Source of the DNA: Candidatus Limnocylindria bacterium
Lineage (GTDB): Bacteria; Chloroflexota; Limnocylindria; P2-11E
Reading direction: 5' to 3'
Length of the DNA: 64,000 nucleotides
NCBI GenBank assembly: GCA_035651155.1
Contig: DASRGG010000005.1
Coordinates: forward strand, 74,503-138,502
In this document: positions 1 to 64,000 of the stretch, in pieces
How positions within the stretch are numbered: the first letter of the stretch is position 1
Layout: each line of letters starts with the position of its first letter
Program-made: the position numbers and the translations under genes
The notes under the pieces: generated by a model
Database searches by the model: none
The model's input: the letters and a program-made list of their open reading frames with translations, nothing else
Told to the model about the DNA's origin: nothing

Positions 1-263
1 GATAGAGCCTCAGCCACAGAAATGCCCCGACGCGGGCGACGACGAGCACCGGAAGCGCCCAAAGGTAGACGCGCAGGTATGCGTCGAACGTCGGCGAAGG
101 CGCGTCGAAGCGCAGCGCCAGAGCGAGCAGGAACGAGAGCGCGGTGGATGCAACGTCGAGCACCACGAGGTGGCGGCCGCGGAGCGTCAGCGCTCGCACG
201 CCCGCCCGTCGTGCGTCCGCGAATCCGGGACGCTTCATCGTGTGGCGAGGATAGTGCCGACCG

Positions 264-2342
264 TCACTTGTAGTCCTGCTGCAGCTGCAGCGCGGCCTTG
301 TTCTGCGGATCGATGGCGAGTGCGGCGGCGATCTCCGCGCGCGCCTCGTCGTCGCGCTTCTCGGCGTGCAGCACCTGCGCGAGCAACAGGTGGAGCTGCA
401 GCGACGCGGGCGGCTTGATGAGCGTCAGGCCATTCCGGACCATGTCCTCCGCCTGCTTCAGCTTGCCGACGCGGATGTCGGCGAGGACCGCCGCCTCATA
501 CACAGAGGGCTCCGTTGGCTGCAGCTCGACGGCGAGGTGGCCTTCGCGCGATGCGCGCTCGGCGTCCCCCAAGAGGAGTGCCACGCGCGCGGACAGGTCG
601 CGACTCTGCTGATCCCACGGGTCGGCGGCGGTGGCCTTCTCGAGCGCGACGGACGCGCCATGCACGTCCTGCACGAAGAGGCGCATGAGCGCGAGGTTCG
701 ACCAGAAGATCGGCTGCGACGGCTTCAGGCGCGCGGCCTCCGCGAATGCAGCCGACGCCTGCACGACCTTGTCGGACGCGTTCAGAGCGGTCCCGAGGCC
801 GCTCCAGTACTCCGCCCGCCGTGGATCCGTCTCCACGGCGCCGATCGCCTCAGGCACGGCCTGGGTGCCACGACTATTCGCGACGAGGCTCTCGCTGCGT
901 CCGAAGCGGTCCGATGCGATGACCCGGTCGTTCGCGGCCGCGGTAGCGGCGACGGCGGCAGCGAGCGCGAGGGCGCCGACGGCGGCGACGGCCCATCGCG
1001 GGTACGGCGCCCGCGCGCGCGCGGCAACGCGGCGGCCGGACGCCTCCGCGATCACCCCGAAGCACAGCCAGGGGATCCAGTCCGTACCGATGTCATTGAT
1101 GGTGACCAGTCCCTGACCGAAATACGCCGCGAGGGGCACGAGCGCGATTGCGGCTGGATGGCCCTGTCGCGCGAGCCGCACCGCCGCTACGACCGCGATC
1201 ACCAGGAGCGCGACGAACGCGGTCGTGCCGATGAGGCCGGCGCTCGTCGCGATGTGGAGAAGCCAGTTATGCGTCGAGTTCTGCAGCTCCGCAGGGTTCA
1301 GGAAGACCGAGCGCTCTGCGCGGAACGCGGGATAGCCGATGCCGAAATTGTCCGGGCCCAGTCCGAGCAGTGGCCGCTGAAGGATGAGCCGCACGGATGT
1401 GCCCCAGATCTCGAGGCGCGATTGCGCAGATCGATCGTTCAACAATGTCCCGAGATCGAGGAAACGGGATCCGAGCGGTGTCGCGACGAGGCCGACCACG
1501 CCAAGGAAGGCAGCGCCGACGAGCGCGACGAGCGACTCGCGACGCCGCGCGTCGGGCGCAAGCAGCACGAGCAGCACGACGGCAAGCCAGCCGAACGCGA
1601 GCCCGAGGTAGGCGCCCCGGACATTCGTGAGGATGACCGCGACGAAGAGCGCAAAGGTAACGAGGCCGAGCGCGATGCGCGCCGCGCGGCGGTCGACACG
1701 GATCGCGGCCGCGAACGCGGCGGTGCCGGCGATCGCGGCGTACGTACCCGATACCTCAGGCTGACCGAACGACCCGGGTGGCCGGATGTCCCGTCCTTCC
1801 AAATACGTGACCGGATCCAGACCAAGCTTCTGAACGAACATGTACGTCGCGACAACGCCGGCGGTCGCGAGCGTGACGATGGCGAGCCGCGTGAGGTCTC
1901 TCGCGGTCGGGAGGAGCACGAGGGCCGCGCAGTAGAGCACGGCGTTATCGAGCATCTGGTCGAGCCCGAGGTAGCGGCGCCAGATGCCGAAGAACGCGGT
2001 CTCCTGATCGAGCGCGAGCAGCGCCGCCGCGGCGTACGCGAGGAGCACGGCACCCAGAGCGATGTGCGCGGGGCTCCACACGATGAGTCGGCGGCCGTGG
2101 AGGACGACGAGCGCGACGAGGAGCACCGCGAGCACCAGGCCTGTCACGTGCGCGACGGCGCTCTTCGGCAGCGCGAACGCGTCGATGATCTGGGGATCGA
2201 ACACCAGCACGACGAGGACGACCTTGAGCGCGAGTACCGCCTGCGCTGCGAGGAACAAGGGATCGCGAGCCACGGTATCGACGAACGCGGCTTCGGCTAT
2301 CGGGTCGTTATCAGGTGATTGAGCGCGTCGACGACGTGCCAC
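264..2342 (-). CDS. O-antigen ligase (Wzy_C/WaaL-like) polytopic membrane protein with C-terminal TPR repeat domain
   Basis: 692 aa with about 10 predicted TM helices. Contains a motif typical of O-antigen ligase/polymerase domains (NSTHNWLLHIATSAGLIGTTAFVALLV). The C-terminal 200 aa is made of TPR-like helical repeats (AEYWSGLGTALN..., ...ALAIDPQNKAALQL). Confidence 0.6.
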   Translation of the reverse strand: MARRRRAQSPDNDPIAEAAFVDTVARDPLFLAAQAVLALKVVLVVLVFDPQIIDAFALPKSAVAHVTGLVLAVLLVALVVLHGRRLIVWSPAHIALGAVLLAYAAAALLALDQETAFFGIWRRYLGLDQMLDNAVLYCAALVLLPTARDLTRLAIVTLATAGVVATYMFVQKLGLDPVTYLEGRDIRPPGSFGQPEVSGTYAAIAGTAAFAAAIRVDRRAARIALGLVTFALFVAVILTNVRGAYLGLAFGWLAVVLLVLLAPDARRRESLVALVGAAFLGVVGLVATPLGSRFLDLGTLLNDRSAQSRLEIWGTSVRLILQRPLLGLGPDNFGIGYPAFRAERSVFLNPAELQNSTHNWLLHIATSAGLIGTTAFVALLVIAVVAAVRLARQGHPAAIALVPLAAYFGQGLVTINDIGTDWIPWLCFGVIAEASGRRVAARARAPYPRWAVAAVGALALAAAVAATAAANDRVIASDRFGRSESLVANSRGTQAVPEAIGAVETDPRRAEYWSGLGTALNASDKVVQASAAFAEAARLKPSQPIFWSNLALMRLFVQDVHGASVALEKATAADPWDQQSRDLSARVALLLGDAERASREGHLAVELQPTEPSVYEAAVLADIRVGKLKQAEDMVRNGLTLIKPPASLQLHLLLAQVLHAEKRDDEARAEIAAALAIDPQNKAALQLQQDYK

Positions 2343-2421
2343 GCCGGCACCTTACCTCTTCTAGACATGGGACCGGGGCCCTTGCGGGCCCCGGTCCCCA
2401 GATCGCTACGCGAGATTCTCG

Positions 2422-4560
2422 CTACGGAAGCGAGGTCTGGACCGAGATGTTGCAGGTGCCGTTCGCTACGAGCAGCGGCAGCGTCGGGCTCGAGCCCGAG
2501 GTGATCACTGGACCGTAGTTGTCGGTACCTGCGGTGGTGGTCGAGCGGACCGTGTAGGTCGTCGAGCCACCGCTCGTGGTCTGCGGGTTGGTGGTCAGCA
2601 GCGTCGTCGACGTGCCCGAGTTACGGGAGAACGTGACCGAGTAGCTGCCGGACGACACGGTGTTGCCGAGCTGGTCACGGACCCTGACCGTCGCAACCGA
2701 CGTCGACGAACCGTCATTGACGATCGCGATCGGCGAGAACGAGCAGGTCAGGTGGTCCGCGCCGCCAGCGGTCCACGTCATCGTGGTCGTCACGCTGGTC
2801 AGGCTCGGCGAGGAGAACGTCACGGAGCAGGCGCTGTAGGCGCCGGCGCTCCTGAACGCGAAGGTCGCGCGGCCCGAGGACGCCGTGTCCGTGGTGCTGG
2901 CAACCGCAGCCGCGCCGCCGCCAGCGCCGATGCACGTGTTCGGGTCAAGGGTCGCGGTGACCACGACCGAGCCGGTCGGCCCGGTGACCCGCAGGCCGTT
3001 CACGTCCTGAACGAGGACGCGGACGATGATGCAGGCGGAGTCAGTGATCGTGCCCGCGGCGTAGTTCGCCTTGGTGCACGTGCCGTTCGCCGCCGCAGCC
3101 GGCTTCGGCGACGAGTTGTCCGCGACCGCGAGCTTGTTCGGCGCGCCGACGATCTGCGTCGTCAGCGTGGCCGACGTGCCCGCGATGGACGTGTCGTTCG
3201 TCGTGATCGCGATGATGCAGCTGCCAGGCGTGCTCGTCGACGTGAGCGTGAACGAGACCACGCCGCCCGCAGCGGTGGCCGAGCCACTACCGGCGGAAAC
3301 GCTGAAGCCGGTGCCGGTCGAGCCAGCGCTCAGGGTGCAGACGCTCGCGGAGCTGGAGTCACGCGTCGCGGTGATGACGGTCGAGTTGTCGCTGATCACG
3401 GTGTTGCCGTTGGCGTCCTGGATGGAGACCGTGAGCGCCGACGTCGACGCGGTGTCGGCCGCGATCGGGTTACGGCTCAGGCTGGCACCCGTCTTGGTGG
3501 CCGTGCCCGGGGCCGAGGTCGGAACGATCGCGTTGCAGCCGGTGACGCCCGTGCCGGAGACCGACACCTGCGCGCTACCGGTGTTCGTCGTCGTCGTGGC
3601 GGTCACCGAGGCGACGCCGGCCGACGGCGAGATCGTCTGCGGAGACCCACCGTTCAGCGTGATGAGGGTGGGCGTGTTGTTCGTGAACGTCAGGGCCGGC
3701 GAGCTCGCGTTCGTAACGGTGTTGCCGTTCGCGTCCTTGAGCGTCGCCGTGAACACGATCGTGTTGCTGCCGTTCGCGATGGTCGAGGTCGGGTTGGCGG
3801 AGCAGCTGACCTGCGTCGCCGGGCCGAAGACGCTGACCGGCGCGGAGCCGGTGAGGCCGTCAGAGCTCGTCGCGATGACGGTGCAGGGCTGCGTGGCCGA
3901 GTTCGTCGCCGTGGCGGCGAAGAGGCCCGCCGAGGTGATCGCGCCGCAGCCACCGGTGACCGACCAGCTGATGGTCGCGCCGGTGCCTGCGCCGCTCGCG
4001 GTGAACTGCTGGGTGCCGCCGACGGCCAGCGAGGCCGAGGCCGGCGAGAGGGTCAGGCCACCAGTCGTCGAGCCAGGGGTGGTGTTGACCTGGAAGTACC
4101 CCTGGGGACGGAGCATGAGGCCGCTCGCGATGAGTCCGACGTCACCGTTGAAGGTGGCGGCGGTGCCCGCCGGGGTGCCCGCCGGAACGGTGAAGTTGTA
4201 GATGAAGAAACCGTTCTGGCCCGGGGCAACAGCGGCGGAAACGGTCGCGTACACCGTGCTCGAGAACCATCCCGAGGCGTACGCGGCGTTCGGCGACGCG
4301 ACGTTGCACGTCACCTTGTCGGCGGCGCACACGAGGAGCCCGACGACGCCGGGCTGCCAGGTCTGCGTGCCGTCGTTGAAGAAGATGGCCGAGAACTGAC
4401 CCGAGGCACCGGCCGGCAAGTTGGTGAAGACCGACTCACCGGAGTAGCTCGAGGAGTATCCGCCACCTGCGAGGGCATTGGCCTGGACGGACGTGCTGAA
4501 CGTCAGCAGGAGGCTGAACGCCATCACGAGCGTCAGGGCCGTGCTTGCGATCCTTCGCAT
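2422..4560 (-). CDS. Secreted protein with signal peptide and tandem Big_1 (invasin/intimin-type bacterial Ig-like) repeats
   Basis: N-terminal signal peptide MRRIASTALTLVMAFSLLLTFSTSVQA. Repeated about 90-aa units with Big_1-like signatures (TATLKDANGNTVTN, TVSIQDANGNTV, VRVLVQDVNGLRV, VRVRDQLGNTV). Thr/Ser/Gly rich. Good RBS (GGAAGG) before the ATG. Confidence 0.6.
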   Translation of the reverse strand: MRRIASTALTLVMAFSLLLTFSTSVQANALAGGGYSSSYSGESVFTNLPAGASGQFSAIFFNDGTQTWQPGVVGLLVCAADKVTCNVASPNAAYASGWFSSTVYATVSAAVAPGQNGFFIYNFTVPAGTPAGTAATFNGDVGLIASGLMLRPQGYFQVNTTPGSTTGGLTLSPASASLAVGGTQQFTASGAGTGATISWSVTGGCGAITSAGLFAATATNSATQPCTVIATSSDGLTGSAPVSVFGPATQVSCSANPTSTIANGSNTIVFTATLKDANGNTVTNASSPALTFTNNTPTLITLNGGSPQTISPSAGVASVTATTTTNTGSAQVSVSGTGVTGCNAIVPTSAPGTATKTGASLSRNPIAADTASTSALTVSIQDANGNTVISDNSTVITATRDSSSASVCTLSAGSTGTGFSVSAGSGSATAAGGVVSFTLTSTSTPGSCIIAITTNDTSIAGTSATLTTQIVGAPNKLAVADNSSPKPAAAANGTCTKANYAAGTITDSACIIVRVLVQDVNGLRVTGPTGSVVVTATLDPNTCIGAGGGAAAVASTTDTASSGRATFAFRSAGAYSACSVTFSSPSLTSVTTTMTWTAGGADHLTCSFSPIAIVNDGSSTSVATVRVRDQLGNTVSSGSYSVTFSRNSGTSTTLLTTNPQTTSGGSTTYTVRSTTTAGTDNYGPVITSGSSPTLPLLVANGTCNISVQTSLP

Positions 4561-4865
4561 GTGAACCTTCCTTCTAGAGATTTGATTCGCCTACTTGGTC
4601 GCGATGCGCACGAGGTGATCGCGCGGATGAGTCCTTGTTCCGATGAGCGTGTCCCCCGGTGCTCAGTCACCTCCTTCGATCGAGGTTTTGGCCCCGGAGG
4701 CAACTTCCCGGGGACCTTCGCCAATCGGACGCGGGGACAGAGACGAGGCGGCCAGCCGCGGAACGGCTGCCACCAGGCCGGGTTGTACCAGAAGCGGCCA
4801 AAAGCCGCCAGCCGGCCTCTCCGGCCCGTTGCCATCAAGACGCACAGGTGAACGGGTTTGTCGCA

Positions 4866-7289
4866 TCACGACCGGCCTCCCGGGAGCGTGACGTAGAAGC
4901 CCTCGCGGCCACCCTGCCACGCGCGGCCCAAGAGATCGAACATCGGTTCGGATGCATCTGCTGGCTCGATGTGCGCGACGCCTCCGGGCTGCGCGAGGCC
5001 GTAGGCGAGCACCCCGCCAGCCCGGCTGACGTAGTAGACGAACCCGTTCTGGTCCATCGCGAAGCTCGTGATCGCGCGGCCGACGAGGCCAGCCGTCACG
5101 CTGAGGCCGCCCGTCTGAGCGGGGCGCAATGAGAACGTCTGGCCCGTGTCGGTCCCGACCCAAACCGTGCCCTGGCGGTCGACGGACAGGGCGGTGATCG
5201 AGCCGCCATGTGCGAGCGAGTACTCCGTGGTCTTCGCCGTCAGCGGGTCGTAGACGTCGATCGCCTGACGGTCACCGCCGGCGGTCCAGATGCGCCCGAG
5301 CGGATCGGACGCCACCGCCGCGAGTCCCAGGCCGACCGGGATGCGCTGGACCTGTCCGGTGCGCGGGTCGTAGCTCACGAGGCCGTCCGCGCCGGTCGCG
5401 AGCCAGAGCCGCTCGTCGGGGGAGGCCGTGATCGCCGACGCGTTCGTCGCGTAGGCCAGCGGGATCTTCACGTACTGCAACGTGCTGACCGTGAGCGCGT
5501 AGACCATGCTCGACGGACCGTCGACGAAGTACACGTGGTTCCGGCTGGCCGCCATGCTCGTGATCGTCGCGCCGGCGGGAAGCACCGCGAGCTGCAGCAG
5601 ATCGCCGTTCTGCATGTGCAGCGCGTTGACGCGGTTCGCGTTGTCGAGATACCAGATGCGCGTCCCGTCGCTCGCGACGCGCGTCGGTCGCTGCGACGGG
5701 GAGACGCTCACGAAGTAGGTGCCCGGCCACAGCGGCCGCGCGTTCAGCGGCACGAGGTCATCCTTCTCTTGGGGCGCGACCACGACCGCCGGCTGCGTCG
5801 CCGCGGGCGTCGGTGTCGCGGATGGACCAGGCGTCGTGATCGCGGTCGGCAGCGGTGTGGCTGTCGACGCCGGGTTTGGCGATGTCGCGGCGGCCGTCGT
5901 GAGCGAGGACGGCAACGGAACGTCCTTCACGTCGTTCGCGCCGATCACGGCGAACTTGCGCTCCGACGCGTCGTACGCGAGATCGCGGGCGTTCGCCGGC
6001 GCGTCGATGGTCGCCGCGGGGAGCCCATCTGACGTGAGGATCGTGATGACTCCCCTCCCGGCGAAGTCCGCCAGCACGGCGAACTGGCCGCCCGGGAGCG
6101 CCGCGACCGCGCGCGGCGTTCCGCCGATCGCGAGGCTGGCACCACCACGGCCGAAGGTGATCGTCGCGCCCGCGGCGCCGTTCGAGAGCACCACGTAGTT
6201 GTCGCCACCGATCGCGAACGCGGCGGCGACACCGCCGGGCGCGCTCGCGAGCGGTGCGTAGGTCGCGGCGTCCGCGAGGATGGACGACTTCGCGGAGACG
6301 AGGAGCGCACGCCGGCCGTTCGGCTCGATGACGATGATCTGCGGCGCGACGTCCACCTGGTGGACCGACTCGACCTGCTTGGTGCCGCCGTCGATCGTGG
6401 AGATGACGCCCGTGCCGGACGAGGCCGCGCCGGGCGTCGCGCTCGGACCGGGTCCGACGACCGAGGTCACGACGAGGTTGCCCTTGCCGTCGACCTGAAG
6501 GCTCGTCGGCGTGCCGGGAACGCTCACCGCGGTCGCGGCGGTGATCGCCATGCTCGAGCCGTCGATCTCGGTGACCGTCTTCGCCGTCGAGTCGAGCACG
6601 ATGACGGTGTTCGTCGTGAGGTTGATGGCGAGCGCGGTCGGCCGGCCGCCCACGTGGACGATCGCCTTCTGCGCGAGCGTCGTCAGGTCGAGCGCGGCGA
6701 CCGTCGCCTGATCGGGCTTCAGCACGTAGAGGGTGTTCGTGTACGGGTTGCGCACCGACTGCTGCGCGGCCGCCACGAGCGGCGTGTTCGGCGTTGCGGT
6801 CACCGTCGGCCCACCCTGCGGCAGGCTCAGGACGAGGATGAGCGAGATGGCCGTGACGACGGCGAGGGTCGGGAGCGGCCACGCGCTCACGAGGCGCGGC
6901 ACGCGCACGGTGCGCTCGCGGCCGAGGGCACCGATCGCGGCGTCGACGCGAGCCGACGGGATCGCCACGGGCATCGCCGCGAGCGTCCGGTCCACGGCGG
7001 ACCAGTCGCGGACGGCGGCGCGGCAGTCGCCGCACACGGCAAGGTGCGCGGAGGCCATCGCGGCCTCCTCCGGGCCGAGCTCCCGGTCGATGTTCGCGGA
7101 GAGAAATGCCTCTGCCGCGCCGCAGGAGAGCGCGGGCGAGGCGGCGACGTCCTCGTCGACGGCCGCAAAGAGGCGCAGCGCGCCCGCGCAGGAGGCGCAT
7201 TCGCCGAGGTGGGCCGCGGCGGAGGTGGCGTCGGAAGGCGTGAGCTCGCCGTCGAGGTAGGCGGACAGGAGGTCGTCGCTGAGGTGCAT
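4866..7289 (-). CDS. Anti-sigma factor: two tandem zinc-finger (ZAS, HxxxCxxC) motifs, one TM helix, extracytoplasmic beta-propeller domain
   Basis: The N-terminus carries LSAYLDGELTPSDATSAAAHLGECASC and a second copy LSANIDRELGPEEAAMASAHLAVCGDC, giving two HxxxCxxC motifs. TM segment WPLPTLAVVTAISLILVLSL. The C-terminal half has repeated YVTN/Vgb-lyase-like blades (LWLATGADGLVSYDPRTG, RIWTAGGDRQAIDVYDP, TVWVGTDTGQTFSL). Confidence 0.65.
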   Translation of the reverse strand: MHLSDDLLSAYLDGELTPSDATSAAAHLGECASCAGALRLFAAVDEDVAASPALSCGAAEAFLSANIDRELGPEEAAMASAHLAVCGDCRAAVRDWSAVDRTLAAMPVAIPSARVDAAIGALGRERTVRVPRLVSAWPLPTLAVVTAISLILVLSLPQGGPTVTATPNTPLVAAAQQSVRNPYTNTLYVLKPDQATVAALDLTTLAQKAIVHVGGRPTALAINLTTNTVIVLDSTAKTVTEIDGSSMAITAATAVSVPGTPTSLQVDGKGNLVVTSVVGPGPSATPGAASSGTGVISTIDGGTKQVESVHQVDVAPQIIVIEPNGRRALLVSAKSSILADAATYAPLASAPGGVAAAFAIGGDNYVVLSNGAAGATITFGRGGASLAIGGTPRAVAALPGGQFAVLADFAGRGVITILTSDGLPAATIDAPANARDLAYDASERKFAVIGANDVKDVPLPSSLTTAAATSPNPASTATPLPTAITTPGPSATPTPAATQPAVVVAPQEKDDLVPLNARPLWPGTYFVSVSPSQRPTRVASDGTRIWYLDNANRVNALHMQNGDLLQLAVLPAGATITSMAASRNHVYFVDGPSSMVYALTVSTLQYVKIPLAYATNASAITASPDERLWLATGADGLVSYDPRTGQVQRIPVGLGLAAVASDPLGRIWTAGGDRQAIDVYDPLTAKTTEYSLAHGGSITALSVDRQGTVWVGTDTGQTFSLRPAQTGGLSVTAGLVGRAITSFAMDQNGFVYYVSRAGGVLAYGLAQPGGVAHIEPADASEPMFDLLGRAWQGGREGFYVTLPGGRS

Positions 7290-7541
7290 GCCCTCCTATG
7301 ACGAGCGGGGCGGCGCCGTTGTCGCGCTCTCAGGCCACAGGCCCGTGAGGACCGTAGGGCGCCCGGGCGGCTCTCAGGGCGTCTTCAGGCCGCTTATGGC
7401 CTTGGGGTACAGGCCAGGCTGGACCCATCGGGCTTTCCCGGGGTGTACGCGGCCTCTGAACGCTGCACGGGCGCGCGATCGGGCTTCGGACGACTACCGC
7501 ACGGCGCCCCGGGGTCAGCCGTCGCGTGACAGACTGAACGC

Positions 7542-7892
7542 ATGATCGAGCAGGAGCAGCGGGCGCGTGAGATCCGCCGAGCGCGGCTCGAGGCGGCGCT
7601 TCCGAGCATGGTCGAGAGGCTGAAGCGGCTCGGCGCGCGACGGGTGATCCTGTTCGGCTCGCTGGCGCGTGGCGACGTCGGCAAGCGCAGCGACCTGGAC
7701 CTCATCGTGGTGCTCGACGCCGCACCGCCCCGCTTCCTCGACCGGCTCGCGCTCGTCGACGAGGCGCTGCGGGAGCGGGACGTTCCGCTCGACGTGCTCG
7801 TGTACACGACCTCGGAGCTGGCGGAGCTCTCGCGCACGCGTCCGTTCCTGCGTCGCGCGCTGCGCGAAGGACGCGTCCTGTATGAAGCCTGA
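7542..7892 (+). CDS. Minimal nucleotidyltransferase (MNT/MntA-like, Pol-beta superfamily), antitoxin of a HEPN/MNT module
   Basis: 116 aa with the motif GSLARGDVGKRSDLDLIVVLD (GS...D.D). Overlaps the downstream HEPN ORF by 11 nt. Confidence 0.7.
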   Translation: MIEQEQRAREIRRARLEAALPSMVERLKRLGARRVILFGSLARGDVGKRSDLDLIVVLDAAPPRFLDRLALVDEALRERDVPLDVLVYTTSELAELSRTRPFLRRALREGRVLYEA

Positions 7893-8109
7893 GGCGTCGG
7901 CCGAGGCCGGACGCTGGCTCGCGCAGGCCGAGCGCGACCTCGCCGCGGCACGCGATCTCGAGCGGGCGGGCCACTTCAACGTCGCGTGCTTTCAGGCACA
8001 GCAGGCAGCGGAGAAGGCGGCGACTCACCCAGACGGTGCGCGACGCCGGTCATCAACGGGGACGATCTCGCTGACCTGGCGGACTCGACTGAGGGCAGGG
8101 AGGCTCTAA
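7882..8109 (+). pseudogene. HEPN-domain fragment (N-terminal about 47 aa HEPN-like, C-terminus degenerate or truncated)
   Basis: MKPEASAEAGRWLAQAERDLAAARDLERAGHFNVACFQAQQAAEKA matches the HEPN N-terminal helix pair. Downstream sequence (ATHPDGARRRSS...) does not continue a HEPN fold in any frame, and the C-terminal Rx4-6H motif region is absent. The ORF ends 3 nt inside the convergent sigma-factor gene. Confidence 0.45.
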
Positions 8110-8720
8110 CCCGCCGGTCCTCGAGTTCCGTAGGCCGCCTTGAAGGCGGCCCGCGCCCGGGCGATGCGGCTCCGGACCGCGGTCATGGTCACGCCCTGGA
8201 TGTCGGCGATCTCCTTGTACGAGTAGCCCTCGAGGGCGTGGAGGAGGAGCGCCACGGCGTTCTCCGGCGGAAGGGTGCGCAGCACCGCCTGGACGTGCTC
8301 GCGCTCGCCGACCTCGCCCACCGCGTCCGCGGCGTGCGGTTCGATGGGCGTGTGCTGGACCTGGGTCATGCGGATCCAGGTGAAGCGCCTGCGGCGACGG
8401 AGGTGGTCGATCGCGCAGTTGCTCGCGACGCGGTAGAGCCAGGGCAGGACCTTGGTCCCGCGCTCGAGCTTCGGCAGCGCGTGGAACGCCTTGGTGAAGA
8501 CCTCCTGCGTGACGTCGTCCGCGAGCTCGGCGTCGGAGAGGAAGCGCAGGAGGAACGTGTAGATGCGCGACTTGTACGCGCCGTAGAGCGCGTCGAGCCC
8601 GTCGCGCTGCGATTCCGCCGCGAGTGCCAGGAGCTGCGCGTCCGAGATCACCCCGTGCTCCACGACAGCGACCTTGGCCGGGTCAGCCGAACGGAGCGAC
8701 GCGAACGCGAACACCGGCAC
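8106..8720 (-). CDS. ECF-type RNA polymerase sigma-70 family sigma factor
   Basis: Region 2 (DALYGAYKSRIYTFLLRFLSDAELADDVTQEVFTKAF) and region 4 (LLHALEGYSYKEIADIQGVTMTAVRSRIARAR) are clear. Only 9 nt downstream of the preceding gene in the same orientation. Confidence 0.8.
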   Translation of the reverse strand: MPVFAFASLRSADPAKVAVVEHGVISDAQLLALAAESQRDGLDALYGAYKSRIYTFLLRFLSDAELADDVTQEVFTKAFHALPKLERGTKVLPWLYRVASNCAIDHLRRRRRFTWIRMTQVQHTPIEPHAADAVGEVGEREHVQAVLRTLPPENAVALLLHALEGYSYKEIADIQGVTMTAVRSRIARARAAFKAAYGTRGPAG

Positions 8721-8729
8721 AGGGGGACT

Positions 8730-9209
8730 TTACTGTGCGAGGACCAGGTTGAGAACCTGATCTTGCGTCGGCTGGAGGCGCTTCACGACCTCCTTGAAAC
8801 CGTCCTTGGTGAAGTGGAGGTCGTACGCGACCTGCGCCTGCGGGAAGTCGATGTAGTACACGCCGCGCGCGTCGGTGCGCGGGCTGTGCTCCTGACAGCC
8901 GTTGGGGCCGATGGCGATGCAGACGCCCGGGATCGGCGCTCCCAGCTCGTCGACGACGACACCCTCGATCCGGTACTGGGTACCGGGGTTCCGCCCGGGG
9001 GTGGCCGTCGCCGGCTTCTGCGTCGGCGGGATCGGGATGGTGTTGCCCTGCGGCGTGATCGCGATGAGCGGCGACGCGTTCGGGTCCGGGATCGCCGTGG
9101 TGTTCTCGGTCGCGCGGTATCCCCATACCAGCACGGCCGCCGCGATGAGGAGCGGGACACCGAGCGCGAGGAGCGTCCAGGTGCCCCGATCCTTCCAGTC
9201 GATCTTCAC
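8730..9209 (-). CDS. Small membrane-anchored protein with carboxypeptidase-regulatory-like (CarboxypepD_reg) beta-sandwich domain
   Basis: N-terminal TM anchor WTLLALGVPLLIAAAVLVWGY. C-terminal YRIEGVVVDELGAPIPGVCIAIG...DARGVYYIDFP resembles a CarboxypepD_reg fold. Tightly packed between the repeat protein and the sigma factor. Confidence 0.5.
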   Translation of the reverse strand: MKIDWKDRGTWTLLALGVPLLIAAAVLVWGYRATENTTAIPDPNASPLIAITPQGNTIPIPPTQKPATATPGRNPGTQYRIEGVVVDELGAPIPGVCIAIGPNGCQEHSPRTDARGVYYIDFPQAQVAYDLHFTKDGFKEVVKRLQPTQDQVLNLVLAQ

Positions 9210-9221
9210 GCGGTCTCCCTG

Positions 9222-10997
9222 CTAGGGGGCGGTGAACCCCTCGTAGATCATCGCGTTGTCGCCGCCGGAAGCCAGCTCGACGACGATGCCGTTGATGGAC
9301 CCGGTGCCGCCGTCGGCCACCACCGAGTATTGCGTGTCGTCGGAGAGGGCGCTCACGTCGCGCGGGTCGACGCGGATCGCCGAGCCCGGCGTGATGGGGA
9401 GGGTCTGCGTGGTCACGAGAGCGCCGTCGCTGAAGCGGTACCACGAGAGCGTGACGCTCACCGCGGACGAGGACTGGATGATGAGCGGCGTCGTCCATCC
9501 GGCCGCGCCGCCGAGCCTGCGCGTCACGTTCGGCAGGAAGCTCTTCCCGGCGACGGTCGGCGTCGCGGAGTAGGCCATCGCGGTCGCCTCGCTGTTCACG
9601 TTCACCTGCCCGGCGAGGCTCGCCCCCGGCGCGGAGACGACGAACGAGTAGTCGCCGTCCGGGAGGCAGCCGCCGATCGCGCTCGACGCGCAGAAGGGCT
9701 GCGTGGTGTCGCCGTTCGCGTACCGCACGTCGAAGACCTTGGAGGCGCCCGGCCGGATCGCGCCGAGCGCGTACGTGCGCGCCGTCCCGCCGCCGTGCGG
9801 CGTGAACGCGATCGTCGGCGACGCGGCGCTCGTGCCCAGGTTCTGGACCACGACGGTCGCCGACCGCGATATGCCGTCCGTGTTCTTCGGCGCGTAGGCG
9901 CCGAAGAGCGTAGCGCCGCCGACCACCACGCCGCCGGTGCTCCCGGCCTTCGGATGGACCTGCCACGGCTGGTCGTCCTGCGTGTTCACGACGACGGCGA
10001 GGGGCTGCGACGCGGTGACGGTGACCGCGTACTGCGTGCCGTCCACGAGGCCCGGCTCGACGTTCGGATCGATGAACTGCGAGCGGCCGGCGTCGATGGT
10101 GCGGATCGACGTGACGGTCGGCGCCGTGCCGTCGAAGGAGACGAACCGCGCGGTCGCGGTGGTCGCGACGGCGCCGAGGTTCTGGATGACGAACGGCGTG
10201 TCGAAGCCGAAGAAGCGCCGCGTGATGTTCGGCAGGAACACGCTCGTCGCGCCCGCCGCCGCGCCGACGTACGACATGGCCTCGGCCTCGTCGCCGCTGC
10301 CCTGGTGCTCGTTCACGACGGACACGACGGTCGAGCCGTAGCTGCGCACGACGACCGCGAACTGCGAGTCGCCGGGCAGGTAGGTGTCGTTGTTGGGCAC
10401 GTCCGCGTAGGAGGTGCCGGGCGCGAGGCTCGGCACGACGCGGCAGGTCACGAGCGACCCGTCGGAGAACCGGTAGAAGGAGATCTCCAGACGCGTCGCG
10501 GCGGTGCCGGTGTTCTGCACGATGAACGGCGTGTACCAGCCGCCCGGTCCGCCGAGCGTCTTCGTGACGTTCGGGAGGTAGACGGTGCGCGTCGGCGTGC
10601 CGCCGGTGCATGGCTGCGCGGGCACCTGGCCCGGCTTCAGCATCGGGGCGTCCTGCCTGGTCGCGCCGTGCACGACGAACTGCGGCGAGTCGTATTCCTG
10701 GTAGACGCCGCTCTGGTCGAGGAATTCGAGCTGCTGCGCCGCGGTGACGAGGTCGTTCGGCGGGAAGTCGATGCGATACGTGCCGTCGGCGGCGGTGCGC
10801 GTGAAGCACGTGAGCTTCACCGGGCCGAGGATCACGCAGATGTTGGCGAGCGGAGCACCGGTGGAGGCGTCGAACGCGATCCCGTAGATGTAGCTGTCGA
10901 ACGCGGCCGCCTGCCCGCCCGACAGCCCGAGTGACGCGATGACGAACGCGAGGACGACGGACAGCCTGACGGCACGGACGACACGTGTGGGGTCCAT
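9222..10997 (-). CDS. Secreted protein: N-terminal CarboxypepD_reg-like domain followed by four copies of an uncharacterised ~110-aa repeat (LPNVT[KR]..GG..GW.TP.I[IV]QN)
   Basis: Signal peptide VVLAFVIASLGLSGGQAAAF. The CarbPepD-like segment is IYGIAFDASTGAPLANICVILG...ADGTYRIDFP. Four internal repeats begin YLPNVTKTLGGPGGWYTPFIVQNTG, FLPNITRRFFGFDTPFVIQNLG, (degenerate) ATVVVQNLG, FLPNVTRRLGGAAGWTTPLIIQS. Confidence 0.55.
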   Translation of the reverse strand: MDPTRVVRAVRLSVVLAFVIASLGLSGGQAAAFDSYIYGIAFDASTGAPLANICVILGPVKLTCFTRTAADGTYRIDFPPNDLVTAAQQLEFLDQSGVYQEYDSPQFVVHGATRQDAPMLKPGQVPAQPCTGGTPTRTVYLPNVTKTLGGPGGWYTPFIVQNTGTAATRLEISFYRFSDGSLVTCRVVPSLAPGTSYADVPNNDTYLPGDSQFAVVVRSYGSTVVSVVNEHQGSGDEAEAMSYVGAAAGATSVFLPNITRRFFGFDTPFVIQNLGAVATTATARFVSFDGTAPTVTSIRTIDAGRSQFIDPNVEPGLVDGTQYAVTVTASQPLAVVVNTQDDQPWQVHPKAGSTGGVVVGGATLFGAYAPKNTDGISRSATVVVQNLGTSAASPTIAFTPHGGGTARTYALGAIRPGASKVFDVRYANGDTTQPFCASSAIGGCLPDGDYSFVVSAPGASLAGQVNVNSEATAMAYSATPTVAGKSFLPNVTRRLGGAAGWTTPLIIQSSSAVSVTLSWYRFSDGALVTTQTLPITPGSAIRVDPRDVSALSDDTQYSVVADGGTGSINGIVVELASGGDNAMIYEGFTAP

Positions 10998-11093
10998 GTC
11001 GTGACTAACGACGCAGGTGCCATTTCAGTTTCGTCGGCGGCGACCGCGTGGTGTACGAGCCTCGGGCCTTCGCGAGCTGGGCGCCTCGCTCGT

Positions 11094-11123
11094 TGTACGT
11101 CTACATGTACGTTCAGATGTACG
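11094..11123. promoter_or_regulatory. Three TGTACG hexamers at 12-nt spacing (with a fourth at about 11052) in a divergent intergenic region
   Basis: tTGTACGtctacaTGTACGttcagaTGTACGATG. The last hexamer abuts the ATG at 11124. The region lies between the minus-strand repeat-protein/sigma operon start (10997) and the plus-strand RelE/ParE ORF. Candidate operator. Confidence 0.3.
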
Positions 11124-11507
11124 ATGGCGGCGCTCCTCGCGCGCGACCGGCGCGACGCCGGTGAGACGTCGCGCCCGCTCGCGGAGCTGATCGCCGAGCG
11201 TCGCGGTGCCCGCCCGAAGCGTCGCACGCCGCGACGCGCGCATGCCGCGTATCGCGTCCACGTCCAGCGATCGGCGGAGCGCGATCTCGAGCTCCTCGCG
11301 CCCGCGCTCTTCGATCGGATCGCGAGACGGCTCGTCGCGCTCGGCGCGGTTCCGCGGCCGTCAGGAGCGGAGAAGCTCGTCGCGATCGAGGCCTATCGCC
11401 TTCGTGCGGGCGACGACCGCGTCGTGTACGAGGTCAACGACCGCACGCGCGTCGTGATCGTCACGCGGATCCGGCATCGCCGGGAGGTCTACCGGAGGCT
11501 GCGCTGA
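11124..11507 (+). CDS. RelE/ParE-family type II toxin domain protein with about 40-aa N-terminal extension
   Basis: The C-terminal 85 aa (YRVHVQRSAERDLELL...LVAIEAYRLRAGDDRVVYEVNDRTRVVIVTRIRHRREVY) matches the RelE/ParE consensus (RLRvGdyRviYev.d..v.V.ri.HRreiY). No intact upstream antitoxin ORF found. Confidence 0.55.
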   Translation: MAALLARDRRDAGETSRPLAELIAERRGARPKRRTPRRAHAAYRVHVQRSAERDLELLAPALFDRIARRLVALGAVPRPSGAEKLVAIEAYRLRAGDDRVVYEVNDRTRVVIVTRIRHRREVYRRLR

Positions 11508-11753
11508 ACGATCGCAAGGACGAAGACGTCGGAGCGCTCGAGGCGGGGGGCACGCGCGCCTTGACGATCAGTCGGCGCTGATCCGGCGCGCGATCGACCG
11601 CGAATACCTCGGACGGGCTCGGTGATCGAAGGCGGATCGTTTGCGCGCCATCCGCAGCGCCGCGGGAGCGTAGCGGGGGCGGACCGAGACCGGTGCGGAC
11701 TACGTCGAGCGCATGCGTTCCGGGCGGCTCGCGCGCCTTTGCGCGCGCGCGCG

Positions 11754-12143
11754 ATGAGGTACGCGATCGATACGTCGGTCCTGATCGACGTCCTGCGCGA
11801 GTACCGGCCTGCCGTCGAGCTCCTCGAGCGGCTGGCGGAGCAAGAGGCTCAGCTGGTGAGCTCGTACGTCGTTCGCACCGAGGTGCTCAGCGGGATGCGT
11901 CGCGGTGAAGAGCGCGGCACGCGCGCGCTCCTGGAGCTCGTGGAATGGCTGCCTGTGGGGGAGCCGGAATCCGAAGCCGCGGGAGCGTTGGGGCGGAGGT
12001 GCGCCGGGGCGAACCAAGGGCTCGACACCCCCGACCTGCTGCTCGCGGAGGTCGCCGAACGTCAGGGTGCCGAGCTGCTCACGACGAACGTCAAGCGCTT
12101 CCGCGAGATCTTTCCAGGCATCCGCGCGCCGTACCCGTACTAG
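11754..12143 (+). CDS. vapC: PIN-domain ribonuclease (VapC-like toxin), apparently without intact cognate antitoxin
   Basis: MRYAIDTSVLIDVLRE... carries the N-terminal PIN acidic motif, and ...LLTTNVKRF is the C-terminal PIN signature. The upstream 240 nt contains only frameshifted antitoxin-like fragments (..ALIRRAIDREYLG). Confidence 0.65.
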   Translation: MRYAIDTSVLIDVLREYRPAVELLERLAEQEAQLVSSYVVRTEVLSGMRRGEERGTRALLELVEWLPVGEPESEAAGALGRRCAGANQGLDTPDLLLAEVAERQGAELLTTNVKRFREIFPGIRAPYPY

Positions 12144-12178
12144 CCGTACCCGTACTAGAGGACGCGGATCGGCGTCGC

Positions 12179-13303
12179 CTACCGCAGGGGGAGGCGCTCG
12201 ATCGCGCGCAGCGCGGAGAGGCCGTCGCCGATGCCGCCGATGAGATACGCGTCCGACCCGGTGACCACCAGATCGCCGAGAGCCCGCGCGATGGACGGGC
12301 TGGCGAACTCCGACCACGCGTTCGTCGCGGGATCCCAGATCTCCGCGCCCGCGACCGGGACCCAGTCCTGACGATCCGGGAGCTGGCGCGATCCGCCGGT
12401 GATGAGCACGCGGCCGTCCGGGAGCGCCGCGGCCTGCTCGATGAGACGCGGCTCCACCAGCGCGCCCGCGTAGGTGAACACGCCGCGCGCGGCGTCGTAG
12501 CGCTCGGCGGTGTTCGCCGCGGCCTGCTGCCCGCCGATGATGAGCACGTCGCCGTCGCGCAGCGCGACCATCGCGTGCTGCACGCGCGGGACGGACATGT
12601 CGGGACCGGGCGTCCAGAGGTCCTTCGCGGGGTCGTAGATCACCGAGCTCTTCATCGGCGCGCCGATCTTCGAGAGGCCGCCGGCGACGAGCACGCGCCC
12701 GTCGCGCAGCGGCGCGATCGAGAAGCGCACGCGCGGCTCGGGCAGCGGCGCGGCCTCGGTCCAGCGATCGGCCTTCGGGTCGTACAGCTCGCTCGACGCG
12801 AGCGGCACGGTGCCGAAGTTCCCGCCGGTGACGAGCACCCGCCCGTCGCGGAGCGCGGCCGCGCCGTGATCGCTGCGCGCCTGCAGGAGCGGCGCCGCGC
12901 GGCGCCAGCGGTGCTCGAACGGGAGGTACACGTCGACGCGGTCCGACGAGTGGAACGCCTTCGCGTACCACTCCACGCCGCCGGCGATGACGAGGCGATC
13001 GCCGCCGACCTGGGTCATGGTGTGGTGGAGGCGCCCGGGGAGCGGCTGCTCGAGCACCCGGAGCGTGTCCGTGAGCGGATCGATGAGCTCGGTCGCGGGA
13101 TTCACGACGCCGGGATCGTTCTCGTCGAGCCCGCCGAACACGAAGATCTCACCGGTGGGAAGGAGCGTCGCGCTCGCGTACGCGCGCGGGCGCGCGAGCT
13201 GCGCCATGGTGGTCCACCCGGCGTCCTTGAAGCCCTGCGGCGCGCTCGCCCCCACCAGTACGGCGACGGCGAGCGGCACGACGAGCGTGCCGACCCACCT
13301 CAT
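12179..13303 (-). CDS. Kelch-repeat (galactose-oxidase-like) beta-propeller protein, secreted
   Basis: 374 aa. Signal peptide MRWVGTLVVPLAVAVLVGASA. Six repeats of the Kelch signature (...GGxx...G....ELYDP....W; e.g. VLVTGGNFGTVPLASSELYDPKADRWTEAAPLP). The start ATG overlaps the stop of the upstream amidase (caATGAgg). Confidence 0.75.
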   Translation of the reverse strand: MRWVGTLVVPLAVAVLVGASAPQGFKDAGWTTMAQLARPRAYASATLLPTGEIFVFGGLDENDPGVVNPATELIDPLTDTLRVLEQPLPGRLHHTMTQVGGDRLVIAGGVEWYAKAFHSSDRVDVYLPFEHRWRRAAPLLQARSDHGAAALRDGRVLVTGGNFGTVPLASSELYDPKADRWTEAAPLPEPRVRFSIAPLRDGRVLVAGGLSKIGAPMKSSVIYDPAKDLWTPGPDMSVPRVQHAMVALRDGDVLIIGGQQAAANTAERYDAARGVFTYAGALVEPRLIEQAAALPDGRVLITGGSRQLPDRQDWVPVAGAEIWDPATNAWSEFASPSIARALGDLVVTGSDAYLIGGIGDGLSALRAIERLPLR

Positions 13304-16300
13304 TGCACTTGGAGGGTAGCCGAGCCTCCGGGCACGCCTTGACCCGAGAACCAGGTGACGCCTTCCTGCACGAGGTCGAACGTGAGCGTGTACGTGCCCG
13401 CGGTCGCGGGCGCCTTCACCGTCGCCACGAGGGCGATGCTCTGACCCGGCTGCACGTCGGTCGGCAGCGCGGTGCGCGCGCCGTCCCACACGTACAAGAG
13501 GCCGGCCGCCGTCGAGAGGTGGTAGGCGAGGTTCACCTGCGACGCGCGCAGCCACGGCATCGCGCCGGTGTTCGTGAGCGTGACGCCCACGTTCGCCGTT
13601 CCCGCGACCGGGGCGCTGATCGGGTTCCCCGCGACCACGTACGTCGCGCCGTAGCTCGGCACGACCGCGGTGAACGTCCTCTGCGGCGTCTGCATGCCGT
13701 TGCCGGAGAACCACGCGACGCCCTCCTGCACGAGGTCGTAGCGGATCGTGTACGTCCCCGCGGTCGCCGGCACGCCCACCTTCACGGCGACGGTGCGGAG
13801 CTCGTTCACCTTCATCCCCGCGAGGCTCGTGCGCAGGCCGTCCCACACGACGGTGTTCCCGGACGCGTCGTAGAGGTGGTAGCTGAGGTTGACGCTCGCG
13901 CCCCAGTCGAAGTTCGAGAGGTTCTGCACCTTCACGTTGAAGGTCGCGGGCATCGCGGTCGGCAGCGTCGCCGGCGTAGCGGAGACGTCCAGCGATCCGC
14001 CGTAGAAGAGGTTCGCGGTCGAGCCGACCTGCACCGGCTGGTCGAAGGTGCGCACGTCCTTGCCGCTGAACCACGCCACGCCCTCTTCGACCATGTCCCA
14101 GCGCAGCGTGTACGTGCCGGTGCCGGTCGGGAACACCAGCGACGCCTGGAGGCTCGCGGAGGCGCCCGGCGCGACGTCGGCGGGCAGGCTCGTGCGCAGG
14201 CCGTCCCAGACGACCGTGCGGCCGGCGCTGTCGCTCCAGTGGTACGAGAGGTGGATCGGGTTCGCGCCGCCCGCGGACCACGCGAAGCTGCTCGTGTTCG
14301 TCACGGTGATCGGCACGCTCGCCGCGCTGCCCGAGACCGCGAGGGTCTGCACCGCGGGCTGGTAGCTCGCGCCGTACGTCTTCACCAGCGGGCCCGCGAC
14401 CGGCGTCGAGAGGGTGCCGGTGGCGACGCCCTTGGACGAGAACCACGCGACGCCTTCCTGCACGAGGTCGAAGCGCAGCTGGTACTGGCCGCCCTGCGGC
14501 GGCGCGGTGACCTGCGCCTGCAGCGTGACGGACTGGCCGGGGGCGAGGTCGGCGCCGAGCTTGGTGCGCGCGCCGTCCCACACCGCGGCCACGCCCGCGG
14601 CGGTGTACCAGTGGTAGCCGAGGGTGACCGGGTACGAGCTCGTCGTCGGGAACACGCCGCGCCCGGTGTTCGTGACCGTGACGGGCACGGTCGCGGTCTG
14701 GCCCGCGCTGAAGGTGGGCTGACCCTGGACCTGGTACGCGGCCTTGAAGTCGAGCGAGACGCCCGTGGGCGTGTCGTCGGGCGCGACGCCCTTGTCCGAG
14801 AACGCGAACTCGTTCTCCTTGTAAAGGTCGAGGTAGTTCGTGTACTGCGTCGGATAGGTCGGCGCGGTCATCGGGAACGTGAGCGTCACCGACTGGCCGG
14901 GCTGCACGTCGGCGGGGAGCGCCACGCGCGTCGCGCCCGGGAAGGTGTTGCCGGTCGCGTTGGAGACCCACTTGTAGCCGAGGCGCACGGGGTTCGCGCC
15001 GCCCGCGGGCCACACGCGGCCGCCGTCGTTCTGCACGGTGACGGTGATCTGCTTCGTCTCGCCCGCGACCCACGCGATCGGCACGTTGTCCTTGACCCAG
15101 TCCGCGCTCCAGTCGGCCGAGTTGAACCACTGGTCGCGCACCGGCGTGCCCTTCAGCGTGTTCCACCACTGCGTGCCGGTCTGGAGATCCCAGCGCACGA
15201 TGTACGACCCGATCGCGGGCACGCTGAACGCGACGTTCACCGTCGCGGCCTGGCCCGGCGCGAGCGGCGCGGGGATCGGCGCGAGGGGGCCCTGCGCCTG
15301 GACGACCGCGCCCTTCGAGAGGATGCGGTACGAGACGTTCGTGCCCGCGGGGATCGCGGTCTGCCCCCTGTTCGTCACGGTGACCGGCACGCTCACGACC
15401 GCGCCGGGGAACCCGGCCTTCGGGAGCTGCGGATCGATGTAGGGCATGTCGAAGTAGCCGGCGTTCACCGCGTTCTGCGCGAGGCGGCGCAGCCCGTCGA
15501 TCATGTTGTAGATCCCGTTGCCGGGGCAGGCGGTCTGCCCGCCGTGCTGCGAGAGGATGTAGTTGCAGTCGCGGTGGCCCTGCACGTTGGGCGGGTTGCT
15601 CGTGATGTTCACCCAGCTCCCGTCGGGCGCCTGCTCCTGGTGCGTGAACGTGTCGTTGCCGTAGGGCTGGATCCCGAGCTGGGTCGCCTTGATCGCGACG
15701 ATGTTCGCGATCGCGCCCTGCAGCGCGCTCGTCGGCTGCGCGATGGAGTAGTCGCCCAGGGCGGCGATGCCGATGGAGCCGTTGTTCCAGCCGTACGCGT
15801 GACCGGCGATGACGTTGTCGCCACCCTGCCGGCCCGTCCAGATGTTGCCGAACTTGTCGACGAGGTAGTTGTAGCCGATGTCGCCCCAGCCGCGCGTGAC
15901 CGCGTGGTAGTAGTAGATCGCGCGGATCGTCGCCGCGACGTTGTTGCCGCCGTCGTCGGTGACGGTGTGGTGGATGACGAACTTCTGCGCCTTCTGATAG
16001 CGCGGCGGCCACTGCATGAGGTTCTCGTCCGCCGCCCAGTCCTGCCGCGTGAGGATGCGCGACGAGCCCACCGGCGCCGCGTCGGCGTAGCTCCGTGTGA
16101 AGTCGCTGAACGCGCCGGCCACGTCGTTCAGCAGGCGCGCGAGCGGGCCGGCGTTCAGGTCGCTCACGTCCATGAACGTGAGGTTCACGCGCGCGATCGC
16201 GTCGGGGTCGCCGCTCGTGAGCCACACGCGGTACTGCGCGTAGCGCGCGGCTGTTTGCGCGACCGGCACGGGCGCGGCGAAGTGCTCGTTGCTGAGCTCG

Positions 16301-16761
16301 TCGGTCATGTCCTCTTCTTCGTTCATCTGGCGCCAGCCGCTCCACAGGGCGCCGTCGCTGGAGGTGCGCGCCTCGACGAAGATCGTGTCCTGGGCGCCGG
16401 GCGCCGCGATCCAGTGGATGCCGAGCCGGTCGAAGACCTGGCCCGCGTCGATGACCTCGGATGAATAGAGGAGCGTCGCGCCGCCGGTGCTGCCCGCGTC
16501 GGCCGCGCTGATCCGCGCGCCGCTCGGAAGAGAGAGCGCGCCCGCCGCGCCCCGGGCCGGGTGCGACCGGGAGACCTCGCTCGCGACGATCCGGCCGCTG
16601 GCACGCGGGGAGGCGACCGCCGGCGTGCCGAAGTTGGGGAGGAGGGCGAGCACGAGCGCGCCGATGAAGAGCGCTATCCGAAGGCGCGCGTGGCGTCGGC
16701 CCAACCGGACCTCCTTCTTCCTCTGCCACGCTTCCCCGACGCCGAAGCTGGATTCTGACAT
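13300..16761 (-). CDS. Secreted N-acetylmuramoyl-L-alanine amidase (Amidase_2/PGRP domain) with about 7 tandem four-tryptophan (FW/NBR1-like) Ig-like repeats
   Basis: The catalytic domain is FVIHHTVTDDGGNNVAATIRAIYYYHAVTRGWGDIGYNYLVDKFGNIWTGRQGG...AGHAYGWNNGSIGIAALGDY. C-terminal repeats of about 110 aa follow the pattern TVTNTG...W..GGANP[VI].LSYHW.D..G..VVWDG.RT.LP.DVAPG.S.TL...P...GTYTLR.DLVQEGVAWFS. Signal peptide present. Confidence 0.8.
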   Translation of the reverse strand: MSESSFGVGEAWQRKKEVRLGRRHARLRIALFIGALVLALLPNFGTPAVASPRASGRIVASEVSRSHPARGAAGALSLPSGARISAADAGSTGGATLLYSSEVIDAGQVFDRLGIHWIAAPGAQDTIFVEARTSSDGALWSGWRQMNEEEDMTDELSNEHFAAPVPVAQTAARYAQYRVWLTSGDPDAIARVNLTFMDVSDLNAGPLARLLNDVAGAFSDFTRSYADAAPVGSSRILTRQDWAADENLMQWPPRYQKAQKFVIHHTVTDDGGNNVAATIRAIYYYHAVTRGWGDIGYNYLVDKFGNIWTGRQGGDNVIAGHAYGWNNGSIGIAALGDYSIAQPTSALQGAIANIVAIKATQLGIQPYGNDTFTHQEQAPDGSWVNITSNPPNVQGHRDCNYILSQHGGQTACPGNGIYNMIDGLRRLAQNAVNAGYFDMPYIDPQLPKAGFPGAVVSVPVTVTNRGQTAIPAGTNVSYRILSKGAVVQAQGPLAPIPAPLAPGQAATVNVAFSVPAIGSYIVRWDLQTGTQWWNTLKGTPVRDQWFNSADWSADWVKDNVPIAWVAGETKQITVTVQNDGGRVWPAGGANPVRLGYKWVSNATGNTFPGATRVALPADVQPGQSVTLTFPMTAPTYPTQYTNYLDLYKENEFAFSDKGVAPDDTPTGVSLDFKAAYQVQGQPTFSAGQTATVPVTVTNTGRGVFPTTSSYPVTLGYHWYTAAGVAAVWDGARTKLGADLAPGQSVTLQAQVTAPPQGGQYQLRFDLVQEGVAWFSSKGVATGTLSTPVAGPLVKTYGASYQPAVQTLAVSGSAASVPITVTNTSSFAWSAGGANPIHLSYHWSDSAGRTVVWDGLRTSLPADVAPGASASLQASLVFPTGTGTYTLRWDMVEEGVAWFSGKDVRTFDQPVQVGSTANLFYGGSLDVSATPATLPTAMPATFNVKVQNLSNFDWGASVNLSYHLYDASGNTVVWDGLRTSLAGMKVNELRTVAVKVGVPATAGTYTIRYDLVQEGVAWFSGNGMQTPQRTFTAVVPSYGATYVVAGNPISAPVAGTANVGVTLTNTGAMPWLRASQVNLAYHLSTAAGLLYVWDGARTALPTDVQPGQSIALVATVKAPATAGTYTLTFDLVQEGVTWFSGQGVPGGSATLQVQ

Positions 16762-16932
16762 CAGAGAGCAGGGTTGTCTCTCTCGGAAACGAATGGGGCG
16801 CCGCGGTCGTCACGCTGGGCGGGTGCAATTCGCCATCAGATGAGCAGGCAGAAAGACGAGCGCATCTCAGCGGCGTGCAAGCGTCGGACGTTCGATCTGA
16901 CGATGAGCTTCGCACATGCTGTGTGCTAAGTT

Positions 16933-17178
16933 GTGTGCGTGCGTCTGCACATAAGCCTTGATCCGAAGCTCGTGAAGGCCGTGGACAGACGCGTCGGGAA
17001 ACGCAAGCGGAGCGCCTTCATCGCCGACACCGTCCGGCGCGCGCTCGAGGACGAGCGGCGCTGGGACGACATCCTCGCGTCCATCGGATCGATCCCGGAT
17101 TACGGCAGCGACTGGGGAATGACCCCGGCGGAGTGGGTCCGCGCGCAGCGGCGGCTTGACCCGCGACGCGTGGGTTAG
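16933..17178 (+). CDS. vapB: Ribbon-helix-helix (CopG/VapB-type) antitoxin
   Basis: GTG start. VRLHISLDPKLVKAVDRRVGKRKRSAFIADTVRRALEDE is a classic RHH fold. The stop TAG immediately precedes the vapC ATG. An imperfect inverted repeat (TGTGCGtgcgtcTGCACA) overlaps the start and is a possible operator. Confidence 0.7.
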   Translation: MCVRLHISLDPKLVKAVDRRVGKRKRSAFIADTVRRALEDERRWDDILASIGSIPDYGSDWGMTPAEWVRAQRRLDPRRVG

Positions 17179-17574
17179 ATGGCAGCGATCTTCCTCGACA
17201 CGACCGTACTCGTCGACGCCCTCCGTGGCGGACCGGCGGGTGCTCGGGTGCGCGTCCTGAGGCGAGACGGCTTCACGCCGTTCGTCTGCGCCATCAACGT
17301 CGACGAGCTTTGGCGTGGCGCGCGTGGCCCGACACAGGAGAAGGAGGTCGCTCGGCTTCTGCGCGGGCTTCGTGTCGTGCCGCTCCGAGCCGAAGAGGGT
17401 GAGCGTGCCGGCCGGTGGCGCCGGGACTTCGGCGCCCGCGGGATCACGCTCGGCCAGGCGGATTGCCTCATCGCCGCCGCCGCGGTCACGGTCGGCGCAC
17501 GCCTGGCGACGGCCAACGTCTCTGATTTCCCGATGCCGGAGCTCGTCGTCGAGGACTGGTCGGACTCGCGCTGA
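17179..17574 (+). CDS. vapC: PIN-domain toxin VapC
   Basis: MAAIFLDTTVLVDALRG...NVDELWRGA...DCLIAAAAVTVGARLATANVSDF shows the PIN acidic residues and the C-terminal motif. Confidence 0.75.
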   Translation: MAAIFLDTTVLVDALRGGPAGARVRVLRRDGFTPFVCAINVDELWRGARGPTQEKEVARLLRGLRVVPLRAEEGERAGRWRRDFGARGITLGQADCLIAAAAVTVGARLATANVSDFPMPELVVEDWSDSR

Positions 17575-17927
17575 GGCAAGCTACGCACCTGCCAACACCT
17601 TCACGTACTCGGCAGCCCACTCCAAAAATCTCGGCCACGCGGCCGCGCCCTTCGGCAGCGGCGGCGGATAGAGCCCCGCGCCGGCGAAGACCGCCCTTTG
17701 CTCCTCGAGCATCCGGACGGCAGCGACGGCGTTCGCGAGGTCGCTCCGCTTCGCGCTCCCCGGAGGAGCTCGAAGATCCGGTGCACGGCCGCGAAAGTCC
17801 GCGACCAGCGCGTGTAGCGCTGCGGCAGCGGCTTGAGCAGCGCCCCGATCTCTTCGCTCATCGCGAGCGAGTAGCGGTCGGCGTTGACGGCACGGAAGCT
17901 CTTCACGACGCCCGCAGCGGGATCGGA

Positions 17928-20900
17928 TCAAAAGGGCGCGAGCCGCAGCATGGTCGATCTGAGGCCGAGGCACGCCTGGATCGACTCGGCCTTCACGTCC
18001 GCGGTCGCGGCGGTGCCGATGAAGCGGATCGAGATGGTGTGGCCGACCCCGGCCGGCGACTGGTTCGTGACGTCGACGCCGACGAGCGTGCCGATGTTCG
18101 GGCCGCCGGCGCAGATGGCGGCGTTCACGATCTGGGCGCCGCTATAGGTCGCGCTCCACGACGCGCGCGGGTTCGGCGGGCTCGCGACCAGACGATCGCC
18201 CGGGTCCGGGACCGCCGCGAGGTACGGCTGCGTCGCGTCCGGCGTGCACACCCAGGTGCCGCCGCTCCGGACGACGCGGTTGCCCCAGCAGCCGAACTCG
18301 AGCGTGTAGCCGCCGCTCGAGCTCGCGAAGTACGTCTTCACGATGCGGCCCTGGTAGGTGACCAGCTTGCCGGCGGTCGCGAGGACCGCGGCGTCGGTGC
18401 GCGGACCCTCGGCCGCGACGCCGCCGTAGCACTGGTCCGACTGGTCGTCGCTCACGTCGTAGTCGCGCGCGGTGCCGCGGTACGACGCGTACGCGTACGA
18501 GCGCGCCGCGTAGGCCTGCGCCTTCAATGCCTCCGGGTGCCACGTGCTCGGCATCTCGTAGGAGATGACGCCGCGCACGTAGTCGTCGTAGCTCACGGCG
18601 TTCACCACGCGCAGCGTGTTGCCGAGGTTGGTGAGCCGGAAGTTGCCGCGGTAGAAGCCGGGCGTGCCGTCCAGGTGGTCGAGCTGCACGAAGCGCAGCG
18701 GCTGGCTCGGATCGAGCGGCACGACCGCGACGCTTGCGAACGATCCGAGGTTGGTGGGCGTCGCGGTGTTGTTGCTCCACACCTGCACCGCGCCGCCGGT
18801 CGCGACGAACTGCCACTTCGCGTTCGGCGCCGCGCGCCCGATCTCGGCGTTCGCGTTCGCCTCGTTGAGCACGCGGAATCCGCCGGCCGACACGACGTCG
18901 CCGAAGTAGCCGTCGAAGTACGCGTTCGTGCCGCAGCGGTAGCGCGACTGCGACGACGGCTGCGAGAGCAGCACGCGGTTGAACGGACGCGCGGCGTCGC
19001 CGAACTGGAACTGCGTGCCCGGGAAGTACTTCTGGATGATCTGCTCGCCGGTCATCGGCGCACCCGTGGCGCCGGTGGCGTAGCCCTGCGCGCCGTACTG
19101 GCTCATGCCCACGCCGTGGCCGAAGCCGCTGCCGTAGAAGACGACGCCGGACACGACGGTGAAGGGCTCGCGCTTGGTCTGCACGTTCACCTGGCTGAAC
19201 CAGGCGACGCCCTCCTGCACGAGATCCCACGCGATGATGTAGTCGCCGACACCCGCGGGCACGGTGACGCGGATCGGCACGGTCGCGGAGGTGAACGCCG
19301 GAACGTCGTTCGGGAGCGTGCCGCGGGCGCCGTCCCACACGTACGTGGTGCCGGTGTTCGCGCCGAAGATGTGGTAGCCGAGGCGCACCGGATTCGCGCC
19401 GCCCGCCGGCCACGCGCGCGGCCCGTAGTTCATCACCGTCACCGTGAGGTCGATGACCGCGCCGATCGTGACCTGCCCCGGCGTCGTCGTCGCGCCGTAG
19501 CCGCCGGAGAGGCCGCTCGTGACGCTGAACGCGGCGCGCGCCGGCGGCGAGCCGCCGTCGGCGAACCAGCCGATGCCCTCGCGGACGAGGTCGATGGCGA
19601 GCGTGTACGTGCCCGACGAGGACGGCGCGGTGAACGCGAGCTGGAGCGTGCGCGAGCCGCCGGGCGCGAGGTCCGCGCCGATCGGCGTGCGCGCGCCGTC
19701 CCACACCACCGTCGCGCCGTCCGCGTCGAAGATGTGATACGAGAGGTTCACCGGATTGGGGCCGCTCCCGCTCCAGGCCTGGTTGCCGGTGTTCGTCACG
19801 GTCACGGCGACGGTCTTCGACTCCGCCCAGTACGCGTCGATCGTCGCGGCGAGCGAGTACGCGGCCGCGTAGCGGATCGCCTCGACCGCCGCGGACGCGC
19901 GGTACGGCGTGCCGCCCATCGCTCCGAACCAGCCGACGCCCTCGCGCACCAGGTCGACGGTCAGCGTGAACGTGCCCGCGACGAGCGGCGCGGTGACGCG
20001 CGCGTTCACCGTGGCGCTCGCGCCAGGCGCGACGTCGGCGGGCAGCGGGGTGCGCACGCCGTCCCACACGACGGTGTTCCCGGTCGCGTCGTGCCAGTGG
20101 TACGACACGTCGATGGGCGTCGCCCCCGTCGCGTTCCACGTCGCGGCGCCGGTGTTCTTCACGGTCACCGGCACCGTGTACGCGCCGCCGGCGACGAACG
20201 CGGGGAGCGACGCCGCGCTCACCTGCGCGACGTACGGCGCGAGCGCGTTCACCGCCATCGCCGGACCGGGCGGGAACCACGCCACGCCTTCCTTCACGAG
20301 CGCGAGCTTCAGGAGGTACGTGCCGGGGGCGGGCGGAAGGACCACGTTCGCGGTGACGGTGCGCTGCGCCGCGGGCGCGACGTCGCCGCCGAGCGGCGTG
20401 CGCACGCCGTCCCACACGACCGCGTTCGCGCCGGTCTGGTCGTACCAGTGGTACGTGAGGTTCACCGGGCTCGCGCCCGTGGCGTTCCAGGTCTGGTTGC
20501 CGGTGTTCGTGAGCGCGACCGCCACCTGGAGCGTGCCGCCCGCCGGTGCGGACGCCGGCGGCGCCGCGACCGTGTAGGCCGCGGTGTACGTCGCGGGCTG
20601 CGCGGTCACGGAGAGCGGCGCGCTCGGCGCGAACCAGGCGATGCCTTCCTTCACGAGCGCGAAACGGAGGAGGTACCGGCCGGGGCTCGCGGGCACGACG
20701 ACCGTCGCGGTCACGGTGCGCTGGCCCTGCGGCGCGACGTCCGCGCCGAGCGGCGTGCGCACGCCGTCCCACACGACCGCGGTCGATCCGCTCGCGTCGT
20801 ACCAGTGGTAGGTGAGGTTCACCGGGTTCGCGCCGGTCGAGGTCCACGCCTCGTCGCCGGTGTTCGTGAGCTGCACCGCCACGGCGATCGTGGCGCCCGC

Positions 20901-21038
20901 GGCGACCGCGGCCGGCGGCGTGGGTACCGCGTACGTCGCGGCGAGCACGCCGAGCGGCGCCGCGAACGAGGCGCTCCCGAGGATGCCGGTCACGATCGCG
21001 GCCGCGACGAGGGGCGCGAAACGACGGCTCATCGGCAC
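17928..21038 (-). CDS. Secreted SpoIID/LytB-domain protein (lytic transglycosylase/amidase enhancer family) with 5 N-terminal FW/NBR1-like repeats
   Basis: Signal peptide. Five repeats (QLTNTGDEAWTSTGANPVNLTYHWYDASG..VVWDGVRTPL...GRYLLRFALVKEGIAWF and similar). The C-terminal SpoIID/LytB signatures are GSGFGHGVGMSQYGAQGYA, EMPSTWHPEALKAQAYAARSYA, YFASSSGGYT. Confidence 0.8.
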   Translation of the reverse strand: MPMSRRFAPLVAAAIVTGILGSASFAAPLGVLAATYAVPTPPAAVAAGATIAVAVQLTNTGDEAWTSTGANPVNLTYHWYDASGSTAVVWDGVRTPLGADVAPQGQRTVTATVVVPASPGRYLLRFALVKEGIAWFAPSAPLSVTAQPATYTAAYTVAAPPASAPAGGTLQVAVALTNTGNQTWNATGASPVNLTYHWYDQTGANAVVWDGVRTPLGGDVAPAAQRTVTANVVLPPAPGTYLLKLALVKEGVAWFPPGPAMAVNALAPYVAQVSAASLPAFVAGGAYTVPVTVKNTGAATWNATGATPIDVSYHWHDATGNTVVWDGVRTPLPADVAPGASATVNARVTAPLVAGTFTLTVDLVREGVGWFGAMGGTPYRASAAVEAIRYAAAYSLAATIDAYWAESKTVAVTVTNTGNQAWSGSGPNPVNLSYHIFDADGATVVWDGARTPIGADLAPGGSRTLQLAFTAPSSSGTYTLAIDLVREGIGWFADGGSPPARAAFSVTSGLSGGYGATTTPGQVTIGAVIDLTVTVMNYGPRAWPAGGANPVRLGYHIFGANTGTTYVWDGARGTLPNDVPAFTSATVPIRVTVPAGVGDYIIAWDLVQEGVAWFSQVNVQTKREPFTVVSGVVFYGSGFGHGVGMSQYGAQGYATGATGAPMTGEQIIQKYFPGTQFQFGDAARPFNRVLLSQPSSQSRYRCGTNAYFDGYFGDVVSAGGFRVLNEANANAEIGRAAPNAKWQFVATGGAVQVWSNNTATPTNLGSFASVAVVPLDPSQPLRFVQLDHLDGTPGFYRGNFRLTNLGNTLRVVNAVSYDDYVRGVISYEMPSTWHPEALKAQAYAARSYAYASYRGTARDYDVSDDQSDQCYGGVAAEGPRTDAAVLATAGKLVTYQGRIVKTYFASSSGGYTLEFGCWGNRVVRSGGTWVCTPDATQPYLAAVPDPGDRLVASPPNPRASWSATYSGAQIVNAAICAGGPNIGTLVGVDVTNQSPAGVGHTISIRFIGTAATADVKAESIQACLGLRSTMLRLAPF

Positions 21039-21084
21039 GACGCCGCCAAGGTCCTCACGGTCGTGACGTTACACAACCGGCGCG

Positions 21085-23799
21085 TCATGGGACGAAGGTC
21101 ACCGGGCGCGTCGCGCCCGCCCCGAACCAGCGGACACCTTCCGACACCAGATCGATCGTCGCCGACGCGGCGCCCGCGGGCACGGGGCCGAGCGCGACGG
21201 AGAGCGCGATCGTCTCGCCGGGCGCGACGTCGCGCGGCAGCGCGGTCCGCGGGCCGTCCCACACGAGGACGTTGCCGGCGGCGTCGTACCAGTGCACCGA
21301 CGCGCGCACCGGGGCGGGCCCGCCGGCGGTCCAGAGCGCGCTCGTGACGTTCGTGACCGTGGTCTGCGCGACCGGCGCCGCGCGCGACACCGACAGCGGA
21401 CCGGTCGGCAGCCGCGCGCGGTAGTCGGCGACGACGAGCAGCGGCACGTCGCCGGTCGCGATGCCGAGGCCGCTGAACCACGCGACGCCCTCGCGGACCA
21501 GGTCCACGCGCGCGCGATACGCGCCCGGCGCGAGCGGCGCGTCGACCGCGACCTGGTAGCTGCCCGACGCGCCCGGCGCGACGTCCGCGGCGAGCGCGGT
21601 GCGGGCGCCGTCCCAGAGGACGACGTTCCCGCTCGCGTCGACGACGTGCGCGGCGAGGCGCACGGGGTTCGCGCCGGCCGCGGGCCACGCGAGGATGCCG
21701 TCGTTGCGGACGCCGACCGTCACACTGGCGCGCTCGCCGGGAAGGAGCGTCGCGATCGCGCCCGGCGTGTACGAGGCCGCGAAGCCCGAGGTCACCGAGT
21801 AGGTGATGTCGCGCGTGGGAACGCCCTCGCCGCTGAACCACGACACGCCTTCCTGGACGAGGTCGAGCCGCAGCGTGTACGTGCCGAGATCGGCGGGCGC
21901 GCTGACCGGCAGCTGCACGGTAACGGTCTGCCCGGGTTGGACGTCGGCCGTGAATGGGGCCCGCGCCCCGTCCCAGAGCACGGTCGTGCCCCCGCGCAGC
22001 CAGTGGTAGGAGAGGCGGACCGGGTTCGCGCCGGCCGCGGCCCAGGATCGGGTCCCGGTGTTCACGAGCGTCACCGCGAGCGCCGTCGCGGGCGCGCCGC
22101 TGACGAGCGTCGCGCTGGTGGCGGTCGTCGCGTACGACGCGCCGAGGCCCGACCCGACCGCGACGGCGACGTCCGCGGGTGCCACGCCGTACGCGGAGAA
22201 CCAGCCGATGCCCTCGCGCACGAGGTCGAAGCGCAGCGTGTACGCGCCGCGCGTCGGCGGCGCGAGCACGGTCGCCGTGGTCGTGACGGTGGCGCCGGGC
22301 TGCACGTCGCTCGGCAGCGTCGCGCGGACGCCGTCCCAGACGACGACGTTGCCGTTCGCGTCGAGCCAGTGGTACGAGAGGTGGACGGGGTTCGTGCCGC
22401 CGGCGGCCCAGATGCCGGGCGACGTGTTCGTCAGCGTGACCTTCGCGCTGAAGAGGTCGCCGGAGGTCACCGAGCGCGCCACCGCGCTCGTGTCGTACCT
22501 CGCGCCGAAGGGCGGCAGCGTCGCGGTCACCGCGCGCAGCGCGTTGAGGCGCCCCGCCCCGTACGCGACGTCGGGGCCCGGCGGACCGAGGTCGTCGGCG
22601 GTGGACTCGAGGCGCTGCAGGACCTGCGTCGCGGTGAGGCTCGGGTCCATTCCCAGGAGGAGCGCGGCGAGGCCGGTCGCGAAGGGCGTCGCCTGCGAGG
22701 TGCCGGAGAACGCGGCGTAGCTCATCGAGCCGCCGCGGTCCGATTGGTACGTCGGGTAGTGCGGCGTCGTGCTCACGATGCGGACGCCCGGCGCCGACAC
22801 GCCGACCTGCGGGCCCTGCGTGGAGAACGGCGCGATCGTGTCGTCGGTGGAGGTCGCGCCGACCGCGAGCACGCCGGGATAGCCGGCCGGGTACTCGACG
22901 AGGTTCCGCGTGTTGAGGCAGCGCGTCGACGCGACGCCGCAGTTGCCCGCGGCGGCGATGATGAGCACGTTGCGCTGGATCGCGTACTGCACGGCCGACT
23001 GGAGCGTGCCGCTGTCGCTCGACGAGCCGAGGCTGATGTTGACCGCGCGCGCGCCGTGATCGACCGCGTACACGATCGCCTGCGCGATGTCCGAGATCGA
23101 TCCGCTGCCGGTGCAGTCGAGCGCCTTGATCGGAAGGATGCGCGCGTTCGGCGCGATGCCGACGATGCCGATCCCGTTGTTCGCGTCCGCGGCGATGACC
23201 CCGGCGACGTGCGTGCCGTGTGAGTTGTCGTCCGTGCCGGCCGTGTCGGCGTTGCAGCCCGTCGCCTGCGCCGACAGGATCGTCGTCCCCGGAAGGACGA
23301 CGCCCGCGAGGTCGGGGTGGCCGGCGTCGACGCCGGTATCGATGACGGCGACGGTCGTCGGCGTGGTCGCGGTCACGAGGTCGCGCGCGCGATCGAGGAG
23401 GATCTTCCTCGCGCCCCACTGGCCGAGGCCGACGTACGGGTCGGTCGTCCAGAGCGGATCGTTCGGCGTGAAGTCGAGGTGCACGCGCGCGTCGTTCTCG
23501 ACCCGCAGGACGCCGGGCCGCGCGGCCAGCGCCGCGAGGAGGACGGCGCCGTCGGCGCCGCGCTCGAGCGGCGCCGCGATGCGGGTCACGCCGATGCCGC
23601 GGAGCTCGACCTCCACGACGCCGCCCACCGCGGCCGCGGCGGCGGCATGGTCGGCGTCGGTCGTCCCGGCCGCGAACTGGACGAGGACGCGAACGGTCTC
23701 CGCCGGCACGGACGCCGCCCGAGCGGGCGACGGGCCGGCCGCCAGCATCGCGGCGACGACCAGGGCGATGCCGACCCGGCCGAGGGCGCTTCCGTGCAC
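21085..23799 (-). CDS. Secreted subtilisin-like S8 serine protease with 4 C-terminal FW/NBR1-like repeats
   Basis: Signal peptide and pro-region. Catalytic triad motifs VAVIDTGVD (Asp), HGTHVAGV (His) and GTSQATP (Ser). These are followed by 4 repeats (VTLTNTSPGIWAAGGTNPVHLSYHWLDANGNVVVWDGVRATLPSDVQPG... and similar). Confidence 0.8.
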   Translation of the reverse strand: MHGSALGRVGIALVVAAMLAAGPSPARAASVPAETVRVLVQFAAGTTDADHAAAAAAVGGVVEVELRGIGVTRIAAPLERGADGAVLLAALAARPGVLRVENDARVHLDFTPNDPLWTTDPYVGLGQWGARKILLDRARDLVTATTPTTVAVIDTGVDAGHPDLAGVVLPGTTILSAQATGCNADTAGTDDNSHGTHVAGVIAADANNGIGIVGIAPNARILPIKALDCTGSGSISDIAQAIVYAVDHGARAVNISLGSSSDSGTLQSAVQYAIQRNVLIIAAAGNCGVASTRCLNTRNLVEYPAGYPGVLAVGATSTDDTIAPFSTQGPQVGVSAPGVRIVSTTPHYPTYQSDRGGSMSYAAFSGTSQATPFATGLAALLLGMDPSLTATQVLQRLESTADDLGPPGPDVAYGAGRLNALRAVTATLPPFGARYDTSAVARSVTSGDLFSAKVTLTNTSPGIWAAGGTNPVHLSYHWLDANGNVVVWDGVRATLPSDVQPGATVTTTATVLAPPTRGAYTLRFDLVREGIGWFSAYGVAPADVAVAVGSGLGASYATTATSATLVSGAPATALAVTLVNTGTRSWAAAGANPVRLSYHWLRGGTTVLWDGARAPFTADVQPGQTVTVQLPVSAPADLGTYTLRLDLVQEGVSWFSGEGVPTRDITYSVTSGFAASYTPGAIATLLPGERASVTVGVRNDGILAWPAAGANPVRLAAHVVDASGNVVLWDGARTALAADVAPGASGSYQVAVDAPLAPGAYRARVDLVREGVAWFSGLGIATGDVPLLVVADYRARLPTGPLSVSRAAPVAQTTVTNVTSALWTAGGPAPVRASVHWYDAAGNVLVWDGPRTALPRDVAPGETIALSVALGPVPAGAASATIDLVSEGVRWFGAGATRPVTFVP

Positions 23800-23829
23800 A
23801 GAAGGATTATTCGACGCGGGGCCGGGAAG

Positions 23830-24672
23830 TTATGGGGTCGTCCGCACGACGAGCACGTTCTCGAGGCGGCGGAGGTCCACGGCCGGAGCGATGATCGCGC
23901 GTTGATACGCCGCCGCCTCCGCGTTCTGCAGCTGGACCACTTTCCCGATCACCAGTCCCTTCGGATACAGGGAGCGCAGCTCCTCGCCGAGCCCCAGGCC
24001 GGCCGTCACGACGACGTCGCCGGGCCGCACCTTCTCGGTCTGGAGGATCCATTCCATGATCAGCGCGTCCCCGTACTGGCCGCGGACGATGCCCGTCGCG
24101 CGCGATCCCTCCACCAGCGCGGAGAGCGTCGACGCCGGGTCCGTGACGAGGAGCACCTTGCTGTAGTTCGCGCCGGCCTCGGTGATGCGGCCCACCAGGC
24201 CCTGGTCCGACACGACCACGTGACCGGCCTTCACGCCCTCGTTCGTGCCGACGCCGAGCACGACGGTCGCGAGGATGTTCGAGGGGTCGCGCGCGATCAC
24301 GGTCGCGCGCACCGTGTCGAACGGCAGCGTCTTCGCGACCTCGCCCAGCTTCGCGGCCTGTTGCGCCGCGAACGCGGCCTCGCGCAGCTTCACGTTCTCG
24401 AGCGTGAGGCGGTCGACCTCCTCGCGGAGATTCGCGTTGTCCGCACGCAGGCGCTGGATCTCGGCGATCGCCTGCGTGAATTGGTTCACGGTGATGCCCG
24501 CGTCGGCGAGGACGCGCTGCACCGGCACGAGCAGCTCGGTGCCGGTCGTCGCGAGCGAGCGCAGCGGATCCCAGTTCCGCGCGAGGAGCAGGAGCGTGGA
24601 CACGACCAGCAGGGCCGCGAACGATCGGACGAAGCCGTTCTGGGCGCGGCGGGTCCGACCCAGGCTTGCCAC
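23830..24672 (-). CDS. mreC: Rod shape-determining protein MreC
   Basis: N-terminal TM segment, a coiled-coil (QAIAEIQRLRADNANLREEVDRLTLENVKLRE) and C-terminal beta domains (VVSDQGLVGRITEAGANYSKVLLVTD). Sits immediately downstream of mreB. Confidence 0.8.
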   Translation of the reverse strand: MASLGRTRRAQNGFVRSFAALLVVSTLLLLARNWDPLRSLATTGTELLVPVQRVLADAGITVNQFTQAIAEIQRLRADNANLREEVDRLTLENVKLREAAFAAQQAAKLGEVAKTLPFDTVRATVIARDPSNILATVVLGVGTNEGVKAGHVVVSDQGLVGRITEAGANYSKVLLVTDPASTLSALVEGSRATGIVRGQYGDALIMEWILQTEKVRPGDVVVTAGLGLGEELRSLYPKGLVIGKVVQLQNAEAAAYQRAIIAPAVDLRRLENVLVVRTTP

Positions 24673-24675
24673 GCG

Positions 24676-25725
24676 CTACCGCGGCGCCATCTCGTAGGTC
24701 TCCATCACCAGGCTGCGGTCGTAGGTGACGAGATCCTCGAGGATCTTGCCGCACCCGCGCACCACGCACGTCAGCGGATCCTCCGCCACGTGCACGGCCA
24801 TCTGCGTCGCCTCGGCGACGCGCGTGTCGAGACCGCGCAAGAGGGCGCCGCCGCCCGCGAGGTAGATGCCCTGGTCCATGACGTCCGCGACGAGCTCGGG
24901 CGGCGTCTCCTCGATGGTGAGCTTGATCGCGTCGACGATCTGCTCCACCGACGGCTCGATGGCCTCGCGGATCTGCGCGCTCGTCACCTCGATCGATCGC
25001 GGCAGGCCCGTCAGCAGATCGCGGCCGCGGAAGAACGTGGAGACCTCTTCGTCGAGCGGGTACGCGGAGCCGATCGCGATCTTGATGTCCTCGGCGGTGC
25101 GCTCGCCCATGAGGAGATTGAACTCGCGCCGCGCGTACGCGACGATGTCGGCGTCCATCTCGTCGCCGCCGATGCGGATCGAGCGGGAGACGACGATGCC
25201 GCCGAGCGAGGTCACCGCGACCTCGGTCGTGCCGCCGCCGATGTCCACGATCATCGAGCCGGACGGCTCGTTCACCGGAAGACCCGCGCCGATCGCCGCG
25301 GCCATCGGCTCTTCCACCAGACGCGCCCAGCGCGCGCCGGCCTGCATCGCGGCGTCCTGCACCGCGCGCTTCTCCACCTCGGTCACACCCGACGGGATCC
25401 CGACGACGACGCGCGGTCGCGGAAAGAGCAGCGCGCGGTCGTGCACCTTGTCGATGTAGTGCTTGAGCATGAGCTCGGTCATGTCAGCGTCGCTGATGAC
25501 GCCGTCCTTCAGCGGACGGATCGCGACGATGCCGGCCGGCGTGCGACCGACCATGCGCTTCGCCTCGGCGCCGATCGCGAGCGGCGCGCCCGTGCGCACG
25601 TCCTTCGCGACGACCGAGGGCTCGGCGATGACGATGCCGCGCCCACGCACCCAGACGAGCGTGTTCGCAGTGCCGAGGTCGATACCGATGTCACGTGAGA
25701 AGAGGCCGAACAGGCCATCGAGCAC
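24676..25725 (-). CDS. mreB: Rod shape-determining actin homolog MreB
   Basis: Probable GTG start (VLDGLFGLFSRDIGIDLGTANTLVW...). Full actin-fold signatures (DIGGGTTEVAV, AGGGALLRGLD). The 287 upstream codons of the track ORF are Arg-rich artefact. Confidence 0.85.
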   Translation of the reverse strand: MLDGLFGLFSRDIGIDLGTANTLVWVRGRGIVIAEPSVVAKDVRTGAPLAIGAEAKRMVGRTPAGIVAIRPLKDGVISDADMTELMLKHYIDKVHDRALLFPRPRVVVGIPSGVTEVEKRAVQDAAMQAGARWARLVEEPMAAAIGAGLPVNEPSGSMIVDIGGGTTEVAVTSLGGIVVSRSIRIGGDEMDADIVAYARREFNLLMGERTAEDIKIAIGSAYPLDEEVSTFFRGRDLLTGLPRSIEVTSAQIREAIEPSVEQIVDAIKLTIEETPPELVADVMDQGIYLAGGGALLRGLDTRVAEATQMAVHVAEDPLTCVVRGCGKILEDLVTYDRSLVMETYEMAPR

Positions 25726-25823
25726 GGCGAGCTGATTCCCTTCCGATGCGCAGCCGGATCGCTCGAAGCATAACGGCGTGTGAACGCGAAACGCGCGCGT
25801 GAGGCGCGCCGATCGGTCGGCTG

Positions 25824-27194
25824 CTAGTCGCGCGTCGTCGGCGTCGGCGTCCGATTGGGGGTCGGCGCGGGCGCGACGGTCGTGCCGGACGTGCGTGTCG
25901 ACGTCGCGGTCGGTCGGATGGTCGCCGTCGGACGCGGCGTCGGGCGCGGCGTGGGCCGTGGCGTCGTCGGCCGCCGCGTGGGCGCGGGCGTGGCCGGACG
26001 GCGGAAGACCGGAGCGCGTGTCGGGTCCGGCGCGGGCGCGCCGGGGACGAGGCGGGCCTCGCCGGCGCCCGACAGTCCGGAGAGGCGGATGGGCTGGTAG
26101 CGGCTGTCGTACGCGACGACGCGGTGGACGGCCCGCGGCGGCGTCTCCTCGTACACCCACATCGCGGTGTGCTCGGCGTTCGCCCAGGCCTCGAAGATCC
26201 GGATGTGCCCGAAATGGGCCGGATCGCGTCCGGTGGTGAGGTTCACCGCGTCTCCGGGCCGGAGGTCCTCCTTGCTGATCGGGAAGGACACGTTCCAGAT
26301 GGAGTCGGTGGTGTAGCGCGAGACGCCCCAGGTCCAGCTCACGTACGCCGAGCAGTCCATCCCGCCGGCGGTGGAGCTGCCGCCCCAGACGTAGCGGAGG
26401 CCGAGCAGGCTCGCGGCGCGCTCGAGGATGCGGTTGCGGATGGCGACGGTGGGGTCCGCGACGACGACGGCCGGCTCGGGCGCCGGAGGCGGTGGTGGCG
26501 GCGGGACGGGAGCGGGCGCGCTCGCGCCGCGCGGATCGCCGGTGAAGGTGCCGACGGCGGTGCGCAGCAGCGGCTCGAACGCGCTCCACGCGCCGTCGGC
26601 CGCGGCGGCGCGGACGACGAGGACGCGATCCGAATCGCGCGAGTAGAGGAACCGCGTGAGGACGTGCAGGCCTTCGTAGGTCGCCTCGTCCTCGCGCGTC
26701 GTGAAGTGCGGAACGCTGCCGAGCTCGCGGTCGCCGCGCACCGTCCGGTCCATCAGGAGGATGTCGCTGCCCTCGCGGGCGACGCCGACCGAGATGACGG
26801 CGGTGGCGTCGGCGATCAGGCCGCTCGTGACCGGGATCGGGGCGGCATACAGCCGCGGGTCGCCCACGCGGACCTGAAAGCGCGCGACCTCCTGGACCGG
26901 CTCGGGCGGGTCGGACACGGGGTTGAGCGCGGTGTCCGGGCTGCGCACCCAGCCGGCGGGTGGCGTGATCGAGATGCCGAGCTCGGCGTCCGCGAAGCGC
27001 TCGGTCCTGGGCAGGTCGGGGTCGCGCAGCTCGGTGGGCTGGACGTGCACGGGCGAGGTGATCGCGACGGCCTCGTCGAGCGCGCCCGCGTGGCGGGAGC
27101 CCGGCATCGGGGCGGCGACGACGAGGATGGCGGCGACGGCCAGCAGGGCACGCTGCGCCACAGGGAAAAGGAAGGCTCCCACCTGGGCTACCAA
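25824..27194 (-). CDS. Secreted NlpC/P60 (C40) cell-wall peptidase with Pro/Thr-rich C-terminal tail
   Basis: Signal peptide MVAQVGAFLFPVAQRALLAVAAILVVAAP. The NlpC/P60 core is LLGLRYVWGGSSTAGGMDCSAYVSWTW...HFGHIRIF (Cys-His-His). Poly-Pro linker (PVPPPPPPPAP). The C-terminal 60 aa is a PT-rich low-complexity tail. Confidence 0.7.
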   Translation of the reverse strand: MVAQVGAFLFPVAQRALLAVAAILVVAAPMPGSRHAGALDEAVAITSPVHVQPTELRDPDLPRTERFADAELGISITPPAGWVRSPDTALNPVSDPPEPVQEVARFQVRVGDPRLYAAPIPVTSGLIADATAVISVGVAREGSDILLMDRTVRGDRELGSVPHFTTREDEATYEGLHVLTRFLYSRDSDRVLVVRAAAADGAWSAFEPLLRTAVGTFTGDPRGASAPAPVPPPPPPPAPEPAVVVADPTVAIRNRILERAASLLGLRYVWGGSSTAGGMDCSAYVSWTWGVSRYTTDSIWNVSFPISKEDLRPGDAVNLTTGRDPAHFGHIRIFEAWANAEHTAMWVYEETPPRAVHRVVAYDSRYQPIRLSGLSGAGEARLVPGAPAPDPTRAPVFRRPATPAPTRRPTTPRPTPRPTPRPTATIRPTATSTRTSGTTVAPAPTPNRTPTPTTRD

Positions 27195-27240
27195 CGAACC
27201 GAGCGGTGACGCGTTTCAGCCTGCGACGTGCTTGACACCG

Positions 27241-27909
27241 CTACGCCAGCGCGCCGGCGCGCCGCAGGCTCACCCAGCGGCCCGCGCCGAACACGAGATG
27301 ATCGACGACCTCGATGCCGAGCAGCCGTCCCGCGGCGACCGCGTCGCGCGTCGTCTTGATGTCGTCGCCCGACGGGGTCGGATCGCCGCTCGGATGGTTG
27401 TGCGCCAGGAGGATGCCGGGCGCGTTGCGGCGGACCGCGTCCCCGAAGAGCTCGGCGATGCGCACCGTCGTCCCCGACACGCTGCCGCGGTACAAAGGAG
27501 TGACCGCCACGAGGCGCTGCTTGCGCGAGAGCAGCGCGACGACGAGCGCCTCGCGCTCGAGATGCGCGAAGTGCGGCGCGAGCGCGACCGCGGCGAGCTC
27601 CGGCGTGTCGCACCGCTCGCCGTCCGCGCCGGCGATGACGACGCGCCGTCCGAGCTCGCACGCCGCGACGACGCGGCCCGCGGTCGCGGGACCGAGCCGC
27701 GCGCGCAGGCTCGCGACGTCGGCCTGACCGAGCGCGCGCAGTCCGCCCACCCCGCGCAGGAGCTCGTTCGCCATCACCAGCGCGGACCGCGCGCGCGTGC
27801 CGCTGCCGATGAGGAGGGCGAGGAGCTCGTCGTCGGAGAGCGCCTGCGCGCCGCGCGCGGCAAGCCGCTCGCGCGGACGCACGGACTCGGGCCACTCGTG
27901 GATCGGCAC
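27241..27909 (-). CDS. RadC-like JAB/MPN-domain protein
   Basis: GTG start (VPIHEWPESVRPRERL...). HNHPSGDPTPSGDDIKTTR is the JAMM HxHx7SxxD motif. The LSDDELLALLIGSG helix-hairpin-helix region is also present. Confidence 0.75.
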   Translation of the reverse strand: MPIHEWPESVRPRERLAARGAQALSDDELLALLIGSGTRARSALVMANELLRGVGGLRALGQADVASLRARLGPATAGRVVAACELGRRVVIAGADGERCDTPELAAVALAPHFAHLEREALVVALLSRKQRLVAVTPLYRGSVSGTTVRIAELFGDAVRRNAPGILLAHNHPSGDPTPSGDDIKTTRDAVAAGRLLGIEVVDHLVFGAGRWVSLRRAGALA

Positions 27910-28013
27910 CCTGCCTTGAGATCGGCAGGTCCTGCCTGGTCCGGAAAACCGGACCTCGCGGTCGCCGAGCTCGCGCGCCAGAAACGAGAGAACGGACCTC
28001 TGACACCGGCGCG

Positions 28014-37089: not shown

Positions 37090-37937
37090 GCGTCCTCGCC
37101 CGCTCCTACGAATCGCTGGACCTGGTCCGCGAAGGCGCGGAGGTCCGGGAGGCGCGTCTGGATCTGCCCGTACACGTCGTCGATGTCGGTCTGGTCGCGG
37201 TCGTACGCGAGCAGGTTGCGCAGGTTCGCAAGGTGCTCGAGCCGGTACGCCAGCGGCCGCTCGATGATCCCGTGCCCCGCCACGGCATCCAGTATGTCGT
37301 GATACGCCTCGGGCCGCGGAAGGGCGAGCGCCATGACCAGATACGCGCCCGTGCCGAACAGGAGCTCGACCGCCTGCTGCAGATACCACTGCGCCAGGCC
37401 GTACAGCTTGGGGTCCGACTTGAACTTCGCGTGCTCGATCGCGCGCAGGTCCTCGAGCAGCTGCGTGTACTCGCGCAGGCGCGCGAGGCGCGCGGCGATG
37501 TAGTCGCGGTCGATCGCGAAGCGGTCGCTCTTGGTGCGCTCCGCGAGCGCCTTCGACTGGAGGTCGTCGTACTTCTGGAAGTCGAGGTAATCCATCACCG
37601 CGCGGGTCTCCCACCGCACGCGGCGCTTCTCGTCGCGCTGGTAGAGGATGTTCCACGAGCGGATGACCTGGGCGCGCTGCAGCAGGCTCGCCTGGTTGAG
37701 GATCACCACGTCGAGCCCCTCGGTCTCGAGCGTCTTCGAGAGCTCGCTCACGAAGTAGACCTGGTAGTCGAAGAACTCGTTCGCCTTCACCTTGTCCAGG
37801 AGAAGGAGCGCGACGTCGATGTCGTTGTAGGCGCCCGCGAAGCGGCGGCCTGAGGCGTTGCCCTGCGTGTAGGCCGCGTCGACAGGGCTTCGCTGGAAGA
37901 GCGCGTGGAGCTGGGCCTGCCTTTCGAAGAGGTCCAT
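37086..37937 (-). CDS. Fused nucleotidyltransferase (MNT/Pol-beta NTase) + HEPN-like (HepT/DUF86-type) protein, inserted between purQ and purL
   Basis: N-terminal NTase motif GNASGRRFAGAYNDIDVALLL...GLDVVILNQ (GS, DxD, third Asp). The C-terminal region LEHLANLRNLLAYDRDQTDIDDVY aligns to the HepT RNxxxHxY motif with His replaced by Ala. 283 aa. This architecture also resembles KNTase-type nucleotidyltransferases. Confidence 0.6.
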   Translation of the reverse strand: MDLFERQAQLHALFQRSPVDAAYTQGNASGRRFAGAYNDIDVALLLLDKVKANEFFDYQVYFVSELSKTLETEGLDVVILNQASLLQRAQVIRSWNILYQRDEKRRVRWETRAVMDYLDFQKYDDLQSKALAERTKSDRFAIDRDYIAARLARLREYTQLLEDLRAIEHAKFKSDPKLYGLAQWYLQQAVELLFGTGAYLVMALALPRPEAYHDILDAVAGHGIIERPLAYRLEHLANLRNLLAYDRDQTDIDDVYGQIQTRLPDLRAFADQVQRFVGAGEDA

Positions 37938-37960
37938 CTCGGTCCTATCTATCTATACAT

Positions 37961-38674
<714 letters not shown>

Positions 38675-38798
38675 CCTCGAATGATGACAGGAAGGACCGC
38701 CGCGGGATTACTCCTGCGGCATCGCCAGCGGCACGGCGAGATCGTGTGCGAAGGAGCCCGCCACGCGATCAGATGAGCCGCGCACTCCCTGATTCGCA

Positions 38799-39815
38799 TC
38801 AGCCATTGATGTAGGTGTAGCCGAGACACTTGGGGACCTGTGCGACGAACGAGCTGTACAGGCTTCCATTCGGGTTGCGGATGACAACGGAGTAGCTCCC
38901 CGGAGGGACCGGCGACAGGCGGACGTATCCATAGTTCTGCAGCGTTCCGTTGATGTAGATCGCCTTCGGGCCGGGGCTCGTCGAGTCGGTGATTGAGATG
39001 AATTCCCTGCCGCAGAACGACCCCGGTGCGACTCCGCCACCGCCTCCCTCGGAGCGCGGCCACCAATAGCCCATCGGTACGTTCCCGACGGGGTTCGTGA
39101 CGACGCTCGGCTGATTCCCGACCACGCCCGCGCCACCCGTGAGCGATCCCGGATCGCTCGGTAGCGGCGCGACGGGCGCCTGCGCCACAGGGGTGGCTTG
39201 CGGCGGGACGGCCACCGGCACGCCGGGCACCTGCACGGCCGGCGCGGGCGGTAGCGCGACACCGGATAGGGGCGCGACCTTGTCGATGATCCAGAGCTGG
39301 TAGTCGGCAAGCGACGCGACGAATGCCGTGGTCGCGGCTTCCGTGGCGGATCGTCGCCAAACACCGACGGTGACGACCACGTTCCGCGTCCCCGTCGTGT
39401 AGACCACCGAACCCGCCGGAGCGCCTTGGAAGCTGTACGCGCACGCCTTCGCACCGTCGCCGACCACTGGCGCCCTGATCTCACCTGAGCTCAGCGCCGG
39501 CGGCGTATACGTCCAGTGGTCGCAGGTCGCCGCGGCGATCGCGTCGTAGGACCTCTCCGATGGGTCGAGCACCGTCACGTCGACGCTCACCCAGGGAAAC
39601 GCGCCGGGCCCACTCCACATGCGCGTCCAACTGTCCGTTCCAGCCTGCGCGTCGGTATCGACACCGTACCCCGTCAGTGGAAACTGCTCGGGGGGCAAAA
39701 TGACCTGCTCTGGTCTGAAGGTCACCGCATCCGGGATCGGGGAAGCCGCAACGACGCTCGGGGACACGGTGCCGGTGTAATACCCGGCGACGACGACGGC
39801 GCTGACGATCAGCAA
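38799..39815 (-). CDS. Hypothetical secreted/membrane-anchored protein (Gly/Pro/Val-rich, no recognised domain)
   Basis: N-terminal hydrophobic segment MLIVSAVVVAGYYTG. Diverse, non-Arg-rich composition and Cys pairs. Part of the roughly 2 kb island between purS and purQ. Confidence 0.45.
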   Translation of the reverse strand: MLIVSAVVVAGYYTGTVSPSVVAASPIPDAVTFRPEQVILPPEQFPLTGYGVDTDAQAGTDSWTRMWSGPGAFPWVSVDVTVLDPSERSYDAIAAATCDHWTYTPPALSSGEIRAPVVGDGAKACAYSFQGAPAGSVVYTTGTRNVVVTVGVWRRSATEAATTAFVASLADYQLWIIDKVAPLSGVALPPAPAVQVPGVPVAVPPQATPVAQAPVAPLPSDPGSLTGGAGVVGNQPSVVTNPVGNVPMGYWWPRSEGGGGGVAPGSFCGREFISITDSTSPGPKAIYINGTLQNYGYVRLSPVPPGSYSVVIRNPNGSLYSSFVAQVPKCLGYTYING

Positions 39816-39973
39816 GAGGCCGATGACGAGAAGCCGTGTGGCCTTTATGGGATGAGTCTAGGTACGTCCGTCAACAACGCCGGTGGATCGTGGTCGCTGC
39901 TCAGCGACTTTGACAAGGGAATCTGCTCAGAGACTTTGTGAGTGCCCCAGGGGAGGGAAAGGACGCAGTCGTC

Positions 39974-40411
39974 ATGCAGGAGGTCAAGCGCGAAGCGATC
40001 ATCCGGCGGATCCTCGCGGGCAAGCTCGACGTCACAGAAGCAGCGCTGCTGCTTGGGCTTTCCGAGCGGCAGATCTGGCGTCTCAAATCCCGCTTCCTCG
40101 CTGGTCCCGGCGGTCTCGCTCACGGCAACCGCGGCCACGCACCGGTCAACCGCATCGATCCCACGCGTGCGGCCCGCATCGTGTCCCTCGCCAAAGGGGC
40201 CTACGTCGGGATCAATGACAGCCAAGTCACCGATCTCCTCACCAGCCGCGAGGCGTTCAGCGATCCGATGCGCCGACACGACGAACAACGGAGGCTCGGT
40301 AACACCATCACCCCCGCACCGCGCCAAGGTGCGCTTCGAGGCAACGAAGAACGACGTCGTAGGGATCGTCGGGCGTTCCATAGACCTGCCACGTGCCACT
40401 CGGGAGACTGA
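39974..40411 (+). pseudogene. Remnant of an IS transposase (N-terminal HTH region only, ISNCY/IS1202-like)
   Basis: MQEVKREAIIRRILAGKLDVTEAALLLGLSERQIWRLKSRFLAGPGGLAHGNRGHAPVNRIDPTRAARIVSLAKGAYVGINDSQVTDLL matches the N-terminal HTH/ligand region of ISNCY-group transposases. After about 105 aa the frame degenerates and the DDE domain is absent. Two copies of CTCAG-N-GACTTTG about 27 nt apart lie upstream (about 39890-39940) and are a possible IR remnant. Confidence 0.5.
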
Positions 40412-40808
40412 ATTCGGTCGTGACGTGAACCGGCACGGTCTTCGATCGGTACTGCGTTCCCGTTCGGCCGTCAGCGAACGTGACCGCGGCTTCATCGTGA
40501 GCCGCGACGGTCCACCAGTCCGTGATGAACGTCACCGAGGAGTTCGAACGAGCCCGCTCAGGTGCAGGGGTGATGATGCGGATCATCGCGTCCGGCGACC
40601 GCAGCGCGTAGTCAGGAGCTCCGGGTGGGTATGACGAGCCGGTCCACCCAGGCGGCGCGCAACTGTTCACGGCCGCGAGGGTGTCGGTGCCGCGACGCGT
40701 TGGATTCACGGGCGTCGGATTCGGGGCCGAACAGGATGTCGCGCCGATGGCACTGATCACGAGCGCGGCAAGACCGCACCTGATGCGTCCCGTCGCGTTC
40801 CAGGACAT
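40308..40808 (-). CDS. Hypothetical lipoprotein
   Basis: Signal peptide plus lipobox-like LVISAIGATSC. Locally lower GC than its surroundings. Lies in the island next to the IS remnant. No recognised domain. Confidence 0.45.
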   Translation of the reverse strand: MSWNATGRIRCGLAALVISAIGATSCSAPNPTPVNPTRRGTDTLAAVNSCAPPGWTGSSYPPGAPDYALRSPDAMIRIITPAPERARSNSSVTFITDWWTVAAHDEAAVTFADGRTGTQYRSKTVPVHVTTEFSLPSGTWQVYGTPDDPYDVVLRCLEAHLGAVRG

Positions 40809-40820
40809 TCTCGACGGCCT

Positions 40821-41084
40821 CTATCGGTAGACCGTTTCGACCGTCGTGAGCTCGTACGTGTAGTCCTCGATCACCGGGTTCGCGAGGAGCTCGCTGCCCA
40901 TGAGCGCCACGGCCTCGCGCGCGGCGCCCTCGTCGGAAGCGTCGAAGGTCACGACGATCTCCTTGCCGGTGCGCACGCTGGACACGTCGAGCCCGAGCGA
41001 CCGCAGCGCGCCCCGGGCGGCGTCGCCCTGCGGGTCGCGCACCTCGGGCTTGGTCCGCACGTGGATCGTGGCGACGAACCTCAC
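40821..41084 (-). CDS. purS: Phosphoribosylformylglycinamidine synthase subunit PurS
   Basis: GTG start. VRFVATIHVRTKPEVRDPQGDAARGALRSLGLDVSSVRTGKEIVVTFDASDEGAAREAVALMGSELLANPVIEDYTYEL. Start overlaps the purC stop (GTGA). Confidence 0.8.
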   Translation of the reverse strand: MRFVATIHVRTKPEVRDPQGDAARGALRSLGLDVSSVRTGKEIVVTFDASDEGAAREAVALMGSELLANPVIEDYTYELTTVETVYR

Positions 41085-41968
41085 GGCAGCTTCTCTCCGG
41101 TGATGCGCTCGTAGCACTCGCGGTAGCGGTCGGCCGTCCCGCTGACGACGTCGTCGGGGAGCTCGGGCGCGGGCGGCTCCCTGTTCCATCCCGAGAGCGT
41201 CAGGAAGTCGCGCACGTACTGCTTGTCGTAGGAGGGCGGCGAGCCGCCCGGTGTGTACGTCGACGCCTCCCAGTAGCGCGAGGAATCGGGCGTGAGCGCC
41301 TCGTCGATGAGCGTGAGCTTGCCGTCGTAGAAGCCGAACTCGAACTTCGTGTCCGCGAGGATCAGGCCGCGGCCGAGCGCGTACGCGTGCGCGAAGCGGT
41401 AGAGCGCGAGGGTCGCCTGCTCGAGCTCCCTCGCGAGATCGGTGCCGACCATCGCGGCGAGCTGCGCGCGGCTGATGTTCTCGTCGTGCCCGGTGGTCGC
41501 CTTCGTCGCGGGCGTGAAGATCGGATCCGCGAGGCGCTCCGACTCGATGAGGCCCGGCGGCAGCGGCTCTCCCGCCACGGTGCCGAGCGCCTTGTACTCC
41601 GTCCACGCGGATCCAGAGATGTACCCGCGCGCGACGCACTCGATGTCCACGCGCTCGCAGCGCTTCACGAGCACCGCGCGCTGCGCGAGCTCCTTGCGCT
41701 CGCGGAAGGCCGGCGGGAAGCGGCGGATATCCGTCGACACGAGGTGGTTCGGCACGATGTGCGCGGTCTTCCGGAACCAGAAGCTGGAGAGCCGCGTGAG
41801 GACGCGGCCCTTGTCCGGGATCGGCGTCGGCAGAACGGCGTCGAACGCCGACAGCCGATCGCTCGCGACGATGACGAGGCGATCGCCGCCGGCCTCGTAC
41901 ACGTCGCGGACCTTGCCGCGCCGCCAGAGGGACGCGCCGGGGACGTCGGTCTGGACGATCGTGCTCAC
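41081..41968 (-). CDS. purC: SAICAR synthetase PurC
   Basis: GTG start (VSTIVQTD..., overlapping the purB stop as GTGA). An alternative ATG 33 nt upstream would overlap purB. Motifs RGKVRDVYE, LVIVASDRLSAFD, ILADTKFEFG. Confidence 0.85.
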   Translation of the reverse strand: MSTIVQTDVPGASLWRRGKVRDVYEAGGDRLVIVASDRLSAFDAVLPTPIPDKGRVLTRLSSFWFRKTAHIVPNHLVSTDIRRFPPAFRERKELAQRAVLVKRCERVDIECVARGYISGSAWTEYKALGTVAGEPLPPGLIESERLADPIFTPATKATTGHDENISRAQLAAMVGTDLARELEQATLALYRFAHAYALGRGLILADTKFEFGFYDGKLTLIDEALTPDSSRYWEASTYTPGGSPPSYDKQYVRDFLTLSGWNREPPAPELPDDVVSGTADRYRECYERITGEKLP

Positions 41969-43368
41969 TCGGGAAGTACCCCCTTCAGCTTCTCTCTCCA
42001 TAGCGCGGTGACCGAGCGGGCGACCTCGGGCGCGATGCCCAGGTAGTCCTCCGGGCGCTCGAGCGTGCGCCGCTCGGCCGGCGTGAGCTTCTTCAGGAAC
42101 GCGCGCACGTCGATGTCCTGCGCCGCGACCTCGAGCACCGTGCGCCCGCCGCGCTCGGCCTCGAGCGTGAGCTTGCGCACCGCCTCGTGCGCGTCGGGGT
42201 GCCCGTACTTCGCGAGCAGGACGTACAGCGGCTCCGCGACGATCGCGCCGCGCGACATCGCGAGGTTCGCCTTCAGGCGGTCGCGGTCGACGCGCATGTT
42301 CTCGAGCGACGAGGTGAGCCGTCCCGCGGCATAGGCCGTCGCCGCGAGGATCTCGCCCAGGAACCGCTGCGACGCGGAGTTCGTGAGGTCCCGCTGGTGC
42401 TCGCTGATCTGGTCCATGTACGTGGTGAGCACGCGCGGCGCCATCGCCTTCCAGATCGACTTCACGTTCTCGAAGGAGACCGGATTGCGCTTGTGCGGCA
42501 TGGTCGAGGATCCGACCTGGTCGGCCGAGAAGGACTCGGCGACCTCGCCGATCTCGGTCCGCTGGAGGTGGCGCATGTCGTCGGCCATGTTCGCCATCAC
42601 GCCGAGCGCCGTGACGCACGCGTGCGCCAGATCGGTCCACGGCTCGGGCTCGACGATCTGCGACGACATCGGCCGGGGGTCGAGGCCGAGGGACCTGAGG
42701 AATCGCTTCTCCAGCGCGCGGGGGCTCGTCGACGCGACGAGGCCCATCGCGTTGTACGCGCCGACCGCGCCCGAGAGCTTCCCGGGCAGGCGGCGCGCGA
42801 CGGCCGCGAGCGCCTGCGTGCGGTCACCCAGCCGGGAGACGTACTGCGCCATCGCGAAGCCGAAGGTGATCGGCTCGGCGTGGCGGCCGTGCGTGCGTCC
42901 GATCTGGGGCGTCTCGGCCTCCGCCTCGGCGATCGCGATGCAGCGCGCGACGAGCCGCGCGAGGGCCGGCACGAGGACGTGGTCCACGCACTCGCGATAG
43001 CGGAGCGCGTTCGCGGTGTCGACGATGTCGTACGAGGTCGCTCCGAGGTGGACGTACCGCTTCGCCTCGTCGGAGACGCGCGCGCGGATCACGTTCACCA
43101 GCGCGCGCACGTCGTGCCGCGTCTTCGACTCCTCGTCGGCGACCTCCTGCGGCGTGACCTGGTCCGCGCCCCGCGCGATCTCGTCGGCGAGCGCGTGGTC
43201 GATGATCTTCGCGTCGGCCATCGCGAGCGCGAGCGCGCCTTCGACGCGCGCCTGGTAGCGGATGACGGCGGCCGCCGAGAGATACGGTCCGAGCTCCTTC
43301 TGGAGCTTCGCGTCGCCGCCGACGAAGCGGTAGTCGATCGGGCTGATCGCGTCCCAGCGGCCGTTCAT
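41965..43368 (-). CDS. purB: Adenylosuccinate lyase PurB
   Basis: 467 aa with fumarate-lyase signature ...SSTMPHKRNP... Confidence 0.9.
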   Translation of the reverse strand: MNGRWDAISPIDYRFVGGDAKLQKELGPYLSAAAVIRYQARVEGALALAMADAKIIDHALADEIARGADQVTPQEVADEESKTRHDVRALVNVIRARVSDEAKRYVHLGATSYDIVDTANALRYRECVDHVLVPALARLVARCIAIAEAEAETPQIGRTHGRHAEPITFGFAMAQYVSRLGDRTQALAAVARRLPGKLSGAVGAYNAMGLVASTSPRALEKRFLRSLGLDPRPMSSQIVEPEPWTDLAHACVTALGVMANMADDMRHLQRTEIGEVAESFSADQVGSSTMPHKRNPVSFENVKSIWKAMAPRVLTTYMDQISEHQRDLTNSASQRFLGEILAATAYAAGRLTSSLENMRVDRDRLKANLAMSRGAIVAEPLYVLLAKYGHPDAHEAVRKLTLEAERGGRTVLEVAAQDIDVRAFLKKLTPAERRTLERPEDYLGIAPEVARSVTALWREKLKGVLPE

Positions 43369-43471
43369 GCTTTTCGCACTCGTCTCCGCCCGCTTCGCGG
43401 CGTCGCCTCGTCGCGACGCTCCGCTCTGGCGGACTCGCTCGTCGCGGCAAAGCCGCTCCTCGCTCGATTTT

Positions 43472-43951
43472 TCATCCGGCGAGCACCTTCGCCGCCATGC
43501 CCTCGCGGAGCATCTTCACGCGGCCGGCGAGCGCGTCGTCCGCGACCGCGAGGATCTCCGCCGCGAGGATGCCGGCGTTCGCCGCGCCGGCGTCGCCGAG
43601 CGCGACCGTCGCGACGGGGATGCCGCGCGGCATCTGCACGATCGAGAGCAGCGCGTCGAGCCCGTTGGCGACGGCGTTCGGCGCGACGAGCGGCACTCCG
43701 ATCACCGGTCGCGTCGTGAGCGACGCGACGACGCCCGGCAGATGCGCCGCGGCGCCGGCGCCGGCGATGAACACGCGGACGCCGCGCTTCTCCGATCCGG
43801 CGACCCAGTCGCGGAGCGCGTCCGGCGTCCGGTGCGCCGAGAGGACCCGCACCTCCGTCTCGACGCCGAGGCCGCGCAGCGTCTCCTCGGCGTTCTTCAT
43901 CACCGGCTCGTCCGACCGGCTGCCCATCACGATCCCCACGAGCAGTCTCAC
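43472..43951 (-). CDS. purE: N5-carboxyaminoimidazole ribonucleotide mutase PurE
   Basis: VGIVMGSRSD...LSAHRTP...VFIAGAGAAAHLPGVVASLTTRPVIGVP. ATGA overlap with purD. Confidence 0.85.
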   Translation of the reverse strand: MRLLVGIVMGSRSDEPVMKNAEETLRGLGVETEVRVLSAHRTPDALRDWVAGSEKRGVRVFIAGAGAAAHLPGVVASLTTRPVIGVPLVAPNAVANGLDALLSIVQMPRGIPVATVALGDAGAANAGILAAEILAVADDALAGRVKMLREGMAAKVLAG

Positions 43952-45318
43952 GCGACAACCACCTCACCCCGCGCGATGTCCGAACGATAGAACTTGCTCT
44001 CGAAGGTCACGCGCTCGGCGCCGGCGTAGGCCTTCTCGTGAGCCTCCGCGACGGTCGCGCCGCCGGCGACGATGTGGATCGCGCGGCCGCCGGCCGTCGC
44101 GAATCCGCCGTCGGGCAGCGGGCGCGTCGCTCCGTGGAACGCGTACACGCCCTCGGGCAAGCGGTCGAGCCCCTCGACGCGTTCGCCGATCTTTGGCACG
44201 GCCGGATAGCCCTTCGCGCACAGCACCACGTCGACGTACGCGCGCTGGCTGAAGCGAAGGGGATGCTCGCGCACGTATTCCGCGAGCCGACCCTCCCCCA
44301 GCGCGACCATGAGCTTCGCGAAATCCCCGCCGAGGCGCGGCAGCGTGACCTCGGCCTCCGGATCGCCGAAGCGCGCGTTGTACTCGAGCACCTTGTACCC
44401 GTCGCGCGTGCGCATGAGGCCGGCGAAGATGACGCCGCGATACGGGATGCCGCGCGCGACGAGCGCCCGAGCGATCGGCGCGATCGTCTCCTCCGCGACA
44501 CGCTGCGCGTCCTCGTCGGTCAGCACGCTGGTCGGCGAGATCGCGCCCATTCCGCCGGTGTTCGGGCCGGTATCGCCCTCGCCGACGCGCTTGTGGTCGC
44601 GCGCCGGGGGGAGCGCGACGACGGTCTCGCCGTCCACGAGCGCCTGGAGGCTCGCCTCCTCACCCTCGAGCACCTCTTCGAAGACCACCGCGCCGCTGTT
44701 GGTCGGCGGCGTGCCGATCGCGACGCGCGCCTCCTCGACGGTGTGGCACACGGTCACGCCTTTGCCGGCCGCGAGGCCGTCGGCCTTCACCACGAGCGGC
44801 ATGCTCCACCGCGCGAGAGCCGCGCGCGCGTCGTCCGCGGTGCGGAAGGATTCCCAGCGCGCCGTCGCGACGCCGGTCTCGGCCATGAGCTGCTTCGCGA
44901 AGGTCTTGCTCCATTCGATCTTCCCGGCCTCGCGCGACGGGGCGACGGTCGCGACGCTCGCGCGGCGCAGGTGATCGCCGACGCCCTCGGCGACGAGCTC
45001 GTCCGGTCCGACGATGGCGAGGTCGATGTGCGAGGCGGCGAGGTGCTGCTGGAGACGTCCCGCGTCGCGGACCGGGAAGTCGAGCACGCGCGTGAACAGC
45101 GCCATGCCCGCGTTGCCGGGCACGACGTCGATCGTGGCGACGCTGTCGCATCGCGCCAGCCGCCACGCGATCGCGTACTCGCGGCCGCCGCCGCCGAGGA
45201 CGAGGCAGTTGAGACCAGGCGCGCCGCCGGATCGTCCGGGGCTGCGATTCGCGCGCTGCTCGCGGATGATCCGCTGCACGCGCTCGCCGTCGCTCAAGAA
45301 GTCCTTTATCGCGCGCAT
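43948..45318 (-). CDS. purD: Phosphoribosylamine-glycine ligase PurD
   Basis: ATP-grasp GAR synthetase (NCLVLGGGGREYAIAW...VVKADGLAAGKGV...). The first ATG gives about 35 extra N-terminal aa relative to typical PurD, so the true start may be internal (GTG/TTG). Confidence 0.85.
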   Translation of the reverse strand: MRAIKDFLSDGERVQRIIREQRANRSPGRSGGAPGLNCLVLGGGGREYAIAWRLARCDSVATIDVVPGNAGMALFTRVLDFPVRDAGRLQQHLAASHIDLAIVGPDELVAEGVGDHLRRASVATVAPSREAGKIEWSKTFAKQLMAETGVATARWESFRTADDARAALARWSMPLVVKADGLAAGKGVTVCHTVEEARVAIGTPPTNSGAVVFEEVLEGEEASLQALVDGETVVALPPARDHKRVGEGDTGPNTGGMGAISPTSVLTDEDAQRVAEETIAPIARALVARGIPYRGVIFAGLMRTRDGYKVLEYNARFGDPEAEVTLPRLGGDFAKLMVALGEGRLAEYVREHPLRFSQRAYVDVVLCAKGYPAVPKIGERVEGLDRLPEGVYAFHGATRPLPDGGFATAGGRAIHIVAGGATVAEAHEKAYAGAERVTFESKFYRSDIARGEVVVA

Positions 45319-45385
45319 GCCTGTTCCTCCGCGCAGCGGCGTCGGCCTGGCGCCGGGGCCGCTGCGCGGACACCCGTCATGCGGC

Positions 45386-46987
45386 TCACTCCCACTCGAT
45401 CGTCGCCGGCGGCTTGCTCGAGACGTCGTACACCACGCGGTTCACCTCGGGGATCTCGTTCACGATCCGCGCGCTGATGCGCGCGAGCACGTCGTACGGG
45501 ATGCGCGCCCAGTCGGCGGTCATGTAGTCCTCGGTGGTGACGGCGCGCAGCGCGACGAGCCAGCCGTACGTGCGGAAGTCGCCCATCACGCCGACGCTCC
45601 GCACGGGCGTGAGCACCGCGAACGCCTGCGCGACGGTGCGGTAGAGATCCGCCGCGCGCAGCTCCTCGAGGAAGATCGCGTCCGCCTTGCGCAGCACGTC
45701 GAGGCGGTCCTTCGTGATCGCGCCGATGACGCGGACGGCGAGGCCGGGACCGGGGAACGGGTGGCGCCAGAGGATGTCCTCCGGGATGCCGAGCTCGGCG
45801 CCGACGCGGCGCACCTCGTCCTTGAACAGGCGCCGCAGCGGCTCGACGACGGCGAGGTCCATCACCTCGGGCAGGCCGCCGACGTTGTGGTGCGTCTTGA
45901 TGCGCGCGCTCGTCTTCGAATCGCGGCTCTTCGACTCGATGACATCCGGATAGATCGTCCCCTGCACGAGGAGGGCTTTGCCCGCTCCCGCGCCGACGAG
46001 GCCGATCTTCTTCGCCTGCTCCTCGAAGCTGCGGATGAACTCCTCGCCGATGATGGTGCGCTTCCGCTCCGGGTCCTCGACGTCCCGGAGCTTCGCGAGG
46101 AACCGCTCGGACGCGTCGACGTGCACGAGGCGCAGCCGCGGGCCGAACGTGGCGACGACCTGCTCGGCCTCGCCCGCGCGCAGCAGACCGTGATCGATGA
46201 AGACGCAGGTGAGGCGGTCGCCGATCGCCTTCGCGACCAGCGCGGCGGCGACCGCCGAGTCGACGCCGCCGGAGAGCGCGCAGATCGCGCGCCCATCGCC
46301 GATGGCGCGGCGCAATTCCGCGACCGCCTCCTCGACGAACGCGGCCGGCGTCCAGTCGCCCTCGCAGCCGCAGACGCGGTAGAGGAAGTTGCGCAGCACC
46401 TCGGAGCCGCGCGGCGTGTGCATGACCTCGGGGTGGAACTGCACCGCGAAGCGGTTCCGTCCGTCGCTCATCGCGGCGAGCGGAAGGCGGTCGGTGCTCG
46501 CGACGCCGTGGAATCCGGTGGGCAGGCGCTTCACCGTGTCGCCGTGGCTCATCCACGCGCGCTCGCTCTGGCCGAGCCCCTCGAAGAGTCCGGACGCGTC
46601 GCCGATCGTGACCGTCGCGGGGCCGTACTCGCGCTTCCCTTCCGGCGCGACCTCGCCGCCGAGCACGTGCGCCATGAGGTGCATGCCGTAGCAGATGCCG
46701 AGCACCGGGAAGCGGCCGTCGAGGATGGCCGGCTCGATGCCCGGCGCGTCCTTCTCGTACACCGACGCGGGCCCGCCGGAGAGGATCACGCCGACGACGC
46801 CGCGGCGCGCGAGCTCGCCGGCGGTCACGTCGTGAGGGAAGATCTCGCAGTACACGCGCGACTCACGCACGCGGCGCGCGATGAGCTGGGTGTACTGGCT
46901 TCCGTAGTCGAGGATCGCGAGGGTCTGGCGCCGCTGCTGGGCGGACTCCCCCTCCGTGCGGTGGAGGCGGGCGTCCGGCGCGCTCAC
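45386..46987 (-). CDS. guaA: GMP synthase (glutamine-hydrolysing) GuaA
   Basis: GATase domain ([18 protein letters not shown]...GICYGMHLM), the ATP-PPase motif SGGVDSAV, and the C-terminal dimerisation domain. Confidence 0.9.
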
Positions 46988-46994
46988 GTGTCGA

Positions 46995-48125
<1,131 letters not shown>

Positions 48126-48175
48126 CTACGGCGCATCGATCGAGAAGGGGCAGGGGGCAGAACGAGCGGCGCGGG

Positions 48176-48198
48176 AAGTAGCGAAAGGGCGAACGCGT
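48176..48198 (-). terminator. Candidate stem-loop terminator after the TasA/SipW operon
   Basis: GGCGAAC-(6)-GTTCGCC hairpin immediately 3' of the last gene's stop on the minus strand. The downstream tract is only weakly U-rich. Confidence 0.3.
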
Positions 48199-49244
48199 CA
48201 GTTCGCCGTGATCCGCCCGGACGCCGCGCTGCTCTTGGTGTTGCCGGCGTTGTCGGTCGTCGTGACGTAGAAGCAGTACTTCTTGTTCGACACCAGGCCG
48301 GTGACCGTGTAGCTCGTCGCGGCCGCGCTCACGGCGTACGACGTCGGGTAGTTCGCGGCGTTCACCGCGGGGCAGGCGCCGGGCCCGGCGGCCGAACGAT
48401 GGATGGTCTGGCTCGCGACACCCGACAGCGCGTCCGTCCCCTTCGCCCACGAGAGATCGATCTCGCCGTTGCCCTGGCCAGCCACCCCGGTGATGCCTGT
48501 CGCCGCCGTCGGGCTCGTGAGGTCGATCTTCACCGTCTGGTTCGCGCTCGCGCTGGCGTTGCCGGCGGCGTCGGTGCCGAAGTACGCGACGGTGTGGCCG
48601 GCGCTTTCGCCGCTGACGTTGAAGGTCACACCGGCCCCGCCCGTCGAGACCTGGCCACCGGCGTCCACGTTGCGCGTGACCGAGCCCATACCGGTGCCGG
48701 TGTCGACACCGCTCACCGTGACGGAGACCGTGGCGTTGAACCAGCCCGCGCAGCTGCCGCCGTTGCAGGTGATCGACATCGTGGGCGCGGTGCGGTCGGA
48801 GATCCCGTTCTGCGCCGTGCTGTTGGCGCTGGTGAACGTGCCGCCGCCGGTCACCTTCGCCTGGATGACGTACTGGTACGTGCCGTCGGCCGGCGGCGTG
48901 TCCGAGTACGCGAGCCCCGCGGTCGTCGCGATCTGCGCGTAGGGGCCACCGGCCGGACCGCGCAGCACGTTGTAGCTGAGCGTGTGACCGGTGCCGGGCG
49001 CCGTCGGCGTCGCGGTCCAGGAGAGGTTCACGACGCCACCGGCGCTCGAGGCCGGCGCGCTCTGCGAGGCCGGCGGCTGCACGAGCAGCGTGCTCACGTG
49101 GTTGCCCGGGTTCGTGCTCGTCGTGGCGAAGGTCGCGCCCGTGTCGCCCGAGACGATGCCGGCGAGCGCGAGCGTGACCATCAGCACGAATGCGAGCGCC
49201 AGAAGGCGATCGCCCTGCGACCGGAACGCGCTCCCCATGGCCAT
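48198..49244 (-). CDS. TasA/camelysin-family (SipW-cognate) secreted protein with extended Ig/FN3-like C-terminal domains
   Basis: The N-terminus MAMGSAFRSQGDRLLALAFVLMVTLALAGIVSGDTGATFATTSTNPGNHVS resembles SipW-cognate signal peptides (..AxFxDT..S..N.F). Ser/Thr/Gly-rich beta-sandwich repeats follow. Directly downstream of sipW. Confidence 0.6.
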   Translation of the reverse strand: MAMGSAFRSQGDRLLALAFVLMVTLALAGIVSGDTGATFATTSTNPGNHVSTLLVQPPASQSAPASSAGGVVNLSWTATPTAPGTGHTLSYNVLRGPAGGPYAQIATTAGLAYSDTPPADGTYQYVIQAKVTGGGTFTSANSTAQNGISDRTAPTMSITCNGGSCAGWFNATVSVTVSGVDTGTGMGSVTRNVDAGGQVSTGGAGVTFNVSGESAGHTVAYFGTDAAGNASASANQTVKIDLTSPTAATGITGVAGQGNGEIDLSWAKGTDALSGVASQTIHRSAAGPGACPAVNAANYPTSYAVSAAATSYTVTGLVSNKKYCFYVTTTDNAGNTKSSAASGRITAN

Positions 49245-49245
49245 G

Positions 49246-49863
49246 TCAGGCCACCTGCGTCCGCCGGTGCGTCGTGCGGAGCCAGCTCATGTGCGCGTTC
49301 CAGGCCTCGTCCGCGTCGGCGGCGACGAGGACCGGCGTGCGCTCGACCCGGCGGAGCGCGATCGGCTGCGGGGCCTTCGCCGCCGTCTCCTTGCGGAGGA
49401 CGAGGGCGCCGGCGCATGCGAAGAACGTGATCGCCGCGATGAGCGTGAGCGCGAGCCGCCAGTAGGCCTGGACGCCGAACGCGACGTACCCGGCCACCGG
49501 GACGCTCCCGCGGACGATGCCGACCTCGCCGGGGAACCACTTGTCCTCGGGATCCGCGACGAGGTTCGCGTCGCCCTTGGTCGTGAAGGTGAGTCCGGCC
49601 GAGCTGCGACCGATCGAGGTGACCCGGTGGGTCGTGGTCTGGCCGTACTGCTGGAAGGTGATGACGTCCCCGACCTTGATCTCCGACGGGCTCACCGGCT
49701 GGACGAGCACGAGCGATCCCTTGTGGATGCTCGGCTCCATCGAGCCGCCCGTGACGATGTAGGTGCCGAGGCCGAGGACGCGGATCCCGACGAACGCGAG
49801 GCAGAGCACGAAGAGGGCGGCGAAGGCCGCCAGCGAGAGGATGTTCCCGATCGTCTTCGTCAT
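49246..49863 (-). CDS. sipW: Signal peptidase I, SipW type (archaeal/ER-like S26)
   Basis: N-terminal TM segment, GSMEPSIHKGSLVLV (Ser of the SM box), ...VTHRV..., and a C-terminal TM segment, as in Bacillus SipW. Confidence 0.75.
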   Translation of the reverse strand: MTKTIGNILSLAAFAALFVLCLAFVGIRVLGLGTYIVTGGSMEPSIHKGSLVLVQPVSPSEIKVGDVITFQQYGQTTTHRVTSIGRSSAGLTFTTKGDANLVADPEDKWFPGEVGIVRGSVPVAGYVAFGVQAYWRLALTLIAAITFFACAGALVLRKETAAKAPQPIALRRVERTPVLVAADADEAWNAHMSWLRTTHRRTQVA

Positions 49864-49949
49864 CTTCGTGCTCCTTTCCTGCTCGTTCGGTCTTCAGACG
49901 CGGGGACCGGGGCGGTCCCTCCCAGCCGGACCGCCCCGGCCAGGGAGGG

Positions 49950-50483
49950 CTACTTGGCCGAGCCGGCCAGCTGCGTCGCCGTGTACGTGATCGTGAAGTC
50001 CTGCGTGAGGCTCTGGAACGTGTTGCCGGCCGAGCTCGGGAAGCTGAAGTCGTACGTGAGCGTGTCCGTGGCGCCCGCCGCGATCGTGCCCGAGGCCGCG
50101 AGCGTCATGTTCTTCAGCGCGCCGGTGTAGAGGACCGTCGCGCCACGCTTGACCGTGACCTGGAGGCCGTTGGTCGTGTCCGACCACAGGAGCGTGTTCG
50201 CCGTCGCGCTGACCGCGGCGGTGTAAGTGAACGGCGCGTTGCCGCTGTTCGTGACGACGACCGTGCGGCTCGCGGTGTCGCCGGGAACGAGGTTGGTGAT
50301 GTTGATGAGGTCATTGGCGTTCGGCTTGTCGTTGCTCATCGAGAGGGTCGCCGATCCGAACGTGTTGCTCGGGTTCGTGCTCGTCGCGGTGAAGTTCGCG
50401 GAGGTCTTGTCGGCGGTGGCGGTGAGGCCGAGCAGGACCAGTCCCGCGAGCGCCATGCCAGCCAGAAGGTTGAGCTTGCGCAT
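49950..50483 (-). CDS. TasA/camelysin-family secreted protein (SipW-cognate class signal peptide)
   Basis: MRKLNLLAGMALAGLVLLGLTATADKTSANFTATSTNPSNTFGSATLSM... is the canonical SipW-cognate N-region (FTDT..S..NTF.AGTL). 177 aa, Thr/Asn/Ala-rich. Confidence 0.7.
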   Translation of the reverse strand: MRKLNLLAGMALAGLVLLGLTATADKTSANFTATSTNPSNTFGSATLSMSNDKPNANDLINITNLVPGDTASRTVVVTNSGNAPFTYTAAVSATANTLLWSDTTNGLQVTVKRGATVLYTGALKNMTLAASGTIAAGATDTLTYDFSFPSSAGNTFQSLTQDFTITYTATQLAGSAK

Positions 50484-50714
50484 CCAGGTTGTCCCCTTCT
50501 CTTTCCGCTCCGCCGGTTCGCTCTCGTGTTCCTGGTCGGGCGGTTCTTGTCTTCGGGGGTCAGGTTCGGCCCTGCCGGAGCGCGCTCCATCGGCGTTCAG
50601 GGGGAGGAAGGGTCCTTCGTTGGTCGTAGTCCCAGGAAGGAGAACCGCCAGGGATCACCCGTTGGTATCACGCGCGTCCTCCCGGAGGAGTAGGCCGCGC
50701 GCCGGGAAGGCGCC

Positions 50715-51044
50715 TCAGCCCTGCTGGCGGCTCTTCGCGAGGCGCTCGCCGAAGGCGGACCCGCCACCGGCCCAGAGGTTCAGCATCTCGATGCGCCGCT
50801 TGCTCCAGCCGCGCGCGCGCCACCAGAACGCGGTGGCGGCGGTGAGGGCGACGAAGCAGGCGCCGGGGAAGACGACCTCCTGGAGGGCCACGAACAGGTC
50901 GAACCGGTGCGCCACGATCCCGAGCGCGAGCAGGACGAGCGCCTCGACCTCCGCGACGATCAGGAGGAAGACGAGGGCGAAGGAGGCCGCGCCGAAGATC
51001 TTCTTGGCGCGGTAGGGGAACGCGACGTCGAGAAGGCCACCCAC
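50715..51044 (-). CDS. Small hypothetical membrane protein (2-3 TM segments)
   Basis: Hydrophobic segments FALVFLLIVAEVEALVLLALGIV and FVALTAATAFWW. Sits between purA and the tasA-like gene. Weak evidence. Confidence 0.35.
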   Translation of the reverse strand: MGGLLDVAFPYRAKKIFGAASFALVFLLIVAEVEALVLLALGIVAHRFDLFVALQEVVFPGACFVALTAATAFWWRARGWSKRRIEMLNLWAGGGSAFGERLAKSRQQG

Positions 51045-51107
51045 GTCCGGCGGACTATCGGCCCTGGCGGGAGCCCGAGCAAGCCCCCCAACGTGTGGAG
51101 AACCGCG

Positions 51108-52370
51108 TCATAGCAGCGTGGCGCTGCGTTCCGGGCCGATGCCGACCATGCCGATGGGCGCGCCGACGGTGTGCTCGATCTTCTCGAGGTACGCCCGTGC
51201 CGCGGCCGGAAGGTGCGCACGGTCGGAGACGCCGTCGAGAGACGAGCTCCAGCCGGAGCAACGCTCGTACACGGGTGTGACGCGCTCGAGGAGCGCGGTC
51301 GGCGGCATGTCCGTGGTCCGCTTCCCGTCGAGGTCGTAGCCGACGCAGAACGGGATCTCCTCGTAGGCGCCGAGCACGTCGAGCTTCGTCACCGCGATCT
51401 CGGTGAAGGCGTTGAGGCGGTGCGCGTGCCGCGCGGCGACCGCGTCGAACCATCCGACGCGTCGCGGCCGTCCGGTCGTCGCTCCGTACTCGTTCGCCAT
51501 CTCGCGGAGCGCGTCGCCCTCCGTGCCCTTCATCTCGGTCGGGAAGGGACCCTCGCCCACCGCGGTCGAGTACGCCTTCACGACGCCGATGACCCGCGTG
51601 ATATATCGGGGCGGGATGCCGGCGCCGACCGCCGCCCCGCCGGCGAGCGGATTCGACGACGTGACGTACGGGTAGATGCCCCAGTCGAGATCGCGCATCG
51701 CGCCGAGCTGTCCCTCGAGCAGCACCCGCGCGTCGGTGCGCACCGCGTGCTCGACGAGCGGCAGCGTGTCGGCGATGCGCTCGCCCAGCGTCGCGGCCGC
51801 GCCCAGGACCTGATCGGCGACCTCGCGCGCGTCGAGCGGCGCGTCGCCCAGGCGCTCGATGATCTTGTTCTTCACCTCGAGCTCGTGCGCGACGCGCGCG
51901 CGGAAGCGCTTCTCGTCCCGGACCTCGTAGACCTGGATGCCGTGGCGCGCGACCTTGTCGGCGTACGCGGGCCCGACGCCCATGCCGGTGGTCCCGAGCT
52001 TCTGGCGCCCGCGCTCGCGCTCGTCGAGACGGTCGAGGAGCGTGTGCCACGGCATGAGCAGGTGCGCGCGATCCGAGACGCGCAGGTTCGCGGTCGCGAT
52101 GCCGTGGCGTTCGAGGTTCGCGAGCTCCTCGCAGAGCACCCGGAGGTCGACGACCGTCCCCGGCCCGATGACGCAGAGCGCCTTCGGATTGAAGACGCCC
52201 GACGGGACGAGATGCAGCTTGAACGTCCCGTACTGGTTCACGACGGTGTGCCCGGCGTTGTTGCCACCCTGGTATCGGATGACGACATCCGCCTCCTGCG
52301 CGAGGAGGTCGGTGATCTTGCCTTTGCCCTCGTCGCCCCACTGGGCTCCGACGACGGCGGTCACGGGCAC
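51108..52370 (-). CDS. purA: Adenylosuccinate synthetase PurA
   Basis: VVGAQWGDEGKGKITD (P-loop), GGNNAGHTVV, GTTGMGVGPAY. Confidence 0.9.
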   Translation of the reverse strand: MPVTAVVGAQWGDEGKGKITDLLAQEADVVIRYQGGNNAGHTVVNQYGTFKLHLVPSGVFNPKALCVIGPGTVVDLRVLCEELANLERHGIATANLRVSDRAHLLMPWHTLLDRLDERERGRQKLGTTGMGVGPAYADKVARHGIQVYEVRDEKRFRARVAHELEVKNKIIERLGDAPLDAREVADQVLGAAATLGERIADTLPLVEHAVRTDARVLLEGQLGAMRDLDWGIYPYVTSSNPLAGGAAVGAGIPPRYITRVIGVVKAYSTAVGEGPFPTEMKGTEGDALREMANEYGATTGRPRRVGWFDAVAARHAHRLNAFTEIAVTKLDVLGAYEEIPFCVGYDLDGKRTTDMPPTALLERVTPVYERCSGWSSSLDGVSDRAHLPAAARAYLEKIEHTVGAPIGMVGIGPERSATLL

Positions 52371-52388
52371 GTGTTCAGATGGTAAGGC

Positions 52389-52979
52389 TTACTCGTTCCC
52401 GAAGAGGATGGCGGCGCCGAGCTTCGCGATCTCCACGAGGGTGAGCGACCGCGACGGCTCGCGCGTCCACCACCGATCGGGATCCCAGTCGGGGTCATCC
52501 GCCGGCCGGTTGCGGAACGAGAGGCCCGCGGGCGCGAAGGCTCGCGAGAAGAGGAGCGCCGCGCGGCGCTGGTGGTATGGGCTCGTCACGAGGATGGCCG
52601 TGCGCAGGCCCCGCGCGCTCATGACCTGCGCGACAAGACGCGCGTTCTCCTCGGTCGTCGTCGCGTCGGGCTCGATGAGGATCGCCCGCTCGGGCACGCC
52701 GAGCTTCATGGCGTCGCGCTTCATGAGCTCGGCCGAGCTCACCGAGTTCGGGTCGAGCGAAGCGCCCGAGAAGAGGAGCAGCGGCGCGTAGCCCTGCTGC
52801 CAGAGGCGGACGGCGGTCTCGGTGCGCGGCCCGGTGTCGCCGGAGACCGCGACGATGACGTCCACCTTCGCGAGCGGATCCCTGACCGCGAGGGCGTGCC
52901 CCAGCACGACGAGCGTGCCGACGCCGATCGACAGCATGAGGACGGCGCCCACGAGGACGCCGAACAAGAACGTGCGCAT
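52389..52979 (-). CDS. YdcF/ElyC-family (DUF218) envelope protein
   Basis: N-terminal TM segment, then VDVIVAVSGDTGPRTETAVRLWQQGYAPLLLFSG...TTENA...ILVTSPYHQRRA, the DUF218 signature. Confidence 0.65.
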   Translation of the reverse strand: MRTFLFGVLVGAVLMLSIGVGTLVVLGHALAVRDPLAKVDVIVAVSGDTGPRTETAVRLWQQGYAPLLLFSGASLDPNSVSSAELMKRDAMKLGVPERAILIEPDATTTEENARLVAQVMSARGLRTAILVTSPYHQRRAALLFSRAFAPAGLSFRNRPADDPDWDPDRWWTREPSRSLTLVEIAKLGAAILFGNE

Positions 52980-53018
52980 CCTCGCTCGGAGAGTACCGGC
53001 GGACCGGCCCCGGCGGTG

Positions 53019-53915
53019 CTACGCGAGCTTCGCGGTGAGCCGAAGACCGTCGCGAAGGCTCGTCTTCGCGCGCCAGAGTCCGGTGTGGAGGGCCTTGTGC
53101 GCGTCGAGGCAGGAGCGCTGGATCTCGACCGCGCGTGCCGGCGCGTGGCGGACGCCGGCCGGCGGGCCGAGGACCTCGGTCATGGCCGCGATGAGGTCGT
53201 TCACGCTCGTCGCGACGCCGGTGCCGATGTTGAAGACGCCGTGCCACGACCCCGCGAAGGAGGCCGTGACCGCGTCGATCACGTCTCCGACGTAGACGTA
53301 ATCGCGCTGGGCGGTGCCGTCGCCGAACACCGTGAGCGGCTCCTTGCGGCGCCACAGGCCGAGGAAGATCGCGATGACGCCGCCCTCGAGGTCCTGCCGT
53401 TGCCGCGGGCCGAACACGTTCGCGAGCCGCAGCGTGATCGACGGCACCTGCGCCTCCTCGACGATGCGCTCGCCCGCGAGCTTGAACCGGCCGTAGTTCG
53501 AATCGGGCCGCGCGGGAGTGCGCTCGCTCGCGCAGACCGGCGTCTCGCCGTACATCGCGCCGCCGGTGGAGATGTTCACCAGCATCTGGACGTGCCGGTC
53601 CTCGGCGAGCCGGGCCACGTTCGCCGTGCCGTCGACGATGACCCGGCGGTAGAGATCGGCCTGCTCCATCGATTCGACGACCTTCGTCTTCGCGGCGCAG
53701 TGCACGATCGCGTCGAAGCCCTCGCCGTGGACGGCACGGGCGAGCGACGTCGCGTCGCTGATGTCCGCGAGGCGGAACGGGATGTCCGGCGCGAGGTTCG
53801 CGCGGTCGCCCGTCGACAGGTCGTCGACGGCGACGACGAGGTCGCCGCGCGCGACGAGCGCGTCCACGATGTTGCTGCCGACGAATCCGGCGCCGCCGGT
53901 GACGAGCACACGCAA
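53019..53915 (-). CDS. NAD-dependent nucleoside-diphosphate-sugar epimerase (UDP-glucose 4-epimerase-like)
   Basis: MRVLVTGGAGFVGSNIVDAL (Rossmann). YxxxK is in NYGRFK. About 298 aa. Confidence 0.75.
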   Translation of the reverse strand: MRVLVTGGAGFVGSNIVDALVARGDLVVAVDDLSTGDRANLAPDIPFRLADISDATSLARAVHGEGFDAIVHCAAKTKVVESMEQADLYRRVIVDGTANVARLAEDRHVQMLVNISTGGAMYGETPVCASERTPARPDSNYGRFKLAGERIVEEAQVPSITLRLANVFGPRQRQDLEGGVIAIFLGLWRRKEPLTVFGDGTAQRDYVYVGDVIDAVTASFAGSWHGVFNIGTGVATSVNDLIAAMTEVLGPPAGVRHAPARAVEIQRSCLDAHKALHTGLWRAKTSLRDGLRLTAKLA

Positions 53916-54066
53916 GGCTTGGTCGCTCCCTTATCGATGTGGATGACTTTGTGGACGAGATGGTGCACGAGAGCCGTTCCGCCGGAGCGCTTCCGACAGT
54001 AGCGTTCGACACGTCGCGGGGCTTCCTCCGCGCGACGCGCGATGGCGGAGGCTCCGAGATGCCACG

Positions 54067-54082
54067 TAGAACACCCGTTCTA
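54067..54082. promoter_or_regulatory. LexA-box-like palindrome TAGAAC-N4-GTTCTA about 12 nt upstream of dnaB paralog 1
   Basis: gTAGAACacccGTTCTAga. Shares the GAAC-N4-GTTC core with the operator in front of lexA at about 62071 (aGAACatccGTTCgg). Confidence 0.4.
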
Positions 54083-54093
54083 GACTTGTCGGC

Positions 54094-56022
54094 GTGACCC
54101 TCGAGACACGCGTCGATCGCCAGGTCCCGTTCGACGAGGCCGCCGAGCAGCACGTCCTCGGCAGCCTGCTCATCGATCGCGACGCGATCTTCAAGATCGC
54201 CGACCTCCTCGCGACGAGCGACTTCTACATCGCGCGGCACCAGCGCATCTACGCGGCGATCTACGAGCTCCTGCAGCGCCGCGAGCGCATCGACCCGCTC
54301 ACGGTGCAGGTCGAGCTCGCGCGCCGCGAGGAGCTCGACCGCGTCGGCGGCGCGGCGTATCTGCGCACGCTCGTCGAGATCGTCGCGACGGCCGTCGAGA
54401 TCGAGCGGTACGCGCGCGTCGTGCTCGACAAGGCCATCCTGCGGCGTCTGCTGAACGCGGCGGCGCTCATCGCGGCCGACGCGTACGCCGAGCCGACGGA
54501 TATCCCGCTCACGCTGGACAAGGCCGAGCAGCGGATCTTCGCGCTGCGCGACGACACCACCAACGCGCAGCTGCGGCACATCCAGACGGCCCTTCAGGAC
54601 AACTTCCAGCACCTGACCGAGCGCATGGACCGCCCGTACGAGGTGTCCGGCATCCCGAGCGGCTTCAAGGAGATCGACTTCTTCACCGAGGGCTTCACGC
54701 AGGGCGACCTCGTCGTCCTCGCCGCGCGGCCGTCGGTCGGCAAGACGAGCCTCGCGCTGGCGATGGCCTTCAACATGGCCAAGCGCGGGCATCCGACGCT
54801 CGTCTTCTCGCTCGAGATGGACGCCAAGCAGATCGTGTCGCGCTTCCTCGCGATGAACAGCCGCACCGATCTCCTCGCGCTGCGCACCGGCAACGTCTTC
54901 GATACGGACGCGGCGAGCGCGCTCGCGGGCGTGCCGATCCTCATCGACGACACGCCGGGCCTCTCGATCATGGAGCTGCGCACGAAGGCGCGCCGCGCGA
55001 GCACCAACGATCGCCTCGAGGCGATCATCGTCGACTACATCCAGCTCATGCGCACCGGCGGCGACGAGGAGAACCGCGTCCAGGAGATCGCGACGATCAC
55101 GCGCAACCTGAAGTCGCTCGCGCGCGAGCTGAACGTCGTGATCATCGGCCTCTCGCAGCTCTCGCGCGCCGCGGGCGACGCGGGGCTCGAGCCGAAGCTC
55201 TCGACCCTTCGAGAATGCGTCACCGGTGACACGCTGGTGTGCCTCGCGGATGGCGGCCGCATCCCGATCCGAGAGCTGGTCGGCACGGCACCGGAAGTCT
55301 TCTCGGTAGCGAACGGCAGGATCGTGAAGGCACGAGCGGATCTCGTGTGGCGCGTCGGCGTCCGCCCCGTCTACCGCGTGAAGCTCGCGAGCGGCCGCGA
55401 GATACGCGCGACGGCAGACCATCGTCTTCACGCGTTCGGCGCATGGAAGCGGGTTCGCGACCTTCACGCCGGCGAGCGACTCGCGCTCGTACGCCAGCTT
55501 CCCGAACCCGAAGCGCGCACGTCTTCACGGTCGGAACCGCGCCGCGAGACGATGCGTCGGCGCGGCGTCACGACGCGCGCCATGGCCACGCCGCGGGGCA
55601 CACGGTACGGCGGAAGCTCACATTTCGCGTTCGCGCCCTCACGCGCGACGGTCGCCGACTACGCCCGGCCGCTTGACGACTCCGAGCTACAAGACGTCGC
55701 GACGAGCGATCTGTACTGGGATCGGGTCGCCGCCATCGAGCCGGCCGGCGAAGAAGCGGTGTTCGATCTGACCGTGCCGGGACCGGCGTCCTGGCTCGCC
55801 GACGGCATCGTCTCGCACAATTCGGGCGCCATCGAGCAGGACGCGGACATCGTGCTCATGCTTTGGAAGGACAAGGAGGAGACGCCCGCGGGCGCGCCGC
55901 GTCTCATCCACGGCAGCGTCGCGAAGAACCGCAACGGCCCCACGGGCATCTTCCAGCTCCTCTTCGCCGGCGAGCAGGCACGCTTCTTCAGCAAGGCCGC
56001 CGACGACCAGATGCCGGTATGA
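54094..56022 (+). CDS. dnaB: Replicative DNA helicase DnaB paralog 1, interrupted by a 202-aa mini-intein
   Basis: GTG start. N-terminal DnaB domain, Walker A ARPSVGKTSL, helicase motifs, and the C-extein SGAIEQDADIV...KNRNGPTG. The intein runs from Cys375 (LRE/CVTGDTLVCL) to VSHN/S. The stop overlaps the start of paralog 2 (ATGA). Confidence 0.85.
   Translation: MTLETRVDRQVPFDEAAEQHVLGSLLIDRDAIFKIADLLATSDFYIARHQRIYAAIYELLQRRERIDPLTVQVELARREELDRVGGAAYLRTLVEIVATAVEIERYARVVLDKAILRRLLNAAALIAADAYAEPTDIPLTLDKAEQRIFALRDDTTNAQLRHIQTALQDNFQHLTERMDRPYEVSGIPSGFKEIDFFTEGFTQGDLVVLAARPSVGKTSLALAMAFNMAKRGHPTLVFSLEMDAKQIVSRFLAMNSRTDLLALRTGNVFDTDAASALAGVPILIDDTPGLSIMELRTKARRASTNDRLEAIIVDYIQLMRTGGDEENRVQEIATITRNLKSLARELNVVIIGLSQLSRAAGDAGLEPKLSTLRECVTGDTLVCLADGGRIPIRELVGTAPEVFSVANGRIVKARADLVWRVGVRPVYRVKLASGREIRATADHRLHAFGAWKRVRDLHAGERLALVRQLPEPEARTSSRSEPRRETMRRRGVTTRAMATPRGTRYGGSSHFAFAPSRATVADYARPLDDSELQDVATSDLYWDRVAAIEPAGEEAVFDLTVPGPASWLADGIVSHNSGAIEQDADIVLMLWKDKEETPAGAPRLIHGSVAKNRNGPTGIFQLLFAGEQARFFSKAADDQMPV
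55216..55821 (+). mobile_element. Mini-intein in DnaB paralog 1 (no endonuclease domain; low-complexity internal linker)
   Basis: Block A CVTGDTLV and block G IVSHN followed by Ser. No LAGLIDADG/HNH motifs. The internal segment ...EPEARTSSRSEPRRETMRRRGVTTRAMATPRGTRYGGSS... is low complexity. Confidence 0.7.
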
Positions 56023-58592
56023 CGCTGGCGCTCGAGCGCACCGGGCCGAAGCCGCCGCCGGAGAAGCCGGAGGCCGAGGCGAGCCTCCTCGGCTCGATCC
56101 TCATCGACGCCCACGTCTACGAGGAGACCGTCCGCGGTCGCATCGCCCCGGCGGAGCTCTCGCGCGAGCCGCATCGTCTCGTGCTCGGCGCGATCGAACG
56201 CGTGTGGGAGCGCGGTGAGCCGCTGGGCTTCCAGAGCGTGCAGGCGGACCTCGCGGCGCGCGGCGAGCTCGACACGGTCGGCGGCGCGCAGTTCCTCGTC
56301 GGCCTCATGCAGAACGTCCCCACGGTCGCGCACGCCGAGACCTACGCGACGATCGTCGAGCGCACCGCCCTGCTGCGACGCCTCATCGGCGCGGCCAACG
56401 AGATCGCCCATCTCGCGCTGACGCGCGAGGACGCGAAGAGCGCGGTGGTGGACGCGCAGGAGCTGCTGTTCGCGGTGAGCGAGTCGAACCTGCACCGCGA
56501 CGTCGTGCCGCTCGATATCGCGCTGCGCCGCTTCGCCGATCAGATCAGCGCGCGCGCCGACGATCACCACGAGGGCCTCCCCACCGGCTTCGCCTCCCTC
56601 GACGCCAAGACCGGCGGCCTCCAGCGATCGGACCTCATCCTCCTCGCCGGACGCCCGGGCCTCGGAAAGACGAGCTTCGCGCTGAACATCGTGTGGAACG
56701 CCGCGGCCGCGGGAAAGACCTGCGCGATCTTCTCCCTGGAGATGAGCGAGATGCAGGTCGTGCAGCGCCTCATCTCGATGACCAGCGAGATCGACGGGAA
56801 CCGCATGCGACGCGGGCGGCTCTCGCCGCAGGAATTCGTGTCGATCTCCGACGCGTCGGACCGGCTGCAGAAGGCGCCGATCTACGTCGAGGAGTCGAGC
56901 CAGCTCACCGTGACCGACATCCTCGCGAAGTCCCGGCGGCTGCAGGCCGAGCGCGGACTCGACCTCCTGGTGATCGACTACCTCCAGCTCATCGAGGGCG
57001 CGGGCGACGACGAGAGCCGCGTGCTCGAGGTCGCGCGCATCAGCCGGTCGCTCAAGGCCATCGCGCGCGAGCTGCAGGTCCCGGTGCTCGCCCTCTCGCA
57101 GCTCTCGCGCCAGATCGAGACGCGCGGCACCGAGCCGATGCTGTCGGATCTGAGGGAATGCGTGACGGGTGACACGCGCGTGATCGACGCAACATCCGGA
57201 CACTGGGTGCCGGTGCGGTCCATCCGTCCTGGCACACGTATCGTCGCAGTCGACGCACGCCAGCGAACCGGCATCTTTGAGGTCGCGGATGTCTGGAGCA
57301 CCGGTCGGAAGCCGGTGTACAAGGTCACCTCGCAGAGCGGCAGGGTGATCCGCGCCACTGCGAACCATCCCTTTCTCACCTCGCAGGGGTGGCGGCCTCT
57401 CGCCGAGCTGGGGGAATCGGATCTCCTCATCGCCACAGCGATGCGTCTCCCTGATCACGGTACCGAACGCGATGAACGCGGCGACCTCTGCAGACTGCTC
57501 GGCTATCTGGTCGGCGATGGCACGTATCGCAAATGGGGGGCCGTGGGATTCATCTCCAGTGATCCGGCGACCTTCGACGACGTCGTCGACGTCGTCACCC
57601 GACGCTTCGCTGGTGTCACGCCACGAGTGAAACGGCACACGGAGGGCTATCGCGAGGTGGAGTTCCGGCGCCTCTACGACAACGGCTATGGCAAGCCTTA
57701 CGGGAATCCGCTACGCGAGTGGTTGCGCGAGCTCGGCCTTCATGGCCAAACGGATGAGCGAAAGCGTGTCCCGGACTTCGTCTTCGGAGCTGGTGTCGCG
57801 GGCGTCGCCGAGTTCATCGCGGGATATCTCGCCTCCGACGGCTGCGTGAAATCCCGTGAGGTGCCACACAAGCGCAGACGTTGGTCGATCCAGTTCGACA
57901 CCGTCAATCCTCTCCTGGCTGAGGACATCCAGGCCCTTCTCCTGCGCCTGGGCGTCACGGCAACGATCCGACCGGGCGCTTGGAACACGAAGAGCACGCA
58001 GCCGATCTATCGCATCGACGTCCATCAAACGTGGGTGAATCTGGCGCGCTTTGCGCGCCTCGTGCCTGTCCGCGGTCGGAAGGCGGCGCTTCTACAGGAG
58101 CTCCTCGCCGACCAGCCGATCCACGAGACTTCCCCCGGCGTCTATTCGCTACCGGCGGAGCTCAGCGTCCACTTGAAGCGACTGCAGCCCGGATGGAAGG
58201 ACCAGCACAAGCGCATGCGACGATCCACCGCGCTTGCCTGGGCGGAGCGCACTGATGACGAGCTACTGCGCGTGCATGCCGAGGGAGACCTCCTCTGGGA
58301 ACGCATCCGATCCGTCGTGCCGGAGGGGGAGGACGAGGTCTTCGACCTTCGCGTCCCGGGCAGCGGCAACTTCCTCGCGAACGGATTCGTCGTGCATAAC
58401 TCCGGGGCCCTCGAGGCCGACGCCGACCTCGTGATGTTCCTGTGGCAGAAGGACCGCAAGGACCGCGACGAGAGCGTGGTGCGGCTCAAGCTGGCCAAGC
58501 ACCGCAACGGTCCGACCGGCGACTTCGATCTGCACTTCCAGTCGGAGCTCACGCGCTTCCGCGATCTCGGGGAGACGCGCGCCGAGGTCTAG
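56019..58592 (+). CDS. dnaB: Replicative DNA helicase DnaB paralog 2, interrupted by a 414-aa intein with LAGLIDADG homing endonuclease
   Basis: MTLALERTGPKPPPEKPEAEASLLGSILID... Walker A GRPGLGKTSF. Intein inserted at the identical site (LSDLRE/CVTGDTRV ... FVVHN/SGALEADAD). Confidence 0.85.
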   Translation: MTLALERTGPKPPPEKPEAEASLLGSILIDAHVYEETVRGRIAPAELSREPHRLVLGAIERVWERGEPLGFQSVQADLAARGELDTVGGAQFLVGLMQNVPTVAHAETYATIVERTALLRRLIGAANEIAHLALTREDAKSAVVDAQELLFAVSESNLHRDVVPLDIALRRFADQISARADDHHEGLPTGFASLDAKTGGLQRSDLILLAGRPGLGKTSFALNIVWNAAAAGKTCAIFSLEMSEMQVVQRLISMTSEIDGNRMRRGRLSPQEFVSISDASDRLQKAPIYVEESSQLTVTDILAKSRRLQAERGLDLLVIDYLQLIEGAGDDESRVLEVARISRSLKAIARELQVPVLALSQLSRQIETRGTEPMLSDLRECVTGDTRVIDATSGHWVPVRSIRPGTRIVAVDARQRTGIFEVADVWSTGRKPVYKVTSQSGRVIRATANHPFLTSQGWRPLAELGESDLLIATAMRLPDHGTERDERGDLCRLLGYLVGDGTYRKWGAVGFISSDPATFDDVVDVVTRRFAGVTPRVKRHTEGYREVEFRRLYDNGYGKPYGNPLREWLRELGLHGQTDERKRVPDFVFGAGVAGVAEFIAGYLASDGCVKSREVPHKRRRWSIQFDTVNPLLAEDIQALLLRLGVTATIRPGAWNTKSTQPIYRIDVHQTWVNLARFARLVPVRGRKAALLQELLADQPIHETSPGVYSLPAELSVHLKRLQPGWKDQHKRMRRSTALAWAERTDDELLRVHAEGDLLWERIRSVVPEGEDEVFDLRVPGSGNFLANGFVVHNSGALEADADLVMFLWQKDRKDRDESVVRLKLAKHRNGPTGDFDLHFQSELTRFRDLGETRAEV
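57159..58400 (+). mobile_element. Full-length intein with LAGLIDADG homing-endonuclease domain in DnaB paralog 2
   Basis: Block A CVTGDTRV. Two LAGLIDADG motifs (LLGYLVGDGTY and IAGYLASDGCV). Block G VVHN followed by Ser. Confidence 0.75.
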
Positions 58593-60124
58593 CTCCGGTG
58601 AGCCACGCGGTTGCGGCCGGATTCCTTCGCCGCGTACAAACCGCGGTCGCCTGCGCGGAAGAGGTCGTCGGCGGTCCGGCCGTCTTCGGGATACGACGCG
58701 ATGCCCACGCTCACGGTCGCGTCGATCGTCTCGCCGGAGAGCGTCCGGTACCGCTGGCCGGCGACCGAGATGCGGAGGCGCTCCGCGGCCGCGAGCGCGT
58801 CCTTCGCGCCGGTGCGCGGCAGCACCACGACGAACTCGTCGCCACCGAAGCGCGCGAGGACGTCGGCGGTGCGCAGCGACGCGCGCATCGTCTCGGTGAG
58901 CCGCACGAGAAGGCGATTGCCCTCGGCGTGCCCGTAGCGGTCGTTCACCTGCTTCATGCAGTCGCCGTCGACGACGAGGAGCGAGACGTGGTCGTCATGC
59001 CGGCGCGCCGACTCGACCTCCTCCCGCAGCCGCTGCATGACGTGCCTGCTGTTGTACGCGCCGGTGAGCTCGTCGGTAACGGAGAGCCGGCGGATCTCCT
59101 CGTGCGCCTCCGCCGCCGCGATCGCGAGCGCGGCCTGGCTCGCGAGCGTGCGCGCGAAGCGGAAGTGATCGTCGGTGTACGACCGCACGCCCAGCTTCAC
59201 GGCGCGGGCGACGCCGACGAGGCGGTCCTCGACGAGGAGCGGGATCGCGATCGCGGACTTGGAGTGCGGCGGCGTGCCGTGGACGGCGCCCGGGCGCGGG
59301 TCGGCGCCGACGTCGTCGATGCGGACCGGCTCGCGGTGCAGCGCGGTCCATCCCACCAGGCCCTCGCCGAGCCGCAGTGGCATCGCGGCGAGGTTGCGCT
59401 CGTAGTCGGCGCCGTAGACGTCGGCGTTGAAGGAGAGCGCCGCCATGCGCAGGCGCTCGCTCCGCGCGTCCCAGAGGTACACCGCCACGGAGTCGGAGGT
59501 CGTGAGCTGCCGGAGCGACCCGCAGACCGAGTCGAGCGTCGCGGAAAGGTCGAGCGCGGCCGCGCGCTGCGCGACCTCGCTCACGGCCTGGAGCTCGGCG
59601 ATGTCCTTCTGCCGGCCCTGGTGCTGGCGCGCGTGCATGAGACCCATCGCGAGGAGACGCGCGTACGCGACCAGCAGCTGCTCGTCGGCGGGCGAGAACG
59701 CCGCGACCTGGTCGCTCTCGATCCCGAGGACGCCGAGAGCGCGCCCGGCGGCGGCGATCGGGACGCAGATCTCCGAGCGGCACGACGGCAGGACCGGGAT
59801 GTAACGGTCGTCCGCGAGGACGTCGGGGACGTTCACGACGCGGCCGCTCGTGAAGCAGGCGCCCGAGACGCCCGCGTCGTCGCGCGCCCGGAAGCCGCCG
59901 GCCGACACGACCTCCGTGAGCGGCCCGGCGAATGCCGCCGTGTACAGCTCCCCGTGCTGATCGTCGTGGAGCAGGACGTAGCGCGCGCCGTACCCGTACG
60001 GATCGCCGAGCAGATCCGTCGCGAGCGCGAGCAGCTTCTGCTCGTCGCTCGCCGCGACGAGCAGCTGCTCGGCGGTGCGCACGAGCAGGTCGATGTCCGC
60101 GCGCGTTCCGTTCGGGACCGTCAT
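58589..60124 (-). CDS. Diguanylate cyclase with tandem GAF sensor domains (GAF-GAF-GGDEF)
   Basis: Two GAF-like regions, then LTGAYNSRH...RFGGDEFVVVL...GRNRV, the GGDEF active-site motif. Convergent with dnaB2, the stops overlapping by 4 nt. Confidence 0.85.
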   Translation of the reverse strand: MTVPNGTRADIDLLVRTAEQLLVAASDEQKLLALATDLLGDPYGYGARYVLLHDDQHGELYTAAFAGPLTEVVSAGGFRARDDAGVSGACFTSGRVVNVPDVLADDRYIPVLPSCRSEICVPIAAAGRALGVLGIESDQVAAFSPADEQLLVAYARLLAMGLMHARQHQGRQKDIAELQAVSEVAQRAAALDLSATLDSVCGSLRQLTTSDSVAVYLWDARSERLRMAALSFNADVYGADYERNLAAMPLRLGEGLVGWTALHREPVRIDDVGADPRPGAVHGTPPHSKSAIAIPLLVEDRLVGVARAVKLGVRSYTDDHFRFARTLASQAALAIAAAEAHEEIRRLSVTDELTGAYNSRHVMQRLREEVESARRHDDHVSLLVVDGDCMKQVNDRYGHAEGNRLLVRLTETMRASLRTADVLARFGGDEFVVVLPRTGAKDALAAAERLRISVAGQRYRTLSGETIDATVSVGIASYPEDGRTADDLFRAGDRGLYAAKESGRNRVAHRS

Positions 60125-60128
60125 CGCG

Positions 60129-60176
60129 GACGACCGTAGGCGCGGGTCGCGCCGCGGACAATGCCACGGTCGTCCT
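60129..60176 (-). other. 10-bp perfect inverted repeat (GGACGACCGT...ACGGTCGTCC) with nested GC palindrome, between rplI stop and the GGDEF gene start
   Basis: On the minus-strand transcript the 3' arm ends 3 nt before the GGDEF ATG, so it would occlude any ribosome-binding site. It could equally be the rplI terminator. Confidence 0.3.
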
Positions 60177-60230
60177 ACTTCGCGAGCACTACCCCGAAGG
60201 TCATACTCGTGACGCCCGACGGGTGAGTGT

Positions 60231-60677
60231 TCAGGCGGGCTCGACCGCGATCGTCACCTTCGCGCGCACGTCGGGCAGGAGCCGGATCTCCACCTCGTGC
60301 GCGCCGATCGTCTTCAGCGGCTCGGCGACGACGATCGCGGTCCGGTCGATGTCGATGCGGTGCTCGCGCTTCAGCGCGTCGGCGATGTCCTTGTTCGTGA
60401 CCGACCCGAAGGTCTTCCCCTGCTCGCCGGCCTTCAGATGGAAGACGAGCCGCAGCGAGGCGAGCTTCTCCGCGAGGGCCAGGGCGTCCGCGTGCGCGCG
60501 GTCCTTCTTGACCTTCTGGGCCTGACGCTCCTGGGCGAGGCGCTTCAGCTCGCCGGCGGTCGCCTCGACGGCGAGGCCCCGCGGGAGGAGGAAGTTCTGG
60601 GCGTAGCCGTCGGCGACGTCCTTCACGTCGCCGGGGCGACCGAGGCCGCGGACCTCGCGCTTCAGGATCACGCGCAT
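60231..60677 (-). CDS. rplI: 50S ribosomal protein L9
   Basis: MRVILKREVRGLGRPGDVKDVADGYAQNFLLPRGLA... 148 aa. The upstream 38 codons of the track ORF are artefact. Confidence 0.85.
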   Translation of the reverse strand: MRVILKREVRGLGRPGDVKDVADGYAQNFLLPRGLAVEATAGELKRLAQERQAQKVKKDRAHADALALAEKLASLRLVFHLKAGEQGKTFGSVTNKDIADALKREHRIDIDRTAIVVAEPLKTIGAHEVEIRLLPDVRAKVTIAVEPA

Positions 60678-60687
60678 GCGGGTCTGG

Positions 60688-60873
60688 CTAGGTGGTGGAC
60701 GGCGTGGTGGGCTCGGCGAGCTGACCGCTCTGCTCGCTCTTGCGGAGCTCCATCTCCCACGCGAGGACCGATGCCGCGACGGCGACGACACCCATGACCG
60801 TGAGCGCGCCGATGATCGCGAGCAGCGCCTCGATCGCGCCGAAGAGACCGCCGCCCGAATCGCGATCGCTCAT
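60688..60873 (-). CDS. Small hypothetical membrane protein (61 aa, one TM segment)
   Basis: GLFGAIEALLAIIGALTVMGVVAVAASVLAW. Start overlaps the upstream DUF1232 gene stop. Weak evidence. Confidence 0.3.
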   Translation of the reverse strand: MSDRDSGGGLFGAIEALLAIIGALTVMGVVAVAASVLAWEMELRKSEQSGQLAEPTTPSTT

Positions 60874-61292
60874 TCGTCACCCCCTTGTTCCCGCTTCGCG
60901 CGAAGCCGTTCCAGCGTAGCGCGAAGCTCGCTCGCACGACCCGCGAGGAGCGAGCCGGCCGCGTCGATGTCCTTCGTGAGCGTGTCGGCGTTGGCCGCGA
61001 TGCGTGCCATGTGCTCCTCGACGACGTCCGGCGGCGCGTTGCGGATGAACCAGTCGAGGCCGAGGACGAGCACCGCGATGTCGTCGAGCTGGCCGATCAC
61101 CGGGATGAAGTCCGGGATGATGTCGAGCGGGAACGCGAGGTACGCCGCCAGCGCGCCGAGGACGGCCTTCTGCGACATCGGGACGCGCGGATCGCGCGCG
61201 AGCGCCCACACCAGACGCGCATATGCCGGCAGCTTCTTGACCGTGTCGACGGCCTCGTTCACGCTCCGCGGACGCTGGATCCCTCTAGCCAC
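60870..61292 (-). CDS. YkvA/DUF1232-family membrane protein
   Basis: LPAYARLVWALARDPRVPMSQKAVLGALAAYLAFPLDIIPDFIPVIGQLDDIAVLVLGL is the DUF1232 signature. Confidence 0.6.
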   Translation of the reverse strand: MARGIQRPRSVNEAVDTVKKLPAYARLVWALARDPRVPMSQKAVLGALAAYLAFPLDIIPDFIPVIGQLDDIAVLVLGLDWFIRNAPPDVVEEHMARIAANADTLTKDIDAAGSLLAGRASELRATLERLRAKREQGGDE

Positions 61293-62076
61293 CGTGGACT
61301 TCCCCCTGCGGGAACCGTGCCCGCAGCGCGCGTACGGCGGCCGACGACACCGCGTCGCGGTCCGCAGCCCAGAACGACACGAGGTAATGCGCCTTTCCGT
61401 CGGACACGCTCCGGAGCTCGACGGACGGCTTTGGGTCGGCGCTGATCCCGGGAAGGTCGGCGAGGGCCGCGCGGATCTCGTCCGCGGCGGTCGGCCGCTC
61501 GCCGTCGTCGACGACGAGCCAGAGCGTGCCGCGACGCGTCGGGAAGCGCGTCATGTTCACGACCGACGCGTTCATGAACACGCCGTTCGGCACGATGACC
61601 TCGCGGTTGTCCGGGGTCCTCAGCATCGTCGTGCGGAACGCGATCTCCTCGACGACGCCGGATTGACCGGCGACCTCGATCGTGTCCCCGATGCGGAAGG
61701 GCCGCTCGACCAGGACCCAGATGCCGGCGAAGAAGTTCTTGAGGATGTCCTGCAGCGACAGCCCGACGACGATGCCGAGCACGCTGAACGAGGTGAGGAT
61801 CCAGCCGAACGCGTCGCGGGTGTAGATCGCGAGCACCCCGAGGGCGCCCACCAGGATCACGACGACCTGCGCGAGGTTCCCGAGGAGGATCGTGACGTTC
61901 GCCTGGGCTCGGCTCCGCGCGAGCACGCGCATCGTGGTCCGCCGGACCGCCCGGGCGAGCAGCAGGGCCACCACGGCGACGAGCAGGGCCCAGATCGTCC
62001 GGGTCGCGTAGTCGACGAGCAGCGCGGAATCCAGCGGCATGGGTCGAATCATGCCCCGCACTTGACAGGAGAACAT
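61285..62076 (-). CDS. Mechanosensitive ion channel, MscS family
   Basis: TM helices followed by ILKNFFAGIWVLVERPFRIGDTIEVAGQSGVVEEIAFRTTMLRTPDNREVIVPN, the MscS beta-domain signature. Confidence 0.7.
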   Translation of the reverse strand: MFSCQVRGMIRPMPLDSALLVDYATRTIWALLVAVVALLLARAVRRTTMRVLARSRAQANVTILLGNLAQVVVILVGALGVLAIYTRDAFGWILTSFSVLGIVVGLSLQDILKNFFAGIWVLVERPFRIGDTIEVAGQSGVVEEIAFRTTMLRTPDNREVIVPNGVFMNASVVNMTRFPTRRGTLWLVVDDGERPTAADEIRAALADLPGISADPKPSVELRSVSDGKAHYLVSFWAADRDAVSSAAVRALRARFPQGEVHGG

Positions 62077-62090
62077 CCGTTCGGTATGGT
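62062..62090 (+). promoter_or_regulatory. lexA promoter with LexA operator (Cheo/Gram-positive-type GAAC-N4-GTTC box)
   Basis: TTGACA(-35)-ggaGAACATCCGTTCgg-TATGGT(-10), 7 nt before the GTG of lexA. The box sits in the spacer, as expected for autoregulation. Confidence 0.55.
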
Positions 62091-62096
62091 GCCAGC

Positions 62097-62705
62097 GTGA
62101 CGAAGCAGGACCAGCAGCGAGCCGAGCGGATCCTCGAGTTCATCCGCGAGCGCATCTCGGAGCAGGGCTACCCCCCGACGGTGCGCGAGATCGCGGAGGC
62201 GGTCGGCCTCGCGTCGACCTCGGCGGTGCATCACCACCTGCTCAAGCTCGAGCGGGAGGGCAGGCTCCAGAAGGACGCGACGCGCTCGCGCGCGCTCGCG
62301 ATACCGGGTTCGCTCGGCGGTCGGGTCGTCCAGGCGCCCATCGTCGGCGAGATCGCCGCCGGGGAGCCCATCTACGCGTACGAGAACAAGGACGAGCATC
62401 TCTCGATCCCCGGCGAGCTGGCCGGCCGCGGCAAGGACACCTTCGTGCTGCGCGTGCGCGGCAAGTCGATGATCGAGGACCACATCGACGACGGCGACTA
62501 CGTCGTCGTGCAGTCGCAGTCGACGGCGCGCGACGGTGACATCGTGGTGGCGCTCCTCGAGGACAGCCGCGCGACGCTGAAGCGCTTCTTCCGCGAGAAG
62601 GACCGCGTGCGCCTGCAGCCGGCCAACGGTCAGATGCAGCCCATCTACACGCGGGACATCCAGATCCAAGGAAAAGTGATCGGCGTCATCCGCCGGCTCG
62701 CGTAG
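62097..62705 (+). CDS. lexA: SOS repressor LexA
   Basis: GTG start. Winged HTH (TVREIAEAVGLASTSAVHHHLLKLEREG), cleavage site AGEP (Ala-Gly), and the S24 peptidase Ser/Lys pair (GKSM...RLQPAN). Confidence 0.9.
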   Translation: MTKQDQQRAERILEFIRERISEQGYPPTVREIAEAVGLASTSAVHHHLLKLEREGRLQKDATRSRALAIPGSLGGRVVQAPIVGEIAAGEPIYAYENKDEHLSIPGELAGRGKDTFVLRVRGKSMIEDHIDDGDYVVVQSQSTARDGDIVVALLEDSRATLKRFFREKDRVRLQPANGQMQPIYTRDIQIQGKVIGVIRRLA

Positions 62706-63000
62706 TGGCTCGGCGGGCGCCAGGCGCAGTCGGCGCCCTCGCCCTACGTGGCGCTCTGGTCGCGTCTCGCTGACTTCGAGCGCGAGCGGCTCACGAAGCC
62801 GATCGACCGCGGCAACGTGCGCGACGCTGGAAGGGCACTTCGGCGCGTGGCGACCGCCGGGTGGTCCGGCGCTCGCGGATCTCGCGAAGATACCTGCCGA
62901 GGAGCGCGGCGAAGGACGAGCGTCTCCGCGGCTGGCTCCTCTTCGCCCAAGAAGCAGGTCATCTTCTCGGCCGTGCTGACGCCGCCTGAGCTCGATCGCG

Positions 63001-64000
63001 CGAAGATCGCGTGAGCGCCGCGCCCGCGGAGCGCCGCGCGATCCTCCACTGCGACCTCGACGCGTTCTACGCGTCGGTCGAGCAGCGCGACCATCCGGAG
63101 CTCCGCGGGAAGCCCGTCATCGTCGGCGGCGGTCCGAACGATCGCGGCGTGGTGAGCGCGGCCTCGTACGAGGCGCGCGCCTTCGGCGTGCACTCGGCGA
63201 TGCCGCTGCGCACCGCGTCGCGCCTCTGCCCCGGCGCCATCTTCGTGCCCGGCGATCGCGAGCGCTACGAGGAGGCGTCCGACGCGGTCATGGCGCTCTT
63301 CGCCGAGCGGACGCCGCTCGTGCAGCCGATCTCGCTCGACGAAGCGTTCCTCGACGTCACCGCCACGGAGCACCTCTTCGGCGGCGCGATCGCGATCGCG
63401 CGCCGGCTCAAGGCGGACGCGCGCGAGAAGCTCGGTCTCGTCCTGTCCGTGGGTGTCGCGTCGAACAAGCTGTGCGCGAAGATCGGCTCCGACCTGCGCA
63501 AGCCCGACGGCCTCGTGATCGTCCCGCACGGCGAGGAGCGCGCGTTCCTGGCGCCGCTCGAGCTCTCGCGCCTCTGGGGCGTCGGCCCGAAGACGCGCGA
63601 GCTCCTCGAAGGCTGGGGCATGCGCACCATCGGCGATCTCGCGAGCGCCGACGTCGCGACCCTCGAAGCGCGGCTCGGGGAGCACGGCCGCTCGATTTGG
63701 GAGCGCGCGAACGGGATCGACGACGAGGCCGTCGAGCCCGACATGGCGCCGAAATCGGTCGGACACGAGCACACCTTCGATCGCGACACCCTCGATCTGG
63801 TGACGATCGAGGGGACGCTGCTGCGGCTTTCCGAGGGCGTGGGCCGGCGATCGCGCGACCAGGATCTCCGAGGTCGCACGATCACGCTGAAGCTACGCGT
63901 GGCGCCATTCGACACACGCTCGCGACAGCGGACGCTCGCGACGGCGACGAACGACGACCTCTCGATCTATCGCGTGGGGCGGCAGCTGCTGCGCGAAGCG
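63001..64000 (+). CDS. dinB: DNA polymerase IV DinB (Y-family), 5' portion; continues beyond window
   Basis: GTG start. ILHCDLDAFYASVEQ (catalytic Asp), SLDEAFLDVT (Asp/Glu), little-finger region beginning. Not in the ORF track because there is no stop within the window. Confidence 0.85.

What the first reader, a model, noticed from the sequence alone, without database searches (positions are those of the whole stretch)
4866..7289. Anti-sigma factor with a tandemly duplicated zinc-finger (ZAS) motif and a large extracytoplasmic beta-propeller
Two consecutive roughly 35-aa segments each carry a HxxxCxxC zinc-binding anti-sigma signature (AAAHLGECASC and ASAHLAVCGDC), preceded by similar LDGEL/IDREL helices. 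ZAS domains normally occur once. After the TM helix, a propeller of about 450 aa (YVTN/Vgb-lyase-like blades) provides a periplasmic sensing surface. The duplicated redox- or zinc-sensing cytoplasmic module plus an outside sensor suggests dual-input control of the adjacent ECF sigma.
Basis: seen in the sequence. Interest (0 to 1): 0.6.

Follow-up and report, generated by a model that had tools for sequence, protein, structure and literature searches.

The report
Anti-sigma factor with two zinc fingers
This gene encodes a membrane-bound inhibitor of a stress-response sigma factor that carries two complete zinc-binding inhibitor motifs in a row instead of the usual one, plus two outside-facing propeller sensor domains; the doubling is real, ancient and conserved, but what it does is not known.

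Summary
ORF 4866-7289 (-) encodes an 807-aa protein, deposited as a zf-HC2 domain-containing protein from a Candidatus Limnocylindria (Chloroflexota) MAG.

- **Two zinc units.** Each scores above Pfam's zf-HC2 cut-off on its own (40.0 and 34.5 bits against 22.2). Each has a full four-ligand set: H2/H27/C31/C34 (HHCC type) and C56/H82/C86/C89 (CHCC type).
- **Conservation.** All eight ligands are invariant or at least 96% conserved across 70 homologues of 29-74% identity. The duplication predates the family.
- **Canonical part.** Unit 2 plus a conserved fourth helix (aa 113-123) and one TM helix line up with the whole RsiW anti-sigma domain. Unit 1 is an extra three-helix bundle.
- **Outside part.** It is two roughly seven-bladed propellers (aa 175-460 and 515-807), not one. 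The second is related to the sensor domains of Bacteroides hybrid two-component systems.
- **Partner sigma.** The ECF sigma (8106-8720) lies directly upstream in nearly all of about 39 related loci. Only this window has a toxin-antitoxin remnant between them.
- **Promoters.** A conserved ECF-type motif, GCGACAA-N15-CGTC, precedes the anti-sigma gene and the next gene.

Redox or dual-input sensing is untested. Proteins with two to five ZAS units occur in other lineages, and I found no paper describing them. Verdict: a new variant of a known kind.

The parts
4866..7289 (-). Anti-sigma factor gene (807 aa; HZP95158.1, named 'zf-HC2 domain-containing protein', Ca. Limnocylindria)
   Evidence: There are 56 full-length homologues down to 32% identity.
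7137..7289 (-). ZAS unit 1 (aa 1-51): HHCC-type zinc site H2/H27/C31/C34; helices 5-12, 18-30, 32-49
   Evidence: zf-HC2 at 40.0 bits alone. It aligns with ChrR residues 6-78, with H2 matching ChrR H6. H27, C31 and C34 are invariant and H2 is 97% conserved. pLDDT is above 90.
6969..7136 (-). ZAS unit 2 (aa 52-107): CHCC-type zinc site C56/H82/C86/C89; helices 56-67, 73-85, 87-105
   Evidence: zf-HC2 at 34.5 bits alone, covering profile positions 1-35. H82, C86 and C89 are invariant and C56 is 96% conserved. The NCBIfam 'antisigmaE' model matches aa 54-91.
6921..6959 (-). Helix 7 (aa 111-123, motif PSARVDAAIxAL): the probable helix IV of the canonical anti-sigma domain
   Evidence: P111 and D116 are invariant; S112 and L122 are at least 90% conserved. 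The family profile aligns positions 60-131 with RsiW residues 5-77.
6819..6890 (-). Single transmembrane helix (aa ~134-157), N terminus inside
   Evidence: It is the only hydropathy peak in the protein (Kyte-Doolittle, 19-residue window, 2.2). There are 4 Lys/Arg just before it and 1 after.
5910..6767 (-). Extracytoplasmic beta-propeller 1 (aa 175-460), YVTN-like, about 7 blades
   Evidence: AF2 pLDDT is mostly above 90, with about 27 strands. The profile matches the 1L0Q surface-layer YVTN propeller at E 8e-19.
5748..5909 (-). Ala/Thr/Pro-rich disordered linker (aa 461-514)
   Evidence: pLDDT is below 50 for aa 467-504.
4869..5747 (-). Extracytoplasmic beta-propeller 2 (aa 515-807), Reg_prop type, about 7 blades
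   Evidence: Reg_prop at 35.4 bits against a cut-off of 20.4. The profile matches Bacteroides hybrid two-component sensor domains 4A2L and 3VA6 at E 1e-22 and 3e-21. The model has 28 strands.
7300..7325 (-). ECF-type promoter-like motif GCGACAA-N15-CGTC, ending 10 nt before the anti-sigma ATG
   Evidence: It is conserved at this position in 28 non-identical related loci, with a variable spacer of fixed length.
4839..4864 (-). Second GCGACAA-N15-CGTC motif, starting 2 nt after the anti-sigma stop codon and upstream of the Big_1/Invasin_D3 gene
   Evidence: At least 17 of the 19 non-identical instances not placed before an anti-sigma gene lie here, just after the anti-sigma stop. With N15 and no mismatch, these two are the only instances in the 64-kb window.
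8106..8720 (-). Cognate ECF sigma factor (204 aa; HZP95161.1)
   Evidence: Sigma70_r2 and Sigma70_r4_2 and TIGR02937 sigma70-ECF. It lies directly upstream of the anti-sigma gene in nearly all related loci; intergenic gaps measured in 30 pairs were 12-103 bp.
7542..8109 (+). Insertion splitting sigma from anti-sigma: MNT nucleotidyltransferase antitoxin (7542-7892) plus a truncated HEPN ORF (7882-8109)
   Evidence: NTP_transf_2 and MntA. The HEPN match covers only profile positions 3-39 of 117. The insertion is absent at this position in all related loci.
2422..4560 (-). Probable target gene of the sigma: a 712-aa secreted Ig-like repeat protein (Big_1/Invasin_D3)
   Evidence: It is syntenic in L001 and L003-L005 and is preceded by the second promoter-like motif.

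Best explanation
**Identity.** The gene encodes a single-pass, N-in membrane anti-sigma factor of the class I, zinc-binding (ZAS) kind. It holds the ECF sigma encoded at 8106-8720 inactive.

**Canonical part.** Three pieces together correspond to a complete canonical RsiW-like anti-sigma domain: the membrane-proximal ZAS unit (aa 52-107, CHCC zinc site), the conserved helix 113-123 acting as helix IV, and the TM helix.

**Extra unit.** The N-terminal ZAS unit (aa 1-51, HHCC zinc site) is an additional three-helix zinc bundle. It arose by an ancient duplication and is kept under the same purifying selection as unit 2. The most likely role is a second contact with the sigma, either clamping a second surface of the same molecule or holding a second molecule.

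**Signal and release.** The signal is received outside the cell by two tandem beta-propellers. The second is homologous to the glycan-binding sensor propellers of Bacteroides hybrid two-component systems. In a locus full of cell-wall and surface-polysaccharide genes, the ligand is probably a glycan or other envelope-derived molecule. Release of sigma would then follow the usual route for membrane ZAS factors, which is regulated proteolysis.

**Output.** Free sigma would transcribe from the two conserved GCGACAA-N15-CGTC promoters. One gives negative feedback on the anti-sigma gene, probably as a leaderless or near-leaderless mRNA. The other drives the downstream Ig-like surface protein gene through a conserved structured leader.

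**Shown and inferred.**
- Shown: domain anatomy, ligand conservation, synteny and motif conservation.
- Inferred: zinc binding, sigma binding by either unit, the ligand, proteolysis and promoter use.
For: **Two independent ZAS units.**
- Each gives a zf-HC2 hit above the cut-off on its own.
- The eight ligands are invariant or at least 96% conserved in 70 homologues of 29-74% identity.
- They include all five cysteines of the 807-aa protein.

**Ancient duplication under selection.**
- Orthologous units are 42-44% identical; paralogous units are 34-35% identical.
- Both units are equally conserved (mean top-residue frequency 0.58 and 0.57).
- The HHCC+CHCC order holds in 86 of 99 family members.

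**Fold.**
- AlphaFold gives two confident three-helix bundles plus a seventh helix.
- The top-ranked Foldseek PDB hits are class I anti-sigma domains: ChrR, RsiW, MucA, RslA and DdvA. RslA superposes at 1.9-2.4 A over 44-50 residues.

**Unit 2 is the canonical part.**
- The family profile aligns positions 60-131 with RsiW residues 5-77. ChrR and DdvA align with unit 1.
- Single-ZAS anti-sigma proteins match query residues ~53-157.

**Partner sigma.** It lies directly upstream in nearly all of about 39 related loci.

**Promoter motif.** It is conserved at two syntenic sites in 28 and at least 17 distinct loci.

**Sensor.** Propeller 2 matches HTCS sensor domains at E 1e-22.

**Locus.** It holds SpoIID, Amidase_2, Wzy_C and polysaccharide synthesis genes.
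Against: - Which unit touches sigma is therefore inferred from alignments only.
- pTM of the cytoplasmic model is 0.47. The relative position of the two bundles is not defined.
- Foldseek E-values for the small helical domain are weak (0.5-2).
- Unit 1 has no helix IV of its own.
- The -10 element lies only about 10 nt from the start codon, which requires a leaderless transcript. The SD-like sequence in close relatives argues that read-through from the sigma gene also matters.
- No ligand, protease or zinc measurement exists.
Confidence: 0.6

Rival explanations
1. **Multivalent sigma sink.** Each ZAS unit is an independent sigma-binding site, so one anti-sigma molecule sequesters two sigma molecules. 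Relatives with more units would hold up to five. Destroying one anti-sigma would release several sigmas at once.
For: - Both units keep the full ligand set and the LSAxxDxEL helix-I motif.
- Proteins with three to five ZAS units exist. In one (P0100: five HxxxCxxC motifs, four zf-HC2 stretches by Pfam) the gene sits directly after a single ECF sigma gene.
- In proteins with repeats of about 70 aa, each repeat has room for a fourth helix after the zinc motif, on my reading of the printed sequences; no structure prediction was run for them.
- ChrR residues 5-79 (all four helices) align with aa 4-76, so helix I of unit 2 could serve as helix IV of unit 1.
Against: - In this family the period is only 55 aa, and unit 1 has no helix IV of its own.
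- Helix I of unit 2 cannot both pack in its own bundle and bind sigma in the canonical way.
- Two sigmas bound within 55 residues may clash.
- No stoichiometry data exist.
Confidence: 0.2
2. **Dual input.** The cytoplasmic ZAS module senses thiol oxidation or zinc status, and the propellers sense an outside signal. Either signal can release sigma.
For: - Unit 2 is CHCC type. C56 lies 26 residues before H82, the arrangement that lets RsrA form its trigger disulfide (PMC4960319).
- C56 is 96% conserved, and the H+C order is conserved in 86 of 99 members.
Against: - Unit 1 is HHCC type, which that paper says cannot sense disulfide or peroxide stress.
- The protein is far below the RsrA equivalog cut-off (29.7 against 62.5 bits).
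- CHCC is necessary for redox sensing, not sufficient.
- Membrane ZAS factors with large outside domains, such as RsiW, are controlled by proteolysis.
- Nothing thiol-related lies next to the gene.
Confidence: 0.12
3. **Unit 1 does not touch sigma.** It is a structural or accessory zinc bundle. It might dimerise the protein, dock another partner, or shield the N terminus from cytoplasmic proteases.
For: - Unit 2, helix 7 and the TM helix already make a complete canonical anti-sigma domain.
- The low pTM (0.47) is compatible with two loosely coupled bundles.
Against: - Unit 1 keeps the helix-I and helix-III residues typical of sigma-binding ZAS domains.
- It is the part that best matches the ChrR and DdvA anti-sigma domains.
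- It is as conserved as unit 2.
Confidence: 0.25
4. **Artefact.** The first ZAS unit is not translated (wrong start codon), or the similarity between the units is due to chance or low complexity.
For: The sequence is Ala-rich and the DNA has about 70% G+C, so spurious long ORFs abound.
Against: - The reading frame, the start (MHLS...) and all ligands are conserved in 70 homologues.
- A Shine-Dalgarno sequence and a conserved promoter-like motif lie just upstream.
- zf-HC2 E-values are 4e-10 and 2e-8.
Confidence: 0.01

Closest known systems
RsiW of Bacillus subtilis (membrane ZAS anti-sigma factor of SigW; PDB 5WUQ)
   Same: - It has a cytoplasmic ZAS anti-sigma domain followed by one TM helix and an extracytoplasmic domain.
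- The family profile aligns positions 60-131 (unit 2 plus helix 7) with RsiW residues 5-77.
- RsiW is among the best Foldseek hits (TM 0.64 on the target).
   Different: - RsiW has one ZAS unit, of HHCC type, and a small outside domain.
- Here there is an extra N-terminal HHCC unit, the canonical unit is CHCC, and the outside part is 650 aa with two propellers.
- Proteolytic control is assumed here, not shown.
ChrR of Rhodobacter sphaeroides (HHCC ZAS plus a cupin sensor; PDB 2Q1Z, 2Z2S)
   Same: - It is the best sequence match in the PDB for unit 1.
- ChrR residue H6 aligns with H2, and the ChrR HxxxCxxC motif aligns with H27/C31/C34.
- Both combine a ZAS domain with a separate sensor domain.
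   Different: ChrR is soluble, has one ZAS unit and senses singlet oxygen through a cupin domain.
RsrA of Streptomyces coelicolor (CHCC redox-sensing ZAS)
   Same: Unit 2 has the CHCC ligand pattern with the N-terminal Cys 26 residues before the His, as in RsrA.
   Different: [quoted passage not shown]
- The RsrA equivalog model scores 29.7 against a cut-off of 62.5, and the match is to unit 1, not unit 2.
- There is no evidence of redox control here.
Periplasmic sensor domains of Bacteroides hybrid two-component systems (BT4663, PDB 4A2L/4A2M; 3VA6, 3OTT, 3V9F)
   Same: - Propeller 2 matches them at E 1e-22 to 3e-16 and carries a Reg_prop repeat.
- Both have two tandem propellers outside the membrane.
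- From my knowledge of the published work, those domains bind oligosaccharide signals.
   Different: - The output here is an anti-sigma domain, not a histidine kinase/response regulator.
- No Pfam match to the C-terminal Ig-like (YYY) domain that those sensors carry, by my knowledge, appeared.
- Propeller 1 is YVTN-like rather than Reg_prop.
Tandem and multi-ZAS anti-sigma-like proteins of other lineages (Acidimicrobiia ~205-aa proteins such as the L008 ORF; P0100 with five motifs)
   Same: - They have two or more complete zf-HC2 units before one TM helix.
- The gene lies directly after a single ECF sigma gene.
   Different: - Their repeat periods are 62-105 aa. In the proteins with periods near 70 aa there is room for a fourth helix after the zinc motif, on my reading of the printed sequences.
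- Their ligand-type combinations differ: C+H, C+C, H+H.
- They have small or different outside domains.
- They appear to be undescribed.

Membership tests
ZAS / zf-HC2 class I anti-sigma domain | HxxxCxxC motif | tested here: met
   It is present twice (H27-C31-C34 and H82-C86-C89). It is invariant in 70 homologues.
ZAS / zf-HC2 class I anti-sigma domain | Fourth zinc ligand (Cys or His) 23-26 residues N-terminal to the motif (definition in PMC4960319) | tested here: met
   H2 lies at -25 (97% conserved) and C56 at -26 (96% conserved).
ZAS / zf-HC2 class I anti-sigma domain | Pfam PF13490 score above the gathering cut-off | tested here: met
   The two units, scanned separately, score 40.0 and 34.5 bits against 22.2.
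ZAS / zf-HC2 class I anti-sigma domain | Gene located directly downstream of an ECF sigma gene | tested here: met
   This holds in nearly all of about 39 related loci; intergenic gaps measured in 30 pairs were 12-103 bp. In this window the pair is split by an 816-bp toxin-antitoxin insertion.
ZAS / zf-HC2 class I anti-sigma domain | Four-helix anti-sigma domain fold (helices I-III plus IV) | tested here: inconclusive
   Unit 2 plus helix 7 fits. Unit 1 has only three helices of its own. Foldseek E-values are weak.
ZAS / zf-HC2 class I anti-sigma domain | Binds zinc and binds and inhibits its sigma | not testable with these tools
This needs biochemistry.
RsrA-type redox-sensing ZAS | CHCC ligand set with an N-terminal trigger cysteine | tested here: inconclusive
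   Unit 2 is CHCC and unit 1 is HHCC. CHCC is necessary for redox sensing but not sufficient.
RsrA-type redox-sensing ZAS | NCBIfam TIGR03988 equivalog score at or above the cut-off | tested here: not met
   29.7 bits against 62.5.
RsrA-type redox-sensing ZAS | Soluble single-domain protein | tested here: not met
   It has one TM helix and a 650-aa outside region.
RsiW-type membrane ZAS controlled by regulated proteolysis | Anti-sigma domain, then a single TM helix, then an extracytoplasmic domain | tested here: met
RsiW-type membrane ZAS controlled by regulated proteolysis | Site-1 and site-2 cleavage releases sigma | not testable with these tools
   No protease gene was sought or found next to the locus.
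HTCS-type Reg_prop sensor propellers | Reg_prop repeat above the Pfam cut-off, and a profile match to solved HTCS sensor domains | tested here: met
   Reg_prop scores 35.4 against 20.4. 4A2L matches at E 9.6e-23 and 3VA6 at 2.8e-21.
HTCS-type Reg_prop sensor propellers | Two seven-bladed propellers followed by an Ig-like YYY domain (domain layout from my knowledge of the published structures) | tested here: not met
   There are two propellers of about 7 blades (27-28 strands each). No Pfam match to a YYY domain appeared, and propeller 1 is YVTN-like.
HTCS-type Reg_prop sensor propellers | Binds an oligosaccharide signal | not testable with these tools
   This is inferred only from homology and from the envelope and glycan gene neighbourhood.

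The most novel reading that the evidence does not exclude
Anti-sigma factors with several ZAS units would form an unrecognised class of multivalent sigma sinks. Each zinc bundle would hold a separate sigma molecule, or a separate sigma domain.

This Limnocylindria family has a conserved heterotandem of one redox-inert (HHCC) and one potentially redox-labile (CHCC) site. Cytoplasmic oxidation would release only part of the sigma pool. Proteolysis triggered by the outside propellers would release all of it. One protein would then give graded, two-channel control.
Probability: 0.15. Interest if true: 0.75.

Novelty: new variant of a known kind. Interest (0 to 1): 0.5.

Why it matters
ECF sigma/anti-sigma pairs are the third major mode of bacterial signal transduction, and the field's working model is one anti-sigma domain per sigma. 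Several findings here do not fit that model cleanly:

- A conserved family carries two complete zinc sites of different chemical type in one cytoplasmic domain.
- Relatives carry up to five such units next to a single sigma gene.
- The anti-sigma domain is joined to a sensor type so far described in two-component systems (HTCS-like propellers).
- The family comes with a clearly defined candidate promoter motif and target gene.

The unknowns are binding stoichiometry, whether one protein can integrate inside and outside signals, and how such repeats evolve. The system could be tested directly by expressing the proteins in another host, although the source organisms are known here only from metagenome assemblies.

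Tried and rejected
- **Sigma/anti-sigma complex model.** Which unit binds sigma therefore stays inferred.
- **Genome-contig scans.** The single-protein scan found no relatives. The alignment scan was swamped by the generic LSAYLDGE pattern and returned other ZAS proteins, not the family. It still served as a rough sample: 9 of 43 had two ZAS motifs.
- **Full 70-sequence alignment for locus finding.** It was too divergent to use.
- **Homologue search with unit 2 alone.** It returned a single hit because of the word index.
- **Literature.** Searches for tandem, double or multiple ZAS or zf-HC2 units, and for anti-sigma factors with propellers, found nothing relevant.
- **Promoter upstream of the sigma.** A relaxed motif search gave no convincing site before the sigma gene or the upstream genes. 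Autoregulation of the sigma itself is not supported.
- **Rfam scan of the conserved leader.** No family matched.
- **Rejected readings.**
  - Wrong start codon or a chance repeat.
  - A single propeller of about 450 aa.
  - RsrA orthology.
Full report
**1. The observation**

ORF 4866-7289 on the minus strand encodes 807 aa. A strong Shine-Dalgarno sequence (AGGAGGG) lies 4 nt before the ATG. The exact protein is in public databases as HZP95158.1, 'zf-HC2 domain-containing protein', from a Candidatus Limnocylindria (Chloroflexota) metagenome-assembled genome.

Pfam finds zf-HC2 with two matched stretches. Scanned separately, aa 1-51 scores 40.0 bits and aa 52-134 scores 34.5 bits. The gathering cut-off is 22.2. 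The two segments are 48% identical over 46 aa, with a register offset of 55 residues.

Each unit has the HxxxCxxC motif. Each also has the fourth zinc ligand at the distance that defines ZAS proteins (23-26 residues upstream; PMC4960319):
- Unit 1: H2, H27, C31, C34, which is HHCC type.
- Unit 2: C56, H82, C86, C89, which is CHCC type.

The PDB sequence search aligns H2, H27, C31 and C34 with ChrR residues H6, H31, C35 and C38. The five cysteines in these sites are the only cysteines in the whole protein. The tandem ZAS is therefore real and complete, not a chance motif.

**2. Conservation**

A homologue search found 56 proteins of about 800 aa, down to 32% identity at full coverage. Where named, they come from Limnocylindria or Chloroflexota. 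An exhaustive HMMER search with the N-terminal 160 aa added more. Almost all keep both motifs.

In a 70-sequence alignment (29-74% identity to the query), H27, C31, C34, H82, C86 and C89 are invariant. H2 and C56 are 97% and 96% conserved.

Orthologous units are 42-44% identical between proteins. The two units of one protein are 35% identical on average, the same as unit 1 against unit 2 of different proteins (34%). Both units are equally conserved. The duplication therefore predates the family, there is no concerted evolution, and both copies are under purifying selection. The HHCC-then-CHCC order holds in 86 of 99 members with the 55-aa period.

**3. Anatomy**

Two AlphaFold2 models were made: the full length (pLDDT 85.7) and aa 1-132 (pLDDT 88.2). 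Both give the following layout:

| Region | Residues | Feature |
|---|---|---|
| Unit 1 | 5-12, 18-30, 32-49 | three helices |
| Unit 2 | 56-67, 73-85, 87-105 | three helices |
| Helix 7 | 113-123 | conserved motif PSARVDAAIxAL |
| TM | ~134-157 | single hydrophobic segment, basic residues on its N-terminal side |
| Propeller 1 | 175-460 | all-beta, 27-28 strands, about seven blades |
| Linker | 467-504 | disordered, Ala/Thr/Pro-rich |
| Propeller 2 | 515-807 | all-beta, 27-28 strands, about seven blades |

Foldseek matches the full model to tandem seven-bladed propeller proteins. For the cytoplasmic model, the top-ranked PDB hits are class I anti-sigma domains: ChrR, RsiW, MucA, RslA and DdvA. 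RslA superposes at 1.9-2.4 A over 44-50 residues. E-values are weak, as expected for a 50-residue helical unit. pTM of 0.47 means the relative position of the two bundles is not defined.

A profile of the family against PDB sequences gave these matches:
- Propeller 2 matches the periplasmic sensor domains of Bacteroides hybrid two-component systems (4A2L at E 1e-22; 3VA6 and 3OTT at 3e-21).
- Propeller 1 matches a YVTN surface-layer propeller (1L0Q, E 8e-19).
- Profile positions 60-131 match RsiW residues 5-77.
- Unit 1 matches ChrR and DdvA.

Single-ZAS anti-sigma proteins in the exhaustive search align with query residues ~53-157. I conclude that unit 2, helix 7 and the TM helix form the canonical anti-sigma factor, and that unit 1 is an added N-terminal three-helix zinc bundle.

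**4. Context**

- **Gene order.** In four long related contigs the order is SpoIID-like, Amidase_2 protein, Kelch propeller, ~590-aa protein, CarboxypepD_reg protein, ECF sigma, this anti-sigma, Big_1/Invasin_D3 protein, Wzy_C protein and polysaccharide synthesis genes. The window has the same genes except that the Kelch gene was not recovered there.
- **Partner sigma.** In nearly all of about 39 related loci that reach far enough, the sigma gene lies directly upstream on the same strand. Gaps measured in 30 pairs were 12-103 bp.
- **Insertion.** Only in this window is the pair split. An MNT antitoxin gene and a HEPN ORF truncated to profile positions 3-39 of 117 lie between them on the opposite strand.

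**5. Promoters**

Two copies of GCGACAA-N15-CGTC flank the anti-sigma gene in the window, at 7300-7325 and 4839-4864 on the minus strand. With N15 and no mismatch they are the only instances in 64 kb.

In the window alone this count is not significant: 16 of 100 shuffles reached two matches. The weight comes from conservation. The same motif, with the same spacer length and a variable spacer sequence, lies just before the anti-sigma start in 28 distinct related loci. It also lies just after the anti-sigma stop in at least 17 of the 19 further distinct instances.

The layout fits the AAC-type -35 and CGT-type -10 elements of ECF promoters (my knowledge of the Bacillus SigW, SigX and SigM consensus sequences). 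The upstream copy ends about 10 nt before the start codon, which implies a leaderless or near-leaderless mRNA (inference).

The pattern suggests negative feedback on the anti-sigma gene, and sigma-dependent expression of the downstream Ig-like surface protein. It also explains why an insertion between sigma and anti-sigma is tolerated. No convincing copy precedes the sigma gene.

**6. Mechanism**

The best-supported reading is a membrane ZAS anti-sigma factor for the neighbouring ECF sigma.
- The signal is sensed outside by HTCS-like tandem propellers. It is probably a glycan or other envelope-derived ligand, given the homology and the neighbourhood.
- Release would be by regulated proteolysis, as for RsiW. 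Both of these points are inferred.
- Unit 1 most likely makes an additional contact with sigma.

The rivals are a 1:2 sigma sink, a redox input through the CHCC unit, and an accessory role without sigma contact.

On redox sensing:
- Unit 1 is HHCC, which PMC4960319 says cannot sense disulfide stress.
- Unit 2 is CHCC, which is necessary but not sufficient.
- The RsrA equivalog model is far below its cut-off.

**7. How unusual is it**

A single ZAS unit is the rule. In a rough sample of 43 ZAS genes from species-representative genomes, 32 had one motif and 9 had two. All nine were Acidimicrobiia or other Actinomycetota proteins of ~205-260 aa with a 62- or 67-aa period, and the one examined (L008) lies next to an ECF sigma.

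The 142 further proteins returned by the exhaustive search (beyond those already found) break down as follows:

| HxxxCxxC motifs | Proteins |
|---|---|
| 2 | 82 |
| 3 | 22 |
| 4 | 6 |
| 5 | 1 |

The protein with five motifs follows a single ECF sigma gene. This sample is biased by the tandem query.

Full-text searches found no paper that describes tandem or multiple ZAS units, or a ZAS anti-sigma factor with propeller sensors. The library covers open-access papers only.

**8. Verdict**

I rate it a new variant of a known kind, of moderate interest.

Noticed in passing
window 4561-4838 (-): The ~280-nt leader lies between the second promoter-like motif and the Big_1/Invasin_D3 gene. Its first ~200 nt are more conserved than the flanking proteins, with blocks such as GCTTCTGGTACAAC and GGTCCCCGGGAAGTTGCCTCCGGGGCC. 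RNAalifold predicts 48 pairs, 9 of them with compensatory changes. No Rfam family matches. It is a candidate new structured cis-regulatory RNA under the ECF sigma.
   Followed up: partly
window 7542-8109 (+): An MNT-type nucleotidyltransferase antitoxin gene (7542-7892) and a HEPN ORF truncated to the first third of the domain (7882-8109) are inserted between sigma and anti-sigma. They converge on the end of the sigma gene. The insertion is absent at this position in all related loci.
   Followed up: partly
window 11001-11507 (+): A ParE-toxin-like ORF is inserted upstream of the 591-aa gene of the conserved cluster. L001 has a ParE gene at the same place, and L005 has an MNT/HEPN pair nearby. 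Toxin-antitoxin cassettes seem to land repeatedly in the intergenic gaps of this cluster.
   Followed up: no
window 264-21038 (-): A deeply conserved envelope gene cluster surrounds the sigma/anti-sigma pair: a SpoIID-like 1036-aa protein, an Amidase_2 1153-aa protein, a Kelch protein (seen in the related loci; its gene was not recovered in the window), a 591-aa CARDB-like protein, a CarboxypepD_reg protein, a Big_1/Invasin protein and a Wzy_C/TPR protein.
   Followed up: partly
L086 3415-5790; P0100, P0101, P0104, P0160: Some proteins carry four or five ZAS motifs. In L086 the five-motif protein overlaps the end of a single ECF sigma gene and is followed by a Metal_resist (Spy/CpxP-like) gene. 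P0101 has the same downstream neighbour.
   Followed up: partly
L008 5468-6579: In an Acidimicrobiia genome, an ECF sigma gene is followed by a 204-aa anti-sigma with two zf-HC2 units in the opposite order (CHCC then HHCC) and a 62-aa period. Similar genes occur in at least nine species-representative genomes.
   Followed up: partly
window 8646-8720 (-), sigma aa 1-25: The sigma has an N-terminal extension of about 25 aa before region 2.1, with a conserved AFAALR-like motif across the family (alignment consensus). Whether it contacts the extra ZAS unit is unknown.
   Followed up: no

Follow-up and report, generated by a model that had tools for sequence, protein, structure and literature searches.

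A predicted tetrad of ASRAH domains in a secreted protein encoded ahead of an ECF sigma factor in Candidatus Limnocylindria

Introduction

What does a secreted protein built from four copies of one repeat do in an operon that also encodes an ECF sigma factor? The question is raised by a locus within a 64-kb window, the whole stretch of DNA analysed here, whose host is a soil or freshwater Chloroflexota bacterium (Candidatus Limnocylindria). Limnocylindria (formerly Ellin6529) are abundant, uncultured Chloroflexota of soil and freshwater, and to our knowledge their envelope biology is essentially unknown.

The ASRAH superfamily, which includes ASRT and TM1070, was described in a computational study by de Souza, Iyer and Aravind (2009; PMC2739507). 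TM1070 is tetrameric, with the dimer interface contributing the walls of its ligand cleft; secreted ASRAH versions come in pairs or in sets of four, and secreted four-domain "tetrads" were already noted in Chloroflexi, where those of ASRAH family 2 (Roseiflexus, Chloroflexus, Herpetosiphon) are fused to an N-acetylmuramoyl-L-alanine amidase. The same study predicted sugar or peptidoglycan binding for ASRAH domains (PMC2739507). Literature searches returned nothing beyond this paper for "ASRAH", no papers for DUF5719, and nothing specific for ECF combined with CarboxypepD_reg.

Results

A secreted protein with four homologous repeats

The gene of interest (Table 1) begins at the first start codon available downstream of an in-frame stop. 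Its product has a Sec-type N-terminus, with a charged n-region, a hydrophobic helix (aa 2–24, also a helix in the AF2 model) and then AAA-F, the model falling below pLDDT 50 at aa 25–31; overall, the full-length AF2 model reaches a pLDDT of 89.6 and a pTM of 0.78. The N-terminal domain matches the transthyretin-like domain of carboxypeptidase D (5aq0_B; Foldseek TM 0.77, prob 1.0), many homologues of the 591-aa protein carry PF13620, and two cysteines of this domain, C53 and C63, are invariant in 61 homologues. The protein is best explained as Sec-exported and extracytoplasmic, with a disulfide in its N-terminal domain.

The repeats that follow (R1–R4) are 108–122 aa long and, in the full-length model, are joined by linkers of ~5 residues from last strand to first strand. 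Pairwise BLASTP connects R1 with R4 (E 2e-23), R1 with R2 (3e-10) and R2 with R4 (9e-11), and R3 with R1 (1e-4), R2 (1e-3) and R4 (0.2); R3 is a divergent copy without LPNVT, and both cysteines of its inserted loop are invariant. A repeat profile run against the six-frame translation of the window found exactly four stretches, all in the ORF at 9222..10997, and no further copies elsewhere in the window. The first-pass annotation had described a secreted protein with four homologous ~110-aa repeats, which the Sec-type signal, BLASTP and the profile bear out. A motif close to the one it gave for them, [FY]LPN[VI]T[KR]..GG..GW.TP[FL]I[IV]QN, is found in R1 and R4; R2 has a shortened form of it and R3 a degenerate one.

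Table 1. Features of the tetrad locus in window coordinates.
Feature	Coordinates	Strand	Description
Putative ECF-type promoter	11005..11033	(-)	CGAAAC-N17-CGTTAG; inferred from the motif, not a mapped start
Secreted-protein gene	9222..10997	(-)	591 aa: signal peptide, CarboxypepD_reg-like domain, four predicted ASRAH repeats
Signal peptide, aa 1-31	10905..10997	(-)	MDPTRVVRAVR / hydrophobic helix / GGQAAA-F; read from sequence
Transthyretin-like / CarboxypepD_reg-like domain, aa 33-118	10644..10901	(-)	Foldseek; PF13620 of homologues
R1, aa 137-250	10248..10589	(-)	Predicted ASRAH domain; YLPNVTK...GGPGGWYTPFIVQN
R2, aa 251-361	9915..10247	(-)	Predicted ASRAH repeat; FLPNITRRFFGFDTPFVIQN
R3, aa 362-483	9549..9914	(-)	Divergent copy; inserted loop with C435 and C443
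R4, aa 484-591	9225..9548	(-)	FLPNVTRRLGGAAGWTTPLIIQS; strand-2 Asn replaced by Ser
Second gene, single-pass membrane protein	8730..9209	(-)	159 aa; extracytoplasmic CarboxypepD_reg, PF13620 1.3e-10
Third gene, ECF sigma factor	8106..8720	(-)	204 aa; Sigma70_r2 9e-18, r4_2 2e-15
Insertion, MNT nucleotidyltransferase and truncated HEPN gene	7542..8109	(+)	Between sigma and anti-sigma genes
Cognate anti-sigma factor	4866..7289	(-)	807 aa; zf-HC2 1e-15 (two stretches) and Reg_prop
Kelch beta-propeller protein	12179..13321	(-)	Pfam; conserved upstream neighbour
Amidase_2 protein with NBR1-like Ig repeats	13300..16761	(-)	1,153 aa; Pfam; two genes upstream

The repeats adopt a predicted ASRT/TM1070 fold

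The first-pass annotation could not assign the repeat to any known family, a verdict that did not hold once a single repeat was submitted to Foldseek, as it had itself suggested. The single-repeat AF2 model (eight strands, pLDDT 91.2) received a clean answer: of the PDB matches, the 19 with E <= 1e-3 were all TM1070 (1NC7; E 8e-7, TM 0.72–0.75) or ASRT (2II7–2IIA; E 2e-4), the matches that came next had a TM below 0.5, and no other fold among the 50 listed reached a TM of 0.6. The full-length model returned mostly long, poor multi-Ig alignments (macroglobulins, TM 0.1).

Sequence searches reached the same family by an indirect path. Pfam ASRT (PF07100) matched neither the 591-aa protein nor any of 57 repeats, Pfam and NCBIfam together found nothing on the protein apart from a marginal CARDB match, and alignment profiles of the full-length protein and of a single repeat gave no significant match among PDB sequences; the best of these, a phage tail tube protein (E 0.015), was discarded as chance. 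Direct comparison of the repeat with ASRT is weak: hhalign gives E 0.0074 with a probability of 5%, and true ASRT proteins score at most 14.5 bits with the repeat HMM, in register over ~80 positions (per-comparison E 1.8e-6 for the 14.5-bit match, 120 targets). The link is instead transitive, through an eight-repeat relative, P0251, in which Pfam ASRT (1.3e-12, aa 370–440) falls within a stretch matched by the repeat profile (aa 360–443, 3.8e-13), and in which DUF5719 covers repeats 1–2 (7e-17). DUF5719 itself had no above-threshold match on the 591-aa protein and matched one of the 57 repeats (0.0044).

The alignment places the ASRT strand-2 signature SHETVCILN against WYTPFIVQN of the repeat, so that the position of SHEshChhN is occupied by W-[YQT]-T-P-[FL]-I-[VI]-Q-[NS]. 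The nearly invariant Asn that closes strand 2, a hallmark of ASRAH domains, is kept in R1–R3 (N161, N272 and N385, invariant or nearly so in 61 homologues) and is Ser in R4. Strand 1 opens with Y139, F253, F364 and F486, as against the ASRAH Trp after a polar residue; the hhalign alignment starts at strand 2. Judged by the structural models, with P0251 as the sequence bridge and the 2009 tetrads as precedent, the repeats are ASRT/TM1070 (ASRAH) domains, that is, eight-stranded β-sandwiches.

What the window protein shares with ASRT/TM1070 is thus threefold: firstly, the β-sandwich itself; secondly, a strand-2 motif that closes, in register, in a conserved Asn; thirdly, a unit of four, which is a homotetramer in their case and four tandem domains here. 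The two also differ. ASRT and TM1070 are cytoplasmic, single-domain proteins of ~125 aa with an SHExxCxxN signature, whereas the window protein is secreted, carries four diverged domains in one chain, adds LPN[VI]T[KR]..GG..GW and escapes the Pfam model. The ligand-contacting His and Cys of TM1070 are replaced in the repeats (by Y/Q and I), and the ligand therefore cannot be carried over from TM1070.

A large family of tetrads

The tetrad family comprises 2,438 representative clusters at 50% identity. Homologues number more than 1,000, those with names being nearly all Candidatus Limnocylindria or Chloroflexota MAGs. Because Pfam and NCBIfam models miss the family, its clusters are named "hypothetical" or "TIGR01451 repeat protein" and no more. 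Exactly four repeat stretches were found in 100 of 149 representatives, and in these 100 the first to fourth stretches best matched the window repeat of the same ordinal in 89, 68, 60 and 65 cases, respectively. The tetrad is one unit, and the order R1–R4 is fixed.

Elsewhere in the family the tetrad is fused to Peptidase_S8, Peptidase_MA_2, GH39, beta-lactamase, CAP, NAGPA, Big_1 or Big_2 domains, and DUF5719 matches 4 of 48 such fusion proteins. Pfam finds no amidase domain within the 591-aa protein, and the Amidase_2 domain encoded in the window matched none of the 398 proteins compared, ~269 of them members of the tetrad family.

Set against ASRAH family 2 as described in 2009, the window protein has the same phylum, secretion, four tandem ASRAH domains, predicted binding of peptidoglycan or wall sugars, and a functional link to an amidase. 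It differs in having its amidase encoded separately, two genes upstream, in having a CarboxypepD_reg-like partner domain, and in being encoded in an ECF sigma operon; the conserved Amidase_2 neighbour is a counterpart to the amidase fusions described in 2009. New here are the size of the tetrad family, its fixed order, its fusions to many different extracellular enzymes and a copy without an amidase domain.

DUF5719 (PF18986), in turn, appears to be the two-domain ASRAH lipoprotein that the 2009 study described from the actinobacterial cell surface. It too is secreted, has more than one ASRAH domain and is encoded among cell-envelope genes, and it matches repeats of relatives of the window protein; it differs in being a domain pair that has a lipobox and N- and C-terminal extensions of its own and is linked to WhiB and a glycosyltransferase.

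The tetrad gene heads an ECF sigma-factor operon

Downstream lie a small membrane protein, whose ectodomain is a paralogue of the tetrad protein's N-terminal domain (BLASTP 3e-8) and whose GTG start at 9209 is preceded by GGGAG, and an ECF sigma factor (TIGR02937 79.8 bits, cut-off 42.9). The gaps between the three genes are 12 and 9 nt, just as first reported, which leaves no room for promoters or terminators, and a scan of 7200..11700 found neither a sigma-70 promoter nor an intrinsic terminator. Among relatives, the sigma gene lies downstream of the tetrad gene in 19 of 26 informative loci, the remaining 7 of the 26 N-domain-type homologues standing in other contexts, and the second gene keeps its position. 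The gaps and this conserved order support the earlier proposal that the tetrad gene heads a unit with the CarboxypepD_reg protein and the sigma factor. The recurrent order in relatives is amidase, Kelch, tetrad, small CarboxypepD_reg membrane protein, ECF sigma and anti-sigma, the amidase being upstream of the tetrad in 14 of 20 informative loci.

The anti-sigma factor has a duplicated zf-HC2, one transmembrane segment and a β-propeller ectodomain. In relatives, 4–18 nt separate the start of its gene from the sigma gene; here the two are 816 nt apart and not adjacent. The opposite-strand insertion between them (NTP_transf_2 3e-11 for the MNT gene; HEPN 5e-10 over only profile positions 3–39 of 117) is a toxin-antitoxin remnant, which has split off the anti-sigma gene. 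No ECF-type pair at the right spacing was seen upstream of the latter (7290..7541).

A putative ECF-type promoter

Autoregulated ECF sigma/anti-sigma operons of the RpoE, SigW and SigE type have AAC-N16-17-CGT promoters. Directly upstream of the tetrad gene we found a candidate of this kind, with a -35 element CGAAAC (11033..11028), a 17-nt spacer and a -10 element CGTTAG (11010..11005). With 7 nt between the -10 element and the ATG, and with no Shine-Dalgarno sequence, the tetrad mRNA is probably leaderless.

The relaxed -35/N16-17/CGTTA pattern has this single match on both strands of the window (128 kb of strand scanned), and 19 of 21 orthologous upstream regions contain CGTT[AC], for which 0.43 occurrences per 150 nt are expected. 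The motif sits beside the ATG in relatives without a Shine-Dalgarno sequence and 35–57 nt upstream where GGAGG is present. The -35 element is poorly conserved among relatives, being of AAC or CGTATA type; a strict regular expression of GGAAC type had few matches, and the signal emerged only on anchoring at CGTT[AC]. Since a loose [AG]AC-N16-18-CGTT pattern also matches coding controls (7 of 22 and 3 of 22), we rely on the CGTTA form and its position. When 23 upstream regions were searched de novo for 4-mer pairs, only GC-rich noise emerged.

The first-pass annotation had raised the possibility that the sigma factor controls its own operon. An ECF-type pair directly upstream, unique in the window, with CGTT[AC] so widely kept, makes this plausible, and on the strength of the motif the operon is probably self-regulated. 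With the RpoE, SigW and SigE type it shares an ECF sigma factor, a zf-HC2 membrane anti-sigma factor and a putative AAC...CGTT promoter ahead of the sigma operon; it differs in that two genes for extracytoplasmic proteins precede the sigma gene and in that an opposite-strand insertion separates the anti-sigma gene.

Discussion

We consider it somewhat probable, taking all parts together, that this locus encodes a secreted ASRAH tetrad that binds envelope glycan and is co-expressed, under ECF control, with the CarboxypepD_reg protein and the sigma factor. The pTM of the full-length model and the domain counts suggest that the four domains may pack compactly, mimicking within one covalent chain the TM1070/ASRT homotetramer, in which the ligand clefts lie at subunit interfaces. 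By analogy and context, the tetrad would bind a cell-envelope carbohydrate, most likely an element of peptidoglycan or wall glycan, and such binding would hold the protein at the wall; the signal peptide, conserved cysteine pairs, enzyme fusions and Amidase_2 neighbour all point to an extracellular binding role. The ECF-type promoter would drive all three genes, so that release of the sigma factor by the membrane anti-sigma factor would raise all three products, a positive autoregulation.

The tetrad could alternatively be part of the sensor and not an output of the sigma factor, conveying a wall-glycan or muropeptide signal to the β-propeller ectodomain of the anti-sigma factor, perhaps via the membrane CarboxypepD_reg protein, which has the same type of domain as the tetrad's N-terminus. 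The tight linkage of the four genes across relatives, the paralogy of these two domains and the proposal that ASRT-type proteins are small-molecule sensors acting through protein-protein contacts (PMC2739507) speak for this arrangement. We nevertheless regard it as unlikely: most paralogous tetrads lack the sigma linkage (1 of 25 tetrad-only loci has it), and their fusion to enzymes is more in keeping with targeting than with a dedicated sensing role.

A broader and rather more speculative proposal, to which we give a little less weight again, is that the tetrad is a pseudo-tetramer that serves Limnocylindria and related Chloroflexota as their main wall-targeting module, much as SLH, LysM or CWB2 domains serve other monoderm bacteria. 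Its cargo would be peptidases, glycosidases, cytochromes and adhesins, all brought to one particular wall glycan, and the enzyme-less copy in the sigma operon would be a soluble co-sensor that informs the anti-sigma factor of the condition of this glycan.

It is improbable that the tetrad gene is transcribed independently, its sigma neighbourhood being incidental and CGTTA a housekeeping or chance element. The poorly conserved -35, the matches of the loose motif in coding controls and the homologues in other contexts would fit such a view, but the intergenic gaps are too short for promoters or terminators, and the motif is unique in the strand scanned and lies at a consistent distance from the start. 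Least probable of all, and by our estimate very improbable, is that the repeats are ordinary CARDB/Ig-like adhesion domains in a generic beads-on-a-string surface adhesin: a CARDB match above cut-off (24.7 bits against 22.7, aa 160–217), precomputed PF07705 matches in a few homologues and weak multi-Ig Foldseek matches of the full-length model to macroglobulins and pilins hint at it, but the CARDB match is partial (profile positions 27–83, 57 of 101, R1 only), drops below the cut-off, to 15.9 bits, for that repeat by itself and reaches E <= 1 in only 5 of 57 repeats, CARDB structures are absent among the 50 PDB matches listed for the single repeat, matches with TM >= 0.6 are TM1070 or ASRT without exception, the single-repeat model is eight-stranded, and both the constant number of four domains and the pTM argue against a variable bead string. 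The clean mapping to CARDB or DUF11 that the first-pass annotation had named as its refutation was not seen.

The family extends a description that in 2009 covered amidase fusions only: it adds a promiscuous extracellular module and ties the ASRAH tetrad to an ECF signalling operon. With the ASRAH assignment, thousands of "hypothetical" proteins gain a fold and a testable sugar-binding hypothesis. As what may be a naturally occurring one-chain counterpart of the ASRT/TM1070 tetramer, the protein could also help to settle what this fold binds, in ASRT as well.

A secreted protein built of four repeats

Reading the tetrad gene from the first start codon past an in-frame stop at about 11025 gives a protein whose N-terminus has the form of a Sec-type signal (MDPTRVVRAVR, a hydrophobic helix, then GGQAAA-F); its structure model has a helix at aa 2-24 and a drop in confidence at aa 25-31. 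Setting the borders of its repeats (R1-R4) at the recurrent [FY]LPN motif and comparing the pieces pairwise by BLASTP revealed E-values of 2e-23 (R1-R4), 9e-11 (R2-R4), 3e-10 (R1-R2), 1e-4 (R1-R3), 1e-3 (R2-R3) and 0.2 (R3-R4), which identify four true repeats. A repeat profile derived from 20 proteins (the window protein plus homologues) marks exactly four stretches in this ORF and has no further match when the 64-kb window is translated in all six frames. The first-pass annotation was thus right to describe a secreted protein with four ~110-aa repeats. An invariant N-x-T inside LPN[VI]T[KR] of R1, R2 and R4 (aa 142-144, 256-258 and 489-491) has the form of an N-glycosylation sequon and may be simply structural.

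Features of the tetrad gene and its neighbourhood, in order of decreasing window position
Feature	Position	Strand	Remarks
Peptidase_S8 protein	21085..23799	-	upstream of Amidase_2 gene
901-aa protein		-	upstream of Amidase_2 gene
Amidase_2 protein	13300..16761	-	1,153 aa, NBR1-like Ig repeats
Kelch propeller gene	between Amidase_2 and tetrad genes	-	
VapC/PIN toxin	11622..12143	+	PF01850 1.8e-13
ParE-like toxin	11001..11507	+	PF05016 5.7e-6, aa 89-164
Putative ECF-type promoter	11033..11005	-	CGAAAC-N17-CGTTAG, ends 7 nt before tetrad ATG
Tetrad gene	9222..10997	-	ORF, 591 aa
R1	aa 137-250		BLASTP repeat
R2	aa 251-361		BLASTP repeat
R3	aa 362-483		BLASTP repeat, divergent copy
R4	aa 484-591		BLASTP repeat
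CarboxypepD_reg membrane protein	after tetrad gene, 12-nt gap	-	single-pass
ECF sigma factor	after membrane protein gene, 9-nt gap	-	
Nucleotidyltransferase (MNT) + truncated HEPN	7542..8109	+	between sigma and anti-sigma
Anti-sigma	4866..7289	-	807 aa, duplicated zf-HC2, beta-propeller ectodomain
Big_1/invasin-like protein and Wzy_C/TPR protein	downstream of anti-sigma gene	-	

The repeat is predicted to have the TM1070/ASRT fold

The first-pass annotation had assigned the repeat to no known family and had named CARDB among the common domains to which it might map. NCBIfam returned no match for the tetrad protein, profile searches of PDB sequences gave no result, and Pfam returned CARDB alone (24.7 bits, cut-off 22.7). 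This match, which would make the repeats CARDB domains and the protein an adhesin, spans just 57 of 101 profile positions and is confined to R1; on isolated repeats CARDB scores 15.9 bits, with E <= 1 in just 5 of 57, and we regard this reading as very improbable.

Structure prediction settled the question of the fold. The full-length model (61 homologues) has pLDDT 89.6 and pTM 0.78, and the single-repeat model (57 aligned repeats) shows eight strands at pLDDT 91.2. Comparing the latter with the PDB by Foldseek, a check proposed beforehand, revealed 19 matches with E <= 1e-3, all of them TM1070 (1NC7; E 8e-7, TM 0.72-0.75) or ASRT, the Anabaena sensory rhodopsin transducer (2II7-2IIA); the matches ranked after these all fall below TM 0.5. 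P0251, a 1,198-aa JGI metagenome protein with eight repeats by the repeat profile, is matched on the same stretch of its repeat 4 (aa 360-443) by that profile (3.8e-13) and by Pfam ASRT (1.3e-12), and its repeats 1-2 are covered by DUF5719 (7e-17); since all three models match it, it can serve as a link when a proper family model is built. The protein carries two tetrads and a DUF11 domain and ends in ...LFLPLVVR. The repeat HMM scores genuine ASRT proteins at up to 14.5 bits, in register across about 80 positions; hhalign gives E 0.0074 at a low probability of 5%. The ASRT strand-2 signature SHETVCILN is aligned onto WYTPFIVQN of the repeat. Predicted fold and sequence bridge together overturn the earlier view that the repeat is unassignable.

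The ASRAH superfamily, which has this fold, was defined by De Souza, Iyer and Aravind (Biol Direct 2009; PMC2739507). It includes stand-alone cytoplasmic ASRT-like proteins, secreted proteins of Roseiflexus, Chloroflexus and Herpetosiphon with four ASRAH domains fused to an N-acetylmuramoyl-L-alanine amidase, and two-domain lipoproteins of actinobacteria; secreted versions always occur as pairs or sets of four, the hallmarks are a strand-1 Trp and an Asn that closes strand 2, and the predicted ligands are sugars, with peptidoglycan for the amidase family (PMC2739507). The window protein fits firstly by fold; secondly by the strand-2 Asn (N161, N272 and N385, with Ser in R4); thirdly by its domain count of four. 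Tyr or Phe appears to stand where the strand-1 Trp is expected. Unlike TM1070, the window protein lacks the ligand-contacting His and Cys, and an amidase domain, present in the 2009 amidase-fused family, is missing. These features place it in the superfamily, outside the Pfam ASRT family and, as defined, outside the amidase-fused family.

Order, fusions and packing of the tetrad

Homologues of the tetrad protein number more than 1,000 matches at up to 82% identity, almost all unnamed; those with names come nearly all from Candidatus Limnocylindria or Chloroflexota MAGs. The motif search suggested in the first-pass annotation, run on genomes with two motif peptides, yielded 116 confirmed loci, several per MAG, and a full HMMER pass of the repeat profile over 1.84 billion representatives recovered 2,438 proteins at E <= 1e-3 and 1,063 at E <= 1e-10. 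Among the best 149 of the 2,438, exactly four stretches occur in 100, and those with fewer are mostly short and probably fragments. Ordinal positions one to four best match window R1 to R4 in 89, 68, 60 and 65 of the 100 four-stretch proteins, respectively, which argues that the tetrad is an old unit of fixed order, not a variable array. Homologues of 50-56% identity at loci L035, L060, L047, L017, L049 and L069 lie on short contigs (2-6 kb) of MAGs labelled Bathyarchaeia, Acidimicrobiia, Thermoleophilaceae, Actinomycetes or Ilumatobacteraceae and are probably mis-binned; L047 has the gene order of Limnocylindria loci.

Across the family the tetrad stands alone or at the N- or C-terminus of bigger proteins, its partners including Big_1, Big_2, CarboxypepD_reg, PKD, Peptidase_S8, Peptidase_MA_2, GH39-like, beta-lactamase, CAP and NAGPA domains and multihaem cytochromes; Amidase_2 occurs in 0 of 398 retrieved proteins, about 269 of these being tetrad family. 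P0240 (VVB92647.1, 'uncultured archaeon') and P0266 are multihaem cytochrome proteins (Cytochrome_C7, paired CXXCH) with a C-terminal four-repeat module behind a CarboxypepD_reg domain; as one of the two is labelled archaeal, the tetrad extends beyond Chloroflexota. P0039 and P0040 (963 and 943 aa) are close relatives that share 68% identity with the window protein across the tetrad; they carry a Big_2 domain at the C-terminus and a weak Peptidase_MA_2 (zincin-like) domain. The actinobacterial ASRAH lipoprotein has an inactive zincin-like peptidase as a conserved neighbour (PMC2739507), so this partnership may recur.

Consecutive repeats are linked, last strand to first strand, by roughly 5 residues; the full-length pTM, these links and the fixed count of four suggest compact packing. 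TM1070 is a tetramer whose dimer interface supplies part of the cleft walls (PMC2739507), and the tetrad may mimic the TM1070/ASRT tetramer within a single chain.

Gene neighbourhood and transcription

Relatives share the gene order of the window without its toxin-antitoxin insertions, with gaps of 69-144 nt from Kelch to tetrad gene and 4-18 nt from sigma to anti-sigma. In the window, the ParE-like and VapC/PIN genes occupy the Kelch-tetrad interval on the opposite strand, and 11001..12143 looks like a toxin-antitoxin insertion severing the tetrad gene from the upstream envelope genes. The HEPN gene appears truncated, because its match is limited to profile positions 3-39 of 117 and its ORF overlaps the 3' end of the sigma gene. 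Upstream of the anti-sigma gene (7290..7541) no ECF-type motif was seen. The anti-sigma has two consecutive zf-HC2/anti-sigma N-terminal motifs (aa 6-35 and about 54-91), then a transmembrane segment and a propeller of about 640 aa (Reg_prop and YVTN-like matches).

The tetrad protein's N-terminal domain and the membrane protein ectodomain are paralogues (BLASTP 3e-8, both Cys retained). At loci whose sequence extends at least 2.5 kb downstream (for the sigma gene) or at least 3.5 kb upstream (for the amidase), homologues with the N-terminal domain have the sigma gene downstream in 19 of 26 and the amidase upstream in 14 of 20, the counts for tetrad-only paralogues being 1 of 25 and 0 of 21. 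In the 2009 family, amidase and tetrad share one polypeptide; at window-type loci the amidase is a conserved neighbour. This gives independent contextual support for tying the tetrad family to peptidoglycan. NBR1-like Ig domains, repeated in the Amidase_2 (PF16158 5e-26) and Peptidase_S8 (5e-9) proteins, are a second module reused by the cluster's envelope enzymes, distinct from the ASRAH tetrad.

The tetrad ATG is preceded by the putative ECF-type promoter and by no Shine-Dalgarno sequence; a relaxed version of the promoter occurs once across both window strands. CGTT[AC] is found in 19 of 21 orthologous upstream regions (0.43 expected per 150 nt), adjoining the ATG where a Shine-Dalgarno sequence is absent and 35-57 nt upstream where GGAGG is present, and the -35 part is variable (AAC-type in close relatives, CGTATA-type in distant ones). 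Because a looser pattern also matches coding controls, the sequence evidence for this promoter is good but not conclusive. Between the tetrad, membrane protein and sigma genes, whose 12- and 9-nt gaps are as first annotated, we saw no sigma-70-like promoter and no terminator-like site, which makes independent transcription of the tetrad gene quite improbable. Together with the promoter motif, these data make it very likely that the three genes are co-transcribed and plausible that the ECF sigma is positively autoregulated, in keeping with the original proposal.

Role of the tetrad protein

The ASRAH superfamily and secreted tetrads in Chloroflexi have been known since the 2009 computational paper. 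New here are a very large sequence family missed by current models, the fixed R1-R4 order, the broad array of fusions, a CarboxypepD_reg plus tetrad architecture without amidase, and the tetrad gene's conserved place heading an ECF sigma operon. That the tetrad protein is part of the sensor rather than an output is unlikely; the CARDB/adhesin reading and independent transcription are less likely still. Most likely, the tetrad protein would be exported, its ASRAH tetrad would bind envelope carbohydrate, and anti-sigma inactivation would raise its synthesis along with that of the sigma factor. The tetrad protein may be an output, either acting on the wall or shielding it.

Follow-up and report, generated by a model that had tools for sequence, protein, structure and literature searches.

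Three secreted hydrolases with a shared tandem FW-like repeat in a conserved, mre-linked gene block of Candidatus Limnocylindria

Results

The window (the whole 64-kb stretch of DNA analysed here) encodes, directly 3' of mreC and on one strand (minus), an S8 protease, a SpoIID/LytB protein and a PGRP-type amidase that share tandem copies of a ~112-aa FW-like repeat and lie in a gene block whose order is conserved in related genomes. With chances that we see as about evenly balanced, these genes form a conserved, mre-linked wall-remodelling (autolysin) set whose enzymes are held on the envelope by the shared module through a putative ligand. The host, Candidatus Limnocylindria, is an uncultured Chloroflexota lineage of soil and freshwater.

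Pfam, NCBIfam and PDB matches agree on the three enzyme identities, as the preliminary description had proposed (Pfam E values in Table 1), and alignments to solved homologues show intact catalytic motifs in all of them; signal-peptide-like N-termini are visible in the translations. In the amidase, the signal peptide is followed by a jelly-roll domain (aa ~53-205), the Amidase_2/PGRP-type domain (aa ~256-415) and six repeats (aa 445-547, 558-669, 678-789, 802-913, 927-1034 and 1044-1153), four of them canonical and the first two degenerate according to the repeat HMM; seven had been claimed here, while the five and four counted in the other two enzymes stood. The SpoIID protein carries its five repeats (aa 39-151, 158-270, 275-386, 396-507 and 517-629, by the same HMM) between the signal peptide and a C-terminal SpoIID-type domain (aa ~631-1036); it matches TIGR02669 (140 bits against a cutoff of 83), and the YEMP...EALKAQAYAARSYA motif lies within the stretch that aligns with SpoIID 4RWR. 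In the protease, a signal peptide and a propeptide-like region precede the S8 domain (aa ~148-416), aligned to Ak.1 protease and thermitase with DTG, HGTH and GTSxA kept, and four C-terminal repeats (aa 438-549, 559-670, 679-790 and 798-903, repeat HMM). Pfam detected no LysM, SH3, SLH, SPOR, CWB or PG_binding domain on the three enzymes.

Table 1. Features of the block, with positions in the window
Feature	Position	Strand	Evidence and remarks
zf-HC2 anti-sigma factor with Reg_prop beta-propeller	4866..7295	-	Pfam
ECF sigma factor	8106..8729	-	Pfam; downstream end of block (pair spans 4866..8729)
p591, secreted 591-aa protein	9222..10997	-	Internal beta-sandwich-like repeats; downstream of Kelch
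Secreted Kelch beta-propeller, 374 aa	12179..13303	-	Pfam Kelch_4 and Kelch_6, E ~1e-32
Secreted amidase, 1153 aa	13300..16761	-	Amidase_2/PGRP-type, Pfam E 8.7e-13; PF16158 91.8 bits
VapBC-like toxin-antitoxin pair (small ORF and PIN-domain protein)	16930..17574	+	PIN PF01850 57 bits
Terminator-like hairpin and T run	17632..17645	-	~290 nt after SpoIID stop codon
Secreted SpoIID/LytB protein, 1036 aa	17928..21038	-	PF08486 83.2 bits, E 2.1e-23; PF16158 62.5 bits
Secreted thermitase-like subtilisin protease, 904 aa	21085..23799	-	PF00082 194.9 bits, E 2.4e-57; PF16158 37.2 bits
mreC	23830..24672	-	Pfam PF04085 136.8 bits; adjacency conserved in related loci
mreB	24676..~25725 (start approximate)	-	ORF translation resembles actin-like MreB (our reading)
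Secreted NlpC/P60-type peptidase, 5' of mreB	25824..27194	-	PF00877 26.6 bits (cutoff 23)

The block runs radC, NlpC/P60, mreB, mreC, S8-FW, FW-SpoIID, amidase-FW, Kelch, p591, ECF sigma, anti-sigma. The same order recurs in Candidatus Limnocylindria MAGs with long enough contigs, at loci of 49-77% identity, and the synteny of the whole block is a new result; this neighbourhood survey strengthens the earlier idea of a co-localised wall-remodelling toolkit, for which mreC, mreB and the NlpC/P60 gene do adjoin, immediately upstream and on the same strand. Orthologues of mreB (E ~1e-195) and the NlpC/P60 gene keep their positions in related loci; the NlpC/P60 protein has a weak RipC-like NCBIfam match and no FW repeat. 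Intergenic gaps in the block are ~30 and ~46 nt, the mreC end lying 30 nt upstream of the S8 start codon, and on the basis of this spacing and the synteny mreBC may be co-transcribed with the enzyme genes. The amidase stop overlaps the Kelch start codon as ATGA, and the Kelch gene appears translationally coupled to it. The Kelch protein, to whose gene the interval start given earlier (12179) belongs, has no FW repeat and is encoded separately, directly after the amidase in related loci as well. For p591, the only Pfam match is a weak one to CARDB and NCBIfam gives none; its orthologues at the same position in at least 13 loci make it a conserved block member. Both the ECF sigma and the anti-sigma gene are found downstream in four related loci (L009, L010, L013, L024), and in L015 and L018 the sigma gene only.

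The three enzyme genes do lie on the minus strand, but not all in direct succession: a gap of 1.17 kb after SpoIID, before the amidase gene, holds a PIN/VapC gene on the plus strand with a small ORF upstream of it. This VapBC-like pair has a lower GC3 (0.82-0.84 against 0.96) and a homologue in none of the related loci and is an insertion outside the conserved block. The terminator-like hairpin beside it may mark where the mreBC-S8-SpoIID transcript ends in this genome; it is the single such site in 11000-28500, against 3.6 +/- 2.2 in shuffled sequence, so that terminator-like sites are not enriched over chance.

An HMM built from the repeats and run over all six frames of the window detected 15 repeats, only in the three ORFs. 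All three enzymes exceed the gathering score of PF16158 (N_BRCA1_IG; 28 bits), which is also the top Pfam match for 13 of the 15 single repeats, most of them individually below the Pfam threshold. The FW-like assignment made earlier is thus upheld by profile search, and the consensus motif then given matches that of our alignment. By these profile matches, the repeat belongs to the FW/N_BRCA1_IG (E-set) family, in which it forms a divergent bacterial branch, and it is a predicted beta sandwich of generic E-set fold to which many structural neighbours fit equally well. Its four Trp, described before as invariant and as the FW hallmark, are not invariant and, on a weak alignment, coincide only in part with those of NBR1: they are present in 13, 8, 13 and 14 of the 15 repeats, with frequencies of 81%, 60%, 80% and 94% over 286 repeats from orthologous proteins. 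In the sole alignment to a solved NBR1 structure (4OLE), which is weak (E = 0.15), two coincide with NBR1 Trp ('VKW', 'FMW'), the VWDG Trp lies in a segment absent from NBR1, and the WF Trp is not matched by a Trp of NBR1. Conserved polar residues over the 286 repeats are N21 (98%), H40 (83%), R55 (86%), D88 (89%) and E92 (85%). In other genomes, the repeat most similar to each window repeat is its positional orthologue, and comparison of 110 orthologous amidases with that of the window gave 51-68% identity for the repeats, 75% for the catalytic domain and 56% for the N-terminal domain. We take orthology, identity levels and polar residues together as evidence of probable constraint on the arrays, whose pI of 5.4-6.6 makes them neutral to acidic.

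Wall hydrolases are not the only proteins to carry the module. The repeat family comprises 16,671 cluster representatives, with fusions to sulfatase, GSDH, GH18, S53, M6, M23, M74, PD40, RCC1, Cu-oxidase, cohesin and others, and includes repeat-only secreted proteins (for example, 12 repeats in 1535 aa). Relatives recur on other peptidoglycan hydrolases (Amidase_2, M23, M74), in some of which Amidase_2 is followed by five FW repeats and F5/8 type C, or by four and PA14. In a search for endolysins, no repeat was found in 50,697 phage genomes, and IMG/VR gave two weak non-lysin matches only.

Discussion

Our results partly confirm the observation of the preliminary description and partly support its interpretation. 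Most likely, the FW arrays hold the enzymes on the cell envelope; the common ligand put forward in that description, wall or S-layer, is putative. The arrays could act as a shared multivalent module for retention and targeting of otherwise soluble enzymes, and their target would be the wall, either peptidoglycan or a wall-associated polymer. In favour of this reading are the terminal position of the arrays, no other wall-binding domain being recognised on the three enzymes, and the relatives of the repeat on further peptidoglycan hydrolases. Once on the wall, the amidase (an N-acetylmuramoyl-L-alanine amidase) would remove stem peptides and leave denuded glycan strands for the SpoIID enzyme to cut, in the order established for SpoIID-type enzymes; the NlpC/P60 enzyme would open cross-links, and the S8 protease would mature or degrade these hydrolases or further proteins of the wall. 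Through the linkage to mreBC, wall hydrolysis would be coupled to lateral growth of the wall. SpoIID-type enzymes digest glycan chains from which an amidase has removed the peptides; they are also present in bacteria that do not sporulate, and they have been co-purified with RodZ, the anchor of MreB (PMC6635528).

The repeats could instead be passive Ig-like stalks or spacers without a specific ligand, like PKD, FN3 or Big domains, giving length, rigidity, solubility or protease resistance, with any retention coming from elsewhere. The very large family with many unrelated extracellular fusion partners and the generic fold with its equally good neighbours favour such a role, and the arrays between Amidase_2 and F5/8 type C or PA14 fit the pattern of a spacer; the SpoIID array, between an N-terminal hydrophobic segment and the catalytic domain, could be a stalk if that segment were an uncleaved anchor. 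However, the amidase and the S8 protease end in their arrays and have no anchor after them, so that a pure spacer would have nothing to hold apart, and the conservation of polar residues over all repeats of all three proteins, the strict positional orthology, and repeats at least as conserved as the amidase N-terminal domain make this explanation rather unlikely.

Other observations count against envelope retention: the family occurs on non-wall enzymes (sulfatase, GSDH, Cu-oxidase, RCC1, PD40), some relatives have recognised carbohydrate-binding domains (F5/8 type C, PA14) beyond the array, the acidic-to-neutral arrays are unlike those wall-binding modules that are basic, and phage-genome and IMG/VR searches found no repeat on endolysins. 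It also counts against the proposed set that, in this genome, a terminator-like site and a toxin-antitoxin insertion come between the amidase gene and those upstream of it.

As modules that bind proteins, like eukaryotic FW domains, the repeats could have as partners each other, a repeat-only S-layer-like protein, or MreC, Kelch or p591. Protein partners of eukaryotic FW domains are MAP1B and TAX1BP1 for NBR1, and the Ams1 N-terminal peptide for CtNbr1 (PMC3357945, PMC9233695, PMC9582228); the existence of repeat-only secreted proteins and the conservation in the block of secreted p591 and Kelch, the latter apparently coupled to the amidase, are in line with this. We nevertheless find it improbable, since the polar residues conserved here are absent from NBR1 on the weak 4OLE alignment and, outside the block, proteins of hundreds of unrelated architectures carry the module.

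A broad-specificity thermitase-like protease, an amidase and a glycan-cleaving enzyme could also make up an exo-digestive set against the walls and proteins of other cells (necromass scavenging or predation), the repeats being substrate-binding modules for insoluble polymers as may be suggested by relatives on GH18 chitinase-like and other degradative enzymes. This seems very unlikely given the position directly after mreB-mreC and the NlpC/P60 gene, conserved across the class, the one conserved copy per locus with a stable repeat number, and the presence in the block of an ECF sigma/anti-sigma pair, as is typical for envelope regulation.

Comparison with known systems

Our literature search found no paper that describes secreted wall hydrolases with tandem FW arrays encoded in an mre-linked block, and none defining a ligand of bacterial FW domains, in agreement with the preliminary description. 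Monoderm bacteria have comparable surface-anchoring systems in pneumococcal choline-binding proteins, Clostridioides difficile CWB2 (Cwp) proteins and SLH-domain proteins, where one multi-copy, non-catalytic repeat module directs secreted enzymes of different classes (amidases, glycosidases, proteases) to one wall polymer. Envelope retention by FW arrays would follow the same logic by analogy; none of these modules was detected in the trio, and the FW-like repeat differs from them in fold class (a ~112-aa beta sandwich) and in its neutral to acidic character. Bacillus subtilis lytABC includes adjacent genes for LytB (CwbA; SpoIID/LytB-domain) and LytC (CwlB; N-acetylmuramoyl-L-alanine amidase). 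The likeness is that a SpoIID/LytB-domain protein and an amidase share one tandem wall-binding repeat module, but that module is CWB2, present three times at the N-terminus of each protein, rather than an FW-like sandwich, the amidase is Amidase_3 rather than PGRP-type Amidase_2, and lytABC has no protease partner and no mreBC linkage. The SpoIID Pfam family includes LytB, which is reported not to hydrolyse peptidoglycan (PMC10653849), whereas the catalytic EMP motif is present here.

In SpoIID-SpoIIP(-SpoIIM) engulfment and in chlamydial SpoIID/AmiA, an amidase and then a SpoIID-type enzyme act in sequence, as proposed here, and chlamydial SpoIID associates with the MreB/RodZ system (PMC6635528). 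Those proteins are membrane-anchored without repeat arrays, whereas both enzymes here are secreted with FW-like arrays, and conserved SpoIID segments appear permuted in order here. Marchbank et al. 2012 had already reported FW domains from Chloroflexi, Actinobacteria and metagenomes, with strikingly diverse bacterial architectures and the domain usually near the C-terminus; the cases detailed there are single-copy FW domains fused to cytoplasmic XRE DNA-binding domains (PMC3357945). The FW domain of NBR1/ILRUN (PF16158; PDB 4OLE, 6VHI, 7VQO) is the best Pfam family of the repeat, and in the weak 4OLE alignment (E = 0.15) the repeat and NBR1 share NTG...W...(F/Y)xW and G.Y....L...G..F motifs and part of the Trp set, the repeats carrying an extra VWDGxR segment. 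Eukaryotic FW domains are single-copy, cytosolic and protein-binding, whereas those of the window stand in tandem on secreted enzymes.

Gene organization and synteny

The minus-strand gene series of the window, whose G+C content is about 70%, was set by frames with high third-position G+C (GC3) together with Pfam matches. The interval from the Kelch gene to the S8 gene, which a preliminary description had presented as three secreted hydrolases encoded back to back, does contain the S8 protease, the SpoIID protein and the Amidase_2 protein on one strand, but it also includes an extra gene, for a Kelch beta-propeller, and the amidase and SpoIID genes are separated by a 1.17-kb gap that holds a plus-strand PIN/VapC gene and a small ORF upstream of it. 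The start codon of the Kelch gene and the stop codon of the amidase gene overlap as ATGA, which suggests that the two are translationally coupled. All candidates for extracytoplasmic proteins have a basic and then hydrophobic, signal-peptide-like N-terminus in translations read by eye. In mre (rod-shape) operons, mreD, pbp2 and rodA are commonly found downstream of mreB and mreC; none of MreD, PBP2 and RodA was recognised among the scanned ORFs, with 32.4-37.1 kb and several other stretches lying outside the scan, which a short mreD could also escape. Sigma-70-like sites were absent from the promoter scan.

Scanning the SpoIID protein against one genome per species gave 28 related loci (best-segment identity 39-77%), of which 27 are titled as Chloroflexota or Limnocylindria MAGs, the exception being Candidatus Acidiferrales. 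When the window proteins and the repeat HMM were mapped onto these loci, the same order appeared on every contig that was long enough: a GDP-mannose-dehydratase-like gene, a zinc-ribbon gene, radC, NlpC/P60, mreB, mreC, S8, SpoIID and amidase, followed by Kelch, a 591-aa repeat protein, a CarboxypepD_reg protein, an ECF sigma factor and an anti-sigma factor. This shared order lends solid support to the earlier proposal of a co-localised toolkit for wall remodelling. In almost every related locus Kelch comes directly after the amidase, the length of the SpoIID-to-amidase gap varies, and the relatives carry 4 repeats in S8 (2 in some lineages), 4 or 5 in SpoIID and 6 in the amidase. Toxin-antitoxin-type genes occupy the two larger intergenic gaps of the block; with their lower GC3, and with homologues at none of the 28 loci, they look like insertions specific to this lineage.

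The secreted 591-aa protein encoded downstream of Kelch, which is conserved as part of the block and has internal repeats of about 110 aa, matched only CARDB, weakly, in the family search and had zero NCBIfam matches. At the downstream end, the position of the CarboxypepD_reg, ECF sigma and anti-sigma genes is conserved in several relatives, and together they are a candidate envelope-stress regulator of the block. Two genes flanking the block, for a Wzy_C protein and for a GDP-mannose-4,6-dehydratase-like enzyme whose position is kept in relatives, could be related to surface polysaccharide. Elsewhere in the window, a signal-peptidase S26-like gene adjoins a camelysin/TasA-family (Peptidase_M73) gene, a pairing reminiscent of the Bacillus SipW-TasA fibre operon, and a DnaB helicase gene carries an intein splicing domain after its DnaB_C domain.

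Features of the window, with positions, strands and basis or remarks
Feature	Position	Strand	Basis or remarks
Wzy_C (O-antigen-ligase-like) protein with TPR repeats	264-2351	-	flanks block
CarboxypepD_reg protein, ECF sigma, zf-HC2 anti-sigma with Reg_prop beta-propeller	4866-9209	-	downstream block end
591-aa repeat protein	9222-10997	-	
ParE-like gene and second PIN protein	11001-12143	+	gap between Kelch and 591-aa protein; lower GC3
Kelch beta-propeller, secreted, 374 aa	12179-13303	-	GC3 frame and Pfam
Kelch start/amidase stop overlap	13300-13303	-	ATGA
Amidase_2 protein, 1153 aa	13300-16761	-	GC3 frame and Pfam
Amidase repeat 2	14755-15090	-	aa 558-669
Small ORF and PIN/VapC	16930-17574	+	amidase/SpoIID gap; lower GC3
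SpoIID protein, 1036 aa	17928-21038	-	GC3 frame and Pfam
SpoIID domain	17928-19145	-	aa ~631-1036
SpoIID repeats 1 and 2	20229-20924	-	
Peptidase_S8 protein, 904 aa	21085-23799	-	GC3 frame and Pfam
mreC	23830-24672	-	PF04085, 136.8 bits
mreB	24676 to about 25725	-	MreB-like, adjacent to mreC
NlpC/P60 peptidase	25824-27194	-	GC3 frame and Pfam
radC	27241-28134	-	GC3 frame and Pfam
GDP-mannose-4,6-dehydratase-like enzyme	28920-29996	-	flanks block
S26-like gene and Peptidase_M73 gene	49246-50654	-	
DnaB helicase with intein splicing domain	54070-58592	+	second long overlapping frame 55677-58592

Number, conservation and family of the repeats

A repeat HMM built from 13 obvious copies recognises 6 repeats in the amidase (4 canonical and 2 degenerate, at aa 445-547 and 558-669), 5 in the SpoIID protein and 4 in the S8 protease, with zero matches in the other open frames of the window. 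The amidase had been credited with 7 repeats; the seventh was dropped because the leftover N-terminal domain (aa ~53-205) is predicted to be a jelly roll, not an FW/Ig-like sandwich. The repeat motif first described agrees with the alignment consensus, but its four tryptophans, said to be invariant, are present in 13, 8, 13 and 14 of the 15 window copies and in 81%, 60%, 80% and 94% of 286 repeats drawn from orthologous proteins. In this larger set the near-invariant positions of the repeat alignment are P77 (99%) and N21 (98%), followed by several glycines and W96, and conservation of polar residues extends to every repeat of the three proteins. The arrays have a tryptophan content of 3.2-3.4%. 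They are neutral to acidic, which makes it unlikely that they bind anionic polymers simply by charge.

Each repeat is closest to its positional orthologue in other genomes, whereas two repeats taken from one genome, be it from the same protein or from different ones, share only about 40-50% identity. SpoIID repeats 1 and 2 depart from this with 66% identity; five SpoIID repeats, rather than four, are found only in the closest relatives, and a recent tandem duplication of this pair, as the sequences indicate, would explain the additional copy. In a set of 110 orthologous amidases, the catalytic domain averages 75% identity to that of the window protein, the repeats 51-68% and the N-terminal domain 56%. 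Amidase repeat 2, which is degenerate and devoid of the VWDG and WF tryptophans, is both the most conserved repeat in these orthologues (68% identity) and the best single match to the Pfam FW model, which hints at a specialised role beside the catalytic domain.

In each of the three proteins the Pfam family that fits the repeats best is PF16158 (FW/N_BRCA1_IG), with whole-protein scores of 91.8 (amidase), 62.5 (SpoIID) and 37.2 bits (S8) against a gathering score of 28, and it is already listed for these proteins in a public index. Taken singly, repeats mostly stay under 28 bits (e.g., 19.3 bits), with PF16158 as the top family in 13 of 15 (best E 9.1e-08). The comparison with CARDB proposed earlier came out on the side of FW, as plain CARDB, and likewise LacZ_4, NPCBM_assoc and DUF4232, matched fewer repeats and more weakly. 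Against the PDB, single-repeat phmmer searches gave no useful match and Foldseek gave only generic Ig-like matches (E > 1e-3), and the repeat profile alone reached the NBR1 FW structure 4OLE, weakly. In this weak alignment (E = 0.15), the 'VKW' and 'FMW' tryptophans of NBR1 correspond to W27 (81% Trp) and W41 (60%), 'SHW' lies opposite position 87 (24% Trp, with F or L in the remaining repeats), W51 (80%, in VWDG) falls in a segment that NBR1 does not have, and W96 (94%, in WF) is opposite no NBR1 tryptophan. We conclude that the repeat probably represents a bacterial branch, itself divergent, of the FW/E-set family. 'FW-like' is a fair label, with caveats; the notion of four invariant tryptophans as the hallmark of FW is not, since the tryptophans vary and, in the weak 4OLE alignment, coincide only in part with those of NBR1.

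Catalytic domains

The three catalytic classes originally read from the sequence are borne out by profile matches and by catalytic motifs kept in all three enzymes. The S8 protease (PF00082, 194.9 bits) is nearest to Ak.1 protease (E 3.6e-54) and thermitase, and its alignment to the former keeps VIDTGVD, HGTHVAG and SGTSQATP, that is, the Asp-His-Ser triad; it scores 238.7 for the mycosin equivalog, which requires 278.75. The amidase matches PF01510 (49.2 bits, cutoff 26). It shares 100% identity with a public Candidatus Limnocylindria MAG protein named N-acetylmuramoyl-L-alanine amidase, and among solved chains PGRP3 and the catalytic PGRP-LB come nearest to it. Its segments 'FVIHHT' and 'TACPGN' align to 'VVIHHS' and 'TACPGN' of PGRP chains, keeping the HH and ACPG motifs, with residues that we take to be the zinc ligands.

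The SpoIID protein matches PF08486 (83.2 bits, cutoff 23) and TIGR02669 (140.3 against 83.3), and its segment VISYEMPSTWHPEALKAQAYAARSYA aligns to VVASEMNASFEIEALKAQALAARTF of the SpoIID structure 4RWR, keeping the EMP...EALKAQA motif with the catalytic Glu. It is not an orthologue of the sporulation SpoIID, since it scores 93.7 for the equivalog TIGR02870 where 234.75 is required. Within its SpoIID domain, the GFGHGVGMSQYGA / GHGVGMSQYGA segment lies N-terminal to EMP/EALKAQA, whereas in the solved SpoIID the same segment is C-terminal (4RWR residues 279-317); this reversed order suggests that the SpoIID/LytB domain is circularly permuted or rearranged. Pfam scans (E <= 0.01) of the three proteins found no LysM, SH3b, SLH, CWB1/CWB2, SPOR, PG_binding_1 or GW domain.

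Breadth of the repeat family

In a full HMMER scan, the repeat profile was matched at E <= 1e-3 by 16,671 of 1.84 billion representatives, 702 of them reaching E <= 1e-30, with up to 15 repeats per protein. Among the best 150 of the 16,671, many are repeat-only proteins and the others carry, besides S8, Amidase_2 and SpoIID, partners as diverse as sulfatase, glucose/sorbosone dehydrogenase, F5/8 type C, PD40, cohesin, He_PIG, S8 plus M23, S53 kumamolisin, CAP, PA14, GH18, M74, M6, RCC1 and multicopper oxidase. The cluster names are nearly without taxonomy (one Chloroflexi MAG, one Clostridium omnivorum), and one relative is named 'NBR1-Ig-like domain-containing protein' at NCBI. The 112-aa repeat profile was also run against an index of 5.8 billion proteins, where the matches were all short fragments of < 200 aa, without architectures. 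The surroundings of a 12-repeat protein and of the public amidase with 100% identity were uninformative. The range of partners bears on the possibility that the arrays are pure spacers, which it favours most strongly together with the position of known carbohydrate-binding domains after the array in relatives; against a mere spacer stand, above all, the array being a free C-terminal end in two of the three proteins and the polar residues conserved throughout.

FW domains had already been noted in Chloroflexi and Actinobacteria, in diverse architectures (Marchbank et al. 2012, PMC3357945). Our literature search found no paper on tandem FW arrays on wall hydrolases and none giving a ligand for bacterial FW domains, in line with the preliminary description. 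On the question whether phages use the repeat as a wall-binding domain of endolysins, a tblastn search of 50,697 phage genomes with the S8 array gave zero matches, in a collection where phages of this lineage are not expected. With a tightened repeat alignment two IMG/VR viral contigs of low GC were matched; both encode an identical protein of about 100-120 aa (5785-6156, plus strand) whose C-terminus, YEIRFGLVREGVTWYD, matches the repeat end in the LVREGVTW motif only, and which is not a lysin and has no lysin domain attached.

Discussion

The enzymes are identified, apparently secreted and equipped with the same kind of terminal array; they have no recognised wall-binding domain, and their genes are linked to mreBC throughout the class. 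From this we infer that the arrays may be a shared multivalent module for retention at, or targeting to, the wall or a wall-associated polymer. A ligand common to the three enzymes is a plausible idea. With lower probability, the arrays may instead bind protein, as eukaryotic FW domains do: in CtNbr1-Ams1, strands beta1 and beta6 flank a pocket that holds the FW ligand, a protein or peptide (PMC9233695). Returning to wall targeting, we would entertain, as a possibility somewhat short of probable, that the array is an unrecognised bacterial envelope-binding class, a Chloroflexota counterpart of SLH, CWB2 and choline-binding repeats that would direct a whole secretome to the wall or a wall polymer; in Limnocylindria this would include the mreBC-linked autolysin set of protease, SpoIID and amidase.

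Likewise, we infer that the block could provide the wall hydrolysis that goes with growth guided by MreB. The NlpC/P60 enzyme would open cross-links, the amidase would strip stem peptides, the SpoIID protein would cut the denuded glycan and the S8 protease would process or turn over the other proteins. Enzymes of the SpoIID type have been shown to digest glycan chains that an amidase has stripped of their peptides; they are present in non-sporulating bacteria, and the SpoIID of Waddlia co-purifies with RodZ (PMC6635528). A less likely alternative is an exo-digestive role for the trio.

Limnocylindria are abundant in soil and freshwater. In the literature that we found they are treated through metagenome-assembled genomes, and nothing was found on their envelope. 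As a component of wall growth, the block is a conserved and compact candidate for the hydrolytic half of the Limnocylindria elongation machinery, directly linked to mreBC. The module itself is already annotated and widespread, and its design principle is familiar; our literature search found no reported function for the bacterial members of the repeat family (> 16,000 cluster representatives), and a ligand of the arrays, once shown, would annotate thousands of extracellular proteins together. Eukaryotic relatives of the repeat serve a core autophagy receptor as its cargo-binding domain. If the arrays do constitute an envelope-binding class, this would provide the first ligand for bacterial FW domains and a hint at the job of the FW domain before its eukaryotic recruitment into the autophagy receptor NBR1; if they are plain spacers, the finding shrinks to an ordinary cluster of multidomain autolysins.

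The nearest functional parallel is found in Bacillus subtilis, where LytB, a SpoIID/LytB-domain protein, and LytC, an amidase, are encoded side by side and share one common wall-binding repeat. LytB has been assigned to the SpoIID family (PMC10653849). The same logic is seen in pneumococcal choline-binding proteins, the CWB2 proteins of C. difficile and SLH proteins. Since the window trio has none of the modules of these systems, the block may work like them but is not a member of any. It follows a known logic but differs in its module, in having a protease as third member and in its conserved attachment to mreBC.

Follow-up and report, generated by a model that had tools for sequence, protein, structure and literature searches.

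Gene content of the locus

The locus lies in a MAG of Candidatus Limnocylindria (Chloroflexota), an uncultured bacterium from soil, and it was analysed within a stretch of 64 kb, hereafter the window. Limnocylindria is an abundant, uncultured class of soil and freshwater. A preliminary description, made from the sequence before any database was searched, had placed a fibre module here, and the three adjacent open reading frames that it reported are indeed found on the minus strand at 48198-50483, encoding a TasA-like protein, a SipW-like signal peptidase and a 348-aa protein (Table 1). The module is flanked by purA and by the gene of a CBS-less IMPDH, after which guaA, purD, purE, purB, purS and purQ follow further downstream. 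Neither Pfam nor NCBIfam gave a match for the small predicted membrane protein of 109 aa next to purA. Most module loci have a syntenic copy with 47-78% identity, while none was detected in the module loci L015, L017 and L030, and it is uncertain whether the protein is part of the module.

The small protein already carried the NCBI label "TasA family protein", and the occurrence of PF12389 in Chloroflexota is in the literature (PMC9245690). The relationship of the locus to the Bacillus biofilm-fibre operon is real, but it was to be expected. The third protein is listed at NCBI as "hypothetical" only.

Table 1. Features of the module and its surroundings, with positions in the window
Feature	Coordinates	Strand or placement	Basis
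tasA-like gene, putative major subunit, 177 aa	50483..49950	(-)	PF12389; fold match to TasA
ER/archaeal (SipW)-type signal peptidase I, 205 aa	49863..49246	(-)	TIGR02228; SEC11 alignment
Putative minor subunit, 348 aa	49244..48198	(-)	Donor-strand cassette; FN3/Ig model
GC-rich hairpin between tasA-like gene and sipW	49906..49940	(-)	RNA fold
Conserved non-coding element upstream of tasA-like gene	50553..50634	(-)	Alignment across loci
Possible small 5'-UTR hairpin	50505..50546	(-)	Pairing compared with slid controls; weak
Small predicted membrane protein, 109 aa, between purA and module	50715..51044	(-)	Two hydrophobic segments
purA	52370..51108	Flanks module upstream	Family matches
CBS-less IMPDH (guaB)	48101..46995	Flanks module downstream	Family matches

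The TasA-like protein and the adjacent signal peptidase

The 177-aa protein matches the Peptidase_M73/camelysin family PF12389 over residues 9-82, scoring 38.4 bits where the gathering score is 22.5 (E 1.5e-9), and the same domain is precomputed in 119 of the 120 homologues among the matches listed. A profile of 55 relatives matches TasA (5OF1/8AUR) at E 2e-11, with the motifs NLxPGD, xNxG and FQG..ATQ aligned. In the AF2 model (pLDDT 88.2) the protein is predicted to adopt a jelly-roll β-sandwich like that of TasA. The best Foldseek match in the PDB is the TasA fibre 8AUR_A (E 9e-6, TM 0.59), followed by 7UEG (AbpA), 9H8B (cannulae) and then the Fim/Pap pilins; the top three neighbours are thus all subunits of donor-strand fibres. 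The assignment of the short protein to the TasA/camelysin family, within the TasA superfamily, is therefore confirmed by sequence and predicted fold, as first proposed, and by analogy with these neighbours it may form fibres by donor-strand complementation.

A Sec signal peptide is present, with a predicted cleavage site at TSA(29)|N30-F31 that aligns with TWA|AF of TasA, and cleavage after Ala29 would yield a mature protein of 148 aa. This begins with NFTATSTNPSN, the proposed donor strand. Phe31, at P2' and thus at mature position 2, is invariant in the 55 relatives of 26-93% identity, and only four columns of that alignment are invariant in all.

The neighbouring 205-aa protein is a signal peptidase of the ER/archaeal type, which agrees with the earlier naming of a SipW-type enzyme. 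It scores 85.1 bits with TIGR02228 (archaeal-type signal peptidase I; cutoff 51.85, E 4.7e-24), and at E<=1 its only sequence matches in the PDB are SEC11C and SEC11A (E 3e-9). A conventional LepB-type identity was not found, the 35.6 bits with the LepB-type model TIGR02227 being below the cutoff of 47. The alignment with SEC11 covers GSMEP, HRV and KGDxN, where Ser41, His79 and Asp98 are located, respectively; from what is established for SEC11 and SipW, we take these positions to be the catalytic residues, in a Ser-His(-Asp) pattern as opposed to a Ser-Lys dyad. One membrane segment is N-terminal and the other C-terminal.

The equivalog models of the Bacillus proteins are far below their cutoffs, with 12.4 bits against 450 for TasA (NF046066) and 58.9 bits against 190 for SipW (NF046067). 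Consequently, the module proteins are not orthologues of these proteins: the 177-aa protein is a distant member of the family and not the Bacillus TasA orthologue, and likewise the peptidase is not the Bacillus SipW orthologue.

The 348-aa protein and the shared cassette

The gene of the 348-aa protein starts 1 nt past the sipW stop codon (TGAcATG). Its product has a signal peptide with a predicted cleavage site at TGA(37)|T38-F39, where the protein would be cut before T38, and the cassette TFATTSTNPGN follows directly. When the 64-kb window is translated in all six frames, the pattern A-x-F-x-x-T-S-T-N-P-x-N (ANFTATSTNPSN / ATFATTSTNPGN) occurs only in the two proteins that flank the peptidase. 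When the two families were compared with hhalign, columns 20-48 of the TasA family aligned with columns 44-72 of the 348-aa family at E 2e-5; these 29 columns, which span the last part of the signal peptide together with the donor strand, are all that the two families have in common. The preliminary description had taken this motif for N-regions cognate to SipW. The presence of the same cassette on both flanking proteins stands, but its restriction to the signal-peptide region does not, since by alignment to TasA most of the motif falls downstream of the predicted cut and matches the donor strand of the mature protein. The two N-terminal segments of 60 aa had no match in NCBIfam at E<=10, and a SipW-cognate model may have been absent from the release or dropped by a filter.

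After the cassette, the order of domains is FN3, Ig-like (OmpL47/Big_3-type) and a second FN3. The matches to the fn3, Big and OmpL47 families in Pfam and NCBIfam are weak. In the AF2 model (pLDDT 84) three β-sandwich domains are predicted with confidence, residues 27-51 fall below 50 and the cassette is disordered in the monomer. The Foldseek matches of the model are tandem FN3 arrays. The Ig/FN3-like extensions that had been described are thus recovered, whereas the name of a long-tailed TasA paralogue is not appropriate, given the 29 common columns, the three FN3/Ig domains and the lack of a TasA jelly-roll fold in the model. Because the modelled domains are complete Ig-type folds, the predicted body of the protein has no acceptor groove. 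No sortase motif, C-terminal membrane anchor or recognisable cell-wall anchor was found in the protein, and TapA/YqxM gave no match to it in Pfam or NCBIfam. It is an analogue of TapA, not a homologue. Since only the cassette is common with the TasA family while the rest consists of three FN3/Ig domains, the protein would resemble TapA and AbpB and may be a fibre nucleator or an end subunit, at the tip or at the base. This is in line with the fibre-end or adhesin subunit suggested earlier.

The distal part of the protein varies. The third genes of a divergent clade have retained the signal peptide, the cassette and the first FN3 domain, with a distal part that is unrelated; for example, the homology with the third gene of locus L023 is confined to residues 8-128, and Pfam gave nothing useful for that gene. 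Major and minor cassettes from one genome are 74% alike, and those from different genomes 66% (permutation p 3e-4; p 0.04 for same-genome likeness within one clade), a similarity that is confounded by phylogeny.

Non-coding elements

The preliminary description had a hairpin terminator following the module. The hairpin is located instead between the tasA-like gene and sipW, and it consists of a 13-bp stem (CCGGGGCGGUCC...GGACCGCCCCGG) with a 9-nt loop and no U tail. This stem, with a loop that varies, is also present in L001, L005, L006, L007, L015 and L019, and a less perfect one in L028. Its folding energy (z -1.28) is not exceptional for the GC content, and a scan for intrinsic terminators over 46500-52500 found nothing. 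The reading as an intrinsic terminator was rejected on the lack of a U tract, the lack of a scan match and this z value. It is possible that the hairpin serves as an attenuator that sets the stoichiometry of the major and minor proteins. The 96 nt 3' of the 348-aa gene fold no better than shuffled sequences (z 0.26).

Upstream of the tasA-like gene lies a conserved element of about 80 nt, ...ACTACGACCAACGAAGG..CCTCCCCC..CCGATGG..~19 nt..GAACCT, in which GATAGT replaces GAACCT in most relatives. It aligns across the module loci and also before orphan tasA paralogues in unrelated genomic contexts. As counted by a regex script, each locus has a single copy, always 5' of a main tasA gene, and the window likewise has one (50588-50623). 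Searches of Rfam with the whole window at gathering thresholds, and with 48000-51200 at E<=1, gave nothing credible and no purine riboswitch. RNAalifold on 21 upstream regions gave no consensus structure; we therefore prefer an element acting at the DNA level, probably a promoter or operator, to a riboswitch or leader RNA. Sigma-70, sigma-28 and ECF hexamers showed no convincing fit to the conserved blocks by eye, and a promoter scan found none.

Directly 5' of the Shine-Dalgarno sequence of the tasA-like gene, a hairpin of 5 bp (CCGCC...GGCGG) was drawn by hand. Its cells are paired in 86% of cases, against 28-51% in slid controls, with one covarying pair only (CG/GC/AU/GU). It is a possible but weak element.

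Proposed mechanism

We consider it likely that the three genes encode a fibre system of the TasA superfamily, polymerising through donor-strand complementation. The 177-aa precursor would be exported by Sec and cut after Ala29 by the adjacent peptidase. Alignment to the TasA cut A27|A28-F29 would place Phe at P2'. A Phe at this position is reported to be inefficiently cleaved by, or incompatible with, E. coli LepB (PMC10269814), and such inefficiency would explain a dedicated peptidase. By homology, the mature jelly-roll subunit would polymerise outside the cell, its N-terminal strand N-F-T-A-T-S-T-N-P-S-N lodging in the groove of the following subunit, in the way known from TasA (8AUR) and AbpA (7UEG). 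The donor strand of TasA comprises residues 28-38, which the N-terminus of TapA mimics (PMC9674648), and an aromatic clamp has been described at donor position 2 (bioRxiv 10.64898/2026.01.04.697558).

The 348-aa protein may be processed by the same peptidase and would then carry this kind of donor strand in front of three complete FN3/Ig domains. As such a subunit could donate a strand and could not accept one, it would occupy one end of the fibre only. In Bacillus, TapA is a low-abundance protein, like SipW, with a complete Ig fold and an N-terminus that acts as donor (PMC10151520), and AbpB has been proposed as an initiator that bears distal adhesin domains (PMC9245690). The minor subunit could similarly be a nucleator or an end-adhesin, with distal domains that vary between lineages. 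The GC hairpin after the tasA-like gene, together with the 1-nt junction between sipW and the minor gene, might keep the peptidase and the minor subunit low relative to the major one. The module would be under its own conserved upstream control region, common to the orphan tasA paralogues.

Alternative explanations and genomic context

Could the 348-aa protein instead be an independent surface or matrix adhesin, processed by SipW but outside the fibre, with the motif serving only for recognition by the peptidase? The likeness to the TasA family is limited to the 29 columns around the cleavage site, and substrates with Phe at P2' have been associated with SipW-type enzymes (PMC10269814). Complete FN3/Ig domains are, moreover, typical of free adhesins. 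A signal peptidase is expected to read the residues immediately around its cleavage site. However, the common segment reaches 11-18 residues into the mature protein, past these surroundings, and the cassette has been retained even where the distal two-thirds of the protein were replaced in the divergent clade. The minor cassette also tracks the major-subunit segment within genomes, and TapA and AbpB are precedents for a role in the fibre. An independent adhesin is unlikely. For the small protein, a secreted metalloprotease of the camelysin type (Peptidase_M73) in place of a structural subunit is brought to mind by names, since the matched Pfam family is called "Camelysin metallo-endopeptidase" and JGI names some homologues "camelysin-like metallo-endopeptidase". 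However, that match is limited to the N-terminal residues 9-82, the fold neighbours are fibre subunits, and the mature protein has 0 His, 0 Glu, 0 Cys and 7 Asp in 148 residues. Without His, Glu and Cys a zinc site is impossible, and the protease reading (MEROPS M73), which lacks any metal-binding His or Glu, is ruled out by composition and may practically be dismissed.

The genomic context raises a further alternative, namely that the module is coupled to purine metabolism by co-transcription with purA and guaB-guaA, such that the matrix follows the GTP or c-di-GMP status and the site at the IMP branch point has been selected. All genes are on the same strand, and there is no canonical terminator between the 348-aa gene and guaB. 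Among related loci, which were found with an alignment of 15 closer sequences, about 15 from MAGs keep the order purA–small ORF–tasA–sipW–third gene–guaB–guaA–purD, with TasA identity as low as 59%. However, the tasA-like gene has its own upstream region of 231 nt with the conserved element, which is also found 5' of orphan tasA paralogues far from purine genes, and neither a purine riboswitch nor any other Rfam element is present. Other unrelated inserts are carried by the purine cluster as well. The position between purA and guaB/guaA is thus as the preliminary description had it, but the cluster is not otherwise contiguous, being interrupted elsewhere too. Pfam gave nothing useful for two unknown ORFs inside the cluster, nor for the gene after an orphan tasA paralogue. 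Purine coupling seems very improbable to us. Because the module appears to have an upstream control region in common with orphan tasA genes, the simplest view of its position is that of an ancient insertion, class-wide, between two transcription units for purine synthesis, not a functional link.

Comparison with known systems

The closest parallel to the proposed fibre module is tapA-sipW-tasA of Bacillus subtilis (8AUR), with the same roles of a jelly-roll major subunit, an ER/archaeal-type peptidase and a minor protein that mimics the donor strand. Phe at P2' and the motifs NLxPGD, NxG and FQ...ATQ are common to both major subunits, and in both operons the gene of the minor subunit lies tightly against sipW. 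The differences are also clear. The gene order here is tasA-sipW-minor, the mature major subunit has 148 aa as compared with 234 aa in TasA and is without the long insertions and the C-terminal tail, and the minor protein, with its three FN3/Ig domains, shows no detectable homology to TapA. The host, unlike that of the Bacillus operon, is a high-GC member of the Chloroflexota, and the module is set in a purine cluster.

In Pyrobaculum calidifontis (7UEG), AbpA is the second-best fold match to the TasA-like protein, and AbpB, a proposed strand-donating starter of the filament with a distal β-domain adhesin, follows the logic proposed here for the 348-aa protein. However, the archaeal locus is an eight-gene operon with no dedicated peptidase, and its sequence relation to the module is much more remote. 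The haloarchaeal Tafi pili, with TafA/E pilins, a TafD peptidase, a TafC tip and a TafF anchor, also combine a pilin, a peptidase and a variable end protein, with variation concentrated in the accessory structural proteins. Their pilins are of a distinct family, unlike the TasA-like protein, and are exported by Tat or Sec; the Tafi loci also encode a membrane anchor and a regulator of transcription, neither of which is seen at this module.

The calcium-dependent biomatrix proteins of the AbpX type (9SJ2/9RHP) have been reported in Chloroflexota too. They are of similar mature size (about 150-165 aa), the profile of the TasA-like family matches AbpX at E 4e-5, and donor position 2 is aromatic in both. 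However, by the AbpX criteria of bioRxiv 10.64898/2026.01.04.697558, donor position 4 is Ala here and an acidic residue in AbpX, Asp and Glu make up 4.7% of the mature protein (pI 4.85) compared with about 15%, and the peptidase has 205 aa and two membrane segments, whereas that at AbpX loci is of a ten-helix type. Membership in the AbpX-type subfamily is ruled out by these three differences.

Significance

In its widest form, the interpretation would be that Limnocylindria make a minimal TasA-type fibre of 148-aa subunits; that a portable cassette of signal peptide, donor strand and first FN3 domain is mounted on interchangeable distal domains to give lineage-specific ends; that an undescribed cis-element co-regulates the operon and the orphan major-subunit genes; and that the class-wide placement of the module at the IMP branch point, between purA and guaB-guaA, reflects a real coupling of matrix production to the status of guanine nucleotides. 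All of this together we regard as quite improbable.

The module is a concrete candidate for a fibre system in a widespread uncultured class of Chloroflexota, with a very small major subunit, a peptidase of its own and a minor protein. The minor protein, "hypothetical" so far, can now be read as a putative fibre initiator or end piece of the TapA/AbpB type. The small size of the major subunit, and its lack of His, Glu and Cys, would recommend it as a minimal model, convenient to use, of donor-strand polymerisation without a chaperone. The upstream element that it has in common with the orphan paralogues could define a regulon for matrix production in these bacteria. The picture of the TasA superfamily is unchanged by the module, which extends it by one more lineage.

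Gene layout and the purine cluster

Three minus-strand ORFs lie where the preliminary description had placed them (Table), and the motif shared by the first and the third, ANFTATSTNPSN / ATFATTSTNPGN, occurs only twice when the whole window is translated in six frames, in the two proteins that flank the signal peptidase. The ATG of the 348-aa ORF is one base past the stop of the 205-aa ORF (TGAcATG), and the sequence has ~70% GC all along.

Features of the TasA-like module and its surroundings in the window, and extra tasA-like copies in related loci
Feature	Position	Strand	Remark
purA	52370..51108	minus
Predicted membrane protein, 109 aa	51044..50715	minus	two hydrophobic segments, no family match
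Non-coding gap, 231 nt	between 109-aa and 177-aa ORFs	minus
Conserved non-coding element, ~80 nt	50553-50634	minus	upstream of tasA
tasA-like ORF, 177 aa	50483..49950	minus
Gap, 86 nt	between 177-aa and 205-aa ORFs	minus	13-bp GC hairpin, 49906-49940
Signal peptidase ORF, 205 aa	49863..49246	minus
Third ORF, 348 aa	49244..48198	minus
Gap, 96 nt	between 348-aa ORF and IMPDH	minus
IMPDH without CBS	48101..46995	minus
guaA, purD, purE, purB, purS, purQ	beyond IMPDH	minus
Extra divergent TasA-like gene	L015 760-1164; L017 7461-7820; L019 7441-7818; L030 8001-8381		related loci

The module was said to be embedded in an otherwise contiguous purine cluster. It does sit between purA and the guaB-like/guaA genes, but the cluster has other inserts too, at 37086-40800 (minus). 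There are two ORFs without family match between purS and purQ (39845-40495 and 38671-39444), and just past purQ a 283-aa protein in which a nucleotidyltransferase is joined to a HepT-like RNase domain. The GC content drops locally to about 0.66-0.67 at these inserts, which suggests that they are acquired DNA. The IMPDH beside the module (368 aa, no CBS/Bateman pair) aligns with the Pfam IMPDH model over its full length, yet scores under the TIGR01302 cutoff. Elsewhere in the window, a 642-aa DnaB helicase ORF (54094-56022, plus) contains an intein-like insertion (…LRECVTGDTLV…GIVSHNSGAIEQ…); in the related locus L001, two DnaB genes stand in tandem instead.

Major subunit and signal peptidase

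A protein from a Candidatus Limnocylindria (Chloroflexota) MAG, already named 'TasA family protein' at NCBI, has a sequence 100% identical to that of the 177-aa protein, which matches Pfam Peptidase_M73/camelysin over threshold. A profile of 55 relatives matched B. subtilis TasA (5OF1, 8AUR; E 2e-11), with the motifs NLxPGD, xNxG and FQ..ATQ aligned, as well as AbpX (E 4e-5). For the AlphaFold model (pLDDT 88), the PDB fold neighbours are, in order, the TasA fibre 8AUR, the archaeal bundling pilin AbpA, a cannula protein and Fim/Pap pilins, all of them donor-strand fibre subunits. The mature product has 148 aa and a pI of 4.85. Since His, Glu and Cys are all absent from it, the reading as a camelysin-type metalloprotease is excluded.

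The 205-aa protein scores over the cutoff for TIGR02228 (archaeal-type signal peptidase) and under that of the bacterial LepB-type model, and its only sequence relatives in PDB are human SEC11A/C, aligned at GSMEP (Ser41), HRV (His79) and KGDxN (Asp98). Therefore, it is not a conventional LepB-type enzyme, and the earlier reading as a SipW-type peptidase holds.

Minor protein and proposed assembly

The 348-aa protein, labelled 'hypothetical' at NCBI, had been regarded as a long-tailed TasA paralogue. However, profile-profile comparison of the two families gave a single match of 29 columns, from the end of the signal peptide through the next ~18 residues, and no further TasA-like similarity; consequently, it is not a TasA paralogue. 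Its FN3/Ig matches are weak, with nothing stronger. The model has a low-confidence segment (residues 27-51) followed by three confident beta-sandwich domains, with tandem FN3 arrays as fold neighbours. In a 484-aa homologue (P0126), the central Ig-like domain is repeated in further tandem copies.

The shared motif, present in both flanking proteins, was previously taken for a SipW-cognate N-region. TasA is cleaved at A27|A28-F29, and its residues 28-38 form the donor strand (PMC9674648). By alignment with TasA, cleavage is predicted at A29|N30-F31 in the major and A37|T38-F39 in the minor protein. Phe31 is one of just four invariant columns among the 55 relatives, and the 'clamp' described for TasA-superfamily fibres is an aromatic residue in donor position 2 (bioRxiv 10.64898/2026.01.04.697558). 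The motif may thus be read mainly as mature donor strand rather than as part of the signal peptide. Phe at P2' is reported to be incompatible with LepB, which is given there as the rationale for SipW (PMC10269814).

The major subunit would then polymerise through donor-strand complementation. The minor protein would donate a strand and accept none, because its FN3/Ig folds are complete, so that it would occupy only one fibre end, as has been shown or put forward for TapA (PMC10151520; PMC9674648) and AbpB (PMC9245690). It has neither a sortase signal nor a C-terminal anchor, and this end may be the tip or the base. The cassettes (signal-peptide end plus donor strand) of major and minor proteins are 74% similar within a genome vs 66% between genomes (p 3e-4 by permutation, and p 0.04 inside a single clade), a suggestive difference in a comparison confounded by phylogeny.

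Possible regulation and stoichiometry

A hairpin terminator was thought to follow the module. In fact, the hairpin lies 3' of the major-subunit gene, inside the module; it has no U tail, the terminator scan makes no call, its energy is unremarkable at this GC content, and nothing resembling a terminator lies 3' of the 348-aa gene. Seven or eight related loci share the stem sequence of the hairpin, with a loop that varies. Together with the 1-nt junction between sipW and the minor gene, the hairpin could keep the major:minor ratio high, which is also the case in Bacillus. In L020, L021 and L023-L026, the GC hairpin is absent ~20-100 nt past the tasA stop, and the sipW Shine-Dalgarno and start are predicted to pair with early sipW coding sequence (e.g. 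GGAGGGCGACCGTG...CGCGGTCGCTCTCTTC), which could be another means of low peptidase translation.

The ~80-nt element (consensus …TACCAAYG..GG…YCTCCCCC…CCGATGG…~19 nt…GATAGT) is kept in all module loci, one per locus and always ahead of a main tasA gene, with one in the window; it also lies 5' of orphan tasA paralogues in unrelated contexts (loci among L001-L030). As neither an Rfam match nor a consensus RNA structure was found for it, a promoter/operator is likelier, which may be that of a fibre regulon. The element argues that the module is under its own regulation, and this weakens the case for a functional meaning of the position in the purine cluster.

Distribution and relation to known systems

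An exhaustive search for relatives of the 177-aa protein (E<=1e-3) gave 832 clusters at 50% identity, most of 160-200 aa. The order DUF218–purA–small ORF–tasA–sipW–third gene–guaB–guaA–purD was found in about 15 Limnocylindria/Chloroflexota MAG loci, with TasA identity as low as 59%; the 109-aa membrane protein is syntenic in most loci, but not all. Among the nearest relatives, conservation reaches 80-94% in the major subunit but only 57-73% in the minor protein. In the clade L020-L026, the third gene matches that of the window over residues 8-128 only (38% identity), that is, signal peptide, cassette and first FN3 domain; beyond these, over the distal two-thirds, the two are unrelated.

Orphan tasA paralogues (178 aa, 71-75% identity; L002/L003/L008-L014/L016/L018, e.g. 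L002 8001-8537) have unrelated neighbours, an AhpC/redoxin gene on one side and thrS on the other, with no peptidase near; they share MAGs with the full module (L012 with L015, L017 with L018). In some module loci, an extra divergent TasA-like gene (40-45% identity) comes first, directly followed by the conserved element and then the main tasA. Two short contigs placed in other phyla but with Limnocylindria-type tasA loci, L005 (labelled Acidimicrobiia, 83% identity, same synteny as the module loci) and L022 (labelled Saccharimonadales, 66%), are probably mis-binned. In Paenibacillus koleovorans (L029 8443-9648), a TasA-like gene with 46% identity is followed by a sipW ORF that continues through an acidic/Ser-rich linker and a second hydrophobic segment to a TasA-like N-motif (SSAYALFSRNSNNSS); the cause is a fusion of peptidase and substrate, or else a frameshift in the assembly.

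The module would work like Bacillus tapA-sipW-tasA, the AbpA/AbpB system and the Tafi system. The 177-aa protein is a PF12389 member and the 205-aa protein a TIGR02228 member; both score far under the cutoffs of the Bacillus equivalog models (TasA, SipW) and, on these scores, are not orthologues of the Bacillus proteins. The likeness of the minor protein to TapA is one of analogy rather than homology, and the module does not qualify as the calcium-dependent AbpX type. TasA homologues in Chloroflexota were noted earlier (PMC9245690), and our literature search found no paper on Limnocylindria fibres. The annotation is sound and gives the unnamed 348-aa gene a useful functional reading; it holds no surprise.
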